IMG/VR virus record: IMGVR_UViG_3300027822_000001
Coordinates: 28,596-92,595 of that record
Origin: a virus
DNA: 64,000 nucleotides
Reading direction: 5' to 3' (one strand)
In this document: in pieces, positions 1 through 64,000 of the stretch
Layout of the letters: the number at the start of each line of letters is the position of its first letter
How positions within the stretch are numbered: the stretch's first letter is position 1
Made by a program: the position numbers and the translations under genes
Notes under the pieces: generated by a model
Told to the model about the DNA's origin: nothing
Seen by the model: the letters and a program-made list of their open reading frames with translations, nothing else
The model's database searches: none

Positions 1-3000
1 ATACAAGTTAGTTTTTTAATTAGAACAACTGATTTTCTTGAAAAGTATGGAGATTGGACAGTTGATAAGAATGACTTCGTTGGTAAGTTGAATGAACAGA
101 AAGAACCAACATTAGATGCAGTAAATAAGATATTTAGAAATGAGAGTGCTAGCAAAGAAATGGAAGAGCCTACTAAACATGATGTGCTTAGAAAGAAACT
201 AGAATCTGATTCTAATTATAAATTGGGTGAGGCTTCTGTAGAAGAAGTAAGTGATATGTTAGAGTCTGGTGTTGCTCTTGCTACAAATCTTGTTATTAGA
301 GATAATGTTAAAAAGAGTACTATATTCAATGCCTTATTAAATACTTTTAGTATTCAAAGAAATAAAGCATCTAAGTTTATAGATTACCAAGAGTCCTTAG
401 CTGAGCATAATAAACTTCCAAAGTCTGAGCTAGATAAAATAAAGAGAGGAAAAGAGTTATTAGATACTATATTAGATAATGAAGAATATAAAACTAATTA
501 TCTAACCTTAATAGATTCTGAATTAGATAGTATGGGATTTAATACTATCAATAAAGAAGCCACTACAGACATAAATGATAAAAATGCTGAAAATCCTATA
601 CTTAAAGAAATGTGGGATGAGCAATCTAAGTTTGAAGTTCCTATTAAGAACACTTTGCAATTTAATATAAGGATGCTATTAGGCTCTATTCCTATTCCTG
701 AGTTAGATAATGGAAATTTAACGGGTAATTATAAAACCAACTCTATAGGACTAGCACATACATATACTTCAAATAATATAACTTTAAAATTATTAGACTA
801 CTTTAATCATAGGGTTGTAGATAGAAATTCATTTATGAGTGATTTGAAGTCCTCTGGAATACCTGAGTTTGTTGAGCTTGCAAGTAAAGTAGATAAACTA
901 TCATATAATAAAGATAGATTACTTAATGCTTTAACTGCTACTGTTGGTAGACTAAAAAACAATAAAGTTGTTGCTATATCTGAAGGAAATAATTTTATTG
1001 TTTATAATACTAATAACAGGTCTGATAGAAAATATATAACAGATACATGGTATGGAAATCAAAATATTCTATTTAAAGAATCCGATATTGTAGAGCTTAA
1101 TAAAAACAATGAATTAGTTTACTCTGAAACAGGCAAAAAAAGATTACAGCATGAGTATAATAATATACATCAAATATTAAATTCATCAAATACTAGACAT
1201 ATAGCTGCATCTCATTTTGTAGGTAAACTTAGTAGTTTAGTACACTCTGATAAGTTTGGAGAAGCTAAATCAGAAGAAAAGACTAAGATGCTTAATGATA
1301 TGATAAGTATGAAAGAAGGCAAGACTATAAAAAGTAATAGTTTATTGATGCCTGTGGAAGATGTATATTCATTATTACCTACCATACTAAAGAAAGGAAA
1401 AGACGGAAGAATTTCTTTTAAAACTTCTGACTATGATGAGCTGTCTAAAAAACTCTTAGACTTAGATATAAAAGAAGATACCGAAAATGTAGACGATGCA
1501 ATTAACATAAATAAAATAAATGTTGTATCTCCTTTAATACGACATTATTTAGCTCTTACTGGAATGGATTTTGAACTTGATACTATTAAGAAGTTCTTAC
1601 AAAATCCAGGAAGATACATGACTGATTTAACAGATGGAGTAACAGAACCAACTGTTAAACTTTCTGACTTAACTACTCCAAGAAAAGTAGCGAATGGTGT
1701 AAATGTTTTACATTTATTAATACAGGATATAAATAAAGGGGGCTCTGGACAAAAAGATGAAAATGCTAACAGTCTTAGAAATAACAACCCATTAAATACT
1801 AATGCTTCTAAAAAGGTATTTACTAAGTTGAAAGAAATTGAAGAGGTTGCTGATTTATCTTCTACTTTTATCAATTCTTTCGGTAAACAAGAGTCTTCTT
1901 ATGGCTTTAATACATTCTTATCAAAAGAGATTAACAACTTAAAAGGAAATACATTAGATGGAATGAATACAGACCCCCTATCAAGAAGAAGTCTCTGGTA
2001 TAAAGCCTTTAAAGGAGACGATTCTGTTGCTGGTTTGATTGAAAGACCTGAAAGATTATCTCTTTTGTTTGGTGATGGAGTTAAAGAAGCAAAGACTGGA
2101 AAAATAATTAACAGAGCTTCAGCATCACCTCTTGATAAAGAAGTTATGAGAATAAACTTATTTGCTTATAATAATGCTGGTTTTACTGATAGACTATCTG
2201 TTATAGATGCTTTAGTGTTTTCTGATAAATCTAGAACTAGAAAGATATTAGCTCCAAGAATTAGTTTAAAAGGAGAAGATTATAACTTTAATCTTGACTT
2301 TAAAAATAAGGAGAGTTTAAAAGACTATTCTATAAGTGATGTTCAATATGGAGATGACGTAAAACATGTACTTACTGATATGGCGTTAACTGAAATAGAC
2401 AGAATTAATGATACTGTATTAAGACACAAAGAAGCAAAAGATGTAATGACTTCTGAAAGAAGTATAGGTGGCTCTAAATTTTTAATATTTCCCTCATTAG
2501 ATAATAAAGTTATAAATTCTTTTAAAAGGTCTGATGGAAGTTTTGATACCTCTAATAAGGAGTTTATATCAAAGGTTCAAAAACATATGAATTTACTTTT
2601 AACAGCAAATGCTAATGAGAACTTAAAAGAATGGAAAGATGTTGATTTGATAAGAGCTTCTGGTGGTATTAAATATTTAGATAGTAGGCATAAAAAACAT
2701 GTTGGAGAGAAGATATCTGTAAAGGATAGTAATGATAGAAACATATTTAATTATGATAAAAGAACAAAAGATTCTTATGTAACAGCTGATACCGCTTTAG
2801 AATTAGCTCTTAATGAAATGGTAACTAATCTCAATATGATTCAGTTAGTTGGAGATGTTGCTGACTACTATAAAGCAGGAAATACTCCTGAAGAAACATC
2901 AGACAACACTTTCTCAAACTACTATAAAAGACTTGGAAGTGTAGGGGGTGCTAAAATGAATATAGCACAAGAATTTAGAGCAAAGTTTGGTAAAGTTACT

Positions 3001-6000
3001 AAGAATGTTAAACATAATAGAATAAATTATGTATATGCTAAAGATATTAAAACTAATAAATATGCTAAAGAATATTTAAATGCTCTTAATGTCTCTGGTT
3101 GGGAAAATGTAAATATGTCTGATGCTGCAGAATATACAACACTTAGAGACCACATAGTAACATTACATGGAGAAGGAAGACTTAATGATAATGTCTTTAA
3201 TAAGATACATTCCAAAATAATAGAAAGTTATAGAAATGACACTCTTGTTAAATTAACTGAAGATGAGGCTATTGCTATAATACCACAAAAACCTTTATAT
3301 GCGGGTACTAATAATGTTGATGGACTTAGAGTTGCTACTATTGTTAAGTCAAGTGCATTTCCTTTATTAGAAAGTATAACTGGAGGAACTCCTTTTGATG
3401 CTGTTAGAAAAGCAATGGAAGCTAAAGAGAAAGAAGAAATATTTGATAGAGACAATAAGTTAGCTTTTGATGATTCTAATGAAATTTTAGAGTTATCTAC
3501 TACTAGACTTGCTTTTGAATCTGGAGTAAAAGTAGGTAATGCTAAACTAAATGATATTTTTAATGAGGATTTTACAATTAAAGATGGAGCTTTAAAAGAC
3601 ATAAAATATACTAACGTAGACAGAGAACATTTAGGCATTCAACAAGAAGAAAGTGAGAATGATAGTAGAAAGATAAATATTGTAAGTCAAATGAATAAAC
3701 TCGTTACTTCTGAAATATTAGATACAAAAGGCTTTAAACTTCCTGATAAAGAAAAAGAAATGAGTGGTATTGAGTTAAGAGACTTAAAAGAGAAACTTAA
3801 AAAAGCTATAATGGATAAGAAAGCCATTAAGTTATTTAAAGATGTAGGATATGATGAAGCTACTAATTCATTTACAGATGAAAAGAAATTCATGAAGTAT
3901 CTTGAATCTAAATTATCTGCTAATGAGATATCAGCAGAAGATGTAAAGATGCTTATTGATAAGGATGGAAATCAAGTAGCTCCTCTATATCTTAATAAAT
4001 CTTATGGAAAGATAATGAGTTCTTTATTAGCATCTATTAGTAAAGATGTGATAAAACCTAAAATAAGTGGTAAAGGAGCAGTTCAATTAAGTAGTGTCGG
4101 ATTGCTATTTAATGGAGATATGAATAACTCTAACATCATATTTACTAGAAGAACTGATGCAGATGGCAACATAATTAAACTTGATAGATTAGAACATACT
4201 AAATATAAAAATGGAGAACTTAAAAGAGCTCAACTTTTAGTATCTAGAGAGTTCTTTGAAAAGTTTGGAATAGATTTAGATAATGCTACTGAAATCATTG
4301 ATGGTAGGAAAGTTATGAAAGAGGGAGTAATTGATGATAGACTATTAAAAGCAATATCAGCTCGTATTCCTAATCAAAAACACTCTAGTATGTTGCAAGC
4401 TGAAATAGTAGGCTTTCTACCAAAAGATGTTAAAGAAACAGTAATTGTATCAGATGGAATAACAAAACAGATGGGTTCTGACTTTGATATTGACCATTTA
4501 TATAACTATTTATATAACTATAAAGTACAGAAAATTACTCATAAAGAAGATTTAACAAAAGATTTAACTAAGTTTAACAAACTTGTGGAAAGAGCTAAAG
4601 AAGGATATGCTCCTAGAAAAAGTAATCTTCATAAAGTTTTAAAAAGTATGGATAGAGAAGACTATAATGAGGAACTAATAAAAATAGGAATAGCTAAACA
4701 TTTAGATAAATTTTATGATACTAAATCTAAACAACTTTACGATATAGTTAGAGATTTTAAGCTAAGTAAAATAACTATGGTTGATGCTAATAGAGATAAA
4801 ATTAATAAAATAACAGACTTATCTACAGAAGCATTAGAAAATAGATATATAGATATTCATCACTCTATACTGGAACATAAAGAAGTATTACCTAAAATGT
4901 TAGAAGTACTTGATTTACCTGATGCTAAATTAATTACTAAAGATATAGATAGCTCAGTTCCTAAAATAGAAAATACAATGTTCTCTCCTTTATCTGGAGT
5001 ATATAATAAAAGACAATATGAGAGTAATCAAGGAGGTAAAGATGGTATATCTATACAAAGTTCTTTGAGTATGCTTCATATTGCTTTAGAAAAAGATAAC
5101 TTTGAGTTACAGTTTAAAAAGTTTAGTGAAACTAAGAGAGAAAATGAAAATGTATTTAAATTTATAGTAGATGGTAAAGAAGTAGTATTTAAAGCTATAG
5201 GTAGAGGAAGTTATAATTTTAAAGGAAACAAGAGAACAAATCTTACTACTAATACTATACTACAAAATGAAGCTGTTGATAATGCTAAAAATAAATTACT
5301 ATTTAGATTAGGCTATTCAGCAGTAACTTCTCCAGCTTATAATTTATTAAACTTTCTTGCAAAAGATGGAAAGTCTATGCCTTTAAGTATGATAGCTAAG
5401 ATGTTTAGACAGAAAGGAGTATTAGAAGCTTATAGATATGCTGAGAATAAGACATCTATGTTTAATGATTCTTCTAAATCTTTCTCTGAGTATATGAAAG
5501 AATATGCATTAAATAAGTATGATGGAGATAAAAACTTTTCAATATCAGAGGAAATTTTAGATAAGGGGTTAAAAGGTAAAAATACTAGTGATTCTAGTTT
5601 AAATAATTCTGATTATGAAAGCTTGCAATCTACTCTTATTGATAAGTTATCTAAAGCTCAGGAATTTGGTTCTAATCTACTTAGAATATATTCATCAGCT
5701 AATTTAGAAACTAAAGGAATAGGAAGTTCTACTGGAGAGCTATTATTAAAAGAATACAACATAAATAAATTTGTAGTAAATAACTCTAGATTTAGAGGAA
5801 CTTATAGATTACTTGGAGATGCTATAAATATGGATAATGGAGTAAGAAATGTTGGTGGCAATCTTACAGAGCTTGGTAGAATTTATGATTATGGAATAAG
5901 AAAAGCTCTTAATTTTTATGAGTTAAGAGATATTAAGAATAATCCTAGAACAATGTTGGGAAGCTCTAGATATAAAAATACAATCAGACAGTTTATACGT

Positions 6001-8985
6001 TCTGGAGCAAATAGTGAGAAAGCTATAAAGAGAGTAGATGGAGCTTATGCTACATATGCTAATCTTAATATAGATAATCCATTCTTTAAATCATCTGGAG
6101 AAGCTGTAACTATTAATTCAGTAAGAAAAGTTTTATTAACTGGAGATAATGATGTTTATACCAGACTTATCAAGCATTTAAAAGAACCTAGTAACTTAGA
6201 GGGTAGAACATTCTTAAATAACATTAATGTTCTTCCAAAGAAAAATGTAGCAGACCCTGTTATACTTAAGTTAGTATCAGGAGACCTTTCGGATATAAAG
6301 ATAGATGAGTATATACGAAGTTTTAATGAGCTACTAACTAGTAATAATAGTAAGTCTCGAAACTTAGGTAAAGATATATTAAGAGTTATGCTTTCTCAAG
6401 GAAATGCATATTCTCCTAATGGAATAAATAAATTATTACCTAGAGCTTATTTAATGGAACATCCAGATTTTGTTAATGCTATTAAGAATAGTAGCTTGAA
6501 AGATATAAATTCTACTATACTGCATGAACAGATAGTTCAACATAATCCAACATTATCTGAGAAAGATTCTAACTATAAAAGAACTAAACAATTAGCCGAA
6601 ACTGATGGCTCTTATGTTCAGATAAATATTGAAGCAGATAAGGCGGATACTTTACCTGAATACTTATCTGGTAAAGACCCTGAAAGAGGATATGTTCCAC
6701 TTAAGAAAGTAGGTGTTGTAGAGTCGTTATCTAATGAAGAAACTATAGAAGTTATTTATAAAGCAATTTCTAAATTAGGAAGTGGTAACTCTAATATGAC
6801 TGAATATGACCCTTATAGTGTTGAAACTACTAGCCTTTTTAAGAACAACAACCCTTTAATGTCTTTTGAAGAATATGCTGAAAATAATAATTTAGAGCAT
6901 TTAAAAGATTTAGCAAATAACAGCTTACGATTACAAGATGATTATGGTTCTTATACAGTAGAAAGAAATGATAAAGATTTAATATTTGATGAATATAATA
7001 TAAAAGGAGATACACCAGAAGATTTAAGTTCTGTATTAAATAATGTAAGTGGTACAAATAAAGTAATAGCTGATGTTACTTCTGAGCTTTTAGATAAGTC
7101 TGCTAAATTTAAATTTAAAGTAACAGATGAAGCTAAGGATGGAGAATCTAGTCCATCAGCCAGAGGAGTTGTTACTGAAGATGGTTTAAGTATAAGACTA
7201 CATAACTTTGATACTGCTAATTCTGATAATCCAGAAGCATTTAGAAAAGAATTTGAAGAAGTAGTATCACATGAATCTAGCCATCAAGTGTTATTTAACG
7301 AAGCTGTTGCTTATGATAAAGGACTTTCTAAAAATAAGGGTAATAGGTTAGAAAAACAATTTGCTTTATTAGATACCTATTTAGGTAAACTAAAAAAAGC
7401 TATTATAGATGGAGATAATACAGAACGAGGTGAAGAGTTTAAAACTTTTGAAGATAAATACAATAATAAAATAGAAGGAGACATCTCTGTAAGTGAAAGA
7501 GATAGAAATCAAGGACTTATGTCTGTTCACGAATTAATAGCTGATATAGCTAATGATGGTTTCTTAGATTCTCTTAATGGCTATGAAGTTGATGGCTTAG
7601 ATGTTGCCAATACTCTATCTACTAAGATGAAAAGATTATATGTAGCACTCATTGAAAGTAAAGGGTTGCAGAATAACAAAGGAGCTCAAGAATTAATAGC
7701 TAATGTGCTTAAATTTTATGATGATGTTGCTAAGGCAAAAAAAGTTGATACTAGTGTTGAAAAGAAGGGAGAAGAAGCTCTTCCTGATGCACTTTTAAAA
7801 CAAAAAGAACATGAAGTTGTTAAGCCAGAAGAAGCTAAAGATATAAAATTTGATGATATTTTAGTTAAAAAAGAAAAAGGTGTTAAACCTAAACAATTAG
7901 AAAAAGATGAAAAAGGTTTCTATAATGTTAATATTAGTAGAGGAATAAAAATACCTAAAGACACTTCTACTATAGACTATTTAAGAGAGAAAGGAACATT
8001 TTCTAAGATAGCTGAGTATGGTACTAAGAATAGTAATGAAGCTCTGTATGAAATTGATAGATTAAATAAAATAGGAGCTGAAGACAATAAAAGATTTGCA
8101 CTTGATTCTTATATAAAACCGGATGGTTCTAGAATATACAAGCCAATAGAAGTGAGCTCTAGAAAGGATAGGATGTATAATTTTAGAGATAAAGAAACTA
8201 CTTCTGGAGTTCTTAAGGATATTGCATCCAACAAAGAATTTAGTAAAGATGTTAGAAATGCTGCAAATGACTTATTGAAATTTGAAAACACTGATAAAAT
8301 AGGAACATTCATTAGAAGTGATAAATACTTTATGGCTGAAAATGTGTTAAAAGATGAGAGCTTTGACTTTTTAGAGGAAGCCAATGGAACTGCTTCTGGA
8401 AATCTTGTAAGAGTTAGAGATGGAGCTACTGTAAGTGAATATTTACATGAAGTATATCATACATATTTAACAGACTTGATAGCTAATAATCCTAAGTTTA
8501 GAAATAAACTTAAAGATTATCAAAAAAGAGTGCTAGAAAATTTTAAAGATAATAGAATAATTGATGACATATATAAAGATTTAGACGAATTTGCTGTTAT
8601 GGCAGTAACTAAACCTGAGTTAATTTCCTTATTAAAATCTATGCACAGTGTAGATAAAGAAGGAAGTGTGTTATACGATGAACTTGTAGATAAGTATAAA
8701 GAAGCTGGTAAAGACACTGGAATATATGAAGAAATAAAGACCTTATTGAACGACAATATAAATATGAATAAAGGTGAGTTGTCGATTTCACAAGAGGCTG
8801 CGAATTGGAGCGATTACTATAATAGAGGTGGTACTGTTGATGGATTATCTGTTGAACAAAAATATCTAATAGGTATTGGAAAAGAACCAACAGAAGTCAA
8901 TAGTCATCTCAAAGAAATACAAGAAAGAGTTCCTAATTTTACAATGGCTGACCTAACAGAGTTGGCAAGAAGTATTTACTGTTAA
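1..8985 (+). CDS. Virion-packaged double-psi-beta-barrel RNA polymerase (crAss/phi14:2 gp66-like single polypeptide) with two C-terminal zincin-like domains; 5' truncated
   Basis: Frame +1 is open from base 1 (IQVSFLIRTTDFLEKYGDW...), so the true start is upstream of the window. Catalytic GSDFDID (DFDID at 4480-4494) is preceded by RIPNQKHSSM, with VDNAK downstream. HESSH at 7270-7284 and HEVYH at 8446-8460. Confidence 0.93.
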   Translation: MQVSFLIRTTDFLEKYGDWTVDKNDFVGKLNEQKEPTLDAVNKIFRNESASKEMEEPTKHDVLRKKLESDSNYKLGEASVEEVSDMLESGVALATNLVIRDNVKKSTIFNALLNTFSIQRNKASKFIDYQESLAEHNKLPKSELDKIKRGKELLDTILDNEEYKTNYLTLIDSELDSMGFNTINKEATTDINDKNAENPILKEMWDEQSKFEVPIKNTLQFNIRMLLGSIPIPELDNGNLTGNYKTNSIGLAHTYTSNNITLKLLDYFNHRVVDRNSFMSDLKSSGIPEFVELASKVDKLSYNKDRLLNALTATVGRLKNNKVVAISEGNNFIVYNTNNRSDRKYITDTWYGNQNILFKESDIVELNKNNELVYSETGKKRLQHEYNNIHQILNSSNTRHIAASHFVGKLSSLVHSDKFGEAKSEEKTKMLNDMISMKEGKTIKSNSLLMPVEDVYSLLPTILKKGKDGRISFKTSDYDELSKKLLDLDIKEDTENVDDAININKINVVSPLIRHYLALTGMDFELDTIKKFLQNPGRYMTDLTDGVTEPTVKLSDLTTPRKVANGVNVLHLLIQDINKGGSGQKDENANSLRNNNPLNTNASKKVFTKLKEIEEVADLSSTFINSFGKQESSYGFNTFLSKEINNLKGNTLDGMNTDPLSRRSLWYKAFKGDDSVAGLIERPERLSLLFGDGVKEAKTGKIINRASASPLDKEVMRINLFAYNNAGFTDRLSVIDALVFSDKSRTRKILAPRISLKGEDYNFNLDFKNKESLKDYSISDVQYGDDVKHVLTDMALTEIDRINDTVLRHKEAKDVMTSERSIGGSKFLIFPSLDNKVINSFKRSDGSFDTSNKEFISKVQKHMNLLLTANANENLKEWKDVDLIRASGGIKYLDSRHKKHVGEKISVKDSNDRNIFNYDKRTKDSYVTADTALELALNEMVTNLNMIQLVGDVADYYKAGNTPEETSDNTFSNYYKRLGSVGGAKMNIAQEFRAKFGKVTKNVKHNRINYVYAKDIKTNKYAKEYLNALNVSGWENVNMSDAAEYTTLRDHIVTLHGEGRLNDNVFNKIHSKIIESYRNDTLVKLTEDEAIAIIPQKPLYAGTNNVDGLRVATIVKSSAFPLLESITGGTPFDAVRKAMEAKEKEEIFDRDNKLAFDDSNEILELSTTRLAFESGVKVGNAKLNDIFNEDFTIKDGALKDIKYTNVDREHLGIQQEESENDSRKINIVSQMNKLVTSEILDTKGFKLPDKEKEMSGIELRDLKEKLKKAIMDKKAIKLFKDVGYDEATNSFTDEKKFMKYLESKLSANEISAEDVKMLIDKDGNQVAPLYLNKSYGKIMSSLLASISKDVIKPKISGKGAVQLSSVGLLFNGDMNNSNIIFTRRTDADGNIIKLDRLEHTKYKNGELKRAQLLVSREFFEKFGIDLDNATEIIDGRKVMKEGVIDDRLLKAISARIPNQKHSSMLQAEIVGFLPKDVKETVIVSDGITKQMGSDFDIDHLYNYLYNYKVQKITHKEDLTKDLTKFNKLVERAKEGYAPRKSNLHKVLKSMDREDYNEELIKIGIAKHLDKFYDTKSKQLYDIVRDFKLSKITMVDANRDKINKITDLSTEALENRYIDIHHSILEHKEVLPKMLEVLDLPDAKLITKDIDSSVPKIENTMFSPLSGVYNKRQYESNQGGKDGISIQSSLSMLHIALEKDNFELQFKKFSETKRENENVFKFIVDGKEVVFKAIGRGSYNFKGNKRTNLTTNTILQNEAVDNAKNKLLFRLGYSAVTSPAYNLLNFLAKDGKSMPLSMIAKMFRQKGVLEAYRYAENKTSMFNDSSKSFSEYMKEYALNKYDGDKNFSISEEILDKGLKGKNTSDSSLNNSDYESLQSTLIDKLSKAQEFGSNLLRIYSSANLETKGIGSSTGELLLKEYNINKFVVNNSRFRGTYRLLGDAINMDNGVRNVGGNLTELGRIYDYGIRKALNFYELRDIKNNPRTMLGSSRYKNTIRQFIRSGANSEKAIKRVDGAYATYANLNIDNPFFKSSGEAVTINSVRKVLLTGDNDVYTRLIKHLKEPSNLEGRTFLNNINVLPKKNVADPVILKLVSGDLSDIKIDEYIRSFNELLTSNNSKSRNLGKDILRVMLSQGNAYSPNGINKLLPRAYLMEHPDFVNAIKNSSLKDINSTILHEQIVQHNPTLSEKDSNYKRTKQLAETDGSYVQINIEADKADTLPEYLSGKDPERGYVPLKKVGVVESLSNEETIEVIYKAISKLGSGNSNMTEYDPYSVETTSLFKNNNPLMSFEEYAENNNLEHLKDLANNSLRLQDDYGSYTVERNDKDLIFDEYNIKGDTPEDLSSVLNNVSGTNKVIADVTSELLDKSAKFKFKVTDEAKDGESSPSARGVVTEDGLSIRLHNFDTANSDNPEAFRKEFEEVVSHESSHQVLFNEAVAYDKGLSKNKGNRLEKQFALLDTYLGKLKKAIIDGDNTERGEEFKTFEDKYNNKIEGDISVSERDRNQGLMSVHELIADIANDGFLDSLNGYEVDGLDVANTLSTKMKRLYVALIESKGLQNNKGAQELIANVLKFYDDVAKAKKVDTSVEKKGEEALPDALLKQKEHEVVKPEEAKDIKFDDILVKKEKGVKPKQLEKDEKGFYNVNISRGIKIPKDTSTIDYLREKGTFSKIAEYGTKNSNEALYEIDRLNKIGAEDNKRFALDSYIKPDGSRIYKPIEVSSRKDRMYNFRDKETTSGVLKDIASNKEFSKDVRNAANDLLKFENTDKIGTFIRSDKYFMAENVLKDESFDFLEEANGTASGNLVRVRDGATVSEYLHEVYHTYLTDLIANNPKFRNKLKDYQKRVLENFKDNRIIDDIYKDLDEFAVMAVTKPELISLLKSMHSVDKEGSVLYDELVDKYKEAGKDTGIYEEIKTLLNDNINMNKGELSISQEAANWSDYYNRGGTVDGLSVEQKYLIGIGKEPTEVNSHLKEIQERVPNFTMADLTELARSIYC

Positions 8986-8994
8986 TTTGTATAA

Positions 8995-11900
8995 ATGGCT
9001 AAATGTATAACATTTGATGCAACTCAAAGAAAAGAATTAGTTAATTTAATAGGGTATGACAAAGCTGAAGAACTAATAAATAAATATAAATCAAAAATAC
9101 CTGAAGCTGAAGTAATAAAAGGTATTAGAATTTGGGATGAATTAAGTAATAATCCAACCTATGCAGAAAGTAATGCTGACTTGCTAGAGAAATCAACTAT
9201 AGAATTTACAGCTTCTGCTAGCTCAGCTATCGGAAAGACTTTATTTAAGTTAAACAATGAACTTAAAAAACAAAGATTAAATCTACGAAATGATGTTGAT
9301 GCTGAAAAATCCAACGCTAAGATTGTAGAATTGGAAGATAATATAAGACAGCTTAAAAATAATAAAAGCTTAATGTCTATTGTAGATATAACTAAGACGA
9401 GCTTAGATAGCTGGATAAAAAAAGATGTGTTTGAAAGTAAAGATTATTCTATATCTACAGTTAAAAAAGCATATGATGAATTAGAAGTGCTTGATGGCAT
9501 TATAAAAGAATTACTTGTTAGAGAAGTAGATTTAAAAACTGGTAAAAATAAATATAAATTTACTAATAAAAAAGTATTTGATGAAGCTGAAAAAGTCGTA
9601 GGAGAGATAGCAATTACTAAGAATAAACTTAATGGTATCTTAGATAAAGTTGTATTAACAGAACATAATAAAGTAATGAATCGTAATGCTACAATAGATG
9701 ACTTAACTAACTATATAGATACAGATATGGGTACAGCTGTATTTCTAGACCCATCAAGGACTAAAAATCCAATAGCTAAATTTGTTCACAAAATAATGGC
9801 ATTTAGAAGTAAGAATGCTAAGGTGGAATTAAATGAAACATTAGTTAAAACTATTGATAAGTTAGCTAAAGATTCAGGTTTAGATATGACAAAACAAGCC
9901 AATAATGATATCTTCTTACAGAAAGACAAGAATGGAAAAACATTACCAAATATACTATCTGAATATAGCTATGAATACTCTGAATTTTATACTGATTTAA
10001 GAGACTCTTTAGCATCATACTCTAGAGTAGCTGAACATGTAAGTAGAAAGAATTCAAAGTTGGCTAAGAGAGGAAACGAATTAGTTGATAAAATAAATAA
10101 AAATTATATAGTAGCAGATACTAGAAAGCTACTAAGTAGTGATGAGAAAGTGGTAGAAGAAGAAAAAAGTAGGATGATTTCTGAAGTTGGTGAAGAAAAA
10201 GCAACCGAGTTAATTGAACAAGCCATAGATAGATATGATAAGTATCAAAATCAATATGAAGCTTATAAAGAGAGATTAGATATGAGTAAAGATAACGACT
10301 CAGATAGTATAGAAAGTGCTTCTAAGTTAGCCGCAAAACTAAAAAGCTTTGAAAATAGATATAGCCCTCTAAAAGTACTGGAGGCTTTAAGTGGTGAAGG
10401 CGGAGATATTCTTCTTAATGGTTTTTATAAGTTAGCAATAGCTCCAAAAAGAATGATAGACAATAAAGACACTGGCTTTTATGATAAACGATATAATGCT
10501 TTAAAAAACAATAAAGAAAACAGTAAAAAATATGAGCTACTTAGCTTTATTAAGAACAAATTAAAAGAATATTATAGCTATTTTCCGCCAGAAGTTACAG
10601 ATAAATTACAAGATAATTATTTAGCGGAAGTCTTTGGAGATAACTTATTTGATGTATTTAAAAAAGGCAATGTAAATATTCTAAAAGATAAAATATATGA
10701 ATCCGTAGCTACTAAAGAAGTTAATAATATACAGAGAGGTATTGTTAATGCTAAAAATCAACAAATAAAGAAAGTTCCTATAGAATACATGTCAGATAAA
10801 ATAGGAAATCTTAATTATAGAATAAAGCGGATAAATAGTAAAATTGAAGAAAATAATGATATTATAGAATCTTATTTGCAAGACATAGAAAAGTATCAGA
10901 CATCGCAACTAAAGTTTACAAATGTTAAGTCTATATTTGACAGCTATAACGAACGTATTAAAAGTAAATATGACAAAATAGCTGAATTAGAACAACAAAA
11001 TAGTGAACTTTCTTCTAAACCTAAAGAGTTAGAAGATGCTAAAAATCTAATGCTAGAAAAGAAATCTACTAATATTGTAGAAGTTATGAAGAACTTAGGT
11101 TTGATGTCTTTAAATTATAAGAATAAGATACAAATTCAAGATATAGTGGAACTAGCACGAAGAAAATTAGTCGATGGTGCTAATCAATTAGTAGAAACTA
11201 AGAAGGGAAGACCCTTACGTGCGGCAGTTACAGAGTATGTCAACAAGAACGGTCAATCTGCAGTAGAAAAAATGGTTAATGATTCTATGGATGCCATGCT
11301 ATATGGAGAATTTAAAAACAATAAAGGATTTACTGATAAGTATATTGGAATTGATGCTAAATCTAGAGAAAAGGTTTCTGACTACAAAAAAGAAAAAACT
11401 AAGCTAAAAGATAAGTTATTTAAAGGCGAGATTAAAGATGATGAATTCATAGAGTCTCTTGATACTATGAAAGAAATGTTAAATAAGGAAGCAGGAGTTA
11501 GAACAATGACTTTATCTGATGTTGCTGATACTTTTAATGCTTATGTATACAGACTTAATATGGGATGGAATCCTCTTAGTGCTGCCTCTAATGTTGTTTA
11601 TGGTAAGATGGCTAATCAGATAGAAGCAGGTGCTAATGTATTTTATAACAGTAAAGATTTAAAGAAAGCCTATAGACTACTAGGGGCTTCTGCAATGAAA
11701 TCATTAACTGGGAGTGCTAATACTACAGCTACAAAGATATATAACTTAATACTTAACTATGGTACTATGTTTGATTTGCTTGAAGATAGCTTTGGGGCTA
11801 CTAAAGGTCTATCAGACAAACAAAAGAAGCTAGGATTTCTTAATATGATGGAAGGTCAAAGAAGAGGTGAATATAGAAATCAAGGTGCTGTACTTTTAGC

Positions 11901-12750
11901 CATGATGGAACATGTTAAAGTTAAGCTTAAAGACGGTACTGAAATGTCTTTATTAGATGCACATGATAATTCTGGAAAGATAAGAGATGACGTAGAAAAC
12001 GTATCAGAATGGAAAGCTTTCACTGAAGATGGTACTATAAATAAAGCAGCTAAGTTTAGAGCTTCAGTTCAACAACTTGTTAAAAGATTGCACGGTAACT
12101 ATGACCCTGACTCAATGATGGCGATTAAGAAAAGTGTATTAGGTAGATTTCTAATGACCTTTCATACTTACTTACCAGAAGCTATAGCTACTAGATTTGA
12201 AACTGAAAAGTTTGATGAGGAACTTAACTATATAGTAAAAGGAAGGTATAGAACTTATGGTACTTTAGGATTTAAAAGGTCTTTAACGGCACTGTCAGAT
12301 ATAATTATGAATAAATATTTTAATAAAGATATAAGTAAGTATGAGAGTATACCTAAGATAGATTTAGAAAACATGAAAAGAAATGCAGTTGAGGTTCAGT
12401 GGGGCTTATCTATGATGGCTCTTACATTACTGTCTACTATGTTCTTTGATGATGATGATAGAAAAACATTTGCTATGAGGCATACCTTAGATTTACTAGG
12501 AAGAGCACAAAATGATATAAGTCAATTTGTTAGTCCACCTGCTATTTTAAATATGGTAAAGAATCCTTTTCCGCAGTATAGAGTATTACAAAGTATGTTC
12601 AAGTATCCAGAAGTTATATATAAATATAGCACTATGGATGACATACATCATGATAATGAATATTTATTTAGAAATACAGCTAAACAATTTCCAGGAGCTA
12701 AACAATTTCACAAGATGTTTTTAGCAGAGCCTTATAAAGGTAATCAATAA
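8995..12750 (+). CDS. Large virion ejection/cargo protein (crAss-like, follows the RNAP)
   Basis: 1251 aa, helical/coiled-coil, adjacent to the vRNAP. HGNYD...GRFLMTFH and KGRYRT motifs and a C-terminal hydrophobic helix (WGLSMMALTLLSTMFF) resemble crAss-like last cargo proteins. Confidence 0.75.
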   Translation: MAKCITFDATQRKELVNLIGYDKAEELINKYKSKIPEAEVIKGIRIWDELSNNPTYAESNADLLEKSTIEFTASASSAIGKTLFKLNNELKKQRLNLRNDVDAEKSNAKIVELEDNIRQLKNNKSLMSIVDITKTSLDSWIKKDVFESKDYSISTVKKAYDELEVLDGIIKELLVREVDLKTGKNKYKFTNKKVFDEAEKVVGEIAITKNKLNGILDKVVLTEHNKVMNRNATIDDLTNYIDTDMGTAVFLDPSRTKNPIAKFVHKIMAFRSKNAKVELNETLVKTIDKLAKDSGLDMTKQANNDIFLQKDKNGKTLPNILSEYSYEYSEFYTDLRDSLASYSRVAEHVSRKNSKLAKRGNELVDKINKNYIVADTRKLLSSDEKVVEEEKSRMISEVGEEKATELIEQAIDRYDKYQNQYEAYKERLDMSKDNDSDSIESASKLAAKLKSFENRYSPLKVLEALSGEGGDILLNGFYKLAIAPKRMIDNKDTGFYDKRYNALKNNKENSKKYELLSFIKNKLKEYYSYFPPEVTDKLQDNYLAEVFGDNLFDVFKKGNVNILKDKIYESVATKEVNNIQRGIVNAKNQQIKKVPIEYMSDKIGNLNYRIKRINSKIEENNDIIESYLQDIEKYQTSQLKFTNVKSIFDSYNERIKSKYDKIAELEQQNSELSSKPKELEDAKNLMLEKKSTNIVEVMKNLGLMSLNYKNKIQIQDIVELARRKLVDGANQLVETKKGRPLRAAVTEYVNKNGQSAVEKMVNDSMDAMLYGEFKNNKGFTDKYIGIDAKSREKVSDYKKEKTKLKDKLFKGEIKDDEFIESLDTMKEMLNKEAGVRTMTLSDVADTFNAYVYRLNMGWNPLSAASNVVYGKMANQIEAGANVFYNSKDLKKAYRLLGASAMKSLTGSANTTATKIYNLILNYGTMFDLLEDSFGATKGLSDKQKKLGFLNMMEGQRRGEYRNQGAVLLAMMEHVKVKLKDGTEMSLLDAHDNSGKIRDDVENVSEWKAFTEDGTINKAAKFRASVQQLVKRLHGNYDPDSMMAIKKSVLGRFLMTFHTYLPEAIATRFETEKFDEELNYIVKGRYRTYGTLGFKRSLTALSDIIMNKYFNKDISKYESIPKIDLENMKRNAVEVQWGLSMMALTLLSTMFFDDDDRKTFAMRHTLDLLGRAQNDISQFVSPPAILNMVKNPFPQYRVLQSMFKYPEVIYKYSTMDDIHHDNEYLFRNTAKQFPGAKQFHKMFLAEPYKGNQ

Positions 12751-12759
12751 ATAATAATT

Positions 12760-12787
12760 AGGGGATGCCGTTAGGTGTCCCTTTTTT
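12760..12787 (+). terminator. Rho-independent terminator of the RNAP/cargo operon
   Basis: AGGGGATGCC-GTTA-GGTGTCCCTT hairpin followed by a T run, 10 nt after the stop codon. Confidence 0.85.
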
Positions 12788-12817
12788 GTTTTTACTCCAA
12801 ACTTCGACAGATTGAAC

Positions 12818-12869
12818 AAAAAAAAGTCCAAAAATCACACTTTTTAGTATGAAATTTGGACTTTTTTTT
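12818..12869. repeat. 15-bp inverted repeat in the convergent intergenic region (possible minus-strand terminator or protein-binding site)
   Basis: AAAAAAAAGTCCAAA (12818-12832) ... TTTGGACTTTTTTTT (12855-12869). Confidence 0.7.
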
Positions 12870-12897
12870 ATAAATTGAACTTTGCGTCATCGCCTAA

Positions 12898-13170
12898 TTA
12901 TTTTGAATCTTCGAGACTTTCTAGACTGTCTTTGTACTCTTTGAATATAGCTTCATAATCAACAGCTACCACATCAGATGCTTCTCCTGTGCTTATTGTA
13001 TCATTAAGCTTCTCATTTCCTCTTATTATTAGCTTCTTTTTAGTACCAACAGCCTCTAGTAAATTAGTAACTAGTAAGTTTGCGGCAGTTACATTCTTTG
13101 CTACAGTATATATTGAATACCATTCAGATTCCTTTGTTCCTATTGCTACTTTGTATAAGCTTAGTCTCAT
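12898..13170 (-). CDS. hypothetical protein
   Basis: 90-aa ORF coupled by ATGA overlap to the upstream gene. Confidence 0.7.
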   Translation of the reverse strand: MRLSLYKVAIGTKESEWYSIYTVAKNVTAANLLVTNLLEAVGTKKKLIIRGNEKLNDTISTGEASDVVAVDYEAIFKEYKDSLESLEDSK

Positions 13171-13961
13171 ATGTTTCTTTTAAATGATTCTTTATTAATA
13201 TTAGTTTGTTGCGGTGGAAGCTCTTTATATTTAGCTATTTCTTTTCTTATATAGTCTAAGCTTTCTTCCGGAGTTTCATTAGCTTTAGTGTAGTTAACAT
13301 AGGTATTATTAGGCTCTCCTAAAATAACTGTTGCTACTTCATATACTGGTTTTTTTATGTCATCTTCTAAAAAATATACTTCTTTAAGTTGTTTTACTCT
13401 TCTTGTTGCTCCTCCAACAGTCATTGCAACATTAGTATATCTTCTAATTAAACTTTTATCTCTATATTTTGCAAGCAGCTTCTTATACTTATATTCATTA
13501 CCATTAGCTTCATTAAAAGCTCTAATTGATATACTTTCTGGAGTTTTTGTATATTGGTTTATTTGCATATTAAAGTACTCTCCAGTAACTTCACTCTTAG
13601 GATTAGGTAGTATGGCTTTTAAGAAGTTTCTAGCTCCATCTCCTTTTGTAACCCACTTATCAGATAGGCTATCAAATTGTAGATTTATGAAGTCATCTTC
13701 TGTTATTCCAATATTTTCTAGGCTATGTCTTAAATGTTTAAGGACTGATTCTATGCTCCACACTGATTTTGCATATATTCTCCCTACCGCCTGAGATTTG
13801 TATGTCGTAGCAGGTTCAAATGTTCTTGAATGAGGGGTCTTATTAGTAGACCCCTTCATCCAAATAAACACATTCTTACTATTACTTAACACTTGTTGAA
13901 ATCCTATTATAGATAAGGTATCTACTGCAAAGACTGATTGTTTAGAGTTATAGTAATTCAT
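13167..13961 (-). CDS. hypothetical protein
   Basis: 264-aa ORF within the operon. Confidence 0.75.
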   Translation of the reverse strand: MNYYNSKQSVFAVDTLSIIGFQQVLSNSKNVFIWMKGSTNKTPHSRTFEPATTYKSQAVGRIYAKSVWSIESVLKHLRHSLENIGITEDDFINLQFDSLSDKWVTKGDGARNFLKAILPNPKSEVTGEYFNMQINQYTKTPESISIRAFNEANGNEYKYKKLLAKYRDKSLIRRYTNVAMTVGGATRRVKQLKEVYFLEDDIKKPVYEVATVILGEPNNTYVNYTKANETPEESLDYIRKEIAKYKELPPQQTNINKESFKRNI

Positions 13962-13972
13962 ATTTTATACTT

Positions 13973-14395
13973 TTATTGTATTCCAGTACTACCAAATCCA
14001 TCTTTTCCTCGGTCAGTTTCATTAAGAGACTTAACCTCTTCTAATGTTACTTTTGTTATTGGATTTATAACCATTTGAGCAATTCTATCTCCTTTATGTA
14101 TTATTTGTACTCCTTCTCCATGATTGATTAAAATAATACCTATTTCGCCTCTATAATCATAGTCTATAGTGCCTGGAGAGTTAAGAACTGTTATTCCTTT
14201 CTTAGCAGCCAGACCACTTCTAGGTCTTATCTGAGCTTCTAATCCTACTGGAAGTTCAATATACAATCCTGTAGATATAACTTCCCACTCACCCGAACGT
14301 ATTACTTGTTCTACGTTACTTCTTAAATCCATTCCTATACTACCTGTAGTTTCATATTTAGGTAATGGATTGTCAGATTTGTTTACTATTTTCAT
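13973..14395 (-). CDS. dut: dUTPase (trimeric)
   Basis: Motifs GMDL, RPRSGLA, GTIDYDYRGE, GDRIAQ, RGKDGFGSTG. Confidence 0.97.
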   Translation of the reverse strand: MKIVNKSDNPLPKYETTGSIGMDLRSNVEQVIRSGEWEVISTGLYIELPVGLEAQIRPRSGLAAKKGITVLNSPGTIDYDYRGEIGIILINHGEGVQIIHKGDRIAQMVINPITKVTLEEVKSLNETDRGKDGFGSTGIQ

Positions 14396-14922
14396 ATTGT
14401 ATTTAGTTTTATTTTTTCAAGTAGCTCTAATCTACTTCTTATTGCAGTTGGTTCGGAATCAAATAAGTCTTTGGCTCTTTCCAGCCTATGTTTTTCATCT
14501 CTTCCAGATATCTTTGTTGCTAACTTTGTTATATAAGCGTCATCACTATCTGATATGGTTTCTTGTAAAAATTTATATTCTTCTGAACTAATCATCTTAT
14601 AAAAATCTGATAGACTTGATAAAGGTAATCTTTTATAGTTTCCTTGTATCAAAATATTCCATATTTCTTTCTTTTTTGGTAAGCATTCAAATTCTAGAAT
14701 ATAATAGTTTTCTTCTTTATAGATAGCCTTAGCTTTATTTTTAGTTTCCATTTTAGTTGCCAACGCTAAATCAGAAACTCTTATAAATAATCTATATCTT
14801 CTATATCTATCTTTATATTTAAATCCAATAACTATCATTGTAAGTATATTGTCTCTAAATATTGTCTTATTTATTCCAACGAGGGGCAGAAATAGCCTTC
14901 TAAGCTTCGTTTGTTGTAACAT
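14392..14922 (-). CDS. hypothetical protein
   Basis: 176-aa ORF overlapping its neighbours. Confidence 0.7.
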   Translation of the reverse strand: MLQQTKLRRLFLPLVGINKTIFRDNILTMIVIGFKYKDRYRRYRLFIRVSDLALATKMETKNKAKAIYKEENYYILEFECLPKKKEIWNILIQGNYKRLPLSSLSDFYKMISSEEYKFLQETISDSDDAYITKLATKISGRDEKHRLERAKDLFDSEPTAIRSRLELLEKIKLNTI

Positions 14923-15301
14923 CCCTTAATTCATCCTTTTTATCTAAAAAATCAATAACGTAGCTATGTGCTTCTTCAATTAATTCGTTATACCTGTTTT
15001 TTAATAGAGCTATTGCATCTTTTTTATCTGATAGAAAAGCGTCGATATAGCAAACAAGACCATCAGTCATCTTTACTATATCACAAAAATTGGCTATTTC
15101 TACTACTCTATTAACAGCATTTTTATAAATTCTCCTACTAAAAGTTTCTCCATTTTTCATTTGTACTCCTTTAAACATTGCTACTGTCTCGTAGGCATAA
15201 TTTATGTGTGGTATTATGTCATAAGTTGTAATATTAGCTACTTCGTCTTTAAGTTCTAATTCAACTCTAATAATTTTCTTCTCTTCCATTAAATCTTCCA
15301 T
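14900..15301 (-). CDS. hypothetical protein
   Basis: 133-aa ORF within the operon. Confidence 0.7.
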   Translation of the reverse strand: MEDLMEEKKIIRVELELKDEVANITTYDIIPHINYAYETVAMFKGVQMKNGETFSRRIYKNAVNRVVEIANFCDIVKMTDGLVCYIDAFLSDKKDAIALLKNRYNELIEEAHSYVIDFLDKKDELRDVTTNEA

Positions 15302-16284
15302 TTATTTATTAACATTTTCACTGTCTCTCTATTTAATTTGGATATAAGTTCAGCTGTATCCGTTGCTTCATAATGTTCTGATATTTTTATTTCATTTATA
15401 CCATACATATTTGCATATTTGTTGCTTAAAATATATCCTTTATTTTCTTCTTTATTATAATCACAATCATATAATAAAAATAAATTAAAGTTGTCCTTTA
15501 ATACTTCTATTATATCTCTTGGGATTTCCATGTCTTCCCCTTGTGTGTTGCATACATTAAATCCTAAAGAGTCTAAGATAATACAATCTTTATTTGATTT
15601 AGTTATGATAACTTCATCTTTACTAAAATCTAAATTTTCTAGATTATGTATCATTCTCTTTGCATTAGGATAATCAGACCTCCATTTATCTCCAAGTCTA
15701 TCCAGTGGTTTATAGGCTTTTGAATGTACCTTACTTAGATATTTCTCTCTGTAGATATATATAGGGTCACCATAATATGCAGACCACACTCTTGCATTGT
15801 TTATAAGAAGTTCTTTTGCACTATATACATGATGCTTAATCAAATAGTTTAAACTTCCTATTTTCAACCTATCAAGCCAATATATTTTATCAAATTCAGT
15901 ATATACTGGTTTATTATTATATTTAAAATATATAGGTTGTAATATTTTTTCTCTTTTTATGCTACTTTGTATTTTATCTCTTTTAACAACAGCTTCTCTA
16001 TATTTTATTCCTAAGCTAGTATCTATTTTTAAGTCTATTATTATCCTATTAATAGCTTCAGTAAAAGTCATTCTATATAATTCCATTACAAAATCTATAG
16101 CATTTCCTTTAGTGTTTCCAAAGTCCTTAAAAAAGAGCAGACCTACGTTATTAACAAATATGTTAAACGAAGGTCTCTTCTCTTTTCTAAAAGGAGACTT
16201 ATAATAAGTTCCTATCTTATAGCTACCAAAGTAGTATTTAAAGATGGAGCTGCTGTACTGTAGAACTCTATCTTTAACAGTCAT
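15289..16284 (-). CDS. DNA primase (crAss-type DnaG/TOPRIM)
   Basis: SPFRKEKRPSF...FKDFG...GNAIDFV (Cys-less Zn-ribbon-like region), ITKSNKD and LLYDCD TOPRIM motifs. Confidence 0.85.
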   Translation of the reverse strand: MTVKDRVLQYSSSIFKYYFGSYKIGTYYKSPFRKEKRPSFNIFVNNVGLLFFKDFGNTKGNAIDFVMELYRMTFTEAINRIIIDLKIDTSLGIKYREAVVKRDKIQSSIKREKILQPIYFKYNNKPVYTEFDKIYWLDRLKIGSLNYLIKHHVYSAKELLINNARVWSAYYGDPIYIYREKYLSKVHSKAYKPLDRLGDKWRSDYPNAKRMIHNLENLDFSKDEVIITKSNKDCIILDSLGFNVCNTQGEDMEIPRDIIEVLKDNFNLFLLYDCDYNKEENKGYILSNKYANMYGINEIKISEHYEATDTAELISKLNRETVKMLINKWKI

Positions 16285-16291
16285 TTATTGG

Positions 16292-17386
16292 TTAGAAGAA
16301 ATTAACATCTTCTGTACCTCCATCTCCAAACGGATTGTCTGTTTCTGTTGGTTTAGAGGTTGCTGCAGCTTGTTGTCTGTTTATTACACCACTCATTAAT
16401 TTTTCAGTATAGCTACTTTTAAACTCTTTTAATCCTAAATGTGGCATTCCATTATGTCCTACAAAAATACCTTTTGATTCTGCACTATAAACCTTACCAT
16501 TAGATGCAGGCTTTCGTTCTTCTGCTAACGATTTCAAGATTCTACTAAACTCTTTATTTACTGTTAAGTTGTTATCTAAATACCAACGTTCAAATACAGG
16601 ATAATAAGACTGTCTGAACTCGTTTCTGGTACTGTTATTATTTTCAACAGTCATTAGAAGAGTAGAACCATAAGCAGATTTACCATCAGCTGTTCTTATA
16701 TCTTCATGAATAATAGATATAAGCTCTTCAAGAGATGACATATCACCTTCTAACATAGCATCGACATCTAAGTCTTCTACCAATGCAACTTTTCTATTTA
16801 AGGTAGAGTAAGCATACAAGAAGTTAATTAAATCTTCAAAGTCTAAATGACCAGTAGAGAAAGGCATACCATGTACACCATCATCATCACCATGTTCAAA
16901 CTTCTCACTTCCGAAAGCTCCGTCAACAGCAACATATGTGGTTTTACCAAATTTATTGAAGACTTTTACTTTGTCTCCTTTTTTAGTAATACTTTTTGCT
17001 TTCATAAATCTAAAAGTCAATAACTTTTTCATTTTTAAAGCATCCAAAGTTTCAACTACTAAAGTTACTTTAGCATAAGTTACTTCGTCTTCGACGACAA
17101 CAGATTCTCTGTCTGAAGGAGCTAATTCATCATATTCTTTTTGAGATACTCTTTTTTTACCACCTCGTTCTTTAAAGTCAGTCCAACCCCAACCTAGTTT
17201 AGTTGTTCCCGTATAAACTCGTTCATCTTTGTCTGTATTATAGCCATCAAATAATTTAGCCATAGTTGCATTATCAGGATTTATGATAGGCATTCCTTTT
17301 TCATCTTCTACAATTTTAACTCCAGTAACTCCAAAATATTTAGTAAATTCCTGTCGTTCCGTAAACGTATTTGCTAATTTTCCCAT
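16292..17386 (-). CDS. putative single-stranded DNA-binding protein
   Basis: Lies between the ATPase and primase; acidic/aromatic tail DNPFGDGGTEDVNFF. Confidence 0.55.
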   Translation of the reverse strand: MGKLANTFTERQEFTKYFGVTGVKIVEDEKGMPIINPDNATMAKLFDGYNTDKDERVYTGTTKLGWGWTDFKERGGKKRVSQKEYDELAPSDRESVVVEDEVTYAKVTLVVETLDALKMKKLLTFRFMKAKSITKKGDKVKVFNKFGKTTYVAVDGAFGSEKFEHGDDDGVHGMPFSTGHLDFEDLINFLYAYSTLNRKVALVEDLDVDAMLEGDMSSLEELISIIHEDIRTADGKSAYGSTLLMTVENNNSTRNEFRQSYYPVFERWYLDNNLTVNKEFSRILKSLAEERKPASNGKVYSAESKGIFVGHNGMPHLGLKEFKSSYTEKLMSGVINRQQAAATSKPTETDNPFGDGGTEDVNFF

Positions 17387-17420
17387 TTATTATATATAAA
17401 TCTTAAATTATTATTACTTG

Positions 17421-18452
17421 TTAAATAGAGTCAATAATTGAAGCTGCATCTGCTTCATTCAATGTTTGCACTTCTTCTTCAATAGGTGCCGATGCAACAG
17501 CAACATCTTCTAATGTATTAGTATTACCTCTACGTTTTTTTACTCTAAAGTCTGAAAGTTTATAAGCTGCTCTATCTGTTAATTTAGCTGCTACATTACC
17601 ATCTCCATCAAAAATAGCTACTGTTACTGCTTTATTATTGTAGCTAAATTTACCTACTTTTAATTTGCCAGATTTACTCATATCATCAGGGGCAACAACT
17701 CCATACATAGGATGTCTGAATACTTTACCTAATCTACTTCCAATAGATAATTTACCACCAGAACGAAGTGGGTATAATTTAATGAAGTTTTGTTCTCCAA
17801 TGCCACCTTCTACCATATAAGTACCTTCAGTACCTTTAATGATATTTCCAGCTCCGTCAATTTCTACTCCTGAGAAGAAACCTAAATCACACATAGATAC
17901 ATAGCAATAAGCACTAGTAGTCAAAATAAAGTTTCCGTTTTCATCAGAGCCATCAGCTTTATCTTCACTGATATCTTCATATGTACTTGTATAATATTGT
18001 TTATACAAAGGAACATTATGGTCTATTTTTATCCATTTTCCATCTCTTTTTTCTGCTTCTGAGATAACTACTCCATTATCATCTTTTTTAGAATATGTCC
18101 AATCAGATACTTCTCCATTTTTAGGAGTAATACCTTCAGGCAATTCATCAGTGATTTTACTCATTGATACAAGGGGTAATGGCATAACTCTTTCAGTAGT
18201 TTCATCAGTAACAATATTATCTAAGTAGCCACAAAACGGACTATCTTGATGATATGCTCCTCTTACTTTAAGAATATTCTTTCCACTTGAATCTAAGATA
18301 AAAGATTGAGTAGATACAGCATTTTTATCCAGTTGTTTGCCATCCCATCCAATTTGAGGTACTTTAACTTTAACTTCTCCACCAGCACGTGATAAAATTT
18401 TTAAATCTACATTTTCAAAACTGCTGCTAAATGTTCTTCTTTTTAATCCCAT
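17421..18452 (-). CDS. hypothetical replication-module protein
   Basis: 343 aa, beta-rich, acidic C-terminus. Confidence 0.7.
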   Translation of the reverse strand: MGLKRRTFSSSFENVDLKILSRAGGEVKVKVPQIGWDGKQLDKNAVSTQSFILDSSGKNILKVRGAYHQDSPFCGYLDNIVTDETTERVMPLPLVSMSKITDELPEGITPKNGEVSDWTYSKKDDNGVVISEAEKRDGKWIKIDHNVPLYKQYYTSTYEDISEDKADGSDENGNFILTTSAYCYVSMCDLGFFSGVEIDGAGNIIKGTEGTYMVEGGIGEQNFIKLYPLRSGGKLSIGSRLGKVFRHPMYGVVAPDDMSKSGKLKVGKFSYNNKAVTVAIFDGDGNVAAKLTDRAAYKLSDFRVKKRRGNTNTLEDVAVASAPIEEEVQTLNEADAASIIDSI

Positions 18453-18458
18453 TGTTTA

Positions 18459-19217
18459 TTAATTTATTTTAAATTTATAGTAGAGATTGAAAGCATTTCT
18501 TACAATCCCTAAGTCATTAGGTATTTCTTTAACTAGTCTACCTTGTTCATTAACAAATACGCCTAATACTGATTTCGCAATATCATTCTCATGTTGTGGT
18601 AATGTTCTGAATGAATATACCATATTTCTTCCTTTAAGTCTCCTTTGTGCTACTAATACTGTCGAGAATAATCCTTCTATAGTAAACTTCTCATCTAACA
18701 TCTTTCCAATAGTCTTTAATTTTATAAATATTTCTTTATCTTCTTTGTATTCATCTGTGTGCATAATAATAAACACTATTATGTCTTCTCTTAACTCTCT
18801 TAAATCATGCATTATTAAGTTAACAAATGAAAAACCCATTTGAGCATATTTCTCAAACCCAGTTTGTACTCTGCGGTCAAAGAAATCCATACTGAGAAGA
18901 TATTGAGCATCTTCTACAATTATGTTTTTAATCTTGGGGTTCTTATTAATTAACTGTAATGAGCTTGATATTTTATTATAGTTCCATCCTGTTATTTTAT
19001 TTCCAACTACTCCTTTCTTTCCGTCTTTTTCTATCATTCTAAATTCTGTGAATGTTCCTGGTGGAACAGGTAGTTCTTTGTTTACAGTATTTATTAAAAA
19101 GGTTTCTTCTGGCTTTAATCCTTCTATCTTTATATTGTCGTCTGGATAATCTAACTTACAGTAAGCAGTTGACTTTCCTGAAGCTGATTTTCCAGCAATA
19201 ACTACAATTTTTGACAT
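18459..19217 (-). CDS. P-loop ATPase (AAA_24/Sak4-like)
   Basis: Walker A GKSASGKS, Walker B IIVED, GKMLDEKFTIEGLF. Confidence 0.85.
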   Translation of the reverse strand: MSKIVVIAGKSASGKSTAYCKLDYPDDNIKIEGLKPEETFLINTVNKELPVPPGTFTEFRMIEKDGKKGVVGNKITGWNYNKISSSLQLINKNPKIKNIIVEDAQYLLSMDFFDRRVQTGFEKYAQMGFSFVNLIMHDLRELREDIIVFIIMHTDEYKEDKEIFIKLKTIGKMLDEKFTIEGLFSTVLVAQRRLKGRNMVYSFRTLPQHENDIAKSVLGVFVNEQGRLVKEIPNDLGIVRNAFNLYYKFKIN

Positions 19218-20323
19218 TATACTATATTGTATTTTTTAAATTCATACTTTTCATAGTTTAAGTCCTCTGGATTTTCAATATCTCTAAATATTCCATTTTC
19301 TCCTACGTATGCAGCAGCAACTCTTATAGCAGAGCCTCCATATCTATCTTTCTCAATACCAAATAGCCTGAATCTATCTAATAAGCCTAAGTTGTTGTTT
19401 TCTTCTGTTGGCTTTATATAATACATACTATTTTTAAATCTTACACTAGATATCTCCTCATGATAAGGACTTCCTATTGCTATACAAACATCACAATCTT
19501 GAAAGGTATTTTTTGTATCCCTTGCATCTGCATGCCCATATATTAATTTCTTCGGTCCTTCTCCTTTCTTCTCTGGGTTAACTTGTTGAATGACAACTGG
19601 AGTTAGCCCAAACTGTCTTTTCAGGTCTACAAATATCATCTTACTTACCATATCCATTGTCTTTTTTAAAGTTGAACTTGGTAATTCTGGTATTAATGCC
19701 ATATGGTCTACAGCAGCTATTACCATCTTTTTTCTATTTTTAAAATGATATAATGGTTTACCTAAAGCATCTACTCCAAATTGAACAGACTGTTGCACAC
19801 ATCTCTTATGTATATAATCATACATATCCATTGGTTTTGCAGAAGTAAAGATAGTAGTTATTTTATCAATTACTTCTAAGTATCTAATAAAACCCTCATC
19901 TTTCATGATGTTTGAAATATCCTTTGGTGGTTTTCCATACACTCCAAGTAACTTTTTTATTCCTGTTAGAGTATTCTTATGAATAAAGAGGTATCTTACA
20001 GCTGCTTTAGCTGAAATCATTACTCTATCTATCTCTAAAGAATATAAAATTACTTCAATATCATCAGCATCTAACTCTCCACTTACCACTCTATCTGCTA
20101 AATTAAATATAAACTGGTCATAAAAGAAACTACTTTTACCAGCTTTTGATGCTCCTAGTATTAAATAATACATTCCTCTCATAATTCCTCCCACTGGAGC
20201 ATTTAATTTATTTATTGTGAATGGTAATCCTTGATTAAAACCATCAATTCCATCTTGTACTGCTTTTCCTAAGGCTTTAGTTAAACTATAAGTCCTGCCC
20301 AAATCCTCCATATGAGTCATCAT
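19217..20323 (-). CDS. DnaB-like replicative helicase
   Basis: GASKAGKS, YSLEI, AVDH, VIQQVN, QDCD, KDRYG (SF4 motifs). Confidence 0.85.
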   Translation of the reverse strand: MMTHMEDLGRTYSLTKALGKAVQDGIDGFNQGLPFTINKLNAPVGGIMRGMYYLILGASKAGKSSFFYDQFIFNLADRVVSGELDADDIEVILYSLEIDRVMISAKAAVRYLFIHKNTLTGIKKLLGVYGKPPKDISNIMKDEGFIRYLEVIDKITTIFTSAKPMDMYDYIHKRCVQQSVQFGVDALGKPLYHFKNRKKMVIAAVDHMALIPELPSSTLKKTMDMVSKMIFVDLKRQFGLTPVVIQQVNPEKKGEGPKKLIYGHADARDTKNTFQDCDVCIAIGSPYHEEISSVRFKNSMYYIKPTEENNNLGLLDRFRLFGIEKDRYGGSAIRVAAAYVGENGIFRDIENPEDLNYEKYEFKKYNIV

Positions 20324-20933
20324 TTCCTCTAAATATAGTTTTCTGATGTGCTCTTCTTTCCATTATATTATGGCAATATTCTATTAAATACCCATTTTTA
20401 GCGTTTCCTGTAATAAACGTAGAACACTTTGGGGCATACTTTAAATAACCCATAGAATCTTTATCTATATTTTCTAAAAACTCCTCATTAGCTTTTAATA
20501 TCACATCTACCTCGATGTCTTCGTTATCTCTTATAAAATCATATAGATATTTTTCTGCTGCTTTTTTATCTAATAATGGATATTTTTTCATCTCTTTAGT
20601 TATTCCCATCTTGCCTCTCCAATTAGATAAAAATCTTTTAGTTACTGTATTTATAGATAGAGTACTGGAACAGGCATCTAATATCTTACAATATTTACTT
20701 CCATCATACATAGTATAGTTAAGCTCATAATTACTACCTCTCTTTAATATTATATTAGCATCTACTAATCTATTCACTATCTTCATAAGTTCTGGAACTG
20801 TAACTATTAAGTTAGGTAATAATTTATATTTTGCAGCTTCTATTACAAGTAAAGATAAAAGTTCTTCTATTCCTACATTATTAGATATTACTTTTTCATA
20901 TATTCTTTTTAAATCCATTATTAATGTATCCAA
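20286..20933 (-). CDS. hypothetical protein (possible helicase loader/initiator)
   Basis: 215-aa ORF between PolA and helicase; the function is inferred from position only. Confidence 0.6.
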   Translation of the reverse strand: MDTLIMDLKRIYEKVISNNVGIEELLSLLVIEAAKYKLLPNLIVTVPELMKIVNRLVDANIILKRGSNYELNYTMYDGSKYCKILDACSSTLSINTVTKRFLSNWRGKMGITKEMKKYPLLDKKAAEKYLYDFIRDNEDIEVDVILKANEEFLENIDKDSMGYLKYAPKCSTFITGNAKNGYLIEYCHNIMERRAHQKTIFRGNDDSYGGFGQDL

Positions 20934-23209
20934 TAATCATTTATATATGGTTTGGCTTCTATTGTTAATACTTCAGTGTATATAACAGAAGCTTCTTCCA
21001 TTGAAAGTCTTAAAAGAGAAGCTGCCATTTTACTCTTATTTTTGTCTGTTTCTAACATTATCTCATCATGTATATGATTAACTGGTTTTATTGTAGATAC
21101 CAAATCTATTCCTTTATCTTCTAATTTTTCCATCAATAAACATTCTGCTGTTTTAGTCATGTCAGCTGCAGTTCCTTGTATTCCTGTATTCATAGCTGCT
21201 CTTTCCATATCTCCTTTCAACGAACTTGTTCTTCTATTTAGTTGATATAAATCTGAGCCTTTTTCTTTTATTCTCTTATAAAACATACTGACTCCTTCTC
21301 TGCTAAATTGTTTTGTAAATTCTTTCTTTCTTCTGTCAAGTTCATTCATTCCTTGTCTATACTCTTTCCAATCTGGAAGCCATCTTCTTCGATTTGTTAT
21401 GTTATTTACTATAATAAATCCATGTTTGATAACTTTCTTTTTTTCTTCATCAAAGTAAATTTTTAATTCTGGAAAACCTTTCCAAAAACCATTCAATAAA
21501 TCATTAGCATCTTCTAAGCTTATTCCTTGGGAATCTTTTAAATTATAAGCACTTCCTCCAAATGAAATAAAAAAGTTTAAAACTTTTCCCTTTTGACGAA
21601 GAGAACAACTTATTCTATCATCTTCTACTTCATTAGTATCTTCATAAAAAGCATATAGCTTTTTATTAATCTCTTTTAAAGATGCTTTTGATATATCTAT
21701 AGGATATAAGTTACTCAGCATTTGCTTTGCAGTTTCTTCATCATTTTGAACTTCAACAGCTAAGCTATACTTTTTTACTATTATATCTCTATGTTCTTTG
21801 ATTGAGTATACTCTACTAGCAACCATACTATGACTGTCTCCATCTCCATTTTTAAAGAATTCTACAAAAGCTTTATCTTCAGATTTATCAGCCATCACTT
21901 GACTTTCCTGACCGGAGTAATCAGCCCCTACTATATCAGTATCTTCTTGAGACCTAAATAGCATCCTCCACTCAAGTCCTCCAGGTATCTGTGCTAAGTT
22001 CGGTTTCTTTAAAGCAACTCTACCTGTCTCTAATACTTGATTTACAGAACAGTGTATTCTATTAGTTCTTAAATTAATATGCTCCTTGTATTTTATACCA
22101 TAAGAGCTAATAAGTTTTGATATTTTCTTATATTTTATAAATTTAGATACTAAAGAGTATTGTTTATAGGCAGGTTTATCTAATTCTTTTATACCGATAG
22201 TTTCTTTACCATACTTATCTTTTATTGTTTTACCTACAGTTTTAAATATAATAGGTTTTATTTGTTTTTGAGAGTTCCAATTAAGTCTTTTACTGTCTTT
22301 TCCTTTATTTAACACTCTCACATCTTCTTCAAATAATGATTTTTGTATTACTTTTTTGACATTAAAAGGAATCTCTCTATATCCTTTTAACTCTTCAAAT
22401 TCGGCAATAGCTTGCTTATTTAAACTTAGTTCAATATCGTATCTTCTTTCTATATTTTTATCGTAAAGTTTTAACATTTCTGGAAGGTCAATAAATATAC
22501 CATTATACATCATATCGGCAAAATATAAAGATACTTTATTTTCTAACACAGTTACACTTAATTCATGCCTATTTGCTAAATCTTTTATTCTATCAGTTAA
22601 ACTATAATTTTTGTGAATTAAATTAAAAGTTAAAAGCTTTTCAATAAGTTTTTCATATATATCAAATAGTTCAACATCTCTTGCAGCATATTTTATCTGA
22701 CTTAGAGAGTAATTATTTCCATATAGAAAACTAGATTGTTCTGATTTTGGTATACTTATATCTAAATATTCTTTATATAGACCAGCTAAACTTGTTATAA
22801 AAGCTCTTCCATAATCGGTATATACAAATCTGTCTTTTCTTCCTTGTCTTAAAACTTTAGCACTAATAAGTAAATCAAATGTGTTATTTATTACAAGTCC
22901 AATACTTCTAAGCATATTTCTTTCAAAATATACATTAGCTACTATCTTTTCTATTTTTTTACTACTTAAGATATCTCCTAATTTATCAATATCACAAGTT
23001 GTAGCATCAAATACATATTGATTTTCTTTAGTGCCTAATTGTATTAATCTTACTTGATTAGGCTTAGTAAAGTCTAATCCAAAAGTTTCAGTATCTTCGC
23101 ATATGATAGCTTCTCTATTAATATCTTCTATTGCTTTATCTATAGAAAGTGGAGATATGCTACCATCGTTGTCTATAATTCTTCTTATATCTCCTACAAA
23201 ATAAATCAT
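20921..23209 (-). CDS. polA: DNA polymerase family A with 3'-5' exonuclease
   Basis: ExoI DTET, ExoIII YAARD, TGR..PNLAQIP, motif A DYSGQE, motif B RQKGKVLNF, IQGTAAD, motif C HDEI. Confidence 0.96.
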   Translation of the reverse strand: MIYFVGDIRRIIDNDGSISPLSIDKAIEDINREAIICEDTETFGLDFTKPNQVRLIQLGTKENQYVFDATTCDIDKLGDILSSKKIEKIVANVYFERNMLRSIGLVINNTFDLLISAKVLRQGRKDRFVYTDYGRAFITSLAGLYKEYLDISIPKSEQSSFLYGNNYSLSQIKYAARDVELFDIYEKLIEKLLTFNLIHKNYSLTDRIKDLANRHELSVTVLENKVSLYFADMMYNGIFIDLPEMLKLYDKNIERRYDIELSLNKQAIAEFEELKGYREIPFNVKKVIQKSLFEEDVRVLNKGKDSKRLNWNSQKQIKPIIFKTVGKTIKDKYGKETIGIKELDKPAYKQYSLVSKFIKYKKISKLISSYGIKYKEHINLRTNRIHCSVNQVLETGRVALKKPNLAQIPGGLEWRMLFRSQEDTDIVGADYSGQESQVMADKSEDKAFVEFFKNGDGDSHSMVASRVYSIKEHRDIIVKKYSLAVEVQNDEETAKQMLSNLYPIDISKASLKEINKKLYAFYEDTNEVEDDRISCSLRQKGKVLNFFISFGGSAYNLKDSQGISLEDANDLLNGFWKGFPELKIYFDEEKKKVIKHGFIIVNNITNRRRWLPDWKEYRQGMNELDRRKKEFTKQFSREGVSMFYKRIKEKGSDLYQLNRRTSSLKGDMERAAMNTGIQGTAADMTKTAECLLMEKLEDKGIDLVSTIKPVNHIHDEIMLETDKNKSKMAASLLRLSMEEASVIYTEVLTIEAKPYINDYWIH

Positions 23210-23649
23210 TTTACTTTGTCATACTTTACTACCATCATTACTTCACTAAGACTAGCTAAAGTTAATAAGCTACTCATACTTTTTCCTCTTACTAGAACTT
23301 TTGTAGCTCCATTAAAGTTTTCACTTAAAACATGAGTTACAATAACTAAATCTCCTATTTCCACTTCAATATTATAATTATCAGTTCTTTCTCCAGCAAG
23401 TATTACTTCATACACTGCTTCTTCTTTACTATTATAGTTAGGACTTCCAGGAACTATAATTTTATTTGTTTTTGGATATAATCTTACTTTCTCTAAAAGA
23501 AGCATATTACTTTTAAGCTTAACTATATTTAAAATTACTTCTTTCTCAACTAGTCTGTTCTTTTCGGCAATTTCTTCAATTTCATCTATTGATGTAGACT
23601 TTAAAGCATTTTCATACTTTGTAGCCATATTCTTAGGTTTACTAGACAT
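23206..23649 (-). CDS. GroES/Cpn10-like co-chaperonin
   Basis: NMLLLE...KIIVP...EVILAG...EVEIGDLVI pattern matches the GroES beta-barrel. Confidence 0.6.
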   Translation of the reverse strand: MSSKPKNMATKYENALKSTSIDEIEEIAEKNRLVEKEVILNIVKLKSNMLLLEKVRLYPKTNKIIVPGSPNYNSKEEAVYEVILAGERTDNYNIEVEIGDLVIVTHVLSENFNGATKVLVRGKSMSSLLTLASLSEVMMVVKYDKVK

Positions 23650-23673
23650 ATAATACTAGTTTTATTGTTAATA

Positions 23674-25938
23674 TTATCCACATTTGTCATAGCCGCATGA
23701 TTTACATACTGTACAGCCATTTTCTATAACTAAGGGAGCTCCACACTTTGGGCACTCTTCATTAGTTTCTCTTACTCCAGTATACTGTCCTAAAACTCTT
23801 TTTATAACATTTTCAAAAGTTCCTACAATCATTGTTACTTTATCAAAACTTTTTAATATATCTTTAACTTCTACTCCATTACTTAAAAGCGTAGAAATAA
23901 GTCTTGTAAATACTTCTTCAGTTCCAGAACTATAATGACTTATAATATCATTTATGATGAGTTCTGTGCTTATTAAGTTATATATAGATTGTTTATTACC
24001 CTTTATTTTTTCTAATTTGGCATTTGTTATTTTCTTTAAAACTATTCCTTTAACTTTAAGTGCAAATAGTTCATAAGGTTTGTCATCAATCAAACCTACC
24101 AATACTACCCAGTCTTTACCGTCGATTTTTACATTATGTACCTCACACATGAGAAGCGTAGGTCTATTCTTTGCGGTCGCCAAATCTGTACTGCCAAATT
24201 TCTTTAATATACCTTCCCTCGAGCCGTCACGATACAAGGTGAATCCCTTTAGTTTCTTATCATAAGCATACCTAACTAGCTTATGTACTTCTTCTAGAGG
24301 AAAGTTTCTCTTTACATTATGAGTAACACTTATTGATTGGTCTGTATGTTTTTGAAGAGTAGCTTGTAAATCTATTTTATCATAAACATCAATCTCTTCT
24401 GCTGTATTTTTATAATATGGACTTTTATCTACATGTTCCATAGGATTATCATTATAGCCAGCAATCTTAGCCCACTCTAAGAAAGGTGGATGATAAGTCT
24501 CAAACTCTACCCAACCTTCTCCATTTTTATCAGTCTTAAATATAGTATCTTCTGTTGTTGCTCTTCTTCTTCTCTTAAAATGAAGTGCAAAAGCAGGTTC
24601 CATACCACTAGTTACTCCAGCTATCATACTTCCAGTACCAACAGGTGCTACTGTTAAAAATCCAATGTTAGCGGGAACTTTATTCTTATACTCAGAGCCT
24701 AATACTTTTAAAGTATCTTTCATAAATTTATGATTCATGAAAGCTTTTCTATTTCTGGCTATCTTTAATATTGGAGCTTCAATATCTAAATCAAGTGATG
24801 TTTTAATAACTTCTACTTTTATAATTCTTGAAATCTTATCTACTATATCTCTATTTCCATAAGATAAGTTTAAAGCAGCTAAGAAGTCTCCAATGCCTGT
24901 CTTTCCTATTCCTATTCTTCTTCCTTCTCTTAAGATAGCCTTTATTTTAGTCCATAATTCAGTCTCTACTCCAGGTTCGCTTACTTTCAATATTTTATCT
25001 AAATGTTTTAATTCTTCCTCTACCACTGTATTCATAAATTTAGTAAGAACTTCGGTATCTCTTTTTATTAAACCAACATCTATTCTAGCATTAGAAGTAA
25101 ATTTATTCTCTACATAAGAATACCAATTGAGATGAGCTAATAAACAACTTCCATAAGGATTAAGAGGTATTTCGCCACAAGGATTAGTTCCTGTTGTACT
25201 AAACTTGTGTACTTTCATAGCATCTATAGGGTTGTCAAGAACAGTATCCCAAAATAGCAATCCTGGTTCTGCATTCTTCCACATATTCATAATAGCTTTC
25301 TTTCTTAATGTGCTGTGTTCAGACAGAAAAAAATCTTCATCTACTTTTAATGATATGTTTGCTCCAGTTATACTAATAGTATCTGTCTTAGCATCTACAA
25401 AATGTGTTGCATCTTTATGTTTGTAGGAAAGAGCTAACATTAAAGCTCCTCTTCTACCCTCTTGTGACACTTCTAATGTTGTATTAGAGTATCTTTTCAT
25501 AAAAGGAACTAGTCCAGTTGAGGTAGAAGCAGCATTATTTATAACGCTTCCTCTAGGCCTTATGTTATCTAAAGAAGTTCCTACTCCTCCTCGTCTCTTC
25601 ATGATATCTACTAGCATATTATCAATTTTGCAAATGCTATCGTAGTTATCTTCTGGAGATGGAATTACATAGCAATTAGATAATGATGTTAGTAGGGCAG
25701 TCCCATAAGAAGCTGTTATACTTCCACCAAGAACAACTCTTTTGTTTACAAGCATTGAATGTAAATGAGCTATATCATCCTCAGACATTATAGTATTCTT
25801 GTATCTTTTAACTTTTGCTGTTATTCTGTTAATTATATCTAAATAACTATTTTCTATATATTTACCATCCTTTTTCAAAGCATACTTTCCTCTTAATGTC
25901 TTTCCAAAGGCTTCTCCAAATTCTTGTTCAAATGTCAT
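23674..25938 (-). CDS. nrdJ: Class II (adenosylcobalamin-dependent) ribonucleotide reductase
   Basis: SNCYV, GGVG, RRGALM, TNPCGE, TVAPVGT, DQSISVT, YRDGSR, C-terminal CPKC...CKSC Zn ribbon; no R2 gene seen in the window. Confidence 0.93.
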   Translation of the reverse strand: MTFEQEFGEAFGKTLRGKYALKKDGKYIENSYLDIINRITAKVKRYKNTIMSEDDIAHLHSMLVNKRVVLGGSITASYGTALLTSLSNCYVIPSPEDNYDSICKIDNMLVDIMKRRGGVGTSLDNIRPRGSVINNAASTSTGLVPFMKRYSNTTLEVSQEGRRGALMLALSYKHKDATHFVDAKTDTISITGANISLKVDEDFFLSEHSTLRKKAIMNMWKNAEPGLLFWDTVLDNPIDAMKVHKFSTTGTNPCGEIPLNPYGSCLLAHLNWYSYVENKFTSNARIDVGLIKRDTEVLTKFMNTVVEEELKHLDKILKVSEPGVETELWTKIKAILREGRRIGIGKTGIGDFLAALNLSYGNRDIVDKISRIIKVEVIKTSLDLDIEAPILKIARNRKAFMNHKFMKDTLKVLGSEYKNKVPANIGFLTVAPVGTGSMIAGVTSGMEPAFALHFKRRRRATTEDTIFKTDKNGEGWVEFETYHPPFLEWAKIAGYNDNPMEHVDKSPYYKNTAEEIDVYDKIDLQATLQKHTDQSISVTHNVKRNFPLEEVHKLVRYAYDKKLKGFTLYRDGSREGILKKFGSTDLATAKNRPTLLMCEVHNVKIDGKDWVVLVGLIDDKPYELFALKVKGIVLKKITNAKLEKIKGNKQSIYNLISTELIINDIISHYSSGTEEVFTRLISTLLSNGVEVKDILKSFDKVTMIVGTFENVIKRVLGQYTGVRETNEECPKCGAPLVIENGCTVCKSCGYDKCG

Positions 25939-26630
25939 TTTTTATTAAATAATAAATAAGGTTTCTTATTAAGCTGAGTCATTTCAACAGCTTCTTCTAC
26001 TTTAGACATGTTCTTAGCCAGTATAAAATAATACTGTAAAAGCATAGCCTCATCATAAGAATCATCTAATCCATTATGCTTTTCAGAATAATCTAAAGTA
26101 TTAAAAGCATATTTATAGAAAGCTTCAACTGTAGTCTTAACTTTTCCTGTTTTAGTTGTAAATCCATTCTTTCTACAAAAGCAGTCATAGCAAGGCTTTT
26201 GACTTTCTACTAAAGCTGCTAATATAGCAATATCTAAAACAGGCATTATTTTTCTTATAATGTGATTACTAAGAGGTTTTTTGGCATGAGTATACTTTGA
26301 AAAAGTATAGCTTAATGCTCTAACGTCAAAGTTTACATTAAAAGCAGAAAACATATCATAGTTATTAAAGAGTTCTTCTTTAAATATCTCTTTAAACTCA
26401 GAGACAGTAACTACACGTGCTTTACCTTGTATAATTCTTTCTTCTAGTATATCTTTATTTTGATTATAAAAATAGGCTTTCTTGAACATTGGACTATTAT
26501 ATACATCTGATATTATATAATCCTTACTTTTTATGTCTCCTGTTTCAGTATCTAAAATTGACAGTCCTGCTTCATATATGTCAGCATTCTTTAAATCTAT
26601 TGTTTCAGTATCTATAACTAATATTCTCAT
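25935..26630 (-). CDS. DEDDh 3'-5' exonuclease (DnaQ-like)
   Basis: IDTET, AFNVNFD, HNGLDD. Confidence 0.85.
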   Translation of the reverse strand: MRILVIDTETIDLKNADIYEAGLSILDTETGDIKSKDYIISDVYNSPMFKKAYFYNQNKDILEERIIQGKARVVTVSEFKEIFKEELFNNYDMFSAFNVNFDVRALSYTFSKYTHAKKPLSNHIIRKIMPVLDIAILAALVESQKPCYDCFCRKNGFTTKTGKVKTTVEAFYKYAFNTLDYSEKHNGLDDSYDEAMLLQYYFILAKNMSKVEEAVEMTQLNKKPYLLFNKK

Positions 26631-26833
26631 ACTATTAAATTATAACTATCTCCAATACCTCTTAAAACTTTAGCAAGATGTAGTGCAAGATTAGCTTTAC
26701 CCTCATCACACATGCCTTCTAATATCTCCATTTGTTTATCTTTAGGGCAGTCTTCAAAAACAGTAAGTTGTCTTTTCTCTTCATCTTCAAATTTATAGAA
26801 GTAAAATACTCCCGATAAGTTTCTCCTATGCAT
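26627..26833 (-). CDS. hypothetical protein
   Basis: 68-aa ORF with coupled overlaps. Confidence 0.65.
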   Translation of the reverse strand: MHRRNLSGVFYFYKFEDEEKRQLTVFEDCPKDKQMEILEGMCDEGKANLALHLAKVLRGIGDSYNLIV

Positions 26834-27434
26834 ATAATTTATATTTGAAGTTATTAAAACTTTCTATACTTTTAAAACTCTTATATTTCTTTTCATCGTT
26901 TTCTATATAAGATATTAAAAGCATGTGTCTATTATCTTTCGTATTATCTACTTTTGAGGATATATGAATCCAACTTGGATTATCAATATCTCCAAATTCC
27001 CATATAAGTTGGTCAAAATCTAAGTTTTCAACAACAAAATAGAACATTTCAGAATTAGTTACTCTTCCATAAGTATCATCTATATCCATTGCCTCACACT
27101 TTACATGTTGAGACCTATAAGAACCGCCAACTTTGATATTTAAAAATAGACATCTATACATGGAGTTTATCTTAATCATGACTCCAAAGTTATCTCTTAT
27201 AGGCTCAAATAGGAGTAGTCCTAATTTTTTTAATTTAGTAAATTGAGCTTTTGAAGGGCGATTATCTATTCCTAACCTTTTAGCCTTATATGAGTAATAA
27301 CATTCTTTTATAGATATGTGTGGTGTTAACATACCTTTTCTTAGCATTTTCTTTTCATTTAAATTGTTATATTGTTTATTATTAATTAGCATTATTAGTG
27401 CTTCCTCTAACGTTTTAGGCAACTTATCTTTCAT
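26826..27434 (-). CDS. Peptidase M15 family Zn-dependent cell-wall peptidase (endolysin-like)
   Basis: INSMYRC..LN..VGG..SQH...EAMD, FDQLIWE, WIHIS. Confidence 0.9.
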   Translation of the reverse strand: MKDKLPKTLEEALIMLINNKQYNNLNEKKMLRKGMLTPHISIKECYYSYKAKRLGIDNRPSKAQFTKLKKLGLLLFEPIRDNFGVMIKINSMYRCLFLNIKVGGSYRSQHVKCEAMDIDDTYGRVTNSEMFYFVVENLDFDQLIWEFGDIDNPSWIHISSKVDNTKDNRHMLLISYIENDEKKYKSFKSIESFNNFKYKLYA

Positions 27435-27571
27435 TTTTCTGTATTTTTTAAAAAGTTAAAAATTCGTACTTTTTGTAAATTAAAAAAGCATCCTGATTTA
27501 TAGTAGCGGGATAGCATCAAAAACCGGTAAAAGTCCAAAAAATCAACTTTAAATAGAAAATTCGACAATTT

Positions 27572-27805
27572 TTAGTGCTTAAAAATAATTTCTGTATCAA
27601 ATTTCCACCCTGTTTCTTGTTCTACTTCAACTAGCCATCTAGAAAGACGTAACTCTAAATTAATTAAATGTGTAGAAGTTTTATCTTTTATTGGAATATC
27701 TTTTGTAGCTTTTAACTTTATAGCAACAGTATAGTTCTTATTTTCTATCGGTTCTATATCTATTAACTTAGGTTGTTCCATCTGCAATTTTTTTAAAGTC
27801 TTCAA
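27572..27805 (-). CDS. hypothetical protein
   Basis: 77-aa ORF. Confidence 0.5.
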   Translation of the reverse strand: MKTLKKLQMEQPKLIDIEPIENKNYTVAIKLKATKDIPIKDKTSTHLINLELRLSRWLVEVEQETGWKFDTEIIFKH

Positions 27806-28478
27806 AAGCTTTTAATATTAAGTTCTCTTCTTCAACTGCTAAAATAGTAGCTCTTTTGAAAAACTTTAAAGCTAAATTGTAATTGCCATCACATATGTCT
27901 AAATATTCTGTTTTAAATACTTTTTTATACCTTTCTATTCTCGCATACTTCTCTTTAACGAAATTAATTTTATCTTGAACTTCTGTAACTATTAAAGCTC
28001 TTTTTTTAGTATATTCATCATATACTTTTTTATTCTCTTTATATACGCTTAAATTTTTACTATAACTAGTAATTAAATGTTTTACTTTTTTATAAGCTTC
28101 TTTTTTTAAAACTTTAGTTTCTGTTATACTACTTAATTTTTCTTCATAATAGCTATCAGATTCAGTTACTATTTTAAGCTCTTCATTTTGACTAACGCCT
28201 GCCTTATCTGCATTTTTTGTAAGAGTTAATATTTTCTCTAATTCTTCTTTATTTCTAAAATACATATAAGATAAAGAATAATTAGAATATAAAGTAGTTG
28301 TTTCTAAGTTGTTTAAAGCTGCTGGTTTAATTGGTTCAATTGGCTCATCTATTTTCTCTATTCCAGCTTTTAATTCTTTTATTTTTATAACTTTTTTTAT
28401 TTCTTCTTCTGATAGTTTAAGTATAACTTCTTCTTTAAAAGAGTCGAAGTTAAATAAATCTAACTTCTTTTTAGTCAT
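27768..28478 (-). CDS. hypothetical protein
   Basis: 236-aa helical ORF. Confidence 0.75.
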   Translation of the reverse strand: MTKKKLDLFNFDSFKEEVILKLSEEEIKKVIKIKELKAGIEKIDEPIEPIKPAALNNLETTTLYSNYSLSYMYFRNKEELEKILTLTKNADKAGVSQNEELKIVTESDSYYEEKLSSITETKVLKKEAYKKVKHLITSYSKNLSVYKENKKVYDEYTKKRALIVTEVQDKINFVKEKYARIERYKKVFKTEYLDICDGNYNLALKFFKRATILAVEEENLILKAFEDFKKIADGTT

Positions 28479-29047
28479 CGTTTCAATATTGTTATTTCTT
28501 CGGTAGTAGTTTCTCCACTACATTTATTAATTGTATTAACATGAGTTTCTTTATGTCCAAAAGGAAAGAAAGTTCTATTTCCTTTATTTCCAACCCTTTT
28601 CCACCAGTAAACACTAGCAGAACGGTAATCTACCATTAGTGTATCAAATGTTATGCTATCAGCAAGTACTAATCCACTTACATGTACACAACTATCTGGC
28701 TTATAATTAAATCTTCTGATAGAATCTCCTGCCATTACTATAGTTGTGTCATAATCATATTTATAATGATTATTTATAACTCTAGTAACATTTTTTACTT
28801 TTATATTATTTGCTTTAATTACCTCTTTGAGTAAGCTATCATTCTTTAAAACATACTGTCTAAATTCATCTTTAGATACTGTATAACTTTTATCATTAGT
28901 ACTTTTTATAAGCTCAGTTATTGTATGCTCCATCTCCTTATTACTACTAAGTAATGTTGCAAATTTAGATAAAAACCCTACTATCATAAGTATTACAGCA
29001 ATTATAACTAATATAGTTACTAAATACTTTTCTATTTTATTAAACAT
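28475..29047 (-). CDS. membrane-anchored protein, putative spanin-like lysis component
   Basis: N-terminal TM helix, short coiled coil, beta-rich C-terminal part with two Cys; near the M15 peptidase. Confidence 0.5.
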   Translation of the reverse strand: MFNKIEKYLVTILVIIAVILMIVGFLSKFATLLSSNKEMEHTITELIKSTNDKSYTVSKDEFRQYVLKNDSLLKEVIKANNIKVKNVTRVINNHYKYDYDTTIVMAGDSIRRFNYKPDSCVHVSGLVLADSITFDTLMVDYRSASVYWWKRVGNKGNRTFFPFGHKETHVNTINKCSGETTTEEITILKR

Positions 29048-29049
29048 AA

Positions 29050-29364
29050 TTAGAACTTAGGAGTGTATTTCTTTTTAATCTCTGCTTTTTTAGCTTCTAC
29101 AAGTACTTTAGTTTCAATTTCTTTTACTTCTTTTACTTGTATGTCATTACTACTTTCTTTAGCATAATTTAGCCACCATTCTTCTTTTTTGAAGTCTTGT
29201 TCAGCAGTAGTTCCATCTTTTAATCCTGCCCTCATTCTATAGAAAAAAGCTGTTATCTCTGCTGCAATTTTCAATGCTTCTTTTCCCCATATTCTCTTAG
29301 CCATCTCTGCAGATTCTACAGAATATTTATTATAGTGTGTTGGATGATTTACAAATGTACCCAT
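29050..29364 (-). CDS. DUF3310 family protein (SaV/T7 gp1.7-like)
   Basis: VNHPTHY...RAGLK...EQDFKKEEWWL. Confidence 0.75.
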   Translation of the reverse strand: MGTFVNHPTHYNKYSVESAEMAKRIWGKEALKIAAEITAFFYRMRAGLKDGTTAEQDFKKEEWWLNYAKESSNDIQVKEVKEIETKVLVEAKKAEIKKKYTPKF

Positions 29365-29367
29365 ATT

Positions 29368-29763
29368 TTATATTGTTATTGTTTTTACTACTCTTGATTT
29401 TAATTTTTCATTTAAAGCTAGAATCATAGCTGGCTTTTCATATCCCCTTATAGACTTATTGTGTTCAAATATATTTATATCATCTTCTTTAAAATATACA
29501 TAGCCGTTTTCTAAGTTTATTTTAGCTCTCAATATCGAAGATTTCATTTTTCTTCTTGTTTTTAGACTCTTTATATAAGATATGGCTTTAATATCAGTAG
29601 AGAACGTTAATATTTCAAATTTTACCATGTAATAAGAACCACCATGCTCTTTTGTTGCTGTAAATCCTTTTAGAGGAGACCAAATTATTCTTTTTCTTTC
29701 TATATAGTAATAAGGACTTTTTACAGTATCTTCTTGTTTTAATATTCTATATTTTGTTTTCAT
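29368..29763 (-). CDS. hypothetical protein
   Basis: 131-aa ORF. Confidence 0.65.
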   Translation of the reverse strand: MKTKYRILKQEDTVKSPYYYIERKRIIWSPLKGFTATKEHGGSYYMVKFEILTFSTDIKAISYIKSLKTRRKMKSSILRAKINLENGYVYFKEDDINIFEHNKSIRGYEKPAMILALNEKLKSRVVKTITI

Positions 29764-30178
29764 CTTTTAATTTTAATATTTTCTTCTTAATATATTTAAG
29801 AGAATCTATTGAAGAATTTATTTTCTTAGCTTTTTTCTTATTTATTAACTTTAAAATCTTATAAATAATAGTATTCATATCTAATATTTGCATTTTTTGA
29901 GCAATTATAGTTGCTTTGAAAAAATCAATATATCCATTTAAGATTAAAATATGCTTTGTTAATTTAACTAAGTTCTCATTTGTTCTTTCTATTTCCTGAT
30001 TTAATTCTTCTGTTTTATCACAATATTTTCGATTCTTTAATATTATATCTTTTACTATATCACCGTTAAATCTACTATTTGTAACTCTTCTAATATCTCT
30101 TAAATAGCTTTCATACAATCTAATTTTAGCAATTGCATCACTCAGTTCATTTCTTAAATACTTTTTAGTTGCCATCAT
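29747..30178 (-). CDS. hypothetical coiled-coil protein
   Basis: 143-aa ORF. Confidence 0.65.
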   Translation of the reverse strand: MMATKKYLRNELSDAIAKIRLYESYLRDIRRVTNSRFNGDIVKDIILKNRKYCDKTEELNQEIERTNENLVKLTKHILILNGYIDFFKATIIAQKMQILDMNTIIYKILKLINKKKAKKINSSIDSLKYIKKKILKLKDENKI

Positions 30179-30428
30179 TGTTTTCTTTTAAATATATTGA
30201 TATTGCTGTTAACCATTGTCCTTCATTTCCAGTAATATGTGTTGCAATTAAATGGTACTTTCTTCCTGCTATTTCTTTCAATATCTTATGGATTTCTGAA
30301 TGAAATTCTGTAAAACCATAATCTTTCTCTAAGCTATTTATTAACCTTTCTGTATATTGCGTAAGACTTTCAATATCTTTGTCTCTTTCTCTAAAATAAT
30401 CAAATATTAGTTTTTTATTAATCTTCAT
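30165..30428 (-). CDS. hypothetical protein
   Basis: 87-aa ORF. Confidence 0.65.
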   Translation of the reverse strand: MKINKKLIFDYFRERDKDIESLTQYTERLINSLEKDYGFTEFHSEIHKILKEIAGRKYHLIATHITGNEGQWLTAISIYLKENNDGN

Positions 30429-30714
30429 TTTGTTGTTCTTCTAGAAATCTAGCATATAATTCAAGCATTTTTATGTGCTTTGTACTATCTTCTATAAATT
30501 CAAATAAGTTTCTAAGTTCCATAGTTACATAATTAGCAGGCTCTTCTGCAAATTCGTTTGGAATTTTTTGCATGAGAAGTAATACTGTAATTTGAAGTTT
30601 AGTATGTTCTATTGTTTGTAATTCACTTTCAATTTCGTCTTCCACTTCCCCTACTGTCTTATAAGTTTCTTTATTTAGAAATAAATCCATAGTGAAGTCT
30701 GTTCCCCATCCCAT
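30418..30714 (-). CDS. hypothetical protein
   Basis: 98-aa ORF beginning MGWGTDF. Confidence 0.7.
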   Translation of the reverse strand: MGWGTDFTMDLFLNKETYKTVGEVEDEIESELQTIEHTKLQITVLLLMQKIPNEFAEEPANYVTMELRNLFEFIEDSTKHIKMLELYARFLEEQQNED

Positions 30715-30720
30715 AATATG

Positions 30721-31101
30721 TTATTTAATATTGTTATTAATTTTTATTCCAGCCATTTCCTGTAAAGCTTCTATTCTTTCATCGTTATTGCTAAACCAAT
30801 AAGCACTTATTTCTGATTTATAATCTTTAAGCTCTGGAAATAATAACGTGGCATTATTATAACATATATTTAAATTGTATATAGATGAAGCTATAGAAGT
30901 TAAAGCTACACATAAACCCTCTTTAAGTTCAAAAGGAACACTATAATGTTTATACTGTAAAGTAAAATTAGCCTCTAACTCTTCAATTAGAGTTCTCTCA
31001 AATGCTCTTAGTATTGCTTTATAAATTTGAACTCTTACTCTTTTCTTTAAAAGCTTAACAGTCTGCCCAGAATTTATTAAAATAGACTTAGTTGTATACA
31101 T
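30721..31101 (-). CDS. hypothetical protein, paralog family A
   Basis: R..IYK.IL ... GLC ... YWF....RIEAL. Confidence 0.7.
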   Translation of the reverse strand: MYTTKSILINSGQTVKLLKKRVRVQIYKAILRAFERTLIEELEANFTLQYKHYSVPFELKEGLCVALTSIASSIYNLNICYNNATLLFPELKDYKSEISAYWFSNNDERIEALQEMAGIKINNNIK

Positions 31102-31541
31102 GTCTCTTTATTTTTATTGTTTTTATTATTATATATTTTTAATTTATCTTCTATTGATTTTTTAGCTTCTTTCTTATTAGCTAGATATTTTTCTAACTCT
31201 TTATTTAAATTATTAGCAATATAAAAGTCTTCTTTATAAAAGTTAGCTAAAAAAGTATCCCAGTAACCATAGCCACAATCTTTACACCCCCAAAATAAAG
31301 ATTTATCTAAAGGATGTCGTCTAGTATTACTTGAATCGCATATTGGACAAATTCCATTTCTATATTGATGAATTAGTTTCTCACAATCCATTCCAAGCAC
31401 CCATAACTTATCTTCTACAATAGTAGTTCCAGCATTTAATACCCAAAATAGTTGAAGGTCTTCTTTATCAGTTCTAGAAACAAAGTGCATACTATGAATA
31501 TTATTTTTAGGTTTTTTTAGCTTAAGAGCTTTCTGTACCAT
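31077..31541 (-). CDS. Zn-ribbon protein
   Basis: CPIC...CKDCG. Confidence 0.65.
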   Translation of the reverse strand: MVQKALKLKKPKNNIHSMHFVSRTDKEDLQLFWVLNAGTTIVEDKLWVLGMDCEKLIHQYRNGICPICDSSNTRRHPLDKSLFWGCKDCGYGYWDTFLANFYKEDFYIANNLNKELEKYLANKKEAKKSIEDKLKIYNNKNNKNKETCIQLSLF

Positions 31542-31545
31542 TATA

Positions 31546-31815
31546 TTAGTTGTTAACTTTAGATGGATATTGTAAGAATTTAGTACTAAAAGCAGCTTTT
31601 ATTTTAGTTCTTCCTAATAGTTTATAAGCAAGTACTCTATGTCTACCGTCTTTTATTTTATATCCTCCTTTAGATAATCTAGAAACCTTTATAGCTGGAG
31701 CTTCTTTACCTTGTCTTAAATAATCAATTAAACTAAGAGTAGTTGGATTTATTGGATACCTATCCATTTTTATTAATGAAATATCTATGTCAGCTTCTTG
31801 TCTTTTAGTACTCAT
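31546..31815 (-). CDS. stand-alone ParB/Sulfiredoxin-like domain protein
   Basis: PAIKV...YKIKDGRHRVLAYKLLG. Confidence 0.8.
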   Translation of the reverse strand: MSTKRQEADIDISLIKMDRYPINPTTLSLIDYLRQGKEAPAIKVSRLSKGGYKIKDGRHRVLAYKLLGRTKIKAAFSTKFLQYPSKVNN

Positions 31816-31826
31816 AACTTTATTAT

Positions 31827-32045
31827 TTAAATTAATTCTCTTCTTTTAATTTTAATGCCTTTAAAACTTAAGCCTTTATGCATTTCTTTAAGCATCCTAA
31901 GAGAAGCTCTAGTAGTCATCAAAACTGGTATTTCACCTCCAGCCCATGTATAACTAGTTTCATCCAGTTTAACAATATGAGCATACTTACCAAGAGTTTC
32001 TCTTCTGATATCTGTAAATTCTAAGACTTTAAAGATTTCTTTCAT
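31827..32045 (-). CDS. hypothetical protein
   Basis: 72-aa ORF. Confidence 0.6.
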   Translation of the reverse strand: MKEIFKVLEFTDIRRETLGKYAHIVKLDETSYTWAGGEIPVLMTTRASLRMLKEMHKGLSFKGIKIKRRELI

Positions 32046-32049
32046 ACTT

Positions 32050-32460
32050 TTAAATCAAGACTAAAGTTAATGCTTCTTGTAATCCTTTCTCTAAAGCTTT
32101 TTCATATGTTTTATAATATGAGGGAGCTTCATCTTTTGGATTTCTGCTTTCTTCTTCTTTAGTATATAATATCCAACAGGCAAAACTTATCTTAGTTTTT
32201 TCTATATTCCCCCAAAGTGCCTCTATTTCAATAATTAAATTATGTTTCTTTCTTAGCCACTTTTGTAACAACGCTTGAGTTGGAGCAGAATACTTAGAAG
32301 GGCAACGATTAAAATAGTCATCAATTTCTCCTGCATCTAAATCTTCAGCATTGTCATGTAGAGTCTTACTCGGTAATGTATAATAGAATCTACATTCTTC
32401 ATCAAATTCCTTCCTTTTAGCTAATTCAGCTGTTTTATATGATATAATTTGCTCTTTCAT
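32050..32460 (-). CDS. hypothetical protein, paralog family B
   Basis: MKEQIISYKTAELAK...PTQALLQKWLRKKH...YEKALEKGL; similar to 43120-43527. Confidence 0.8.
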   Translation of the reverse strand: MKEQIISYKTAELAKRKEFDEECRFYYTLPSKTLHDNAEDLDAGEIDDYFNRCPSKYSAPTQALLQKWLRKKHNLIIEIEALWGNIEKTKISFACWILYTKEEESRNPKDEAPSYYKTYEKALEKGLQEALTLVLI

Positions 32461-32469
32461 TTTATTGAC

Positions 32470-32754
32470 TTATATGTTAATATTAAATTCTCCTTGTGTT
32501 AAAGAATAGTTATCTGAATTCGGCATAATAGTACCACTTTCACAAGTAATCCAGAGATAGTTAGGATAGCTAGGAGGACTATATGGTTCTATAGTAATAG
32601 GATTTATCCAATTTGTAATATATCCTACTTTAAGTGTAAATTCTTTCCATTTTGCACTAGGTAAAAGCGCTTCTAATTGTAATATGAGTGTATTAATATT
32701 TATCTATTCTTCAAGTTCAATTGTTTTATTTACTGTATCTATTTTTATTTTCAT
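32470..32754 (-). pseudogene. 94-codon gene interrupted by an in-frame TAG at codon 17
   Basis: MKIKIDTVNKTIELEE*ININTLILQLEALLPSAKWKEF...GEFNINI; fills the gap between neighbours; TAG at 32704-32706. Confidence 0.7.
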
Positions 32755-32774
32755 AACTTATTTAGATTATGTTA

Positions 32775-33176
32775 TCATTTATTTATAAGTTTAATTCTTG
32801 TTGATATTGTAGACATGCTATTAGCTTTATTAGCTATATTATATTTTATAATATACTCTTCATTATCTTTTAAAATCTTTTTTAATATTTTACATCTTAA
32901 AAGTTCTCCATAAGTAAAAGATTTTGCGTCATCTCCTGCTAAAATATAAGCTTCTTTGTATGCTCTTTTTCTCTCGTAATAAGACAGAACTCCAAAAATT
33001 TGAGCAATATGATTAAAACAAAAACAAAAACCCATAGAATAAAGTATCTTTTGCTCTATTTCTATATCATTAATAGTAGTCTTTATAATATAATTCTTTT
33101 GTTCTTTTCTAGCCTTATCCATTAAGTAGTATATTATAAACCTATACTTCTTTGGAACTATTTTAAATTTTTTCAT
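32775..33176 (-). CDS. hypothetical protein, paralog family A (divergent)
   Basis: PKKYRFIIY...GFC...RCKIL. Confidence 0.65.
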   Translation of the reverse strand: MKKFKIVPKKYRFIIYYLMDKARKEQKNYIIKTTINDIEIEQKILYSMGFCFCFNHIAQIFGVLSYYERKRAYKEAYILAGDDAKSFTYGELLRCKILKKILKDNEEYIIKYNIANKANSMSTISTRIKLINK

Positions 33177-33185
33177 TTTAGTTGT

Positions 33186-33566
33186 TTACTTAATTCTTTT
33201 TTTACTTCTTTTTTCTTCTTCTAATATATTCTCTAAACATTCAATTCTTTCTTCAAAAGAGTCAAACCAAAAAGATTCATTATGTTTGCTCCTATCTCCT
33301 ACATATTGTGCTACTTCTATTAACATTTGTTTATTTGCTTTTTTTAGATGTAAAGCGTCCATAATTTCATCAGCATTTGCACACATACCAACAAAAGAAT
33401 CAAAATATAAATCTACTTCAATAACTGTGCGATTTTTAAATGTTATCAGTATAGTTTCTATAATAGTTTTTTGAAGCTTATAAGACTCTAACATTTTTTT
33501 ATATGCATACATTCTTAATTCTTTGGGAGCAACTACATAATTTTTTCTAATTTTAAACTCTTTCAT
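33186..33566 (-). CDS. hypothetical protein, paralog family A
   Basis: PKELRMYAYKKML...GMC...FWF....RIECL. Confidence 0.7.
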   Translation of the reverse strand: MKEFKIRKNYVVAPKELRMYAYKKMLESYKLQKTIIETILITFKNRTVIEVDLYFDSFVGMCANADEIMDALHLKKANKQMLIEVAQYVGDRSKHNESFWFDSFEERIECLENILEEEKRSKKRIK

Positions 33567-33570
33567 ATCG

Positions 33571-33831
33571 TTATTTTTTACTTGAATTTATAAGTTCATC
33601 TAAAGTTGGACAATAACATTCGTCTTTTCTTCCCTCTATATATAATTTAACATTGGCAAGAGTTCCTAATAGTGTATGACAAACATGCTCTTTATTTACT
33701 AGTTCCTTTATTGCTTTATTTAAAGTCTTTAATTCTTCTGATAGTGTTTTTTCCATCAATTTATAGTATAAGAAACTTCTATAGCTAAATATGTATAGAA
33801 TATAATTTTTTATTTCTTTTATGTATTTCAT
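33571..33831 (-). CDS. hypothetical protein
   Basis: 86-aa ORF. Confidence 0.6.
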   Translation of the reverse strand: MKYIKEIKNYILYIFSYRSFLYYKLMEKTLSEELKTLNKAIKELVNKEHVCHTLLGTLANVKLYIEGRKDECYCPTLDELINSSKK

Positions 33832-34334
33832 ATCTTGTATTTATCGGTTAATTTATTTCTCTGTGGTAATTTAAACATTCTAACTAATGACATAAGAACT
33901 TCTTCTCTATTATCATCGCTTTTAGTTCTTACCCCATTAATACTTACGTTCCTAATATAGTTGTTAAACATAAATTCCCAGCTTTTAAGTAAATCTTCAG
34001 CTGTAAAATCTTTATCGTTTAACACTTTCCTTACTTTTATTATGCCATATCGTTCCGTCTCCGGAAATTCATGTTTATTTATAGCATCATCATCTATCTC
34101 TGGAAATCCATACTTTTCAGAAACATATCTTACGGCATCAGCTGAGCTGGAAGCAGTAAAATTCTTAATTATTCCTCTAACTTCTCCCCCATCTTCATCA
34201 TAAGGAACTACAAAATGTACTTCATACTCTTGTCTTTTCAAAAAATCTGTATCTATTTGACCCAATGCTTTAAAAACTAACTCTTCAGTACTTATTTCAG
34301 GAGTCTTATTGGTTTTCTTATTTTCTTTAGGCAT
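33828..34334 (-). CDS. hypothetical protein
   Basis: 168-aa ORF. Confidence 0.7.
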   Translation of the reverse strand: MPKENKKTNKTPEISTEELVFKALGQIDTDFLKRQEYEVHFVVPYDEDGGEVRGIIKNFTASSSADAVRYVSEKYGFPEIDDDAINKHEFPETERYGIIKVRKVLNDKDFTAEDLLKSWEFMFNNYIRNVSINGVRTKSDDNREEVLMSLVRMFKLPQRNKLTDKYKI

Positions 34335-34951
34335 TGTAATAATATATCAGAGTTATATAAGTTTTTATTCTTATTATATTTACTTGCAGCTGGATGTATA
34401 TCTTTAAATACATTATGATTCTTTTTATCCACTGCATATTCAAGTCGTTTAGCAACACTACCTAATAGTAAAAAGCAGACATTGCTATTGTATTTCTGTA
34501 TTATCTTCATTATATTAGCTGTAAAAGTGTACCAATAAGGGTGGTCAAAAGCTAAAGATTTTCCATATCTTACAGTCCATATTGTGTTTATTAGAAGAAC
34601 TCCTCTACCTAATAAATAATATAAATTGTTATTCTCCTCTCCTTCTTGCCCTAATTCTTTAGAAGTATTAATAAATAACTTATTTAATACTTGTAGAGAA
34701 TATGGAGTTTTCAAAGTGTTCTTAGAAGAGAAAGCTAATCCATCATAATGATATTTAAATTCTCCAAACTCAATAAGTCCAGTAGCATAAGGGTCTTGTC
34801 CTATTATTACTAGATTTATGTCTCTTAAGTCTATCTTTTTAAGAATTTCAAAAGGTAGCTTGTTTGGAATAACATCATTGTACTTATAGACCTCTTTTAA
34901 CAGTTTCTGCATATAAGGAAGTTCTATTTGCTTTTTTATTAAATCTAACAT
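34292..34951 (-). CDS. ung: Uracil-DNA glycosylase, family 1
   Basis: IIGQDPY, GLAFS, GVLLIN, HPAA. Confidence 0.92.
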   Translation of the reverse strand: MLDLIKKQIELPYMQKLLKEVYKYNDVIPNKLPFEILKKIDLRDINLVIIGQDPYATGLIEFGEFKYHYDGLAFSSKNTLKTPYSLQVLNKLFINTSKELGQEGEENNNLYYLLGRGVLLINTIWTVRYGKSLAFDHPYWYTFTANIMKIIQKYNSNVCFLLLGSVAKRLEYAVDKKNHNVFKDIHPAASKYNKNKNLYNSDILLQCLKKIRKPIRLLK

Positions 34952-34954
34952 AAC

Positions 34955-34996
34955 AAAAAAAAGCTACAACAGATATATGAAATACCTGCTGTAGCT
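34955..34996 (-). terminator. Rho-independent terminator after 35008-35604
   Basis: Minus strand AGCTACAGCAG...CTGTTGTAGCT followed by a T run. Confidence 0.75.
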
Positions 34997-35007
34997 AATT
35001 AGTAAAT

Positions 35008-35604
35008 TTAATAGCGATTACAAGCAAGTCTTAAACTAATAGATAGTTTGGTTTCTTCATCAGACAACATCATACTCAAATGATTTTCATCAAAATAACC
35101 TGTATCTTTTATTTCATTCACTATACTTAGTGCTCTTAATGAAATATCTGTTTTAAACTTGTTCTGCATCTCTTTAAATCCATCTTTAGTAGTAAGAACT
35201 ATAAAAGCAGACATAAAATCTGTTTTTTGCCTAATATTATTGTCTCTTATTACATTTATCTTTCTAAATCCCAAAATTCGGAAGTTATTAAAGTTTCCAT
35301 TAGCAATTTCAATGAATCCAATAGCTTCGTCTATTCGTTGAATAAGATGTTTTCTCGTTTTATTAGCTTGTACCCAAGCCAAAGAACGTTCTAATTCTTC
35401 ATCTTTGAACTTAATTCTTAATTTTCTGATGTTTTTCTTCACTACTTCAATGAAGTATTTATCTTCTGTAAAGTAAGGTTGAATTATTTTAATATCTTCT
35501 TCTAGTCCAGGAACTTCTCCACCTTCATTTTTTCGTACTACGTTTAAAGCTTTTTCTAAAAACTCTACTTTGTTGTCAACATCTTTTAAAATTTCACTTA
35601 ACAT
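35008..35604 (-). CDS. hypothetical protein
   Basis: 198-aa ORF followed by a terminator. Confidence 0.75.
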   Translation of the reverse strand: MLSEILKDVDNKVEFLEKALNVVRKNEGGEVPGLEEDIKIIQPYFTEDKYFIEVVKKNIRKLRIKFKDEELERSLAWVQANKTRKHLIQRIDEAIGFIEIANGNFNNFRILGFRKINVIRDNNIRQKTDFMSAFIVLTTKDGFKEMQNKFKTDISLRALSIVNEIKDTGYFDENHLSMMLSDEETKLSISLRLACNRY

Positions 35605-35610
35605 CTTATT

Positions 35611-36258
35611 TTAATTTACCGTTAATAATGATTCTCTAAACATTCTTAATATGCCTAGATTTTCGTCACTCAGAGGAAAAGTAGTTCCATAATAAAACTC
35701 CATATCTCTTTGCACATTATACTTTATCTTATAAACTTCATCAACGTAGGATTTACTAGGTTTATCCTCAATGTCCTGAATCCTTCTTGATTGCCTCTCC
35801 TTTTTCTTTTGTTTCTGTACCAACTCTACTGGAACTTTAACTGATGCATCTAAAATTGAAATAGAAGTATTTATTTGTTTTGGCTTAGTATTGCCACTTT
35901 TTAATTCTTCTATAAGATTAGTTAAATCAGTACTTAAGTTATCTTTTCGTAAAAAGAAACCAGTATAATCAAATACTACAAATATAAGGCTATCTAATTC
36001 TTTACTTACCTTAAAGATAAACTTACCCGTTAAATCTAATAATGTTTTTTTACTAGTTTCTTCGTAGGTAGCTTTTAAGGCTCTATTTCTTTTACGTTTA
36101 TATTTTTCAAAAGTATACTGAAGAATAGACCTTTCCTTGTTTTCAAGTTTAATAGCCTGCTCTCTCAGCCAGTACAATATACCTATATTTAATATCATTT
36201 CTGCTTCTTTTACTGAAGCTGTTTTGTACTTTTTATTTATTGAATTATATATTATCAT
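35611..36258 (-). CDS. hypothetical protein
   Basis: 215-aa ORF. Confidence 0.7.
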   Translation of the reverse strand: MIIYNSINKKYKTASVKEAEMILNIGILYWLREQAIKLENKERSILQYTFEKYKRKRNRALKATYEETSKKTLLDLTGKFIFKVSKELDSLIFVVFDYTGFFLRKDNLSTDLTNLIEELKSGNTKPKQINTSISILDASVKVPVELVQKQKKKERQSRRIQDIEDKPSKSYVDEVYKIKYNVQRDMEFYYGTTFPLSDENLGILRMFRESLLTVN

Positions 36259-36883
36259 CTTTAAAATTTTTATATTTGTTTAACCTTTTATTTGTTCTAA
36301 TTAATGAATACATATATGTTATTGGTGCTGTAAAGTATCCTTTTCTCTTCATAGTATGAAATACTTCTTTTGAAGTCTTAGCTTCTTTTAAGTGATATCT
36401 TCTAACTAATAAAGATAATAAATCATTTATACTCTCATCAAAAGAGTCATACTTTTTAAATGAACTTACAATTACCATTCTTTCTCCATTAACATATTCA
36501 GCTGTTTTGGTTACATGCCCTTTTCCTTTTATACCAAAAGCATTATTACTTTTAATAAATAAGGAAGATTTAAAAGGCATAGTTCCTTTTCGTGTACTTG
36601 AAGAGCTTTCAAACATTGCAATAGTTTCAACAACTTTAGCTACCTCTCTTTTAGTTAAAATGCTACCATTTATTATGGAATCATTTATACTAAAATAAAT
36701 AGCAGGAAAAGCTATTTTATCAATTTCTTCTAAATCTCTAAAATAAAGCTTTTCCGTCTTTAATCTTGCAACATCAGCATCTAAATCATATGGTCTTTCT
36801 ATAGGCATTTTAAATTCTATTGTTGCTTCTTGTGCTCTAACAGAACTAAGCAGCAGAAATAGAATGATTAGTAAAATCCTCAT
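36245..36883 (-). CDS. GH73 glucosaminidase/muramidase (FlgJ-like) with N-terminal signal peptide
   Basis: AMFES, NNAFGIKG, T.EY, FKKYDS..ESI, GYFT; signal MRILLIILFLLLSSVRA. Confidence 0.85.
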   Translation of the reverse strand: MRILLIILFLLLSSVRAQEATIEFKMPIERPYDLDADVARLKTEKLYFRDLEEIDKIAFPAIYFSINDSIINGSILTKREVAKVVETIAMFESSSSTRKGTMPFKSSLFIKSNNAFGIKGKGHVTKTAEYVNGERMVIVSSFKKYDSFDESINDLLSLLVRRYHLKEAKTSKEVFHTMKRKGYFTAPITYMYSLIRTNKRLNKYKNFKDDNI

Positions 36884-37112
36884 GCAGTTTTTTGAAGTTC
36901 TTAATGTTCTCTCTAGTTGGAGCTAGTCTTATTATATTATACTTATTGTGATTAACTAAATAATCTAACTTTCCCAACGTAGAATTACCAATAGACTGTT
37001 GACCCATATTTCTAAAATTAAGAATGTAAATCAATTTACCTTTGGTAACTTTAATGTTTTTTTTCTTTCTTAAACTTTTCAATACTTTGATGACACTATA
37101 TTCTTTTTTCAT
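36846..37112 (-). CDS. small basic hypothetical protein
   Basis: IGNSTLGKLDYL motif. Confidence 0.65.
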   Translation of the reverse strand: MKKEYSVIKVLKSLRKKKNIKVTKGKLIYILNFRNMGQQSIGNSTLGKLDYLVNHNKYNIIRLAPTRENIKNFKKLHEDFTNHSISAA

Positions 37113-37324
37113 AACTCTTTTATTTTATTGATTAAAACTTGTTTTTGATGTACTAATACTACTTCGCGTAAATGTCCTTTAGATTGCTCTAAATACAAGC
37201 CAACAAGTTTATGTAATGCTGGCTTATGAATAGTTCTATTATTCTCATTAAATACTGCACGAAATACATACATATATTTCATAAGAAGTATTAAATACAT
37301 TGAATCATTCTTCTTCATAATCAT
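37109..37324 (-). CDS. hypothetical protein
   Basis: 71-aa ORF. Confidence 0.6.
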   Translation of the reverse strand: MIMKKNDSMYLILLMKYMYVFRAVFNENNRTIHKPALHKLVGLYLEQSKGHLREVVLVHQKQVLINKIKEL

Positions 37325-37502
37325 CTAATCTTTTTAATACCTCATTTTTATGAATAGAAGAATAATAAGGACACACATATTTATGTTTTGGTGTAGGTAA
37401 TTCTTTTCTAATTGCTTCTTTATCAGATGCTAAAAATGTCATACAACTTGAACAAAAGGGGCATTCCTTATTTGTACATATTATTACTTTTAAATCTTCC
37501 AT
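37305..37502 (-). CDS. small Cys-rich protein
   Basis: CTNKECPFCSSC...CPYY. Confidence 0.65.
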   Translation of the reverse strand: MEDLKVIICTNKECPFCSSCMTFLASDKEAIRKELPTPKHKYVCPYYSSIHKNEVLKRLDDYEEE

Positions 37503-37505
37503 AGC

Positions 37506-37721
37506 TTATTTTTTAAGAGCTCCATTAACTTTAATATTATGATGTTTTATTAATCTTGTATCTCCATCATTATAAGTAATAACCTGTAATAACTTTTTCT
37601 TTACTCTCTTTCCAACTTTTCTATTATTTGTTTTTCTGTTTTTTGGAAAAAGACTTCTAGCTTTCCTTACTGATAGCCCATAAAATCTTGCAATCTCTTG
37701 ATACTTTCCTAATTTTTTCAT
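37506..37721 (-). CDS. small basic protein
   Basis: 71 aa, K/R-rich. Confidence 0.6.
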   Translation of the reverse strand: MKKLGKYQEIARFYGLSVRKARSLFPKNRKTNNRKVGKRVKKKLLQVITYNDGDTRLIKHHNIKVNGALKK

Positions 37722-37725
37722 TCTC

Positions 37726-38142
37726 TTATTTTTTAAAGGTTAAACTTTTAATTGTTCTGTCAATAGCTCTCAAAGAGTATGCCCATCTCGTTTTACTTTT
37801 ATAACTAAAAGCATCTCCTGTAGGATGCACTCCTGTTTGTATGAGATTCAATACTTCTTTATAGAATGTTATAGCTGTCTTTTTTGCTAATTCAGCATCT
37901 AAATCTTCTTGCTGATTTAAAGCACTTGCAACAACATCATGAGTTCTTCTTGCTAAACAACCAAAATCTTGACTAGCTTCTGTTGCTGTTACATTAAAAG
38001 GACAACGATAACAGTTTTGTGTTGTTACTACTTTTGTTAATTTACATAAAGGATTAGCACTTTTATTAACAAAGTGTCCTTTAGTTTCATAATAACCAAT
38101 AGTTTTAACTATGGCATCTGATAATTCTTTTATATTTTCCAT
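37726..38142 (-). CDS. Cys-cluster hypothetical protein
   Basis: PLC...CYRCP...C. Confidence 0.65.
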   Translation of the reverse strand: MENIKELSDAIVKTIGYYETKGHFVNKSANPLCKLTKVVTTQNCYRCPFNVTATEASQDFGCLARRTHDVVASALNQQEDLDAELAKKTAITFYKEVLNLIQTGVHPTGDAFSYKSKTRWAYSLRAIDRTIKSLTFKK

Positions 38143-38156
38143 ATTATTTAATTTAA

Positions 38157-38501
38157 TTAATATTTATCAACAATTCGATATCTATTACTTTCTATAGTTA
38201 CTATAGCTCCAATTAACTGAGATTTAGAAAAAGTTGCTGTCTTCCACTTATAATTATATTGTGCACTACAATATCTAAAATGTCTCTTTGAGAACTTCTT
38301 TAAAGATACAATTTTATAGGTGAAACCAACAGAGCAACTCTTGTTTCCTTTAGCACAACTACTTCCATTAGGTTCAACTATAGAATTAATAATGGGTATA
38401 ACAACTTTTAAAGGTATCTTTAATTTAGTACTTTGTTTATTATGAAAAACACTAATTTTTGCATTCTTAATGTTTTTCTTAGTTCTAGCAAATGTATTCA
38501 T
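38157..38501 (-). CDS. hypothetical basic protein
   Basis: 114-aa ORF. Confidence 0.6.
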   Translation of the reverse strand: MNTFARTKKNIKNAKISVFHNKQSTKLKIPLKVVIPIINSIVEPNGSSCAKGNKSCSVGFTYKIVSLKKFSKRHFRYCSAQYNYKWKTATFSKSQLIGAIVTIESNRYRIVDKY

Positions 38502-38519
38502 AACTACTTTGTTTTAAAT

Positions 38520-38617
38520 TAGTGAGAGATAAGAGAATCGAACTCTAGTATTTTTATCTGTAATTAAATTGTAATTATAAATTGTTAAAAGATAAAAATA
38601 GCAATACCTGCTCCCTC
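38520..38617 (-). ncRNA. tRNA-like RNA lacking an anticodon arm (topology like the tmRNA tRNA-like domain)
   Basis: GAGGGA/TCTCTC acceptor-like stem ending ACTA, T-arm AGAG-TTCGATT-CTCT, short GG-containing D-loop, perfect 11-bp central stem. Confidence 0.5.
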
Positions 38618-38624
38618 GATGTAT

Positions 38625-38756
38625 TTATGTGGTTTTAAGTCGTCCTGGTTTTGTATATTCTTTTCCACCATTTCTGCTTCCACCCACTAACACTTCTGTG
38701 TAATGTTTTAATCTTGCTGCTAATAACTTATTAGCTTTTCTTTGATATTTTCCCAT
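38625..38756 (-). CDS. 43-aa basic microprotein (not in the ORF track)
   Basis: MGKYQRKANKLLAARLKHY...YTKPGRLKTT, starts 6 nt after the ligase stop. Confidence 0.6.
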   Translation of the reverse strand: MGKYQRKANKLLAARLKHYTEVLVGGSRNGGKEYTKPGRLKTT

Positions 38757-38762
38757 AATTTA

Positions 38763-39398
38763 CTATTTAAAATCTTTATGCTTAATTTTTGTAACAACAC
38801 GTTCTCCAGACCTATTATAAAGTTCTATTTGAGGTTTCATTACCAATCCTTCTGCCATATAATCTTCATTGTCAGCTATAGTTGACTTAAAACCTTGCTT
38901 TACGAACTCTATAGCAGTTTTTAACTTCCAAATACCTATTATTGGTACAATAGAAATTTCTAATTTCTTTGCTATAACTTCTATAGCTTTACGTGTAAGC
39001 CACCATTTTCCTATTCTTATATCAAATAAGATAAAATTATTAGAATCAGGTAAATAATTTCCTCCTTTTTGTATTTTTTGTCCATATCCTTCTCCATAAA
39101 GACAAATATCAGCTTCTGTTTCAAATATATCTTCTAATTGTTTTTTACAAAAGAGTTTATTTAATTTATCTAATAAAAATGGTGGTATTTGAGTATTGTC
39201 TGACTTACCTCTTATAGAAAAGATTCCATTACTCAATATTATTCTTATATTTGTACCATCTATCTTTTCTGTACAAATCCAATTTATATCTTGCAATACT
39301 TCAAATTCTTTCTTTGACCATACTCCTTCTAAAAGAGTTCTAAAATTAGTCTTTGGGTCTCTCAAATAAACTGTTTGTATTTTATGATATTTATCCAT
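38763..39398 (-). CDS. RNA ligase (Rnl2-like nucleotidyltransferase domain)
   Basis: Motif I EKIDGTN, III YGE, IIIa FDI, IV EGLV, V KIK. Confidence 0.88.
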   Translation of the reverse strand: MDKYHKIQTVYLRDPKTNFRTLLEGVWSKKEFEVLQDINWICTEKIDGTNIRIILSNGIFSIRGKSDNTQIPPFLLDKLNKLFCKKQLEDIFETEADICLYGEGYGQKIQKGGNYLPDSNNFILFDIRIGKWWLTRKAIEVIAKKLEISIVPIIGIWKLKTAIEFVKQGFKSTIADNEDYMAEGLVMKPQIELYNRSGERVVTKIKHKDFK

Positions 39399-39400
39399 AG

Positions 39401-39781
39401 CTATTTATAATAAAATATATAAGTTAATAAATATTCTTCTTTTAAAGTCCTTATTAATATTATTTTAGACTTTCCTGATACCATAATACTATAAGTAGCT
39501 CCTTCAAAATCCATAAGAGAGCCTGTAAATATATCAGCCTCTTCATCGTAGTGTGGTCTGTCTATCATAAATTTAGCTCTTTCCCCAGAAGGAATAACTA
39601 AAGTTAGAACAGTTGCTTGTTTGTTTATTCTTATTAAGCCCTCATAATAATAGATGCTGTCTTTTATAATTGAGCCATCAACTTCAACTACATCTTCTTT
39701 TGCTTCCATTAAATAGATGACTTGACTGTTTGCTTGGAATGTCATCAATCCCAAAATTAGTAATACTAAAATCTTTTTCAT
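39401..39781 (-). CDS. secreted/periplasmic protein
   Basis: Signal peptide MKKILVLLILGLMTFQANS; beta-rich body. Confidence 0.65.
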   Translation of the reverse strand: MKKILVLLILGLMTFQANSQVIYLMEAKEDVVEVDGSIIKDSIYYYEGLIRINKQATVLTLVIPSGERAKFMIDRPHYDEEADIFTGSLMDFEGATYSIMVSGKSKIILIRTLKEEYLLTYIFYYK

Positions 39782-39786
39782 TTTCT

Positions 39787-40071
39787 TTAAATTTTTGTTT
39801 TTAATTCTTTTACTATGCCAGTACTGAAATAGAATATTATGACATATTTAAGTAAGCTCTCTATGCTTGTTAGATAACAACTCTCGGTTCCCGCAACTAT
39901 AACTAGAATGTAAAGAGCTGTTAAAGTTATTAATAAAATTACTCTGAAGAACCCTCTTGGAAGATTCATTGTTTCTTTTGTGTTTAATATTGCTTTCTTG
40001 TTGTATCTTTTGTAAAAGATGAGTATAACAATAGTAACAACTATAAACCATACTAATGGTATTAGTGTCAT
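39787..40071 (-). CDS. membrane protein (about 3 TM helices)
   Basis: Three hydrophobic segments. Confidence 0.65.
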   Translation of the reverse strand: MTLIPLVWFIVVTIVILIFYKRYNKKAILNTKETMNLPRGFFRVILLITLTALYILVIVAGTESCYLTSIESLLKYVIIFYFSTGIVKELKTKI

Positions 40072-40114
40072 TCTTTTATAATTTATTTAAATATTGTTCA
40101 ATTTAATATATATT

Positions 40115-40417
40115 TTATAAGTTATACTCTTTACGTTTCCTATAAAGTGTCCTTTCAGAGGCACTCAATAAACTAGCAGCTTCTTTTAGTGTTCTTGTTA
40201 TAGACATTGCGTACTCTATTCTATATTTCTCAGAAGATAATAATTTACTCTCATGCTCTTCTAACGACTTTGAAAGATTCATAGTTTTTACATCAAACTG
40301 TACTTCAAATCTTAACTTTTCAAGTTCCTTTTTTACTTCTTGTAGTTTTTTAGTTGCTTCATGAATGACTTCTTCATTGAAATCAAGCCTTTGTAAGCAA
40401 TATTCTTTAACTTCCAT
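40115..40417 (-). CDS. Fis-type (HTH_8) DNA-binding protein
   Basis: C-terminal EAASLLSASERTLYRKRKEYNL. Confidence 0.75.
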   Translation of the reverse strand: MEVKEYCLQRLDFNEEVIHEATKKLQEVKKELEKLRFEVQFDVKTMNLSKSLEEHESKLLSSEKYRIEYAMSITRTLKEAASLLSASERTLYRKRKEYNL

Positions 40418-40487
40418 ATTCTTAGTTTAAATTAGAATTAATTGTTTTTTATAGTAGTATTGCTCTACATAAGGACTACTCCTTTAT

Positions 40488-40522
40488 AAAAATAGCTGTA
40501 ACCTTTATTAGAGGTTACAGCT
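40488..40522 (-). terminator. Rho-independent terminator
   Basis: Perfect 11-bp stem AGCTGTAACCT/AGGTTACAGCT followed by ATTTTT on the minus strand. Confidence 0.75.
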
Positions 40523-40595
40523 CAAAAGACCGAACAACAGTTCTTGTGGTATGTAAGTTCGGTACATGCTAAAAATGTGCATATTATATATTTTT

Positions 40596-40865
40596 TTAAA
40601 AGAGTTCTTTCTCAAGCTCTTTGATAGCTTTTATACCATTTTTATAGCCTTCAATAAGTTCTATGACAGAAATTATCTTAGAAACTGATAGCACTTCCGC
40701 TGATTTTAACGCTTTTAAGCTGTGTTCTTCTTGACTTAAGGATAATTCTGTTTCCAATAAGTCTTTTTGTAACTGTAGTTGGTCTTGTTTTACTTGAAAT
40801 TTTACAGCCTCTTCTTGGTTGTTGCCCTGATTCATTAATAATTCTAATCTTTTCATTTTGTTCAT
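40596..40865 (-). CDS. helical hypothetical protein overlapping the upstream gene
   Basis: 89-aa coiled coil ending ELF, followed by a terminator. Confidence 0.7.
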   Translation of the reverse strand: MNKMKRLELLMNQGNNQEEAVKFQVKQDQLQLQKDLLETELSLSQEEHSLKALKSAEVLSVSKIISVIELIEGYKNGIKAIKELEKELF

Positions 40866-41595
40866 TTTTATATGTTAATAATTGTTTAAACTTTTCGAAA
40901 GTATAGTGCTTAGTAGTAACACTTTGTCTAGAAGTACATATTTCGAGACCATCAATCACTCCATAAACACTATTGCCAAGAATATAACCTTCCCAGCTGA
41001 TAAGATACTTAATATTGTTGTCTTTACATAATTGTTTATATTCTCGTATATTTTTACCATCAATTTCTGATACTAGAAAGTTTTCTTTATCAAAACTTAA
41101 AAAATCTTTAGTAACTTCAAGATGCTCAAGTCTATCATCAATTTTATATCCTAATTTTATTTCTTCCTCTGTGGCGTATTGTAAACTACATATACCATAT
41201 TTTGCTGCTCTATAAGCACCATAAGAGCTAAGATTCCAATCTACATATACCCAATTTCTTTCTAAAGCTTCATCTGTAATGGTACCTACTAATTTTTTAC
41301 CCTTATAGGTATCTTGATTTCCAAAATTCCAACTTCCTTCATTTCTTACTACTTTTGCTCCAACATCTTTAAACATTACTGGTTTGCCTGCTCTGTGTTT
41401 TCTAAGCCACTCATAAAATGGTTTGAAATTTCCTTGGTTTACTTCTAACCAAATATTATTTCCTTGCAGAGTTTCACTCCAACTAAGTGCCATTCCTAGT
41501 GAGCCATCCGGCTTTTTATAGGGCACTGATATACTTTTACCTAATTCATCAGTAATGTAATCTTGTATGTCTTGTGGTAAATCTTCTATTTTCAT
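40678..41595 (-). CDS. protein containing a MIB/HERC2-like domain
   Basis: aa ~78-141 GAKVVR...W.FGNQD...GTI...WVYVDW....YR...G...L. Confidence 0.7.
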   Translation of the reverse strand: MKIEDLPQDIQDYITDELGKSISVPYKKPDGSLGMALSWSETLQGNNIWLEVNQGNFKPFYEWLRKHRAGKPVMFKDVGAKVVRNEGSWNFGNQDTYKGKKLVGTITDEALERNWVYVDWNLSSYGAYRAAKYGICSLQYATEEEIKLGYKIDDRLEHLEVTKDFLSFDKENFLVSEIDGKNIREYKQLCKDNNIKYLISWEGYILGNSVYGVIDGLEICTSRQSVTTKHYTFEKFKQLLTYKNEQNEKIRIINESGQQPRRGCKISSKTRPTTVTKRLIGNRIILKSRRTQLKSVKISGSAISF

Positions 41596-42035
41596 AACTT
41601 ATTTTGTATTACTTTAATAATTTTAATATCTTTTATTATGTTACCAGCAAATATTTCTGCAGCTCCATAATATCCGGTGTAAATTTCTCCAGTTAATGTA
41701 ACTTTTACAATTGCTATATTATAAGTATCATTTGGAGTGAAGCCACTTAGTCTTAGCACCCAATGCATTTCTCTTTTAGTCCTAAATATTCCTGTTAATC
41801 CATTAAAATATTTATTATATATTTTATAGATTTTCCAAGTTGGTGCTGCCCTTACATTAGCCCAAGGGTCTTTTACTATAGTTGTACAAATAGTAGGGGC
41901 TTCTTTTATCTTTTCGTTTAAAATATATTTTTGTCCTGTAAAAGTAGAATAAAACTCTCCTGTTTTAATATCAACAGCTATTATTTTGTACCCTTTTACT
42001 TCTTTTCTTCTTGTTTGTCCTGTTATTTCACACAT
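41592..42035 (-). CDS. hypothetical protein
   Basis: 147 aa; GYK...FYS...Y pattern common in phage proteins. Confidence 0.7.
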   Translation of the reverse strand: MCEITGQTRRKEVKGYKIIAVDIKTGEFYSTFTGQKYILNEKIKEAPTICTTIVKDPWANVRAAPTWKIYKIYNKYFNGLTGIFRTKREMHWVLRLSGFTPNDTYNIAIVKVTLTGEIYTGYYGAAEIFAGNIIKDIKIIKVIQNKL

Positions 42036-42055
42036 AACTTTAATTTTTTGTTTTA

Positions 42056-42295
42056 TTAGTTAATTAAATATTTTATAGGAATAAAATAAGAAGAAGAGGC
42101 ATCAGTGCTAAGGTTTAAAACAGCTTCTTTTTCAAACCAATCTTCTTCCATCAACTCTTGTACTTCAGGCCATTCTACTAATGTATAACTATCTTTAATC
42201 ATCAATAAAGCATTATTAATGCTAGTCATTGTGTTTGTTTCACTTTTAAAGCACTCAAATGTTGCTTGTCCTATTGTTTCTAAGAAATCTTTCAT
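42056..42295 (-). CDS. hypothetical protein
   Basis: WPEVQELMEEDWF...SSYFIP. Confidence 0.7.
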   Translation of the reverse strand: MKDFLETIGQATFECFKSETNTMTSINNALLMIKDSYTLVEWPEVQELMEEDWFEKEAVLNLSTDASSSYFIPIKYLIN

Positions 42296-42328
42296 TGTTT
42301 ACTTTATTTTGATTAATATTTTTATATT

Positions 42329-42780
42329 AAACTCCGTATCAATAGGAGTTTCCGCACAATTAGTCTATATAGTGGTTTGTCATAATAAATTATGAACTAC
42401 CATATAAACTATACGATACAAGTTTTATATTACTTGTAAAGGCTAAATAAATGAAATCATATCTCCGCTTTTAAAGGTTATATTACTAATCACCTGTTAT
42501 ATGTTAACCGGTTCAGGAGCTGTGCATTGTTTCTGTGCCACAAAATGGTAGCTATCTCCATTTGCTTCAGATGTAACCTTCCTCTAATGCAACATTAGAC
42601 TTATGCATGTTTTGATTTATTAGCTGCCTACAATTACAGATAGAGGACTGGTCTTAACCACATTTCAATACTTGTAATTGTAGTATCATTACCTTAATTA
42701 AAGGTATGAGTATAAATGTATTTTATAAAATGCCCGTCTTTCCGAGCTGTCACCTTACAAAGCATATCCACCAATGGATA
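42329..42780. ncRNA. candidate structured non-coding RNA region
   Basis: About 450 nt without a long ORF, containing many perfect hairpins. Confidence 0.35.
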
Positions 42781-42826
42781 CCTAACTACCTGTTTTGGCT
42801 ATTATGAAGCTATCGACACTTCAATA

Positions 42827-43111
42827 CTATAAGGATTTGAGGAATCGAACCTCTCTTATTTTCATAATTAAATTTTTCATAGATTTTTTAATTATGTTTT
42901 TAATATGTTTATTCTTAAATTTTTCATACGTCGGATGTTGTTTAGGCTTATATCCGAAACATTTTATTCGTTTTATTTTTTTAAATAGTTTATGTTGTAC
43001 ATAATAGTAGTCACTAAATGCTAAACCTTCCTAAACAGACCATTTTGCATCTGTATGGTCAAGTACTTTCCACATTATGAGTGAATCTTTATGTTCATAT
43101 CTTGGTTTCAT
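42827..43111 (-). pseudogene. 94-codon gene interrupted by an in-frame TAG at codon 27
   Basis: MKPRYEH...KWSV*EGLAFSDYYY...KCFGYKPKQHPTY...; TAG at 43031-43033. Confidence 0.6.
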
Positions 43112-43119
43112 AAATAGTT

Positions 43120-43527
43120 TTATACTTTAATTAATTCTAATGCTTCATATAATCCTTTTTCAAGAGCTTCTTCATATTTATTAAATTCAGGTTCATTATG
43201 AGATAAAGTAAAGTATTCTCCTATATGTAATATTCTATAATAGAATATTTTATAAGGAGTAGCAGATGATATAGAAATGTCAATATGAATATTATGTTTT
43301 TCTCTTAACCATTTTTGAAGTAATGATTGTGTTGGTATTGTGCATGAAAATGGTATTCTTTTATAAAAAGGGTGGCTATCAATATGCCTGTTAGACATAG
43401 AAGAATCCATTCTATATCCGGCATATTGATTCGCTTGTTCTCCATCATTCCACATTGCGCATTCCCAATCAAAACCTTTCTCTTTAGCTAATTTAGCTGT
43501 TTTGAATGTTATTAGTTGTTCTTTCAT
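43120..43527 (-). CDS. hypothetical protein, paralog family B
   Basis: MKEQLITFKTAKLAKEKGFD...PTQSLLQKWLREKH...YEEALEKGL. Confidence 0.8.
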   Translation of the reverse strand: MKEQLITFKTAKLAKEKGFDWECAMWNDGEQANQYAGYRMDSSMSNRHIDSHPFYKRIPFSCTIPTQSLLQKWLREKHNIHIDISISSATPYKIFYYRILHIGEYFTLSHNEPEFNKYEEALEKGLYEALELIKV

Positions 43528-43539
43528 TATATTAAAAGT

Positions 43540-43725
43540 TTATAATTGATAATCATGTTTTGAGGCAATTGTTCTTAGTTCTTCTGCTTTTTCTTGAAAA
43601 TCATCATCAGAATACGCATGAGATTTATTATATTGTTCTCTCTGTAAATTTTCAAATTTCATACCTTCAATTTCAGCTTGTATTGCTAAAACTCCTGCTA
43701 ATCTTTTTACATCATATTCATTCAT
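43540..43725 (-). CDS. hypothetical protein
   Basis: 61-aa ORF. Confidence 0.7.
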   Translation of the reverse strand: MNEYDVKRLAGVLAIQAEIEGMKFENLQREQYNKSHAYSDDDFQEKAEELRTIASKHDYQL

Positions 43726-43742
43726 AATATTAAAATTTTAAT

Positions 43743-44021
43743 TTAATTAGCTTCAATTAAATCTTCAGGTCTAATTCTAAAAACATCATAGTTACCTAAA
43801 AATGGCATATCTTCGTTTGTTTTTCTACAAGTAATCGTAACAGTTCCATCCTCTTCTTCTTCATATGAAATAGGACTATATCTGTTATTTATATCATCTT
43901 CAATTTGTCCCATTCTATAACTTTTCCATGGTACTATCTCTTGAGCTACTCTTCTAACATTTTCTGGTCTTTCTGCTAACCAATCTTCCCATCCTTGTTT
44001 TTGCTCTGTTGTTAATCTCAT
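43743..44021 (-). CDS. hypothetical protein
   Basis: 92 aa, WLAERP...PW..Y pattern. Confidence 0.7.
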   Translation of the reverse strand: MRLTTEQKQGWEDWLAERPENVRRVAQEIVPWKSYRMGQIEDDINNRYSPISYEEEEDGTVTITCRKTNEDMPFLGNYDVFRIRPEDLIEAN

Positions 44022-44052
44022 TTTATTTAATTTAACATCTTTTATTTGAATA

Positions 44053-44181
44053 TTAATAATTATTGTAATCTAATCTCATTATGTCGTCTAACATTTCAGA
44101 TAGATTGTTTTTTAGTTTCTCCGCTTATGTATATTTTTGTGATTTGTATAAATGCATCATTCTATCAACTTCAAAAATCAT
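44053..44181 (-). pseudogene. small gene interrupted by an in-frame TAA
   Basis: MIFEVDRMMHLYKSQKYT*AEKLKNNLSEMLDDIMRLDYNNY; TAA at 44125-44127. Confidence 0.4.
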
Positions 44182-44365
44182 AATATTTAAATTAGTTAGT
44201 AATGATATAGTTATTAAAATATTAATCAATTTAAGCAAGAAGATATGTTCTCAAAATATCCTTTACTTATTTTTATACTGTTAAGTTATTTTACCATTAT
44301 TAATAATTGTTTTTGAGAAGCAACTTTCATAATGTTAGGTAAAATACACGCAACTACCTTAACTC

Positions 44366-44604
44366 TGACCCTTATTCGACATCTCATCGAATTAGCAGAT
44401 TGATTAATATATATGCATATAAACATATTTGTTTATTAGCACCCTCTTGTCTTCCAACACATAGTGAGTAAGATAAGTAGGGTCACGCAATTAAATTAAT
44501 TGCTTGCTGAGAACTCATTTGTGTTGTAATAGATTCATGTACTATTCTTTTTGACACTTCTTTCTCAAGGAAGCAACACATCCAACATTACTGCTGGCAT
44601 CTTT
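44366..44604 (-). ncRNA. candidate structured RNA with a GNRA hairpin and a pseudoknot
   Basis: CCAGCA-GUAA-UGUUGG; UGUGUUG/CAACACA; loop UGAGAA complementary to downstream UUCUCA. Confidence 0.45.
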
Positions 44605-44774
44605 ATGTAAAATATAATTAAAGCTGTAACATATTTCATTTACAATTTAAATGCGAAGGATAACCTGTAGTCACTTTCCTTACATACTTTAATAGACCTA
44701 CAGACCTAATCTGTTTCTTTTTACAAAGGTATTCAATGTTTAACCTTATATTTATGTAATTATCTTATTTCTTT

Positions 44775-44821
44775 AAAATAGTAGCAACGAACTACAACTG
44801 ACCGCAGTTCGCTCTACTATT
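44775..44821 (-). terminator. long hairpin, probable terminator
   Basis: AATAGTAG..CGAACTGCGG-TCAG-TTGTAGTTCG..CTACTATT then TT; G-U pairs favour the minus strand. Confidence 0.5.
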
Positions 44822-44902
44822 AGTTATTTCCATCCTCAACAACTCTTCTGAGTTTAAAACACCAAGATGGTTTTGCCTACTTAAAGGCGGCTGATAAAAT
44901 AC

Positions 44903-45094
44903 TTATAAGTTTGATTTTTTATCTTCTAAGTATTTTACTATTTCTTCTGCTTTCATTAAAGCATATGTTCTCTGTTGTGTAAATGTTCCTGCAGTTTGAG
45001 GTAATGGTAATTCTATTATTGAATCATCTGTTTCAAAATCATCCTCTTTTCTTTGGATTGCATCAGCAATCTTGTATACTAGTTTTATATTCAT
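44903..45094 (-). CDS. hypothetical protein
   Basis: 63-aa ORF. Confidence 0.6.
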   Translation of the reverse strand: MNIKLVYKIADAIQRKEDDFETDDSIIELPLPQTAGTFTQQRTYALMKAEEIVKYLEDKKSNL

Positions 45095-45266
45095 GTGCTA
45101 TTACATTAAACTCCAATGAGCTTATAGTGTACATAAAACAGAACTTCTTTATTGCTCTGCTTTCTGATGTTGCATAAACAACATCTGATATTTCTGTACC
45201 AAATACTTTCGCTTTAACTTCGTATATTTTCATGACTGTATAGTTTAAATTAATAAAAACTCTCAC
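45063..45266 (-). CDS. hypothetical protein (start probably at the internal MKIYEV)
   Basis: Short ORF overlapping the next gene. Confidence 0.55.
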   Translation of the reverse strand: MRVFINLNYTVMKIYEVKAKVFGTEISDVVYATSESRAIKKFCFMYTISSLEFNVIAHEYKTSIQDC

Positions 45267-45466
45267 TCTATTTGTTTATTTATGAACTTCTTCAAATACT
45301 GATGAGTGGGAGTAGGAATTACCACTAAACTATTAGAATAGCTTAGATGATAATATTGTTAAAAACCCTCACTTAAGAATAGATTGATAAATCATCTACT
45401 ACCAGGGAAAGTGAGGGTATATATTATTACTTGAAAGGTCACTACTCTTTCACCAGTGTAATAATA

Positions 45467-45655
45467 CTATTTTTCTTGCATACTTTGTTCTAGTTTTGTA
45501 ATCCAATCTATGTTACCTTCGTACCATCTTTGAAAGGTCATATCTATATCTTTAGGTAATACTGCCAAAGCGTTTCCATTATAAAAAGCTCTATAAAGAG
45601 CATTTTTTAATTTGTTTTTTGCTCCTCTCACTTTTATTTCTTTTGTTGTGCTCAT
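45467..45655 (-). CDS. hypothetical protein
   Basis: 62-aa ORF. Confidence 0.6.
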   Translation of the reverse strand: MSTTKEIKVRGAKNKLKNALYRAFYNGNALAVLPKDIDMTFQRWYEGNIDWITKLEQSMQEK

Positions 45656-45704
45656 TTCTTTAATATTTAGTTAGTATTGCTTCGATTAGTTAAATCATTT
45701 CCTC

Positions 45705-46343
45705 CTAGCTTTTAATAGGTAAAACTAATCCTTCTGGTTTTACATAATACTTGAATACTTTATCAAGCTGTTTTACATCTTTTAAAATATAATAATAACA
45801 CTCATCATTTCCTTCAGTATAATGTAATTCTCTTTTTTCAGCTTCTTTCTTTTCTATGCCTATACGAATAACATCTATGTAAAATCGTTTGGGCTTAAGT
45901 GGTAATTTTATAATTTGTGAACTATTAATTAATTGAAAACCTTTATTGTCAATATATACACTTCCAGCAAAAGCATCCCATTCTTTTTCTCCCTGCCAAG
46001 TAATAGCATCTAAGAAGTATGGTTTTCCATCTTCATCCTCTTTAAACACAGAACTTAATCTATTATTTTGAAAACATTGTTCTCCAATGTGCATTTCTGA
46101 GACATCATTCCATTCTTCATCAATTCCTGTTATATCACAGAGTGGTTCTTGTAAGCAAAGCTTTTTAACTGCTTCTGAGATTGCTCTTGCTGTGTATGGA
46201 GCAGAGCCACCACTTTGTCCACTTTCATTAAATTTAGTCACTAATGCAAGTATTTCTTTTTCAAAGGGAGCTATTATTGCTTCTTTAACTGTTTTGTTAA
46301 GTATTTCAAACTCTCTTACTGCTCATTTATTTAAATATTTCAT
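45705..46343 (-). pseudogene. phage protein gene whose N-terminus is interrupted by an in-frame TGA at codon 7
   Basis: ATG at 46343 is in frame with the 45705-46241 ORF: MKYLNK*AVREFEILNK...ILALVTKFNESGQSGGSAP; TGA at 46323-46325. Confidence 0.6.
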
Positions 46344-46767
46344 TGTTTTATATTTGTATTATTATTAGAATATATTTTTAGTTTGTTGTTTTTATTACTT
46401 TCATTACTTTATTTATATCTCTTTTATACGTTTATTCCTAATATGTTATAAAAATGTAGATACAAACTTTAAGATTTACTGTAAGAGTTTGTGTTGGAGT
46501 ATCAACTATCTCTTAGGAGAGGATTGGTTGGTGTGGTGGGGTTGGGTGATGATGATTCATTAGAGGTGGAGCTCTGCCACTCCACCACCCACAATCCCAA
46601 CAACTATTTTTTCAACCCCACTTCCTACTATTCCTTCTTTTCTTTTCTCTCTACTACTTAGCTTGTACTTATATTAGTTAAAGCTAGAGTAATAGCAAAT
46701 AATCTTTTTATAACTCCACCACCAACCTCAATCACATTCATTCTTTCAATCCTCATCCCCTCAACAA

Positions 46768-46938
46768 CTATGTTCCTTGTATTGAGTTTGAGTTGTTGTC
46801 ATCATCGTAATAAAAAGACCAGACTATAAGAGCTGCTCCAACAATAATATCAATAGTTGCCATAGCTATTGAATACTTATATGTAAAGGCTGCCACTATG
46901 AACTCAGCAACCCCCCAAACTAATAGAACTTTCCGCAT
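46768..46938 (-). CDS. 56-aa two-TM microprotein (not in the ORF track)
   Basis: MRKVLLVWGVAEFIVAAF...IDIIVGAALIVWSFYYDDD... Confidence 0.6.
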   Translation of the reverse strand: MRKVLLVWGVAEFIVAAFTYKYSIAMATIDIIVGAALIVWSFYYDDDNNSNSIQGT

Positions 46939-46940
46939 AG

Positions 46941-47093
46941 CTAATCCTCCTTATTTATAATAACTGGAACAAGAACTCCCGTTGCTATTAGCATTGCTAC
47001 TCCTAAATAGAAGTAGTGCCCATTAAAACATACTATAGCAGCAATTAAGAAAAAGATTGCTACCAATAACACTGCAATTTGTGTACTATTCAT
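46941..47093 (-). CDS. 50-aa two-TM microprotein (not in the ORF track)
   Basis: MNSTQIAVLLVAIFFLIAAIVCF...YLGVAMLIATGVLVPVIINKED. Confidence 0.6.
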   Translation of the reverse strand: MNSTQIAVLLVAIFFLIAAIVCFNGHYFYLGVAMLIATGVLVPVIINKED

Positions 47094-47278
47094 AATTTAT
47101 TTATTTAAGAAAGCCAAGCTATCCAACCCCTTTTGATTATCGGGTAGGACTTTGTACTTAAGTTGCCTCACAAGCTATTGTGTGGATACTTGACTTTGTG
47201 GTTACTGTTTATAAAACTGCTATTGTTGAAGAGCAGCAGCTATTACTCTACATAAAAAATATACATGACATGCTGGTA

Positions 47279-47307
47279 TAAAATAGAACCCTAAATTAAT
47301 AGGGTTC
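47279..47307 (-). terminator. terminator after the first minus-strand gene
   Basis: 8-bp stem GAACCCTA/TAGGGTTC followed by TATTTT on the minus strand. Confidence 0.65.
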
Positions 47308-47315
47308 CAATAAGA

Positions 47316-47738
47316 TTAAGCAAGAGCTTTTTCAGCTTCAAGCTCGACCATTTTCATTAAGATAGCATCATTGATTTTGTCAAACTGTTCCGTTGAAATC
47401 GGTTTACGATTCTCAAACATTTCAATACGATGTGATGAACCTTTATGAGGAACTTTGTTATTATCTGCATCAAGATAATAAGTCTTTCCCTCAATTAATT
47501 CATGAACATCAAATGAGAAACAATTGCCAATATCTTCGCCTAACGCATCAGCTTGGTCAGATGAAAGAGTTACTTCTTCCATTTCAAGCTTGCCGATAGG
47601 TGCAATCTGTGCAACAAACTCTTTGTTGAAGTCGTCGTAATTACTGCGAGCAACTTCAAGAGCCTTTTCAGACATAGGAACGATAGTTACTAATTTGCCT
47701 TTAACTGTGCTGATTACTTTTGGTTCTTGTAATTCCAT
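47316..47738 (-). CDS. first gene of the minus-strand (early) block, acidic hypothetical protein
   Basis: 140 aa, visibly more GC-rich codons, own terminator. Confidence 0.75.
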   Translation of the reverse strand: MELQEPKVISTVKGKLVTIVPMSEKALEVARSNYDDFNKEFVAQIAPIGKLEMEEVTLSSDQADALGEDIGNCFSFDVHELIEGKTYYLDADNNKVPHKGSSHRIEMFENRKPISTEQFDKINDAILMKMVELEAEKALA

Positions 47739-47774
47739 GATATCATATATTTTACAATATTGCCTACTCTTTTT

Positions 47775-47850
47775 CCGATTTTCGGCATATTCGGTCGAAT
47801 CTGTCCATACCCCCGTATGGTTTCACATCCACAATATAGACACGGTCTAT
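47775..47850. promoter_or_regulatory. cluster of short GC-rich hairpins at the strand switch (candidate vRNAP promoter or genome-end signal)
   Basis: CCGA-TTT-TCGG, ATTCG-GT-CGAAT, CCATAC-CCCC-GTATGG, ATAGAC-ACG-GTCTAT. Confidence 0.35.
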
Positions 47851-48562
47851 CAAGAGGTGGTTCTCGTTCATAACGATTTTTTTAAAATTTTTTAAAATAG
47901 TTTAAGACTCCACCCTACTCCCAACAAAACCTAACTAAAATACAACGCCTACTTACATTTTCAGGCTCTAGGAAAGATAAGATAAGAAACTCACGCCCGA
48001 AAACCATATCGGACTTAGTGAAGTATTTCTTCCATTCTCCCAACTCTTGATTTTTCTTATACTACTTGACTAGGTGGCTTCTTCCAAAGACCAGTGAATT
48101 GCCGACGACATAAGTAAAATATCTTATCCTTCCTACCGCATGAATGTGCTATTCCGATAAGTTAATAACTTATTCGGCTGTTTTCTGACTATAGAGTCTA
48201 GTCTCACTTGAGTGCTTTTTTACGTTAAGAAAACGTTATAGAGTAGGATTAACTGCAAAATTGCGTACCATCTAATTTTACCTACTGGCTGTATTATAGG
48301 TAATAATTTGATGGTTGATTAACTGTACTTTTTTAAACCTTTCTGATTTAGAAATAAAAAAATTCTTAGTCTATACTTATATGTACTCATTCTCAACTAT
48401 TTTTCCAAAACTCATTTTTTAAATCCAAAAAAAAATCCTAACTTAGCAGAAGTAATTTTTTTATTTTTGTTACGGTTTAGAATGTTTATATTTATAGAAA
48501 CAAACCCTGACGGTAATGTATTAATAGGAAACATAAATATAAATGATTAAAACGATTTTTTT

Positions 48563-48760
48563 ATGAAAGGAGAAATTTTAATAAAGAATGAGAGTAGTGG
48601 AGAAGAAGTAATAACAGAGTTTCTTTTTAAGAAAGATGACGTCAGAAGTTGTTATAGAACAAAACATGGTATAGCAATTTACCTATTCGGGCAAGGTGAA
48701 TATACATTAGAACAGGATGCAGAATTATACGAACAACTTAAAGTGGCATTAAATGGCTGA
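48563..48760 (+). CDS. hypothetical protein
   Basis: First gene of the plus-strand block. Confidence 0.7.
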   Translation: MKGEILIKNESSGEEVITEFLFKKDDVRSCYRTKHGIAIYLFGQGEYTLEQDAELYEQLKVALNG

Positions 48761-48941
48761 CGTAAAGACTTCATTTAATAGAAGAGAAATAAGAATCTTA
48801 TCTGAGTTGATGAAAGTAACTAGAGAAGACATCAATGGGATAAAGGTTTATTTGGAGAGAGATGGAGTAGAATTAGAAGCTTTAGATGCATTGTATTTCA
48901 AAATTATTGGATTAGATGCTAAAGCACATAAAAAGTATTAA
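48753..48941 (+). CDS. hypothetical protein
   Basis: 62-aa coupled ORF. Confidence 0.65.
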   Translation: MADVKTSFNRREIRILSELMKVTREDINGIKVYLERDGVELEALDALYFKIIGLDAKAHKKY

Positions 48942-48958
48942 TTTAATTTTTATATATA

Positions 48959-49831
48959 ATGGGGTTAAGTTTAAAAGGTGCTTTCTTAGAAGAAGGTACT
49001 GAACAGATGTTTACAGTAGAAAAAAGAAAGAAAGTGATTGGTGGCACTAGAGGTCTTAATTTTGATAATAAGATACATCAGTATACAATGAATGGAGTTG
49101 TTCTGTTAAGTGCTACATCTATAATAAGTAGATTTACTAAACCATTTGAAGCAGTTTCAATATCTCGATTTGTAGCAGCCAAGAATAAAAAGGCTGATAA
49201 AAAGTATATGAATAATGATGTTAAGGTTAGAAGATATTGGAAGGTTAAAGGAGAAAGAGCAAGTGCTTTAGGAACTAGTGGTCATGCTTTCTGTGAAATG
49301 CAGTGGCTTAATCCTGAGGATGCTGTTCCTATTCATGAGGTTGAAAGGAATGCAAAGAAGCTGATGGATAAATTAAAGGCTAATTTTTATATAATGAATA
49401 TGGAAGTTAATAGAGGTAATGATAAATACAAAATTGGCTATACTATTGATATTGAGTTACAGTCTAAGAAGACTGGGGATTATATACTTGGAGACTTTAA
49501 GTTTTCAGGTAATTTTACTGCTGGTCAGTATAAGAAGTCAAAAGGGAGACAAGCTAACTATATGAGTGCTCCTTTTAGAGATTTAGGATATAGAGTTGTT
49601 CCGGAAGATAAGGGTTATATACAGTTGAATATGTATAAAAGATTCTTTGAAATTGATACTGGAATAAAGGTTGCTAAGTCATTATTATTTCACATTGATG
49701 GTCTCGGAAGTGAGAACTATTATGGAGATGCTGGCTATAAGGTTTATGTAGTACCTGATTTGACTGAACAAGTAGATGTCATATTAAAACCACATGAGAA
49801 TATTAAGTATGATATATTAAAAAAGCTGTGA
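48959..49831 (+). CDS. PD-(D/E)xK nuclease (crAss-like, upstream of terminase)
   Basis: H.Y...SATS, GTSGH, GYTID...LGDFK, IQLNMY. Confidence 0.8.
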   Translation: MGLSLKGAFLEEGTEQMFTVEKRKKVIGGTRGLNFDNKIHQYTMNGVVLLSATSIISRFTKPFEAVSISRFVAAKNKKADKKYMNNDVKVRRYWKVKGERASALGTSGHAFCEMQWLNPEDAVPIHEVERNAKKLMDKLKANFYIMNMEVNRGNDKYKIGYTIDIELQSKKTGDYILGDFKFSGNFTAGQYKKSKGRQANYMSAPFRDLGYRVVPEDKGYIQLNMYKRFFEIDTGIKVAKSLLFHIDGLGSENYYGDAGYKVYVVPDLTEQVDVILKPHENIKYDILKKL

Positions 49832-50778
49832 TAAAATCACCTATATTTAGACAGATAATAACAGACGTTGCAATAGAGATGCAGAACGTGTTTGGATTTT
49901 TGCTGTCTGAAAAGGAGATGTTAGAAGAATATACTAACTATCACAAAGTAGCTAAAAAGCTAATGAGTCTAGGAAAGGGAAATTTCTTAGAAACATATAT
50001 TAAGAGAATAGAATACCCCGTAATGGGGTATTTTTATTTTAAGAGAGGTAGTGCAAGACGCTATGTTGAGAAGAAAGTTGATAGAGGGTTTAATAGAAAC
50101 GAAGCTATTAAAGCAGCAAGGGAGTTAAAGAAGAAAGGATGGTACCATATAAGATGGACACTAGAAGAGGGACATATATTCTATAATCAAAATACTGGAA
50201 AGTTCTATCCATTGAAGAGAGATGTAATAGTTGGTACTATGTCAGCATACTTATACTTTGCTAAGATATGCAGGACTGATTATGTTGATTATAATATACC
50301 TGTATTTCTGGGGGAAAACATAGTTGATGTTACAGTTAGATGTGGCAGTGTCTATGTTTATAATAAGAGAGGAGTGTTAGTAAATGAGTTTGAAACGATT
50401 GCAGATGCTTATGATAGTATCTATCTTAATAATAGATATTTATTACAAGTTCTACTATATAATAGTGATAACCCACATGACCCAAGATTTATAAGGGGTA
50501 ATTATTGGTTCTTAGATAATGAGAGACATAAGTTTAGAGATTTTAAACACACAACTGCAATAATACGTTATAGCGAAGTATTTGATTTATTGGATGCTAA
50601 GACTGGTGAAGTTGTTATAGAAAGAATTGGTACAGCTTCTGACCTTGTAGAGTTTTTTAGGTCAGAGGGTAAATGTACGCCTTGTAAGACAGGGTATATA
50701 TTTAGACAATATAGGAATGGAGACCCAATGTATGGATACAAAATCAGAAAGAGTTTTATTCAGCTTAGTAAATGGTAA
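49828..50778 (+). CDS. DNA-binding protein with NUMOD1-like repeats (possible HU/IHF-like N-terminus)
   Basis: VYVYNKRGVLVNEFETIADA and a second unit ending MYGYKIRK. Confidence 0.55.
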   Translation: MIKSPIFRQIITDVAIEMQNVFGFLLSEKEMLEEYTNYHKVAKKLMSLGKGNFLETYIKRIEYPVMGYFYFKRGSARRYVEKKVDRGFNRNEAIKAARELKKKGWYHIRWTLEEGHIFYNQNTGKFYPLKRDVIVGTMSAYLYFAKICRTDYVDYNIPVFLGENIVDVTVRCGSVYVYNKRGVLVNEFETIADAYDSIYLNNRYLLQVLLYNSDNPHDPRFIRGNYWFLDNERHKFRDFKHTTAIIRYSEVFDLLDAKTGEVVIERIGTASDLVEFFRSEGKCTPCKTGYIFRQYRNGDPMYGYKIRKSFIQLSKW

Positions 50779-51187
50779 GCGAAACTCTATTAATAGAAGA
50801 ATTGCTGAATATATAAGTCATAGCAAGATTAAGTATAAGAGAGATACTAATTTATACTTAATATTTGCTGAGTCAGAAGAAAGAGAATTGCCTTATACTG
50901 TATATATAGGAAAAACTGTTAATACAATAATGACTAGATATAAGCAACATTTATACTCTGTCAGAAAATGCATAGATGGAAGTCATAAATGGAGCAGTAA
51001 ATATAGATGGATGGCTAATGTTATAAGTAATGAGGTAGACTTAAGAGTTATTAGTCTAGGTAAAGTACCTAAGAATAGAGCATACGAATTTGAAAAAGAG
51101 TGGATTACATTTTTTAAAGATAATGATTTTAATGTAATAAATAGAGATAATAATAAGTATTATGAATATAATGTATTTGATATATGA
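50717..51187 (+). CDS. GIY-YIG endonuclease domain protein
   Basis: LYLI...VYIGKT...RYKQH...E..WI..F...N. Confidence 0.8.
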   Translation: METQCMDTKSERVLFSLVNGKRNSINRRIAEYISHSKIKYKRDTNLYLIFAESEERELPYTVYIGKTVNTIMTRYKQHLYSVRKCIDGSHKWSSKYRWMANVISNEVDLRVISLGKVPKNRAYEFEKEWITFFKDNDFNVINRDNNKYYEYNVFDI

Positions 51188-51744
51188 TTGAATTATTTGA
51201 ACTTGGTGAGAATGGATTAGTTAAGTTCTCTCCAGAAGCTATAGCTATAAAAGAGTTTAAAGCTATCTATGACGCAGACACTAGTATTAGTAAATCTAAA
51301 TCATGGCTTAAATTGACGGCTGCTTTTTTCATTGCAAGTGTTACATTTAAGAATCCGTATAAAGGATATGATAGGGATGAGAGGATAGAGTTGGTAGCTA
51401 AGGATATTCTGAACAAAGATTATGAAGATGTTGTTAATGACAACTTATTGATGGAAGCTGCTGCTAAAGTGTATGAAATAGAAGAAACATCATTGGCTAA
51501 GTCCTCACTAAGGTCGGCATTAAAAGGGTTGTCCAAACTGAGGGTTTATATAGATGATGCAGACTTAACAGAAACTGATACAGCAGGTAAACTTATACAT
51601 GACGCTAAGAAGTATCAAAGTATTATAAAGGATATGGTAGAAACTACTAAAGCTATTGATGCTGCTTTGAAAGAAGTCAGAAAAGAAGAAGAAGGAGACG
51701 AGAATAGACTTAGAGGAGGAGGAGTTGATGAATACGACCTTTAA
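51184..51744 (+). CDS. putative terminase small subunit or terminase-adjacent conserved protein
   Basis: Helical, directly before TerL, ends ...RLRGGG. Confidence 0.55.
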   Translation: MIELFELGENGLVKFSPEAIAIKEFKAIYDADTSISKSKSWLKLTAAFFIASVTFKNPYKGYDRDERIELVAKDILNKDYEDVVNDNLLMEAAAKVYEIEETSLAKSSLRSALKGLSKLRVYIDDADLTETDTAGKLIHDAKKYQSIIKDMVETTKAIDAALKEVRKEEEGDENRLRGGGVDEYDL

Positions 51745-53818
51745 TGAGCTCATCAACAATAGTAGTGTTTTAGATTTTCCTTATAATAGTAACTTTGATA
51801 TTAAAGATGATTCTGTTGGTTTAAACTTTAATCATAAGCTAAGAGATTTTGAAGAGTTTACAACATCAGCTCAGCATTTCAATGAGTTTAATAGATATAC
51901 CATGTATCCACCTAATAGGCATCCTCGTTCTAGATTTATGATGTTTTGGAAAGAAGAAAAGAGAAGATGCATTGAAGGATATAATATAGGAAGAGATTGG
52001 ATACCGGGATACTTTTACTACTATTTGAATTATCAACGAGTAGAAAAAACTATATATAAAGAGAAAGATTTACCTAAGTTATTGATGGGAGAGAAGGTTC
52101 GAGGAGAACGTATTGAGTCTTTTCCAGTAGCTTGGGATTATGACTACTACTATTTTCATTATTTAGAAGAAGCTGAGAAGCAAGGAAAACATGGTAGTGT
52201 TTTAAAGAGTAGGGGTAAAGGATATTCTTATAAAGGAGCTAGTATGGTTAATAGAAATTTCTTCTTGATACCATTAAGTAAGTCTTATGTAATAGCTGAC
52301 GAAGCTAGTTTCTTAACTGGAACAGATGGTATTTTAAGTAGGGCTTATGACTCTAAGGAGTTTGTAAACCAGAATACTGCTTTTGCTAAGTATAGTCATA
52401 AAAAGAATAAACCAGTTAATTATAGAGCTTCCAAGATAATGTATGATTCTTTTGGTAAGCAACTAGAACTTGGATATAAGAGTGAAGTTATTGGAATTTC
52501 ACTTAAAGGAAATATTGATAGAGCTCGTGGTAAGAGGGGCAAGCTAATCTTGTGGGAAGAGTCTGGTAAATTTCCAGACTTATTACAAGCATGGCAAGTA
52601 GCTAGAGAAAGTGTTGAACAAGATGGAGTTGTGTTTGGTTTAATGGTTGCTTTTGGTACATCTGGTTCAGACCAGAAATCTTTTAGAAACCTAAGAGAGA
52701 TGTTCACTAAACCAAAACCTTACGGAATACTTGGAGTGCCTAATATATGGAGTAAGAAGGCAAGGCTTAAAGAAGTATCATTTTTTGTTCCTAGCTATGT
52801 TAATCTTAATGGATTAATGGATACTAGTGGAAATTCAGATATAAGTAAAGGAAAGAAGATAGAAGAACACGGTATAGAAGTTATGAGAGAGGCTAGAGCA
52901 GAACCTGCTTCTATAACACAAAGAAAGATGGAAAGACCTATATATCCAGAAGATGCCTTGTTGAGGAAAGGAACTAATCCATTTCCTACTAATTTACTAA
53001 GAACTGTTTTAGCTTCTTTGGAGTTGGAACAAGAATCTTTAGATAGTAGGTATGTTGGAAGAATGGGAGTTGATGGGGATGGAAACGTTGTCTTTTTGGA
53101 AACAGATACTGCTATACCAGTAGAGGAATTTCCGCATGATAGCACAATAGATAATTCTGGAGCTATTGTTATAGTAGCTAAGCCAGCAAAAAAGAATGGC
53201 AAGCCTATTCCTGGAATATATATAGCAGGAGCTGACCCCTACGACCAAGATAAAAGTACTACTGAAAGTTTAGGTTCAGCATTTATAATGAATAGTGTTA
53301 CTGGAGAAGTTGTAGCTGAGTACACAGGAAGACCTGATAGAGCTGATGACTACTGGGAACAGCTTAGGTTGCTTTTACTGTATTATGATGCTAAACTCAA
53401 TTATGAAAATGATTTAATTGGATTTAGGAATCATGTTGTTAGTAAAGGTAGCGGTTATTTACTAGTAGAAACACCATCAGTTATCTTAAGTGTGTTGAAT
53501 GTAACTAAGGTTGAAAGACCTACAGGTACACATGCAACAGAAAAGACTAATAGGTATGCTAGAACACTTTCAGATTTGTACTTAAAGGAGAAACTAGATG
53601 AAGATAGTGAGCTTACATATGCTCATACAATAAAATTTAAGGCACTGATTCAAGAGTTCTTAGATTGGGATATAGATGGGAACTATGATAGAGTTAGTGC
53701 ATTTGGAATGTTAATGATTTTATATGAAGAATATAAAGATAAAGGTATAAAAGGCTATAGTGAAGATAAAGATAATGATGCTTTCAACGATAAAGTGTGG
53801 GATGAGTTAATGACTTGA
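51725..53818 (+). CDS. terL: Terminase large subunit
   Basis: KSRGKGYSY Walker A variant, LWEESG Walker B, FGTSG, nuclease GADPYD and NYDRVSA. Confidence 0.93.
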   Translation: MMNTTFNELINNSSVLDFPYNSNFDIKDDSVGLNFNHKLRDFEEFTTSAQHFNEFNRYTMYPPNRHPRSRFMMFWKEEKRRCIEGYNIGRDWIPGYFYYYLNYQRVEKTIYKEKDLPKLLMGEKVRGERIESFPVAWDYDYYYFHYLEEAEKQGKHGSVLKSRGKGYSYKGASMVNRNFFLIPLSKSYVIADEASFLTGTDGILSRAYDSKEFVNQNTAFAKYSHKKNKPVNYRASKIMYDSFGKQLELGYKSEVIGISLKGNIDRARGKRGKLILWEESGKFPDLLQAWQVARESVEQDGVVFGLMVAFGTSGSDQKSFRNLREMFTKPKPYGILGVPNIWSKKARLKEVSFFVPSYVNLNGLMDTSGNSDISKGKKIEEHGIEVMREARAEPASITQRKMERPIYPEDALLRKGTNPFPTNLLRTVLASLELEQESLDSRYVGRMGVDGDGNVVFLETDTAIPVEEFPHDSTIDNSGAIVIVAKPAKKNGKPIPGIYIAGADPYDQDKSTTESLGSAFIMNSVTGEVVAEYTGRPDRADDYWEQLRLLLLYYDAKLNYENDLIGFRNHVVSKGSGYLLVETPSVILSVLNVTKVERPTGTHATEKTNRYARTLSDLYLKEKLDEDSELTYAHTIKFKALIQEFLDWDIDGNYDRVSAFGMLMILYEEYKDKGIKGYSEDKDNDAFNDKVWDELMT

Positions 53819-53864
53819 TAATGTATTACAATTTTTATTAGTAAAAAATTATTTAATTTACTGT

Positions 53865-56159
53865 ATGAATAATAAATTTCCCGTACAGAAAGTATCTTCA
53901 TCCTTAAAGACAAAGAGGTGGTTTCAAGATAGCGTTATATATGGAGTAGATATAGCATTGAATGAAGAAAATAGTATAAAGCCTAGTGTAGAGACTATTA
54001 TTGCTAATTACAAGATATATAATGGGGAGAGAGATACTGAGGATATGAAAGATAATTTTGACCCAATTAGTAATCTTACAGAGACTTATAAACCAGTTTT
54101 TAAAACCTTTTCGACTATTACTGATAGGATTAATGAATTGGTTGGTGAGTATAATGCTAGAGGGTTTGATTATGTGTTAGCAGCATTAGATAGAGATGCT
54201 GTAAATGACAAGATAAGAGAAAATAAAGAGAGAATAACTAAGGAGATAAATGAATTAGTTATGAATGAAGATATACAAGATGAAGATGCTGTAAAGCAGA
54301 AGTTAGAGGATATTGTTAATTTTAGATTTATGAGTAAAGCTGAGGTTACTGGTAATAAAGTTTTGAACTATTATAAAACCGCAAATAGAGTTAGATATAA
54401 AGAAATAGAAGGATTTAGAAATGCTTTGATAACGGCTGTTGTTGCTTTTGATGTTTATATTGAAGGCAATAAGCTTAAGGTAGATTTGTTTAGTTCTGAT
54501 GAAATCTTTGCTGTCCGGAATGGTAACAGTAATGATTTAAGAGATTCTGAGATTATTGCTGTAGTTAAATATTATCCTAAGGGAAAAATAATTGACAGGT
54601 GGGGTGAAAGCTTCACTAAAAAAGATTTGAAGAAGCTTTTAGCTGATGACTTTAATTTATTTAATGCTAAAGTAGATGCACAGAGAAACTTAGTGTTTAA
54701 AAATATGGAGGAGCTTAATGCATATACTGACAATCTTAATAATGCTGGAGGAATTAATAATGTTGTTGATTCTAATGGTAATGTTAGAGTTATTATGCTT
54801 AAGTGGCTTGGATATAGAAAAATGTTTAAGCGTAAATATTATGACAGTAATGGAGATACTCAATATGATTATGTTAGTGAAAACTATAAAGCGGATACTG
54901 ACAAAGGAGAAGTATTGACAGCAAGATGGTTTCCTGAGTGGCACAAAGGAGTGTTAGTTGGAGGAGACATAGTAATTGATGTTGGAGTAGCACCTTATCA
55001 ATATAGAGACGTTAAGAATCCAATAATTAATAAACCTGGATTAGTTGGTGGTTATTTTAATGTAGGTAATCAGAAAGCTAAGTCTGTTGTTGATTTAGTT
55101 AGCCCTTATTTGTATTTTAGAGATATGCTATTTGCAAGAATAGAAGATATATTGTCTAAGAATATGGGTAAAATTGTTGAGTTGGATTTGGCTAGAAAGC
55201 CTTCTACTTGGTCTGTTAAAAAAGTTTTATACTATGTAAAAAGATATAGTATAATGGTTGTAAACTCTTTTAATGAATCTGATAAAGGTAGAAGTAAAGG
55301 TAAAATAGCAGGACAGTATCCACAAAGAAGTGGAACTTTAGATTTAGAATTAGGTGCTAGTATTGGTTATTTAACAAATCTATTAACTTTAGTAGATGAT
55401 ATGATTGCTAAAGTTACTGGAGTAACTCCACAAAGACTTGGGGCAATACAGAGTAGAGAATTAGTTGGAAATGTAGAAAGAAGTAGAGTTCAAAGTTCAT
55501 TAATAACTGAAATATGGTTTTTAAGGTATGAACAAATAATATTAGACTTGTATGAAACAATAATTGAAGTCTCTAAAAGAGCAGTTGACGTTGATGATAG
55601 ATTACAGTTTGTATTAGATGATTTTTCATATTCAATATTATCTGATGGTATTAGTGCTTTTAAAAATTCTTCTTATGGACTATTTCCAGTGAACTCTCAT
55701 AAATATGATAAGTTAAAGGGTATTTTAGAAGAGATGGCAGTAAATGCCGTTCCTAATGGACAAATGTCTATGGAACAATTTATTGCGTTGTATGATAGTA
55801 ATTCAATGCCCGAAATGGTTGATAAACAGTATAGCATAGCCAAAGAAAATGATAGAAAAAGAGAAGCCTTAGAGAAAGCTAAAAGAGAAGCTAGACTACA
55901 AGAAATACAGTTGCAACATCAATATGATGATTATGTTAGAGATATGGAAGCTAAGTTTGATAAAGAACTTGAAGGAATAAAAGGAGATTATAAAGTACTT
56001 GTAGAAAGTATGAAATTGCAAGATGGTGCATTGAAAGATAGCATGCAACATGAGTTAGAGATTAATAGAACTAAAATGGAAAATGAATTTAATCAGAAGA
56101 AACTAGACTTAGAGAGGGAGCTTAATTCTCAATCTAATTCGGATAGCGGTCAGAAATGA
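53865..56159 (+). CDS. Portal protein
   Basis: 764 aa after TerL; FP.QK N-terminus, GVTPQRLG...ELVGNVER, C-terminal coiled coil. Confidence 0.9.
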   Translation: MNNKFPVQKVSSSLKTKRWFQDSVIYGVDIALNEENSIKPSVETIIANYKIYNGERDTEDMKDNFDPISNLTETYKPVFKTFSTITDRINELVGEYNARGFDYVLAALDRDAVNDKIRENKERITKEINELVMNEDIQDEDAVKQKLEDIVNFRFMSKAEVTGNKVLNYYKTANRVRYKEIEGFRNALITAVVAFDVYIEGNKLKVDLFSSDEIFAVRNGNSNDLRDSEIIAVVKYYPKGKIIDRWGESFTKKDLKKLLADDFNLFNAKVDAQRNLVFKNMEELNAYTDNLNNAGGINNVVDSNGNVRVIMLKWLGYRKMFKRKYYDSNGDTQYDYVSENYKADTDKGEVLTARWFPEWHKGVLVGGDIVIDVGVAPYQYRDVKNPIINKPGLVGGYFNVGNQKAKSVVDLVSPYLYFRDMLFARIEDILSKNMGKIVELDLARKPSTWSVKKVLYYVKRYSIMVVNSFNESDKGRSKGKIAGQYPQRSGTLDLELGASIGYLTNLLTLVDDMIAKVTGVTPQRLGAIQSRELVGNVERSRVQSSLITEIWFLRYEQIILDLYETIIEVSKRAVDVDDRLQFVLDDFSYSILSDGISAFKNSSYGLFPVNSHKYDKLKGILEEMAVNAVPNGQMSMEQFIALYDSNSMPEMVDKQYSIAKENDRKREALEKAKREARLQEIQLQHQYDDYVRDMEAKFDKELEGIKGDYKVLVESMKLQDGALKDSMQHELEINRTKMENEFNQKKLDLERELNSQSNSDSGQK

Positions 56160-56307
56160 CCAAAAATGCTCTGATTTTACTTAAAAAGTCCATTTTTTGC
56201 ACTTTTTCATAGATTCTGTAATATTTTTTTGCTCGCTTTACTAAACATAGAGCAAGTTTTTACGTTTCTAAAAAGTGTATTTTAATAACTTTTTTTAATA
56301 TAACTAT

Positions 56308-57366
56308 ATGCCACTAACGAAAGAAGATATTGAAGCATTAAAACTTGAGAGTAGAGATGATATCAATGTTGAAGAAGAAGCTAAAAAAAGAGAAGAAGAA
56401 GCTAAGAAAAAAGAGGAAGATAAGAAAGCTGTAAAAGGAGAGAAAGATAAAAAAGAACCCAAAGAAGATAAAGAGAAATTAGCCACACAAAAAAGATTGG
56501 CTGATTACTATTACAATGTTTTAAAAGAAGATAATGTACTAGAGGATGGTCTAGAAGTAAACAACATGAAAGAATTAAATGAAGCTATAGAAAAATCCAA
56601 AGACCAGTCCATTTCTGAGTATCTTAATCAGATGCCAGAAGATATACGAAAAGCTGTAGAGTCTTACAATAAAGGTATTGATTACACTAAGATTCAAAAA
56701 CATGATGCTGCTTTGACTGAATACTCTAAAATAAGTGAGGATTCTTTAAAAGAAGATAAAGAGCTAGCTTTAGAATTAATTAGAAAGTCTTTAAAGAATA
56801 GTGAAGATGATGAAGAATATATAAAAAACAGATTAAGTGTTATTGAAGATAGCGATACTTATTTTATAGAAGGTAAAAGAGCACTACGATTATTAGTTAA
56901 TCGTGAAAAAACTATTAAGAACTCTAAAGAGCAAGAAGAGTTATTAAAAGCTAGAGCTTTAGAAGAACAAGCAGAAGGATATAGAACTAGTATTAGAGAA
57001 ACAATAGAAGATAAAGATAAGCTGTGGGGTATGGCTCCTACTAAAGAGGAAAAAGCAAAAGTATTGATGGCAATGTTACAGCCTGATGTTTTTAGAAAAA
57101 AATATAAAAACTTAACACCCTTTGAAGAATTGACAGCTAAGCCAGAAGTGTTGACACAGATATATTATATGTATGTTAAAGGTGCATTTGGAAAAGATGG
57201 TAAATTAGATTTTATAACATCCGAAGCTAAGACTAAGGCTGTTAATGAAATAGATGCTCTTATAAATAAAGCAAGTAAAGCATCATTCAATAATGCTACT
57301 GATAATGATTCAGTAGATGGTTTAAGTATCATGGAAAATTTAGCCATGAACTTAAAACCAAGATAA
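56308..57366 (+). CDS. putative capsid scaffolding protein
   Basis: Acidic, helical, between portal and MCP. Confidence 0.65.
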   Translation: MPLTKEDIEALKLESRDDINVEEEAKKREEEAKKKEEDKKAVKGEKDKKEPKEDKEKLATQKRLADYYYNVLKEDNVLEDGLEVNNMKELNEAIEKSKDQSISEYLNQMPEDIRKAVESYNKGIDYTKIQKHDAALTEYSKISEDSLKEDKELALELIRKSLKNSEDDEEYIKNRLSVIEDSDTYFIEGKRALRLLVNREKTIKNSKEQEELLKARALEEQAEGYRTSIRETIEDKDKLWGMAPTKEEKAKVLMAMLQPDVFRKKYKNLTPFEELTAKPEVLTQIYYMYVKGAFGKDGKLDFITSEAKTKAVNEIDALINKASKASFNNATDNDSVDGLSIMENLAMNLKPR

Positions 57367-57380
57367 TAAACTATAATTAA

Positions 57381-58841
57381 ATGAGTAACGTAAATTTTAG
57401 AACAGACGGAAAATTATTTTCTCCTGCACCTGATTGGACTGGGTATACAGACAAACGCCATTTAGCAACTATTAGACAAATTGCACCTAAATATGGTTCA
57501 GATATTTTAACTTATATTGGTTCTGTTAATAGTTCTGGTATGGCATACGAAGAATATTTGAGAATGGTTACTAAAGTTAACTATAAAGACACAGATGACC
57601 CTATCAATTATATGGTTTATGGAGAAGGTAGACAATTTGCACGATTAATCAAAGTAATTTCAGATGATGCAAATAGAATAGGATACAACAAAGCTCACTT
57701 TACGATGGTATTTGATGCTCCATTATTTAGTGAAGTACATATTATCGTAGGAAACTCTGATAGATATCGAGTTCGTATTGAGGATGATGGAAGATTAGCT
57801 TATGGTGGTCACGCTTATGATTGTACAGTATTTGGTCCAAATAATGCATTTGTTCCAGCAACAGAAATGTTAGCAGGTTCAACATGGACTAAAGAAGGAG
57901 CTCCAACTCCCATGTATAACTCAGATAAAGGTGCTAAAACTAGTTATACTAGTCCGTACGCAATTACTTATACTTGGTCTAGTGTCTCTGTAGAAGATGA
58001 AGTTCCTGGAAACTTAAAACATCGTCCAGTAGCATTTGCTTGGTTAGATGAAAATGGAAACAAATTAACTACTTGGGAGTTATACCGAACATGGTCTAAT
58101 GATGTTGAATTTAGATTACTTAAAAATAAAACATTAGTCTGGGGTCGTTCTAATATGAATGAAGCTGGAGGATATGATGATGTTGATAATCGTTCAGGTA
58201 TTGAAATCGTTGAAGGAGCAGGTTCTATGGAACAAATAGAACGAGGTAATGTTGTATATTATAATACTTTTGATATTGATGAGTTTGGAGAACATCTTTT
58301 AAAATTAAGAGTAGGTAAAAACCAATCAGATAAGATGCATTATGTTGTATCTACTGGTACTTATGGTTTGATTCAAGCACATAATTCTATTGCAGAAAAA
58401 GCTGCTGCTTGGGAAAAAATTGACAATAAATCAATCTTTGGCTCTGCTATGGATATGGGGTTTGGTAATCGTTTTACACGCTATCTACATCCGGGTGGTT
58501 TCTACATCGACTTTAGATTAGAACCCTTATTTGATGACCAATATAGAACTCCAATTGACCATCCTGATGGAGGAAAAGCAAGAAGTTATGAATATCATGT
58601 AACAGACTTAGGAGATACGCAAGGTGAAGCTTCTGTTGAACTTAACTATGTTAATACAATGGCTGATAATTTAGTTGTTGTTGAAGGTATGCGTAGTCCT
58701 TACTCTCCTACTGGAGCTAAAGTAACATATAAAGCTACATCAACAAAAGATAGTTGGGCAGAAAGACGTATGAGTCACTTTATGTTAGTGTTAAAAAATC
58801 CTAGAAATAGCTTAATTTACAGACCTAATATTTTATATTAA
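57381..58841 (+). CDS. Major capsid protein (crAss-like)
   Basis: 486 aa in the canonical position; LVWGRSN...GAG..EQI, TG.YG...; C-terminus typical of crAss MCPs. Confidence 0.85.
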   Translation: MSNVNFRTDGKLFSPAPDWTGYTDKRHLATIRQIAPKYGSDILTYIGSVNSSGMAYEEYLRMVTKVNYKDTDDPINYMVYGEGRQFARLIKVISDDANRIGYNKAHFTMVFDAPLFSEVHIIVGNSDRYRVRIEDDGRLAYGGHAYDCTVFGPNNAFVPATEMLAGSTWTKEGAPTPMYNSDKGAKTSYTSPYAITYTWSSVSVEDEVPGNLKHRPVAFAWLDENGNKLTTWELYRTWSNDVEFRLLKNKTLVWGRSNMNEAGGYDDVDNRSGIEIVEGAGSMEQIERGNVVYYNTFDIDEFGEHLLKLRVGKNQSDKMHYVVSTGTYGLIQAHNSIAEKAAAWEKIDNKSIFGSAMDMGFGNRFTRYLHPGGFYIDFRLEPLFDDQYRTPIDHPDGGKARSYEYHVTDLGDTQGEASVELNYVNTMADNLVVVEGMRSPYSPTGAKVTYKATSTKDSWAERRMSHFMLVLKNPRNSLIYRPNILY

Positions 58842-58864
58842 TACAAATTAAATAATTAACTATA

Positions 58865-59719
58865 ATGAGTATATTGAGAGCAGAGAAGATTATCATTAAA
58901 CCAGTGGAAGAAAATGTAGCCTCTTGGATACCGGAAGGTAAAGATGGAAGAGTTAGGTGGGAGAATACTTCTCAATCTTATGATGCCCCAAGAACTTCAT
59001 ATGGGGTAGCAGAAATTTTAACAAAGGAAGAACAAGCTGAACTAGAAAAAGAGATTGACAGTACTAGACCTAAGGGTTGGTTAAGTGTCTATGCTAAAAC
59101 ACCTGGAATATGGATAGGTAAAGGAAGATACAAGTTAGATATTCCAGCTGATGGGGTTACATTAAATTTAATGAATCCTATTGACTATATCAAGTATAAA
59201 ATAGCTTTAATACTTACTAAAGACATTGCACCAAGTTATGAGCAAAGAGAAGAAAAGAAATATCTTTATTATATGGAATCTGAGTCTAATATAGAAAAGA
59301 CTGAGGAAGCTAAGGTAGATAAATTGATGCTGGCTACAGAATACTTTACTAAAATAAAAGATAGTAAGGACAAGATGAGAAATCTATGGCTTATTATTAA
59401 TAAAGGAGATACTAGTAAAGTTCCATTAGATGTTACTACTTCTATTTTAAAGACTAAAATATTTGAATATTTAAACACAAGAACCAGTATGTTCTTGAAT
59501 ATAGTAGAAGACCCTGATTATAAGTATAAGGTTCTTTATTTTAGAGCCTTAGAAACAGGTACTTTTGAAAAGAATGGTTTTGAAATTAGAGCTTCTTATA
59601 AAAATGGAAAAGTCATTGGTAATTCTATGACTGATTCTATTATCTTTATTAAAGATTTAGAAGCCGATAAAGAAAATCAACAAGAATTTGCTGTCTTTTT
59701 GGATAGAATAAAACAATAA
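58865..59719 (+). CDS. conserved crAss-like protein downstream of MCP
   Basis: LNLMNPIDYIKYK...IAPS motif and position. Confidence 0.7.
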   Translation: MSILRAEKIIIKPVEENVASWIPEGKDGRVRWENTSQSYDAPRTSYGVAEILTKEEQAELEKEIDSTRPKGWLSVYAKTPGIWIGKGRYKLDIPADGVTLNLMNPIDYIKYKIALILTKDIAPSYEQREEKKYLYYMESESNIEKTEEAKVDKLMLATEYFTKIKDSKDKMRNLWLIINKGDTSKVPLDVTTSILKTKIFEYLNTRTSMFLNIVEDPDYKYKVLYFRALETGTFEKNGFEIRASYKNGKVIGNSMTDSIIFIKDLEADKENQQEFAVFLDRIKQ

Positions 59720-60619
59720 ATGGACGCAAATACGATGAAAGACCAATTGATTGCACGTCTACGAGGAACTAATTATGCAGTTCTCAACATAGATGATAGG
59801 GAAGCTTCAGACGTGCTATCTCGTGCAGAATTAGAGTTTGTAATGAGAAGATTTACAGCGGATTCTAATGTTAAGAAGAAAGGATTCGAAATAGACAGTA
59901 AAAGAAGATTAGATTTGAGTAATCTTTTAACTAGCCATATAACTTTTAAGAGAATCAAAACAAGTGGGGATGGAGATTTTATGATAGGTACTGAAGATAA
60001 TGGAGCATTAAGAACACCAGATAAAGATTATCAACTGTTGTATAGTGGAGGAGCTACTCCTTATTCAGCTACTGATAACTTTGGTGTATTCGTAAGAATT
60101 CCGAATGAATGTTTATTCATTACTTCTGAATCTTGTAGTACCACTAGAGATAGTAGTATTAAAAATAATGTTCCAGTAAAGGTTGTTTCTTATGAAGATT
60201 ATATAACTAAAATATATCACCCATATGAGAGTCCAGGCTACAATTTAGTTTGGAGAATGGATTCTGGTAATTGGACTCCTGCAGCTGAGTTGTCTCCAAG
60301 TACTGAAGAATCTGTAAAGAATCTGACTGGAGATAATGCAGATGCTTCTGGTAATCCTATTACAATAGCAACAGAGAGAAGTGTTCACTTAATTCCAGGA
60401 AAAGATTGGGTTGTTTCTAAGTATACAATACATTATGTTAAGAAACCTAGAAGAATATTAGTAGATACTATATCTCCTAATTTACAACAAAGTTCTGAAC
60501 TTAATTCATCTGTACACGATGAGATTGTTGATGTTGCTGTTAGGCTATTTACAGCCGATAGAATACCAGAACAAGCTAAATATCAAGTAGCTGAAAAAGA
60601 GCAGAGAGAAGATGAATAA
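59720..60619 (+). CDS. putative head-tail ring/connector protein
   Basis: GFE..SKRR.DL, YVKKP...SELN..VHDEIVD.AV, resembling crAss ring proteins. Confidence 0.7.
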   Translation: MDANTMKDQLIARLRGTNYAVLNIDDREASDVLSRAELEFVMRRFTADSNVKKKGFEIDSKRRLDLSNLLTSHITFKRIKTSGDGDFMIGTEDNGALRTPDKDYQLLYSGGATPYSATDNFGVFVRIPNECLFITSESCSTTRDSSIKNNVPVKVVSYEDYITKIYHPYESPGYNLVWRMDSGNWTPAAELSPSTEESVKNLTGDNADASGNPITIATERSVHLIPGKDWVVSKYTIHYVKKPRRILVDTISPNLQQSSELNSSVHDEIVDVAVRLFTADRIPEQAKYQVAEKEQREDE

Positions 60620-60628
60620 ACAAATTCT

Positions 60629-60880
60629 ATGAAATTTGATAATTTAATAATGAAAAAGCTAGATTTAATAGAGGATAAGTTGGATAAACAACTTCTTCTA
60701 TTAGAAAAGCTTACTGTCAGACAGGAAACCTTAGAAGAAACAATTAAAGAGATTTCTGCTAATGCAAATGATAAATCAAAGATAGTAAAAGTAGTAGAAA
60801 GTATAAGCAGTATCACTAAGAATGGTAAAATAAAGAATACAAAAACAAAGAAAAATAAAGTAGAAGAAGATGTTAAGTAA
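60629..60880 (+). CDS. small coiled-coil protein
   Basis: 83-aa ORF. Confidence 0.6.
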   Translation: MKFDNLIMKKLDLIEDKLDKQLLLLEKLTVRQETLEETIKEISANANDKSKIVKVVESISSITKNGKIKNTKTKKNKVEEDVK

Positions 60881-60912
60881 CGTCTATCTTCAACATATAT
60901 TTAATTACAATT

Positions 60913-62289
60913 ATGCATACTTCAAAAAATTATAAAAGAGTATTTGTAGCTAGAAATTGTGCTAGAACAGTTGGATTAACTTCCAGTAATGTAGCAGATA
61001 AATTAGCCTACGGTGAAATTGTTGCAGTAAATAAAGGTGGACAGTTAATTGATACTGCTGCTAAAGCAATAGCTGCTAAAGCTATTCGCTTTATGATAGG
61101 AACTAAAGATGGAAGTCCTATTGTTACAGACCTTATCTTTAAAAAAGATTTGTTGTCTGTAGAATCTAGTAAATATGTAGCTCGACAAGAAAAGAAAGTT
61201 ATTATTGGTTATGATGGTGCTGCTAATAGCATTGATGTTATTTCTGGAAATGTGTATGCTGTAGAAGTAGACCATATTTATAGAGGAGCTTATAGTAAAG
61301 AACCATTTTCTACACGAGCTTCATACGAGTCTCCTTTAACTGGAGCTACTCAGTTCAATATTGCTCAAAATTTAGCACAGTTATTAGCTTATGATTACAG
61401 CATCTTTGATGAAACTGTACGAGTTAATATTATAAGTGACCAAGCAGGTGTTGCTGGTATGACTGGAGCTGAAGTTATTAATGGTAGCCCTTCAGTATCT
61501 TATACTGGTGGTACTGCTCCGGCAGTTGGAAATGCAGTAGTAGTTCCTGGTTTAACTGGTGGAATTCATAGAGATGAAGATAACTCTTTATATAAAGTAA
61601 TCTATGTAGATGCTACTAACAGTGTTATTGAATTAGATAGACCTTATCAAAACAGAGACCAATCTGGATTAGCTGTTACTACAATAGCAGCTCCTGGAAC
61701 TGGTGCTTATGGACTTACTTTAGAAGGAATGCCTATGGTAGTCAATTTTAAAGAAGCTTATTCTGTTATGGATTTTGATACTAGAATATTTGGTTTTGGT
61801 ACAACTTTATTGCAAGCTAAAGGAGCAACTTTAGCACAAAATGAAGGCTTTGGTAGACATGAACCTGTAGCTAATGCAGAGTATTTGAATGGGGATGGAG
61901 AAGGTAGAAATATCTATCAAACTCAAGAGTTTCAAGCTCCTAATATTAATACTGATTCAGGAACTGGTTATAGTATGGTTAACATTAGATTTGACCATAT
62001 GTCTAGTCCTAATATGATTAACAATCATAGTGTTCCAAAAGAAGTAGATGTTTATTTACAACGTGGTACTTATGCTGATATTGCAGCTGATGCTGCTGGT
62101 ACTGCATTTGGTACTAACATTGAAACAGGTACTGGTTTAAGTGGTGTAGATGGCACTAGCTTTTTGAACGTTATAAATGCATTTGCTGTAAATGCTGGAG
62201 TATTAACAGCTACTGCTAATACTGTTGCTAATGGTGGCAAGGAAATAACTGCCGGAATTACTTTATTTAGTAATGGCATTGATGTTTAA
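60913..62289 (+). CDS. structural protein, possibly an auxiliary capsid/decoration protein
   Basis: 458 aa, G/A/T-rich beta protein with its own terminator. Confidence 0.55.
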   Translation: MHTSKNYKRVFVARNCARTVGLTSSNVADKLAYGEIVAVNKGGQLIDTAAKAIAAKAIRFMIGTKDGSPIVTDLIFKKDLLSVESSKYVARQEKKVIIGYDGAANSIDVISGNVYAVEVDHIYRGAYSKEPFSTRASYESPLTGATQFNIAQNLAQLLAYDYSIFDETVRVNIISDQAGVAGMTGAEVINGSPSVSYTGGTAPAVGNAVVVPGLTGGIHRDEDNSLYKVIYVDATNSVIELDRPYQNRDQSGLAVTTIAAPGTGAYGLTLEGMPMVVNFKEAYSVMDFDTRIFGFGTTLLQAKGATLAQNEGFGRHEPVANAEYLNGDGEGRNIYQTQEFQAPNINTDSGTGYSMVNIRFDHMSSPNMINNHSVPKEVDVYLQRGTYADIAADAAGTAFGTNIETGTGLSGVDGTSFLNVINAFAVNAGVLTATANTVANGGKEITAGITLFSNGIDV

Positions 62290-62298
62290 TATTAATAT

Positions 62299-62326
62299 AG
62301 GGGGGTTTTAACAATCCCCCTTTTTT
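62299..62326 (+). terminator. Rho-independent terminator
   Basis: AGGGGGGTT-TTAAC-AATCCCCCT followed by a T run. Confidence 0.85.
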
Positions 62327-62334
62327 GTTTATAT

Positions 62335-62883
62335 ATGTTTAAATTCAATTTTGTAATAAATAAAGATAAAAATGTAGTCATAAAAGATGTGTCTATGATG
62401 TCAGACAAATTTCCACCAAAGATAGAAAGTATGGTGATGTCTATTTCAAGTGCTGGAATACCAGAGGGAGTTGTAGAAAATTTAGATATAGTAGAATATA
62501 TGAGACTGCACAGAGTTAATAATGAGTTGTATATTATAAAGCCAGAAACCTTAGGATTGAATGCAGGAAGTAATATACTTGACGGTACATACAGAGTTAC
62601 AATAAAAATTAATAACACTTTAGAATACAAAGATACTTTCGTATACTTAGATGAGTTGGCTGGAAAAATAACAGTTCTGATGGATAGTATTGATACAGAT
62701 ATAGATATAGAAGATAATACGATATTTACAGATAATATACCATATGATGTTAAACATTCTAAGATTTATTATATTATAGCTGTCTACTTTAAACTTTTAA
62801 CATTATTAAGGGATAATTCAAAGGTTGCTGAAGTTAATGACTTAATAGACAAGCTACAAAGATTATTACTGATAGTTACATGA
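62335..62883 (+). CDS. putative tail/ring structural protein
   Basis: LG....ILDGTY.V motif and a helical C-terminus. Confidence 0.55.
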   Translation: MFKFNFVINKDKNVVIKDVSMMSDKFPPKIESMVMSISSAGIPEGVVENLDIVEYMRLHRVNNELYIIKPETLGLNAGSNILDGTYRVTIKINNTLEYKDTFVYLDELAGKITVLMDSIDTDIDIEDNTIFTDNIPYDVKHSKIYYIIAVYFKLLTLLRDNSKVAEVNDLIDKLQRLLLIVT

Positions 62884-64000
62884 GTTTAATTAATATTAGT
62901 AAAGAAATGTTTGATAATGGAGTATTTGTATTTGATAATGGAAACTATATCTTTATAGAGGAAATTCAATACTCTGGAGATGGTATCTATTGGGAAGATA
63001 CATTTAATCCAAACAGTCATACAGACCCAAGAGACCCGACTAATACATTAGACGGGCATAAATGGAGACGAGTTCGTCATGCTGGAGATGGAAACTATCA
63101 AGTAGCTGAATATATAGTGGCTGAAGACGGAAAGACTCCTGTATTTAGAATAAATAGTAATAATTTGGAGTATAAATATAGTGGAGCAGATGATTCCACA
63201 TATGTTGTTATTTCTCCAATGAGTGCTTTAAAAGGAATTAAAGGAGATAAAGGAGACACAGGAGAAGGATGGAATATTGATGTTGTTAGTTACTGGTTAG
63301 AGAAGCCAGATTGTGCTAGCTCGGCAGTTTCTAGTTCTATTACTAGCTGTCCCACATGCACCCCATCAACAACTACTGCTACTTGTGATAACAACTTAAC
63401 TTTAATGTTGAGTTTAGGAGATGGTTTGAAAGCAATAGTTATTGGAGATGTTGGTGATTTTAGGAGTAACGATGGAATTACTTGGATAGAAATAGTTTCT
63501 ACTGATATTGGTAACTATACTAGATTTACAGCAACTGATGCTATAGGCACTGGCTCTGTAGATTATCACACACAAGATACTTTAAGTACAAAAGGAAAGG
63601 TATATTACTGTAATGAAGGAGTATGGACATTGTTTTTGAATGTTGCTATTAGCGACCATAAGGTTGCACCCACAGAGGCTTTTGAAACCGCTTTTAATAG
63701 TGGCTTTTTTATAGATGACTATACAGTAGCTACTTTAAATAGTAACTTTATTTATGGCACGATTGCTTTAACTCCTGATTTTAAATTAGTTGTTAAACAA
63801 GATAGTCTAGAGCCAATACACTTCAAAGATGGCTCTTTTGGAGATGGTCTTGATGAGGGGGTTGTTAATTCAGACGGAATTAAAACAAGCCCAATAAAAG
63901 TTAAAACTACTGATTTTAGTGGTTATGGTTTGAATACTTATACTAGAAGCGATGGAAATGATGATTTAGAAGTTGATGTTCCAAATCTTGTAGGAGATGG
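62880..64000 (+). CDS. tail fibre-like protein, 3' truncated (not in the ORF track)
   Basis: ATGA-coupled ORF MSLINISKEMFDNG...; DGKTPVFRINSNNLEYKY and collagen-like GIKGDKGDTGEG; appears open to the window end. Confidence 0.7.
   Translation, partial: MSLINISKEMFDNGVFVFDNGNYIFIEEIQYSGDGIYWEDTFNPNSHTDPRDPTNTLDGHKWRRVRHAGDGNYQVAEYIVAEDGKTPVFRINSNNLEYKYSGADDSTYVVISPMSALKGIKGDKGDTGEGWNIDVVSYWLEKPDCASSAVSSSITSCPTCTPSTTTATCDNNLTLMLSLGDGLKAIVIGDVGDFRSNDGITWIEIVSTDIGNYTRFTATDAIGTGSVDYHTQDTLSTKGKVYYCNEGVWTLFLNVAISDHKVAPTEAFETAFNSGFFIDDYTVATLNSNFIYGTIALTPDFKLVVKQDSLEPIHFKDGSFGDGLDEGVVNSDGIKTSPIKVKTTDFSGYGLNTYTRSDGNDDLEVDVPNLVGD

Follow-up and report, generated by a model that had tools for sequence, protein, structure and literature searches.

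Among human gut phages, Crassvirales are the most abundant. In the cultured crassviruses phi14:2 and crAss001, the cargo proteins have been detected in virions by mass spectrometry, and the three proteins are known to be fused in some phages, the fused forms being assumed to be cleaved (PMC10172136; bioRxiv 10.1101/2020.03.07.982082). A zincin-like domain has been described in gp65 orthologues (bioRxiv 10.1101/2020.03.07.982082), and in crAss001 virions disulfides are present in the tail while the ejection order is likely set by packing and mutual interactions (PMC10172136). Terminal cysteines are mentioned neither in the crAss001 virion study (PMC10172136) nor in bioRxiv 10.1101/2020.03.07.982082. 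In the N4-like Schitoviridae, Cys accounts for 0.00075% of the ejection operon vs 0.865% of the proteome, and the virion RNA polymerase (vRNAP) is probably injected unfolded in a beads-on-string fashion (PMC11445570, PMC13434306). In cyanopodophage A4 (Anabaena phage A-4L), cryo-EM of the pre-ejectosome resolved a disulfide between gp27 Cys1715 and gp26 Cys5, with the C-terminal helix of gp27 docked in a cleft of gp26 (PNAS 2025, PMC12002296). In that paper the bond is a structural detail, with no general rule drawn from it about gene fission or fusion (PMC12002296).

The window analysed here (64,000 nucleotides of DNA from a crAss-like phage) contains part of a homologous cargo block, which in the whole genome comprises three proteins: a 1961-aa protein, a 3062-aa virion RNA polymerase and a 1251-aa protein. 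The polymerase gene occupies window positions 1-8985 on the + strand, where the ORF ends in ARSIYC and a stop, and its 5' end lies outside the window (full gene G000 28392-37580). It matches crAss001 gp50 (blastp, E 2e-17) and PDB 6vr4_A (phi14:2 gp66, E 1.5e-15), and carries the catalytic DFDID motif (4480-4494, + strand; full-protein residues 1562-1566) in the invariant D-F-D-x-D columns of alignment A1. The polymerase of N4 belongs to the T7-like single-subunit family, which is other than the 6VR4/phi14:2 gp66 type matched here. A zincin-like HEVYH, recognised by motif reading only in the conserved context h-h-h-H-E-x-x-H-x-x-T, is found at 8446-8460 (+ strand, polymerase residue 2884), 179 residues ahead of the C-terminal Cys. 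The TAA stop of the polymerase (8983-8985) and a 9-base spacer, TTTGTATAA (together 8983-8994, + strand), precede the gene of the 1251-aa protein (8995-12750, + strand), whose ATG immediately follows a TAA in its own frame. The protein is a homologue of crAss001 gp49 (blastp E 1e-15, also recovered via tblastn) and phi14:2 gp65 with 1169 homologues at E<1e-3. Neither PHROG nor Pfam offered a family for this protein, for its N-terminal adaptor (see below) or for the end of the polymerase (last 999 residues in PHROG, last 200 in Pfam), and a single-protein scan of viral contigs returned no relatives. Judging from homology and from their place after gp45/gp46-like genes, the cargo proteins of this phage are presumably packaged and injected. 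The organisation thus resembles phi14:2 g067-g066-g065 and crAss001 gp47-gp50-gp49 in the homologous polymerase (DFDxD), the last protein and the terminal-Cys pattern, although identity to the phi14:2 and crAss001 proteins is only ~21-29% and the crAss001 cargo genes, unlike those of this phage, lie on two strands.

The initial annotation had placed the only Cys of the polymerase at its final residue. This holds for the 2994 residues encoded within the window (TGT codon of Cys3062, the proposed upstream clasp half, 8980-8982, + strand), whereas the full protein, which starts with MRC and ends with IYC, carries another Cys at residue 3, encoded 204 bases before the window begins. The 1251-aa neighbour begins with MAKC and, as the annotation had stated, has its sole Cys at residue 4 (TGT at 9004-9006, + strand, the proposed downstream half). 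It had also proposed looking for a C-terminal Cys in the upstream cargo protein and for an M-x-x-C start in the polymerase; in the whole genome the 1961-aa protein does end in Cys, and the early Cys of the polymerase is the one in MRC. Altogether the cargo chain contains 4 Cys in 6274 residues, each at a terminus facing its neighbour. A giant, here presumably injected, virion RNA polymerase and an internal ban on Cys are shared with the N4-like phages (vRNAP gp50/gp71 and partners), but the N4-like vRNAP is a single chain without terminal Cys, while this phage has three polypeptides, with four terminal Cys between them, and Cys is banned except at the breaks. Passage through an oxidising periplasm, given by the annotation as the established cause of Cys avoidance, is only a published suggestion for N4-like phages (PMC11445570).

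The Cys pattern is far beyond chance. At the Cys content of the other proteins of this phage (0.62%), ~39 Cys would be expected in a 6274-aa chain (Poisson P(<=4) ~1e-12); against other + strand virion genes only (0.36%), the expectation is ~23 (P ~2e-6), and the probability that four randomly placed Cys would fall one each within 4 residues of the four facing termini is ~4e-12. The coding frame contains 4 TGY triplets and the other two frames 73 and 318, so base composition was ruled out as a cause of the scarcity. Both junctions of this genome read TGTTAA in a 30% G+C background, which might point to a pattern without function, arising from chance, base composition, a DNA motif for translational coupling or mis-called gene ends. 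Such a reading is hardly credible given the placement probability and the TGY counts. The start codons are likewise unambiguous, with a stop in frame 0-1 codon upstream and no alternative Met within 100 residues, and the pattern recurs at ~70 diverged junctions. A TGTTAA motif in the DNA was also ruled out, since in crAss001 gp47 is encoded on the strand opposite gp50-gp49 and the gaps between genes elsewhere span -10 to +505 nt; it is therefore in the protein, and not in a DNA junction motif, that the rule operates.

A survey of 90 related loci and of cultured phages (phi14:2, FpV4, crAss001, the p-crAssphage type and a Leptolyngbya phage) revealed adjoining giant cargo genes with a C-terminal Cys and an N-terminal M-x(1-4)-C. 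The lack of conservation in homologues that the initial annotation had considered as counter-evidence is thus not observed, as the terminal Cys is conserved across distant relatives. In phi14:2, the sole Cys of g067 is its last residue and that of g065 is residue 3, and g066 has two, at 3 and 2179. In crAss001, gp47 and gp49 have one Cys each, at -3 from the end and at residue 5, respectively, and gp50 has two, Cys 5 and one at -9 from the end. The 4287-aa protein of FpV4 carries its sole Cys one residue before the end and is followed by a protein beginning MAC, while in CrAssphage ZA a protein ending in FSCM is followed by MSC. The pairing is the same however the cargo block is divided, and single-chain homologues of up to 6889 residues are without such pairs. 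Across the 90 loci, Cys makes up 0.02% of internal positions vs ~5% in terminal windows. Of 153 proteins surveyed, comprising 149 representatives at <=50% identity, 3 word-search hits and the query itself, 91 carry a Cys at positions 2-8; among the 19 proteins of >=4900 aa none does, and these have 4 Cys in a total of 105,193 residues. The word-based homologue search yielded 4 proteins only, a metagenome scan with alignment A3 only 10 loci, and phmmer queries made from 300 or 500 terminal residues of the window proteins almost no matches in the related loci; the termini evolve fast, and a deep alignment of the clasp of this phage could not be built.

The two sides of a junction come and go together. 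In the 90 loci, both Cys are present at 73 junctions and neither at 73, an upstream Cys alone at none and a downstream Cys alone at 8; distinct concordant junctions number 72. This co-occurrence bears on the idea that each terminal Cys binds a third partner, such as the portal, an inner capsid protein or a tail protein, or is acylated, so that pairing at the junction would be indirect. The first cargo protein of FpV4, which has an orphan N-terminal Cys 5 without a C-terminal Cys upstream, and the many tail disulfides in crAss001 virion proteins would agree with it. We nevertheless consider it improbable, as the junction counts, the one-to-one stoichiometry within the chain, the dispensability of terminal Cys in fused forms and the arrival of both halves with a copied cassette in locus L064 (see below) all argue for a partner at the junction itself. 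Four loci depart from the pattern: L050 is split, yet has no Cys on either side, in L034 a Cys-less 584-aa ORF sits between the partners, and in L023 and L044 the upstream Cys lies 14 and 11 residues from the end. These exceptions were counted against the clasp.

Terminal Cys are also coupled to gene fission and fusion. The RNA-polymerase block forms a single polypeptide of ~5000-6900 residues in many relatives and three genes here, and the sites at which it is split are not homologous between lineages. The distance from the catalytic motif to the N-terminal Cys is ~270, ~1300-1600 or ~2270-2410 residues, depending on the lineage, and the zincin HExxH precedes the C-terminal Cys in most lineages while it follows the N-terminal Cys in phi14:2 and L069. 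The split site thus differs, the post-polymerase splits of phi14:2 and of this phage falling on opposite sides of the zincin motif. The core tree implies at least 13 state changes per junction, a rough count as the tree is FastTree only with several long branches. Among independent pairs, Cys tracks the split in 6/8 and runs in the opposite direction in none; for the junction after the polymerase the comparison is under-powered (3/4, p = 0.25). No Cys accompanies the frameshift-like breaks seen between near-identical genomes (L065 vs L066, L071 vs L053).

Based on these comparisons, the two Cys at each junction are best read as halves of an inter-protein clasp, which we regard as the favoured, if by no means assured, explanation. 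The clasp would most likely be a disulfide, and the cargo proteins are probably tied end to end. The closest precedent is A4, where adjoining genes encode a 1717-aa upstream protein with its sole Cys at -2 from the end and a 1114-aa downstream protein with its sole Cys at residue 5 (MSKHC). The same layout, with an upstream Cys <=3 residues from the end and a downstream Cys at residues 3-5, is present here. Unlike this phage, however, A4 has one link and not a chain of three and is without an RNA polymerase, and its proteins form a pentameric folded ring. Since the cargo proteins have no blastp or phmmer match to A4 gp26/gp27 and an hhalign probability of 0.2%, A4 is an analogue and not a proven homologue, a point that was weighed against the clasp. 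The putative C-terminus to N-terminus bridge of the initial annotation gains partial support from the upstream and polymerase Cys, from conservation and from the A4 structure. Its description as unprecedented was too strong in view of A4, although no paper was found in the literature giving the general rule or applying it to Crassvirales.

Alternatively, a metal ion (Zn, Fe or Cu) could bridge the thiols, with the same tethering achieved by other chemistry that works without oxygen. Paired, co-varying Cys agree with any link between two thiols, the redox potential is low where gut crassviruses are produced and released, and the zincin-like HExxH in the polymerase block would suggest that zinc is around. 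Each terminus, however, has exactly one Cys, with Lys on its flanks, and nearby there is neither a conserved His or Asp nor a second Cys, so that a disulfide fits better than a metal site, and the sole solved case, A4, is a disulfide. A metal bridge therefore seems an outside chance. The zincin-like motif also brings to mind the cysteine switch known from matrix metalloproteinase pro-domains, in which case the terminal Cys would cap the protease zinc and keep the enzyme latent until ejection. The HEVYH lies close enough to the C-terminal Cys here, and at 180-440 residues in many relatives, to raise the idea, but the same Cys pair occurs at the junction of the 1961-aa protein and the polymerase, far from any HExxH, crAss001 gp49/gp50 keep the pair without HExxH near the junction, and one Cys would suffice where two are found. 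This makes a switch very unlikely.

Under the favoured disulfide clasp, the C-terminal tail of the upstream protein would dock on the N-terminal region of the next, after which, upon assembly or release of the particle, the two thiols would be joined in an intermolecular disulfide. In the virion there would be one covalent chain, from the 1961-aa protein through the polymerase to the 1251-aa protein, at 1:1:1 stoichiometry and in the order of the fused form. Selection would remove Cys everywhere else, as it does in other proteins that phages eject, so that no wrong disulfide arises, and the reducing cytoplasm would open the links and free the three proteins. In this phage, we infer the bond, the time of its formation and a role in packaging or ejection order, and threading in an order set by the clasp is speculative. 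The cytoplasm in which the particles are assembled is reducing and the habitat of gut crassviruses is anoxic, both of which were counted against a disulfide. A scan of this genome returned no thioredoxin-type CxxC motifs.

If true, a redox-reversible covalent chain would offer a concrete and cheaply testable route to packing and injecting ~700 kDa of polymerase proteins, and would account for stoichiometric packaging, ejection order and the release of subunits in the cell. It would also explain why the number of genes encoding the cargo block varies among phages, from one to two, three or more, offer annotators a simple means of telling which giant ORFs form a set, and represent a natural case of a transferable protein-ligation tag. 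More tentatively, and with somewhat less than even confidence, we suggest a portable "split-and-staple" device in crAss-like phages and at least some cyanophages, copied into the gene of a giant ejected polyprotein whose pieces are rejoined by disulfides. It would consist of a Lys-flanked C-terminal Cys tail and an N-terminal adaptor of ~45-60 residues starting with M-x-x-C, often C-P-N-K/I-N-x-P-E-W. Its insertion would break one gene into parts that are translated on their own; the virion would deliver a single covalent thread of >6000 residues, for the reducing cytoplasm to cut back to working subunits.

In L064, a new split was gained by copying the tail-plus-adaptor cassette from the other junction of the same locus (z = 31 and 9), and the first 61 residues have no counterpart in the fused sisters. 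As its two clasps are near-copies, which was likewise counted against the clasp, the clasp alone could hardly dictate order in L064. In the 1251-aa protein, residues 13-46 (9031-9132, + strand) are a divergent copy of the small helical adaptor, matched by an HMM built from 39 N-termini (domain i-Evalue 3.7e-5). Searches with this protein or its AF2 model (PDB sequence, profile, Foldseek, VIA) returned coiled-coil and helical-hairpin noise and no A4 gp26, and fold searches with a 1200-residue model gave generic helical matches only. A co-fold of the last 200 polymerase residues with residues 1-780 of the 1251-aa protein scored 0.00 and counts neither way. The AF2 model itself is mostly helical (pLDDT 81.7, pTM 0.81), with helices 9-19 and 21-30 in the adaptor region and the Cys4 tail (residues 1-6) modelled without confidence (pLDDT below 50). 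In many relatives the adaptor consensus following the Cys reads C-P-N-K-N-x-P-E-W-K-x-L-V...V-G-E, and M1, C4 and G20 are invariant in alignments A2/A3.

The crAss-like contig G000 (92,595 bp, 30% G+C), of which the window spans positions 28596-92595, carries a polymerase ORF on the + strand that runs off the 5' end of the window and stops at 8985 with the terminus ...ARSIYC, followed by a 1251-aa ORF at 8995-12750 that begins MAKC. Inside the window each of these ORFs has a single Cys, at the facing ends. To this extent the initial annotation, which had counted only two Cys in these proteins, was right, but the count does not extend to the full polymerase, which in the whole contig is 3062 aa long, starts with MRC and contains Cys at residue 3 and at its C-terminal position but nowhere else. 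This start is of the M-x-x-C-like kind that had been proposed as a check, and the upstream cargo protein likewise ends in Cys: the gene at G000 22488-28373 encodes 1961 aa with the last residue (...NNKGC) as sole Cys. Together the three proteins contain 4 Cys in 6274 residues, all no more than 4 residues from a neighbour-facing terminus, and the start codons are unambiguous. Cys is absent from the products of the two cargo-like genes that lie still further upstream (886 and 775 aa).

The 3062-aa protein has its DFDID motif at residue 1562, is alignable to crAss001 gp50 and matches the solved phi14:2 gp66 polymerase (6vr4_A, E 1.5e-15). The 1251-aa protein is the crAss001 gp49 counterpart, and a match to cargo protein gp45 was obtained for the 886-aa one. 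Mass spectrometry of crAss001 virions detected gp45, gp46, gp47, gp49 and gp50, which were attributed to the capsid cargo zone (PMC10172136); cysteine is mentioned neither in that study nor in bioRxiv 10.1101/2020.03.07.982082. The polymerase protein has a zincin-like HEVYH (window 8446-8460, + strand) within its C-terminal 180 residues, at -179 from the C-terminal Cys, and a second HExxH, HESSH, at residue 2492 of its full length. AF2 modelled the 1251-aa protein (pLDDT 81.7, pTM 0.81) with Cys4 on an unconfident tail, followed by two short helices, a low-confidence linker at residues 45-76 and a large helical body.

Cys makes up 0.62% of the phage's other proteins and 0.36% of its other + strand virion genes, against which the Poisson probability of at most 4 Cys is about 1e-12 and 2e-6, respectively; the chance of placement at four facing ends is about 4e-12. 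Base composition was ruled out as the cause, because TGY triplets occur 4 times in frame versus 73 and 318 times out of frame and antisense ORFs within the gene contain 1.5-1.8% Cys. Over G000 as a whole, Cys is rarer in + strand (virion) genes (0.36%) than in - strand (replication) genes (0.95%), with 0-1 Cys in several of the large virion proteins.

The terminal-Cys pattern was present in every cultured relative examined, and its conservation, raised in the initial annotation as a check, was confirmed there and in the loci of relatives. In crAss001, gp47 has its sole Cys at 2339 of 2341 residues, gp50 has Cys at 5, 1334 and 2404 of 2412, and gp49 has its sole Cys at 5. In phi14:2, the sole Cys of g067 is the last residue, g066 has Cys only at 3 and 2179 of 2180, and g065 only at 3. 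FpV4, in which the upstream part is fused with the polymerase, has a 4287-aa protein with its sole Cys at 4286 and a downstream protein starting MAC. In CrAssphage ZA, the prototype gut type, the upstream protein ends ...FSCM and the first ATG of the polymerase gives MSC, the downstream position being not applicable. As gp47 of crAss001 is on the strand opposite to gp50-gp49, a rule acting on the DNA junction was ruled out and the pattern holds at the protein level. The first cargo-like protein of FpV4 (L083:2036-3832, ALN97143; 598 aa) also contains just one Cys, Cys5 of its MKKKC start, which is an orphan, the upstream protein lacking a C-terminal Cys.

An exhaustive HMMER search with residues 1-1200 of the 1251-aa protein returned 1169 homologues, and 153 proteins, including 4 from a word search, were analysed for Cys. 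A Cys, usually the sole one, lies within residues 2-8 in 55 of the 69 stand-alone proteins (1100-1700 aa) and in 23 of the 30 that measure 3000-4900 aa (mostly polymerase and gp49-like part fused), and in 0 of 19 proteins of at least 4900 aa, which together contain 4 Cys in 105,193 residues. The arrangement also occurs in the 125-kb non-crass cyanophage Lbo-JY46 of Leptolyngbya (L095:444-13350), where the sole Cys of a 1552-aa protein is its last residue and that of the next, 2748-aa protein is residue 4; the latter has a gp49-like C-terminal domain without DFDxD.

The coupling to architecture was read from 80 viral-contig loci centred on the catalytic motif and 10 metagenome loci, whose + strand ORFs were translated with table 11. 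With blocks named after crAss001 gp47, gp50 and gp49, the architectures were 47+50 | 49, 47 | 50 | 49, 47 | 50+49, or more pieces. Whichever applied, every break had one Cys at position 0 to -3 of the upstream C-terminus and another at residue 3-6 of the protein that follows, except in L050 (split without Cys), L034 (a Cys-less ORF between the partners), L023 and L044, while uninterrupted ORFs (4730 to >6889 aa) had no such terminal Cys. Among 154 junctions of adjacent large ORFs, both sides carried the Cys in 73, neither in 73, the upstream side only in none and the downstream side only in 8. In 6 of these 8 the downstream partner is a Cys-rich, apparently unrelated protein, and the remaining 2, L023 and L044, do have an upstream Cys, located 14 and 11 residues before the C-terminus. 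No junction to the gp46-like gene has the Cys. Across 163 ORFs of at least 1000 aa (448,715 residues), Cys is 0.02% internally versus about 5% in terminal ten-residue windows. L059, L064, L070, L072 (~19000 to the locus end) and L012 (19625-23914) encode a Cys-rich protein after the cargo block, with Cys at ~6, 11, 19, 29, 50 and more, in contrast to the Cys-free block. In L014:8018-18727 and L017:2885-16012, 6 internal Cys cluster within ~300 residues close to the polymerase protein's C-terminal part, which may represent an inserted metal-binding domain.

The breaks do not go back to one ancestral site. Depending on lineage, the catalytic motif lies ~270, ~1300-1600 or ~2270-2410 residues from the N-terminal Cys, and in most lineages the zincin-like HExxH precedes the C-terminal Cys by 180-840 residues, but in phi14:2 g065 (motif at residue 245) and L069 it follows the N-terminal Cys by ~250. 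A FastTree phylogeny of the catalytic core (80 rows) requires at least 13 state changes per junction. A comparison of phylogenetically independent pairs shows the N-terminal Cys tracking the split in 6 of 8 and never the reverse (p ~0.03); the second junction, with 3 of 4, is under-powered. Near-identical genome pairs with a frameshift-like break in one copy (L065 vs L066, L071 vs L053) have no Cys there and serve as a negative control for the coupling.

Upstream tails aligned on the Cys are Lys-rich at -3 to +1, and M-x-x-C-P-N-K/I-N-x-P-E-W is a frequent start of the downstream heads. An HMM built from the N-terminal 70 residues of 39 such heads detected this module at 56 N-termini (42 gp49-like, 14 polymerase-bearing) and only 3 internal sites, none of them in loci ORFs without a split; the 1251-aa protein matched weakly, at residues 13-46. 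A Pfam search returned no family covering the module. L064, a three-part phage, is nested in a clade in which the first junction is otherwise fused. The head is the same at both of its junctions (L064:7100-7400 and 13550-13900; z = 31), as is the tail, ...E-Q-x-x-E-I-x-x-x-K-C-K-G (z = 9), and nothing in the fused sisters corresponds to residues 1-61 of its polymerase protein, which points to a new split made by copying an existing tail-stop-start-head cassette, Cys included. As its two clasps, each a C-terminal Cys paired with the N-terminal Cys of the next protein, are near-identical, this also argues that the clasp does not itself encode order, at least there.

A thiol clasp is the best-supported explanation of the terminal Cys, most likely as a disulfide. 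The clasp would re-join separately translated pieces in the same covalent order as in the single-chain form. Facing thiols could instead form a metal site, but this is less favoured than a disulfide since each terminus offers one Cys and other conserved ligands are absent. Crass-like particles are assembled in the reducing cytoplasm, and the habitat of gut phages is anoxic. The bond would presumably form in the particles and open in the host, and may have a role in packaging stoichiometry or ejection order. CrAssphage ZA has two annotated thioredoxin genes just downstream of the cargo block (L096:24322-24615 and 25332-25601); a scan of G000 found no CxxC thioredoxin motif.

A precedent exists in cyanophage A4, where a gp27 Cys1715-gp26 Cys5 disulfide was solved at 3.4-3.6 A (PNAS 2025), with the gp27 C-terminal helix inserted into a gp26 cleft in the pre-ejectosome's outer layer (PMC12002296). 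The genes of gp27 (1717 aa) and gp26 (1114 aa) are neighbours in the A-4L record and these are the sole Cys of each; A4, like the phage studied here, has adjacent genes with one Cys near each facing terminus. Sequence, profile and fold comparisons did not reveal homology of gp27 and gp26 to the proteins of G000. The initial annotation had taken the mechanism to be undescribed. Full-text literature searches and key papers contained no statement of such a rule for Crassvirales or of its tie to gene fission or fusion, but the finding is not categorically new, as one such disulfide is already solved in A4. Similarly, Cys suppression in ejected proteins is documented for N4-like phages, but its link to passage through the periplasm, taken in the annotation as established, was proposed only tentatively (PMC11445570); N4 vRNAP probably passes in an unfolded state (PMC13434306).

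Directly 3' of the 1251-aa stop (window ~12760-12800, + strand), a G+C-rich short hairpin is followed by a T-run (GGGGATGCC...GGTGTCCC TTTTTTGTTTTT) and looks like a candidate terminator closing the + strand virion/cargo block. Beyond it the genes switch to the - strand, with a 264-aa ORF without assignment (13167-13961, -) ahead of a dUTPase gene (13973-14392, -; PHROG 135, E 5e-52) as the second gene of that block.

Follow-up and report, generated by a model that had tools for sequence, protein, structure and literature searches.

A tRNA-shaped element without an anticodon arm downstream of an RNA ligase gene in a tRNA-free phage genome

Background

The top half of a tRNA is the part that is recognised by RNase P, RNase Z and the CCA-adding enzyme. 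tRNA-like signals can set the ends of messages, as in mitochondrial tRNA punctuation and in processing of the mascRNA/MALAT1 type. To our knowledge, tRNA-like processing signals between messages have not been shown for crAss-like phages. Phage T4 makes the stable RNAs C and D (species 1 and 2), small expressed RNAs with tRNA-like ends that are encoded in its tRNA cluster and for which we know of no decoding role. T4 also repairs tRNAs with Pnkp and Rnl1, a system that counters PrrC. The T arm and acceptor at the 3′ end of a tRNA or tmRNA gene are often copied in phage attachment sites.

The Lak megaphages carry tRNA introns that were described as "enigmatic" (Devoto et al. 2019, PMC6784885). 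For the tRNA-like domain of tmRNA, the alanine identity criterion is G3:U70 with a discriminator A (PMC3590771). The same article describes jakobid mitochondrial tmRNAs that have no message part and keep G3:U70, and indicates, after Jacob et al. 2004, that the tRNA-like domain of these RNAs functions without a message part.

The locus and described systems

The element described here lies in a window of 64,000 nt (the whole stretch of DNA that was analysed), taken from a 92,595-bp virus record that has direct terminal repeats and is rated complete. The base composition is about 28-30% G+C. The features of the locus, all on the minus strand, are as follows.

38520..38617, minus strand: tRNA-shaped element without an anticodon arm, 98 nt (sequence and cloverleaf-like minimum-free-energy fold)
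38611..38617, minus strand: 5′ strand of the acceptor-like stem, GAGGGAG, with six positions paired, including one G-U, and a G-A mismatch at the seventh
38601..38610, minus strand: D-like segment with GG, with a possible 3-bp stem and 5-nt loop
38549..38600, minus strand: AU-rich imperfect palindrome of 52 nt, whose outer 11 bp are perfect and stand where the anticodon arm would be
38532..38546, minus strand: T-arm-like hairpin AGAG-TTCGATT-CTCT, with a 4-bp stem, a canonical T loop and G53-C61
38520..38530, minus strand: 3′ strand of the acceptor-like stem, ATCTCTC, with discriminator A and CTA (sequence)
38625..38756, minus strand: orf43, a basic ORF of 43 codons, the frame of which continues open for 36 codons past the TAA and through all of the element, as far as 38518
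38763..39398, minus strand: RNA ligase of 211 aa, a nucleotidyltransferase domain alone, distantly Rnl2-like
38157..38501, minus strand: orf114, the next gene downstream, an orphan of 114 aa, with its ATG 19 nt past the element

Like the tRNA-like domain of tmRNA, the element sets an acceptor stem on a T arm, has a D loop without a proper stem and a discriminator A, carries a long helix at the site of the anticodon arm, and would have no decoding function. It differs from that domain in having CTA for CCA, a 4-bp T stem and no G3:U70. The T4 RNAs C and D sit among real tRNAs and are expressed, whereas the element stands alone in a tRNA-free genome and is known from its sequence. The tRNAs of the Lak phages, and three genes that we found near ligase homologs (at loci L008, L035 and L089, described below), share with it a tRNA outline with extra sequence at the anticodon region, and they too belong to AT-rich phage genomes in which the ligase family is present. 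What sets these genes apart is a D arm, an acceptor stem of 7 bp and a T stem of 5 bp, usually together with an anticodon stem that can still be recognised, and the L035 gene scores 44.8 bits with the tRNA model, whereas the element has no match at E ≤ 10. As in tRNA punctuation, a tRNA shape lies between two messages, from which RNase P and RNase Z could putatively excise it. The locus resembles T4 repair in having a phage RNA ligase that is ATP-dependent and belongs to the superfamily of the T4 enzyme, but here the ligase is a bare nucleotidyltransferase domain and no Pnkp-type kinase/phosphatase accompanies it.

Structure and setting of the element

Numbering starts with position 1 at 38617 and counts down the minus strand. 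Of the six pairs that positions 1-6 make with positions 89-94, five are Watson-Crick and one is the wobble G4:U69; a G-A mismatch follows at position 7. The T arm has a stem of 4 bp (AGAG/CTCT), with U-U at the fifth position, a loop of TTCGATT and G53-C61 as the loop-closing pair. At 6 and 4 bp both stems are sub-standard, and two mismatches lie where they join. The D-like segment, CAGGTATTGC, is 10 nt long, contains GG, has no 8-9 linker and can form a 3-bp mini-stem in the fold. The central helix consists of 11 perfect pairs, nearly all A-U (one is G-C), around a 30-nt AU-rich interior; two bases separate it from the T hairpin, and one base separates the T hairpin from the 3′ acceptor strand. 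This helix is the core of the 52-nt imperfect palindrome, which occurs once in the window; its arms of 26 nt are complementary at 77% of positions, and no inverted repeat within 30-48 kb is larger. The element ends in discriminator A and then CTA, instead of CCA.

An earlier sequence-only reading of this DNA had quoted the minus-strand sequence from 38617 to 38520 exactly. The 6-bp acceptor stem, the discriminator A with CUA and the canonical T loop that it listed are all present, and a long helix does stand where an anticodon arm would be. It had also described a stemless D loop with GG; the GG is there, but the fold allows the mini-stem.

The minimum-free-energy fold (ViennaRNA) is a cloverleaf with the 3-bp mini D stem. 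Its energy is unremarkable at -16 kcal/mol (z = -1.8, with 11 of 200 shuffles equally stable), and with the full intergenic flanks the z-score is -1.3. The element occupies the gap between two genes of the same strand, 7 nt past the orf43 stop and 19 nt ahead of the orf114 ATG. A terminator scan of 38502-38624 gave no terminator-like site (no G+C-rich stem and no U run or tail), and a promoter scan around the element gave none that beat shuffled sequence.

The complete genome has no tRNA genes by ARAGORN or by RF00005 at E ≤ 10. Also absent from it are a Pnkp-type kinase/phosphatase (PF13671, PF08645) and a tyrosine integrase. We found no DNA similarity of the window to known phages. A search of sequencing runs returned one run with this DNA, a 2014 marine metagenome that is the probable source, and no RNA run among the matches. 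In the assembly of that run, a single contig spans the element at a mean word depth of 103.9x, with no variants listed.

Tests of tRNA and tmRNA identity

The element is neither a tRNA nor a tmRNA. At normal settings ARAGORN calls no tRNA or tmRNA gene in the window or in the whole genome. Rfam gives no match at the gathering score and none at E ≤ 10 in a 501-nt slice containing the element. ARAGORN -m, even at a 70% threshold, and the Rfam tmRNA families likewise return no match in the tmRNA search. The sequence-only reading had named ARAGORN and Infernal as a check, and the check came back empty.

The T loop is of the UUCRANY type and is closed by G53-C61, on a stem of just 4 bp. A tRNA-type anticodon arm (5-bp stem, 7-nt loop) is absent, and the 11-bp helix with its 30-nt interior is found there. 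The tmRNA outline is present as a shape alone, in the nearly stemless D loop and the long helix that replaces the anticodon arm. The identity pair of tmRNA and tRNA-Ala is lacking: 3:70 is G-C and the wobble sits at 4:69, with the discriminator A present. Thus the tmRNA-like layout claimed by the sequence-only reading holds for the outline but not for G3:U70 or for a match to any tRNA or tmRNA model.

The ligase and its relatives

The gene at 38763-39398 encodes an RNA ligase, as the sequence-only reading had it. The protein has the PF09414 nucleotidyltransferase domain (E 7.8e-19) and lacks the C-terminal domain of Rnl2. It matches the T4 Rnl2 structure 1s68 at E 8e-6 and TIGR02307 at 38 bits, far under the cut-off, and its likeness to T4 Rnl2 is a distant one. 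The lysine motif KxDG is invariant across 37 ligase homologs. The family includes 4,632 proteins at E ≤ 1e-20, and the nearest non-self members are 63-67% identical. An identical ligase protein is also encoded on a 120-kb contig, and the phage relatives of the ligase include Crassvirales.

tRNA genes are common in genomes that carry this ligase. They occur in 30 of 50 ligase-bearing viral records, and in 13 of the 16 such records that are at least 90% complete; many have 11-30 genes. A tRNA lies 68 nt downstream of the ligase in L037, and tRNAs lie within a few hundred nt of it in L029, L035, L042, L049, L060, L078 and L089. In L014 a tRNA-Leu-like gene begins 8 nt downstream of the ligase, and a group I intron that carries an HNH gene interrupts it. 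We considered protein-mediated splicing by the ligase, but this locus, with its group I intron, lends the idea no support.

Some of these tRNA genes are aberrant. Directly upstream of the ligase in L008 (1298-1475) is a tRNA-shaped gene that is uncalled at normal settings; its closing stem runs to 9 bp, its T arm is good, and a second T hairpin lies inside it. The L035 gene (5035-5154) is a tRNA with an insert of ~45 nt in the anticodon loop, and another aberrant tRNA-shaped gene is found near the ligase homolog of L089 (4731-4865). Since ligase homologs adjoin tRNAs, some of them aberrant, the position after the ligase could plausibly hold a tRNA or what is left of one. Most ligase genes are tightly packed against protein genes. 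The gaps beside other ligase homologs mostly hold small ORFs, promoters or terminators, with no RNA in common.

Searches for relatives of the element

We found no homologous element and no synteny in about 95 ligase loci. The nearest loci compared have ligases that are 61%, 58% and 56% identical, and no homologous element occurs in them. A metagenome scan with the ligase gave loci that are at most 54% identical over the full protein. Nine neighbouring proteins, including the 43-aa one, have no tblastn match in the about 95 loci; the ligase neighbours have no family matches, and an IMG/VR scan with a neighbour gene gave no related locus. The basic K/R-rich ORF of 43 aa at 38625-38756 noted in the sequence-only reading exists. 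Among 5.8 billion proteins it has a single relative, a partial copy at 97% identity from a strain variant, on a 677-nt contig whose end falls before the element.

The exact pattern of the 3′ half is absent from IMG/VR, and the pattern of the palindrome arms has 11 IMG/VR matches, all in unrelated coding DNA. The 50 ligase-bearing records contain no parent tRNA at up to 3 mismatches, and a search with the exact 3′-half pattern in 185,579 species genomes gave one chance match in coding DNA. Judged from the loci compared, the element appears to be a single unconserved instance.

The ligase, orf43 and the element had been joined by the sequence-only reading into a three-part module for RNA repair or as a decoy. 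These results do not support such a module: orf43 and the other neighbours are orphans with no homolog in the about 95 ligase loci, the Pnkp-type kinase/phosphatase is absent, and the co-occurrence with the ligase that was to be checked is not seen.

Expectations by chance

We estimated how often such a structure would arise by chance with a descriptor that was written after the element had been seen. It asks for a T stem of five positions with the inner four paired, a TTCRANN loop and then a 7-nt strand, the first six positions of which pair upstream with at most one G-U, with the partner strand 45-130 nt upstream. The scaffold of a 6-bp acceptor and a 4-bp T arm occurs twice in the real genome and 1.7-1.8 times per dinucleotide shuffle. 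The likeness of acceptor and T arm is therefore at chance level and by itself is no evidence.

The full architecture is rarer. In shuffles, the scaffold with an in-register central helix is expected 0.07 times per genome for helices of at least 8 bp and about 0.005 times for at least 11 bp. An estimate conditioned on palindromes, which combines shuffle and palindrome counts (~180 palindrome-strands x 1.4e-5), suggests about 0.003 per genome. Because the descriptor is post hoc, these expectations of 0.003-0.005 are optimistic, perhaps by an order of magnitude. The full in-register architecture is rare, and the scaffold alone is not significant.

Hairpins of the TTCRANY type with 4-bp stems number 6, against 5.4 expected. 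The strict T hairpin (TTCGAWT, 4 bp) occurs twice in the genome, with 0.31 expected. We considered the second T-arm-like hairpin (42839-42853) as a relic of a tRNA; it falls at the end of a frame of 94 codons with a single TAG (42827-43111) that is probably coding, and it therefore lends no support.

A 22-nt motif elsewhere in the window

An ORF-free stretch at 42296-42826 folds better than 100 of 100 shuffles (z = -3.4 for 42330-42880). Within it, on the minus strand at 42752-42731, is an invariant 22-nt motif, TGACAGCTCGGAAAGACGGGCA, which may form a 5-bp hairpin with a GAAAGA loop. The 19-nt core of the motif is matched exactly in at least 119 IMG/VR contigs. Among the matches listed there are about 85 distinct contexts, with flanks of 29 to 69% G+C, and across these contexts the conservation ends sharply on both sides. 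Near-exact copies are present in cultured phages of Vibrio, Ralstonia, Stenotrophomonas and Bacteroides, mostly in unannotated gaps. In six contexts among the matches listed, a tRNA begins 4-9 nt later, and one of these has a permuted tmRNA beyond the tRNA. The motif is absent from Rfam 15, and its string was not found in the literature searched.

Discussion

Whether the element is a leftover or processed tRNA-like RNA or a chance look-alike is about an even bet. Our leading reading, held tentatively and at a little less than even confidence, is that it is a tRNA-derived, non-decoding "top-half" structure for which RNase P/Z processing is the likeliest activity, if it has any. A processing signal for RNase P/Z was among the roles that the sequence-only reading had proposed, and it is still a plausible candidate. 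We favour a tRNA-derived structure because the in-register architecture is expected just 0.003-0.005 times per genome, because features of the top half are kept (the T loop with its G-C closing pair, the GG and the discriminator A), because the element fills a same-strand gene gap in a ligase-tRNA neighbourhood, and because aberrant tRNA-shaped genes adjoin the ligases of L008, L035 and L089. The lack of any tRNA in the complete genome would fit loss or decay of an ancestral tRNA set. The reading is weakened by the ordinary fold energy and the sub-standard stems, by post hoc statistics with a scaffold at chance level, by the orf43 frame that is open across the element, and by its being a singleton, with no homolog, strain variant or parent tRNA found.

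We infer the tRNA ancestry, transcription and processing of the element, and any activity of the released RNA, as follows. A former phage tRNA gene may have retained or exapted its acceptor/T-arm stack and GG loop, while its D and anticodon half was swapped for the 52-nt AU palindrome. The element would be transcribed on the gene strand, within an early transcript of the ligase, orf43 and orf114. Host RNase P would cut on its 5′ side, 7 nt past the orf43 stop, and RNase Z or exonucleases would cut past the discriminator A, 22 nt before the orf114 ATG. These cuts would separate both messages and free an RNA of ~95 nt that is unable to read codons.

An unlikely alternative, though one with appreciable weight, is a chance look-alike, in which the palindrome is an ordinary intergenic hairpin or a dyad for protein binding and the flanks happen to offer a stem and a T-loop-like hairpin. 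Scaffolds of equal quality and 4-bp TTCRANY hairpins are about as common in shuffled sequence as in the genome, relaxed ARAGORN calls several "tRNAs" per few hundred bases here, the fold z-score is ordinary, and the searches revealed no conservation. What chance explains poorly is a palindrome in register with both flanks, and an element that lies on the gene strand just after a member of a gene family often found with tRNAs; an ordinary intergenic signal is also not apparent, as a terminator-like G+C stem or U run is missing and the promoter signal is not above shuffles. We regard as rather improbable that the DNA is former or read-through coding sequence, in which orf43 is the front of a 79-codon gene with one TAA, the element is its tail and the tRNA likeness is accidental. 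Past the TAA, as the sequence-only reading had not noticed, the frame remains open for 36 codons and ends 13 nt ahead of the orf114 ATG, which restores the tight packing typical of the gene block. A second gap (27435-27571) is likewise filled by an open frame after a stop, and the 94-codon frame at 42827-43111 has its one TAG. At this base composition, however, 36 open codons would arise by chance with a probability of about 0.06, which is weak evidence. The orf43 tail is the translation of an AU palindrome, is rich in Tyr, Leu and Ile, and has no homolog; it has no BLASTP similarity to the tail of the 42827-43111 frame. The TAA is also fixed in the sole contig that spans the element, and the three stop codons involved genome-wide differ, so one single recoding cannot explain them.

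Other readings give the element a more definite role. A purpose-built tRNA mimic that works with the ligase is doubtful, with a small probability. It would be a CCA-tailed decoy or sponge (for SmpB, EF-Tu or toxins of the acceptor end) or a substrate or partner of the ligase. Its top-half architecture resembles that of tmRNA tRNA-like domains, it adjoins the ligase region, and the jakobid mitochondrial tmRNAs, as presented in PMC3590771, indicate that a domain without a message can work. Yet G3:U70 is absent, no homologous RNA co-occurs with the about 95 ligase homologs, most ligase genes are packed against protein genes, and the genome has no healing enzyme. The sequence-only reading had suggested a decoy for anticodon nucleases; this is mechanistically unlikely, since such nucleases read and require an anticodon loop and the element carries no anticodon stem-loop. 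Smaller still is the probability that we attach to the boldest version, a CCA-tailed, anticodon-less mimic of ~95 nt from the ligase operon that would belong to an undescribed class of loosely related RNAs travelling with the bare-domain ligase, and would act as a sponge or decoy for readers of the top half or 3′ end, while the ligase would reseal either it or host tRNAs. An intron-containing decoding tRNA is highly unlikely. With introns allowed and a 70% threshold, ARAGORN returns a tRNA-Ile(UAU) with a 23-nt intron, and interrupted tRNAs do exist beside ligase homologs (L014, L035). In this forced solution 6 of the 11 pairs of the helix are lost and hardly any D arm is left, and we rejected it as noise: the same settings yield overlapping calls on the opposite strand and multiple calls elsewhere, including three more "tRNAs" in another noncoding stretch of 900 nt. 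An insert of 23-30 nt is also much below the size of a group I intron, such as the genuine one with its HNH gene in L014. Finally, the general habit of phage attachment sites to replicate the 3′ ends of tRNA and tmRNA genes would suit an attP core or a captured piece of a host gene. That reading is close to refuted: the 3′ half is unmatched in 185,579 prokaryote species (one genome each) apart from the one match in a coding region, and the complete genome has no tyrosine integrase.

As one unconserved instance, the tRNA-derived element has its main value at present as a candidate. If real, it would be another case of a phage that keeps the enzyme-recognition half of a tRNA and drops decoding. 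It would bear on the processing of phage early transcripts and on how phages cope with host defences aimed at tRNAs, and the phages that have such RNAs beside an RNA ligase would gain a crAss-like member with a tRNA-free genome.

Structured RNAs and gene order at ligase loci

The following features were located near homologs of the PF09414 RNA ligase (coordinates within each fetched locus; percentages are ligase identity to the ligase of the window):

L008, 1298-1475: tRNA-shaped region of 178 nt, immediately 5' of a ligase with 51% identity
L003, 3144-3270: multi-branched RNA of ~125 nt, directly 3' of a 58%-identical ligase
L014, 3168-3920: class II tRNA with a group I intron, beginning 8 nt after the ligase homolog
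L035, 5035-5154: oversized tRNA gene near the ligase homolog
L089, 4731-4865: oversized tRNA gene near the ligase homolog
L091 (phage cr116_1), 3223-3426: HicA-type mRNA interferase gene, annotated, directly after the ligase homolog

In the L008 region, a 9-bp stem closes the structure, the T arm has 5 bp and a TTCGAAT loop, and a second T-like hairpin lies inside. The region had no Rfam match at E<=10 and no ARAGORN call at normal settings; only at relaxed settings was it called, as tRNA-Pro with an 82-nt intron. In the L003 RNA (fold z = -3.2), a closing stem of 14 bp precedes a U run; Rfam gave no match to this RNA at gathering score. This RNA is dissimilar to the anticodon-less, tRNA-shaped 98-nt element of the window.

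Interrupted or oversized tRNA genes occur in L014, L035, and L089. The 666-nt intron of the L014 tRNA matches the group I model (Intron_gpI, 41.7 bits, E 3.8e-9) and contains an HNH endonuclease gene. The L035 gene carries an insert of ~45 nt in the anticodon loop, with a T-loop-like hairpin within the insert, and in the L089 gene the anticodon loop is 13 nt long and the variable arm very long.

Four loci from large phages (L017, L018, L026, and L042; contigs of 110-174 kb) encode a tmRNA ~1.8 kb downstream of the ligase homolog (~4981-5360) and have tRNAs upstream. In addition to the annotated gene of cr116_1, we read a putative HicA-type mRNA interferase gene directly after the ligase homolog at ~3187 of L009. 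This gene order occurs in gut crAss-like phages, by annotation in the former and by our reading in the latter.

Features of the window

27435-27571, minus strand: 137-nt gap, filled by 46 open codons past the TAA of the upstream gene
42296-42826, minus strand: ORF-free stretch of ~530 nt amid a block of closely spaced genes
42731-42752, minus strand: invariant 22-nt motif, TGACAGCTCGGAAAGACGGGCA
42827-43111, minus strand: 94-codon frame with an ATG start and one TAG, at codon 27
47761-47795, minus strand: Rfam DUF805b RNA motif match, 44 bits vs a gathering score of 35.6

The DUF805b match lies near a divergent strand switch. The open codons in the 137-nt gap (p ~0.03) repeat the pattern of the 43-codon ORF, whose frame is open past its TAA across the 98-nt element. 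A T-arm-like hairpin, GAGG-TTCGATT-CCTC (42839-42853), falls within the final codons of the 94-codon frame, and is therefore probably coding sequence and not a tRNA relic.

The 19-nt core of the 22-nt motif has exact matches in at least 119 IMG/VR contigs. Among the matches listed, it occurs in ~85 distinct contexts, whose flanking G+C content spans 29-69%, and the edges of conservation of the motif are sharp. Cultured phages of Vibrio, Ralstonia, Stenotrophomonas, and Bacteroides carry near-exact copies, and a tRNA sometimes begins 4-9 nt after the motif. The motif can fold into a hairpin of 5 bp whose loop is GAAAGA. There is no Rfam entry for the motif, and the string was not found in the literature searched.

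For the ORF-free stretch surrounding the motif, Rfam gave no match at E<=1, and comparison with known phages showed no similarity. Folding of 42330-42880 gave z = -3.4; all 100 shuffles folded less well. We propose the stretch, with the motif it contains, as a candidate large noncoding RNA.

What the first reader, a model, noticed from the sequence alone, without database searches (positions are those of the whole stretch)
41173..41364. Eukaryote-type MIB/HERC2 domain in a bacteriophage early protein
Seen: VGAKVVRNEGSWNFGNQDTYKGKKLVGTITDEALERNWVYVDWNLSSYGAYRAAKYGICSL. This follows the MIB/HERC2 consensus as I recall it: G-x-RVVRG-x-DW-x-W-x2-QDG...GTV...WV-x-V-x-W-x5-YR-x-G-x2-G-x2-DL. Established: this SH3-like peptide-recognition module is characteristic of Mind bomb and HERC2 ubiquitin ligases. 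Inference: a phage adaptor that binds a host peptide motif, relevant to the origin of the domain and to bacterial ubiquitin-like defence.
Basis: partly seen in the sequence, partly recalled or inferred. Interest (0 to 1): 0.7.

Follow-up and report, generated by a model that had tools for sequence, protein, structure and literature searches.

The report
Phage-type MIB/HERC2 domain in crAss-like phage
A 305-residue protein of a complete crAss-like phage carries a divergent copy of the small MIB/HERC2 binding domain known from animal ubiquitin ligases; the copy belongs to a phage-borne branch of that domain, sits in a protein with no ligase part, and the gene's basic tail is encoded in overlap with a conserved downstream gene.

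Summary
The quoted peptide is residues 78-141 of a 305-aa minus-strand ORF (40678-41595) in a 92.6-kb crAss-like phage.

**Domain identity.** Pfam MIB_HERC2 aligns end to end but scores below its cut-off (26.3 against 33.5 bits, E 7e-6). Three other lines support homology:
- Profiles built without this sequence hit it: phage-only E 1e-11, eukaryote-only E 5e-9.
- phmmer finds bona fide MIB proteins.
- The four best PDB matches of an AlphaFold model are HECTD1 and MIB1 MIB domains.

**"Eukaryote-type" is only partly right.** At least 10 other IMG/VR viral contigs encode MIB_HERC2. Six phage or metagenome proteins score above the Pfam cut-off, two of them shown to lie on viral contigs. On a tree the viral domains separate from all eukaryotic ones. 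None of 400 sampled bacterial genomes has the domain.

**No ubiquitin link.** There is no RING, HECT or other ubiquitin part. The link to ubiquitin-like defence, the "early" timing and the binding of a host peptide are all untested.

**Unexpected extra.** The last 62 residues form a basic tail encoded in 188 nt that overlap a conserved about 90-aa coiled-coil gene in the +1 frame. Five loci on five viral contigs share this geometry, and in the four tested neither frame is open by chance (P at most 5e-3).

Moderately interesting: a new variant of a known domain.

The parts
40678..41595 (-). Whole gene 'T': 305-aa modular protein with a TAA stop at 40678-40680. Its ATG overlaps the TGA of the upstream 147-aa ORF (ATGA).
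   Evidence: ORF list, sequence. The identical protein P0002 is in the public collection on 2 contigs.
41371..41595 (-). N-module, aa 1-75 (DLPxxIQ ... W..T.EG..IW.EVN.GNF.PFY). It also occurs as stand-alone small proteins and as 2-3 tandem copies elsewhere.
   Evidence: phmmer hits P0012, P0018, P0019, P0022, P0023, P0025, P0028. In the AF2 model pLDDT is about 75-86 for aa 1-40 and falls to about 52-62 for aa 41-70. Fold matches are noise-level only, winged-helix-like at Z 3.4 or less.
41170..41364 (-). Divergent MIB/HERC2 SH3-like domain, aa 78-142. This is the finding itself.
40867..41100 (-). C-module, aa 166-243: a small alpha/beta unit (NFxV ... Y..LC...I ... W.G ... YG) repeated 1-3 times in relatives.
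   Evidence: phmmer hits P0003-P0009 and others. AF2 pLDDT is about 94, with order beta-alpha-beta-beta-beta-alpha. No significant fold match.
40681..40866 (-). Basic C-terminal tail, aa 244-305 (15 K/R against 3 D/E). It is predicted disordered and conserved to the last residue in at least 15 cluster representatives.
   Evidence: Alignments. A tail-only HMM built without the window hits it at E 4.8e-21. pLDDT is about 50.
40596..40865 (-). Gene 'C': 89-aa coiled-coil ORF in the +1 frame of T. Its first 62 codons (40678-40865, 188 nt) overlap the tail of T.
   Evidence: An HMM of the C ORFs of three other phage loci hits it at E 4.9e-7, with the next ORF at 0.22. An 89-cluster family of proteins, most about 93-116 aa, exists.
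41592..42035 (-). Upstream 147-aa ORF of unknown function, coupled to T by a 4-nt overlap.
   Evidence: No Pfam or PHROG match.
40115..40417 (-). Downstream 100-aa ORF with a C-terminal Fis-type HTH.
   Evidence: Pfam HTH_8 at 22.0 bits, exactly at the cut-off.

Best explanation
ORF 40678-41595(-) encodes a non-enzymatic protein built from four shuffled modules. It lies on the non-structural arm of a complete crAss-like phage.

**Shown.**
- Residues 78-142 form a divergent MIB/HERC2-type SH3-like beta-barrel. It belongs to a phage-borne subgroup of that domain, and other phages combine this subgroup with quite different partners.
- The N-module and the alpha/beta C-module are also mobile units within crAss-like phage proteins.
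- The last 62 residues are a basic, probably disordered tail. Its coding DNA is also the first two thirds of a conserved downstream coiled-coil gene read in the +1 frame. Both frames are kept open in five loci on five viral contigs.

**Inferred.**
- By analogy with the MZM region of MIB1, which docks a short linear motif of Notch ligands, the barrel probably serves as a protein- or peptide-docking module that tethers one partner, host or phage.
- The other modules and the basic tail would supply further contacts, possibly with nucleic acid.
- Translation of the tail across the start of the downstream gene may couple or limit that gene's expression.
- Nothing links the protein to ubiquitin chemistry.

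**Odds.** Domain homology about 0.85-0.9. Phage-specific subgroup about 0.7. Genuine dual coding about 0.75. Peptide-docking adaptor role about 0.35-0.4.
For: **Domain.**
- Pfam gives a full-length alignment at E 7e-6.
- There is one hit in the whole genome.
- phmmer reaches Pfam-positive MIB proteins.
- Eleven invariant signature positions are shared with three MIB proteins: V, R, W, QD, W-x-x-V-x-W, YR and G.
- Independent profiles give E 9.6e-12 and 5e-9.
- The AF2 model of aa 71-155 has pLDDT 72 and pTM 0.67, with six strands.
- The four best Foldseek PDB matches are HECTD1 Mib-herc2 (2dk3 at E 8.7e-4 and TM 0.57; 3dkm) and MIB1 MZM (4xi6, 4xi7), ahead of generic SH3 domains.

**Phage subgroup.**
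- A scan of IMG/VR returned 14 loci on 10 viral contigs.
- P0044 (63.7 bits) lies in a 112-kb crAss-like genome, and the L002 ORF scores 51 bits.
- Architectures include MIB plus an AAA-type ATPase, tandem MIB genes and a 756-aa protein.
- On the tree, the 11 viral rows are one side of a branch (SH-aLRT 86) against all eukaryotic rows.
- PF06701 was found in 0 of 400 sampled genomes of one bacterial phylum and 0 of 14 control genomes.

**Overlap.**
- The +1 geometry, with 155-221 nt of overlap, is the same in the window, L018, L020, L021 and L035.
- P(tail frame open | C protein fixed) is at most 2.5e-4, and P(C open | tail fixed) is at most 5.4e-3, in each of the four loci tested.
- Elsewhere in the window, the longest open run in the frame the tail occupies relative to C is 49 codons.
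- The C family is conserved, and so is the tail family.

**Function of the eukaryotic domain.** The MZM region of MIB1 binds the N-box peptide of JAG1 and Delta (PMC11887331).
Against: - The Pfam score is below the gathering cut-off.
- The domain departs from the consensus at the RGxDW motif (here RNEGSW, with one extra residue), at YRxG (here YRAA) and at the final DL (here SL). Binding properties may therefore differ.
- Its branch on the tree is very long (2.04), so its exact place is unsure.
- The domain model has only medium confidence. In the full-length model the MIB region was not folded (pLDDT 33-43), probably because that alignment misplaced the MIB homologues.
- No partner, expression time or translation product has been observed.
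- Sampling of cellular genomes covered one phylum plus narrow pattern scans, and not Bacteroidota, the usual crAss hosts.
- The tails of the P0044 and L021 groups are not detectably similar to the window's tail.
Confidence: 0.62

Rival explanations
1. The stretch is a generic SH3-like barrel, or a chance match, and not a homologue of MIB/HERC2.
For: - The Pfam score of 26.3 bits is under the 33.5-bit cut-off.
- phmmer against PDB gives only E 0.13 to HECTD1.
- Foldseek E-values are modest, at 8.7e-4 or weaker, and many SH3 domains follow in the list.
Against: - The alignment covers the whole model.
- Two independent profiles give E 1e-11 and 5e-9, against 0.026 or worse for every other ORF.
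- phmmer hits in a 1.8-billion-protein library are themselves Pfam-positive MIB proteins.
- The four top structural matches are all MIB/HERC2 domains.
Confidence: 0.07
2. The domain was captured recently from a eukaryote, which would make it a truly 'eukaryote-type' horizontal transfer.
For: - The family was defined in animal E3 ligases.
- A eukaryote-only profile still recognises the stretch.
- One bacterial MAG carries eukaryote-like MIB repeats, so transfers or contamination do occur.
Against: - Viral domains fall outside the subtree that holds every eukaryotic row.
- The phage-only profile scores higher than the eukaryotic one, 39.7 against 30.8 bits.
- The nearest sequences are crAss-type proteins.
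- The domain occurs in several unrelated phage architectures and GC contexts, 0.28-0.47.
- No RING, HECT, ZZ or ankyrin partner domains are present.
Confidence: 0.08
3. The protein binds nucleic acid rather than a peptide. The SH3-like barrel and the strongly basic tail would contact DNA or RNA, for example during replication or transcription of the phage.
For: - The tail has 15 K/R in 62 residues (sequence).
- The gene lies on the arm that holds replication genes.
- In another phage, the MIB gene sits between PolA and a primase-like gene.
- The N-module shows faint winged-helix-like matches.
- From general knowledge, many SH3-like and Tudor/KOW barrels bind nucleic acids.
Against: - The only characterised MIB/HERC2 domains bind peptides (PMC11887331).
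- The fold matches for the N-module are at noise level (Z 3.4 or less).
- The basic composition of the tail may simply follow from overprinting on a Glu/Lys/Leu-rich frame.
Confidence: 0.2
4. The protein takes part in, or counteracts, a bacterial ubiquitin-like conjugation defence.
For: The only support is the association of the domain with E3 ligases in eukaryotes.
Against: - Pfam finds no E1, E2, E3, ubiquitin-like or deubiquitinase match in the protein or its four nearest neighbours.
- Other phage MIB proteins show no such partner in their ORF translations, which were read by eye; five of them gave only MIB_HERC2 in Pfam.
Confidence: 0.04
5. The 62-residue tail is not made. On this view the long ORF is an annotation artefact of a missing stop, and only the downstream coiled-coil gene is real.
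For: - The C frame looks like an ordinary helical protein and has a large family.
- Tails of distant groups are not alignable.
- The tail is predicted disordered.
Against: - With the C protein held fixed, the tail frame stays open in at most 2.5e-4 of synonymous resamplings in each of four loci.
- No other gene in the window has so long an open run in the frame the tail occupies relative to C: the maximum is 49 codons, against 62 here.
- The tail is conserved up to its last residue in at least 15 cluster representatives that share under 50% identity.
Confidence: 0.12

Closest known systems
MIB/HERC2 domains of animal E3 ligases (Pfam PF06701; HECTD1 2DK3/3DKM; MIB1 MZM 4XI6/4XI7)
   Same: - Same roughly 65-residue SH3-like barrel.
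- Shared signature positions: G-x-x-V-x-R, W, QD, G-x-I/V, W-V-x-V-x-W and YR.
- Best structural matches.
   Different: - No RING, HECT, ZZ, REP or ankyrin parts.
- Single copy.
- The RGxDW, YRxG and DL motifs are altered.
- The score is below the Pfam cut-off.
- The gene is viral, and the domain sits on a different branch of the tree.
MIB_HERC2 proteins of other uncultivated phages (P0044/P0040/P0053/P0064 of crAss-like genomes; ORFs in L002/L014, L013, L021-L025)
   Same: - Phage-type signature: VVRG[KR]DW ... YDLY[YF].
- Placement among non-structural genes.
- In the P0044, L020 and L021 proteins, also a basic tail overlapping the same downstream gene family in the +1 frame.
   Different: - Those domains score well above the Pfam cut-off (39-84 bits), whereas the window's copy is the most divergent.
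- The other modules differ: here an N-module and an alpha/beta C-module, elsewhere a second SH3-like unit, an AAA-type ATPase or long repeats.
The tail-bearing family of crAss-like phage proteins (P0003-P0009, P0011, P0013, P0015, P0017, P0020, P0021, P0024, P0026, P0027)
   Same: Same alpha/beta C-module and the same C-terminal tail (NEK.R.I ... G..ISS..RQ ... SR.IGN ... KIS...IS) ending at the same residue.
   Different: In place of the MIB domain they carry an unrelated-looking 'GTIVVRT ... YY ... RLAT.EEI' unit. A profile-profile comparison with MIB is not significant.
Overprinted phage gene pairs such as lambda Rz/Rz1 (from general knowledge)
   Same: Two products are read from one DNA stretch in frames offset by +1 on the same strand.
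   Different: Here the overlap is partial: the 3' end of one gene lies over the 5' two thirds of the next. The overlapped part of the upstream gene is a basic disordered tail. No functional link between the two products is known.

Membership tests
MIB/HERC2 domain (Pfam PF06701) | Score at or above the curated Pfam gathering cut-off (33.5 bits) | tested here: not met
   The score is 26.3 bits by hmmscan and 29.6 bits in the six-frame search. This is an operational cut-off, so I file the stretch as a divergent homologue and not as a threshold-passing Pfam member.
MIB/HERC2 domain (Pfam PF06701) | Alignment over the whole domain model with statistically significant similarity to bona fide members | tested here: met
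   - Model positions 1-65 of 66 are covered.
- phmmer gives E 4.7e-7 to 1.1e-4 to P0010, P0014 and P0016; P0010 and P0016 are Pfam-positive.
- Profiles built without the query give E 9.6e-12 (phage) and 5e-9 (eukaryote).
MIB/HERC2 domain (Pfam PF06701) | Conserved signature residues (G.RV.RG.DW.W..QDG ... G.V ... W..V.W ... YR.G ... DL) | tested here: inconclusive
   - Kept: V, R, W, QD, G-T-I, W-V-Y-V-D-W, YR and a late G.
- Changed: RG.DW to RNEGSW with one inserted residue, YR.G to YRAA, and DL to SL.
MIB/HERC2 domain (Pfam PF06701) | SH3-like beta-barrel fold superposable on solved MIB/HERC2 domains | tested here: met
   The AF2 model has pLDDT 72. Foldseek ranks 2dk3, 3dkm, 4xi6 and 4xi7 first, with TM 0.48-0.58 and rmsd 3.2-3.9 over 59-69 columns. 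Both model and match are of medium confidence.
MIB1/HERC2/HECTD1-type E3 ubiquitin ligases | A RING or HECT catalytic domain in the same protein | tested here: not met
   Pfam finds no such domain at E up to 1 in the 305-aa protein.
MIB1/HERC2/HECTD1-type E3 ubiquitin ligases | Binding of a short linear peptide motif by the MIB barrel | not testable with these tools
   This is known for the MIB1 MZM region with the N-box of JAG1 and Delta (PMC11887331). No partner is known here.
Overprinted (dual-coding) gene pair | Both frames open over the overlap far beyond chance, in several lineages | tested here: met
   Five loci share the +1 geometry and 155-221 nt of overlap. Resampling gives P at most 2.5e-4 and at most 5.4e-3 in each of the four loci tested.
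Overprinted (dual-coding) gene pair | Each frame conserved as protein | tested here: met
   - C frame: HMM E 4.9e-7, 34% identity without gaps to the L021 C ORF, and 89 clusters.
- Tail frame: HMM E 4.8e-21 within its family, but no detectable similarity between distant tail groups.
Overprinted (dual-coding) gene pair | Both products actually translated | not testable with these tools
Crassvirales (crAss-like phages), for the replicon | crAss-type major capsid protein, a roughly 90-100-kb genome and giant virion RNAP-like ORFs | tested here: met
   - Crass_capsid PF23898 scores 226 bits at 57381-58841.
- The record is 92,595 bp with direct terminal repeats.
- ORFs of 2965 and 1251 aa are present.

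The most novel reading that the evidence does not exclude
MIB/HERC2 is not an animal invention. It is one branch of a domain that has long circulated in tailed phages, crAss-like and others, while being nearly absent from bacterial chromosomes, so phages are a candidate source or reservoir of the eukaryotic ligase module. In crAss-like phages the domain is one of several interchangeable heads mounted on a conserved cassette. In that cassette a basic tail is overprinted on the start of a small coiled-coil gene, and both products are made and work together.
Probability: 0.3. Interest if true: 0.65.

Novelty: new variant of a known kind. Interest (0 to 1): 0.5.

Why it matters
**The domain.** MIB/HERC2 is treated in the literature as a module of eukaryotic E3 ligases. 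I found no paper that mentions it in phages. Here it proves to be a recurrent, separately evolving module of uncultivated phages, used without any ligase part. That gives a simple system for asking what the barrel recognises, and it bears on where the eukaryotic domain came from.

**The overlap.** The conserved 155-221-nt dual-coding overlap between the tail and the downstream gene is a clean, testable case of overprinting in a major group of gut phages. It also shows that routine gene calling truncates one partner: P0164, a 58-aa hit of the C-family profile, is recorded on contigs of up to 112,552 bases, where the full C ORF is 116 aa.

Tried and rejected
**Searches that found nothing**
- tblastn of the protein and of P0044 against 50,697 GenBank phage records gave no match.
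- The scan of viral contigs with the tail alignment A4 found nothing, as did the scan with P0167.
- Literature searches for MIB/HERC2 in phages or bacteria, and for overlapping genes in crAss-like phages, found nothing relevant.

- The genome tools could not be centred on Bacteroidota.

**Weak similarities set aside**
- Pairwise BLASTP between the coiled-coil ORFs and between distant tails was not significant. For the C frame this was superseded by the HMM result.
- Profile-profile comparison of the 'GTIVVRT' unit with MIB was not significant (probability 0.13), so I make no claim that it is a MIB derivative.
- The N-terminal similarity to the end of the HK853 ATPase domain (E 0.0046 over 65 residues) covers only a fragment of that fold. 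The OLD-like TOPRIM hit (E 0.017 over 34 residues) is similarly thin. I treat both as chance.

**Structure searches and complex prediction**
- Fold searches with the full-length model gave nothing above noise for the N- and C-modules (BFVD, VIA wide, Foldseek PDB). The protein atlas gave nothing either.
- Complex prediction of the tail with the C protein returned no verdict. This is no evidence either way.

**Other**
- No tRNA genes were found in the window.

Full report
**1. What is at the coordinates**

The quoted peptide is real but lies on the minus strand. The reverse complement of 41173-41364 translates to it exactly. It forms residues 78-141 of a 305-aa ORF, 40678..41595(-). The ATG of that ORF overlaps the stop of the preceding 147-aa ORF (ATGA).

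The window is part of a 92,595-bp IMG/VR virus record with direct terminal repeats. Several features mark it as a crAss-like phage:
- a crAss-type major capsid protein (PF23898, 226 bits), a family A DNA polymerase and a ribonucleotide reductase;
- ORFs of 2965 and 1251 aa;
- about 29% G+C.

The gene sits in the long minus-strand block (13-47.7 kb). That block holds replication genes, an RNA ligase, an endolysin-like gene and many small unknown ORFs. "Early" is therefore a guess from position and not a result.

**2. Is it a MIB/HERC2 domain?**

*Pfam.* MIB_HERC2 aligns over model positions 1-65 of 66 at E 7e-6. The 26.3 bits are under the 33.5-bit gathering cut-off. A six-frame search of the whole phage finds this place only (29.6 bits).

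*Four further tests all point the same way.*
- phmmer of the whole protein against 1.8 billion representatives returns, for residues 71-150, proteins with clear MIB repeats: P0010 at 4.7e-7, P0014 (RING plus two MIB) at 3e-5 and P0016 at 1.1e-4. P0010 and P0016 score 84 and 70 bits in Pfam.
- An alignment with these three shows eleven invariant signature positions.
- HMMs built without the window sequence recognise this ORF among 413 window ORFs. The profile from phage domains gives E 9.6e-12 and the one from eukaryotic domains only gives E 5e-9. The next ORF is at 0.026 and 0.38 respectively.
- An AlphaFold2 model of residues 71-155 (pLDDT 72, pTM 0.67, six strands) has as its four best PDB matches the HECTD1 Mib-herc2 domain (2dk3 at E 8.7e-4 and TM 0.57; 3dkm) and the MIB1 MZM region (4xi6, 4xi7). 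Generic SH3 domains follow.

*Conclusion.* I take it as a true but divergent homologue. The RGxDW motif reads RNEGSW with an extra residue, YRxG reads YRAA, and the closing DL reads SL. These changes explain the sub-threshold score and mean that its binding properties cannot simply be copied from MIB1.

**3. Is it "eukaryote-type"?**

Only in name.
- *It recurs in phages.* A profile search of 5.8 billion proteins gave 67 MIB_HERC2 proteins, many from metagenomes. A scan of IMG/VR gave 14 loci on 10 viral contigs of 10-123 kb.
- *Other crAss-like phages have it.* P0044 (63.7 bits in Pfam) lies in a 112-kb genome and an 84-kb genome that both carry the crAss capsid.
- *So does a non-crAss contig.* There the MIB ORF scores 51 bits and sits next to PolA.
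- *Architectures vary.* They include MIB alone, tandem MIB genes, MIB plus an AAA-type ATPase, MIB inside a 756-aa protein, and MIB plus a second SH3-like unit.
- *The signature is distinct.* Phage domains share VVRG[KR]DW ... YDLY[YF], against RGPDW.W ... YRWG ... DL in eukaryotes.
- *The tree separates them.* In a tree of 113 domains, poorly resolved because only 62 columns were kept, the 11 rows from IMG/VR lie on one side of a branch (SH-aLRT 86) from all eukaryote-named and eukaryote-architecture rows. The window's row has a very long branch. Its nearest sequence is P0040 at 44% identity, a protein highly similar to the crAss-like phage protein P0044.
- *Cellular prokaryotes rarely have it.* PF06701 was found in 0 of 400 sampled genomes of one phylum and in 0 of 14 controls. 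Two narrow pattern scans of 185,579 species found only one MAG, whose repeats look eukaryotic, and one weak hit.
- *Limit of the sampling.* Bacteroidota could not be sampled, so "rare in bacteria" holds only for what was searched.
- *Literature.* I found no paper that reports the domain in phages.

**4. The rest of the protein**

phmmer shows three further units, each with its own set of relatives.
- *N-module (aa 1-75).* It occurs alone or in tandem in other proteins.
- *Alpha/beta C-module (aa 166-243).* It is repeated one to three times in relatives and modelled with pLDDT about 94.
- *C-terminal tail (aa 244-305).* It is conserved to its last residue in at least 15 cluster representatives.

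No known family or fold could be assigned to the first two. No catalytic domain was found in the protein. No ubiquitin-system domain was found in it or in its four nearest neighbours.

**5. An overlap that was not in the finding**

The tail is encoded by 40681-40866. An 89-aa ORF (40596..40865, here called C) starts inside this stretch in the +1 frame and overlaps it by 188 nt.

*C is a real gene family.*
- An HMM of the corresponding ORFs in three other phage loci hits it at E 4.9e-7, with the next ORF at 0.22.
- It aligns without internal gaps at 34% identity to the L021 ORF.
- A profile search finds 89 clusters, most of about 93-116 aa.

*The tail is also real.*
- A tail-only HMM built without the window scores E 4.8e-21.
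- The tail frame is at offset 2 relative to C. At that offset the longest open run in any other gene of the window is 49 codons, against 62 here.

*The arrangement is conserved.* The same geometry, C at +1 with 155-221 nt of overlap, recurs in L018, L020, L021 and L035. These are other viral contigs, whose upstream genes carry different head domains.

*Neither frame is open by chance.* With either protein held fixed and its codons redrawn from the window's codon usage (applied to all four loci), the other frame stays open rarely. The fraction is at most 2.5e-4 for the tail and at most 5.4e-3 for C, in each of the four loci tested.

*C looks like the older reading.* C is alignable across all groups, whereas distant tails are not. 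This fits C as the older frame and the tail as an overprinted extension. That polarity is an inference.

*Gene callers cut one partner.* P0164, a 58-aa hit of the C-family profile, is recorded on contigs of up to 112,552 bases, where the full C ORF is 116 aa.

**6. How it most likely works**

*Shown.* The protein is a modular, non-enzymatic product of the non-structural arm. It has a MIB/HERC2-type barrel of a phage subgroup, and a dual-coded tail/C cassette.

*Inferred.*
- The barrel docks a short segment of a partner protein, as the MZM region of MIB1 docks the N-box of JAG1 and Delta (PMC11887331).
- The other modules and the basic tail add contacts, perhaps to nucleic acid.
- Ribosomes reading the tail pass over the start of C and may tune its expression.

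I put the adaptor role at about 0.35-0.4 and a nucleic-acid-binding role at about 0.2. A role in ubiquitin-like conjugation has no support (about 0.04).

**7. Verdict**

This is a new variant of a known domain family, with a conserved overprinted tail as a bonus. Interest is moderate (0.5).

Noticed in passing
window 40596-40866 (-); also L018 4461-4681, L020 5139-5338, L021 4692-4852, L035 2462-2616: A conserved dual-coding overlap. The basic tail of the upstream gene and the first 50-70 codons of a small coiled-coil gene are read from the same DNA in frames offset by +1. In the four loci tested by resampling, neither frame is open by chance.
   Followed up: yes
L022 3974-5260: A viral contig encodes a 428-aa protein with an N-terminal MIB_HERC2 domain fused to a P-loop AAA-type ATPase (GPTGSGKST motif). 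This suggests that the barrel can act as a targeting head for an ATPase.
   Followed up: no
L013 3947-4850: Two tandem paralogous MIB_HERC2 genes (143 and 164 aa) in a 30-kb viral contig with 42% G+C.
   Followed up: no
L027/L028 (G004, MAG labelled uncultured Enterobacterales): Open frames of about 810 aa with up to three eukaryote-like MIB_HERC2 repeats (68-82 bits). On the tree these repeats cluster with MIB1-like eukaryotic domains. The cause could be contamination of the MAG or a transfer from a eukaryote.
   Followed up: partly
window 41371-41595 (-), aa 7-71: Weak similarity (E 0.0046) of the N-module to the last 65 residues of the ATPase domain of histidine kinase HK853. It covers only a fragment of that fold and is probably chance.
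   Followed up: partly
window 40115-40417 (-): A 100-aa ORF just downstream with a C-terminal Fis-type HTH, exactly at the Pfam cut-off (22.0 bits), and a weak excisionase-regulator PHROG match.
   Followed up: no
L006 6461-6811 and protein P0164: In the 112-kb crAss-like genome, the full coiled-coil ORF is 116 aa. The C-family profile search returns a 58-aa protein, P0164, recorded on contigs of up to 112,552 bases. This is likely a truncated gene call that avoids the overlap; its sequence and position were not checked.
   Followed up: partly
window 36245-36883 (-) and 38763-39398 (-): An endolysin-like gene and an RNA ligase gene lie on the same strand block as the supposed early genes, so the block is not purely early.
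   Followed up: no
window 1-64000: ARAGORN finds no tRNA or tmRNA gene in the window.
   Followed up: yes
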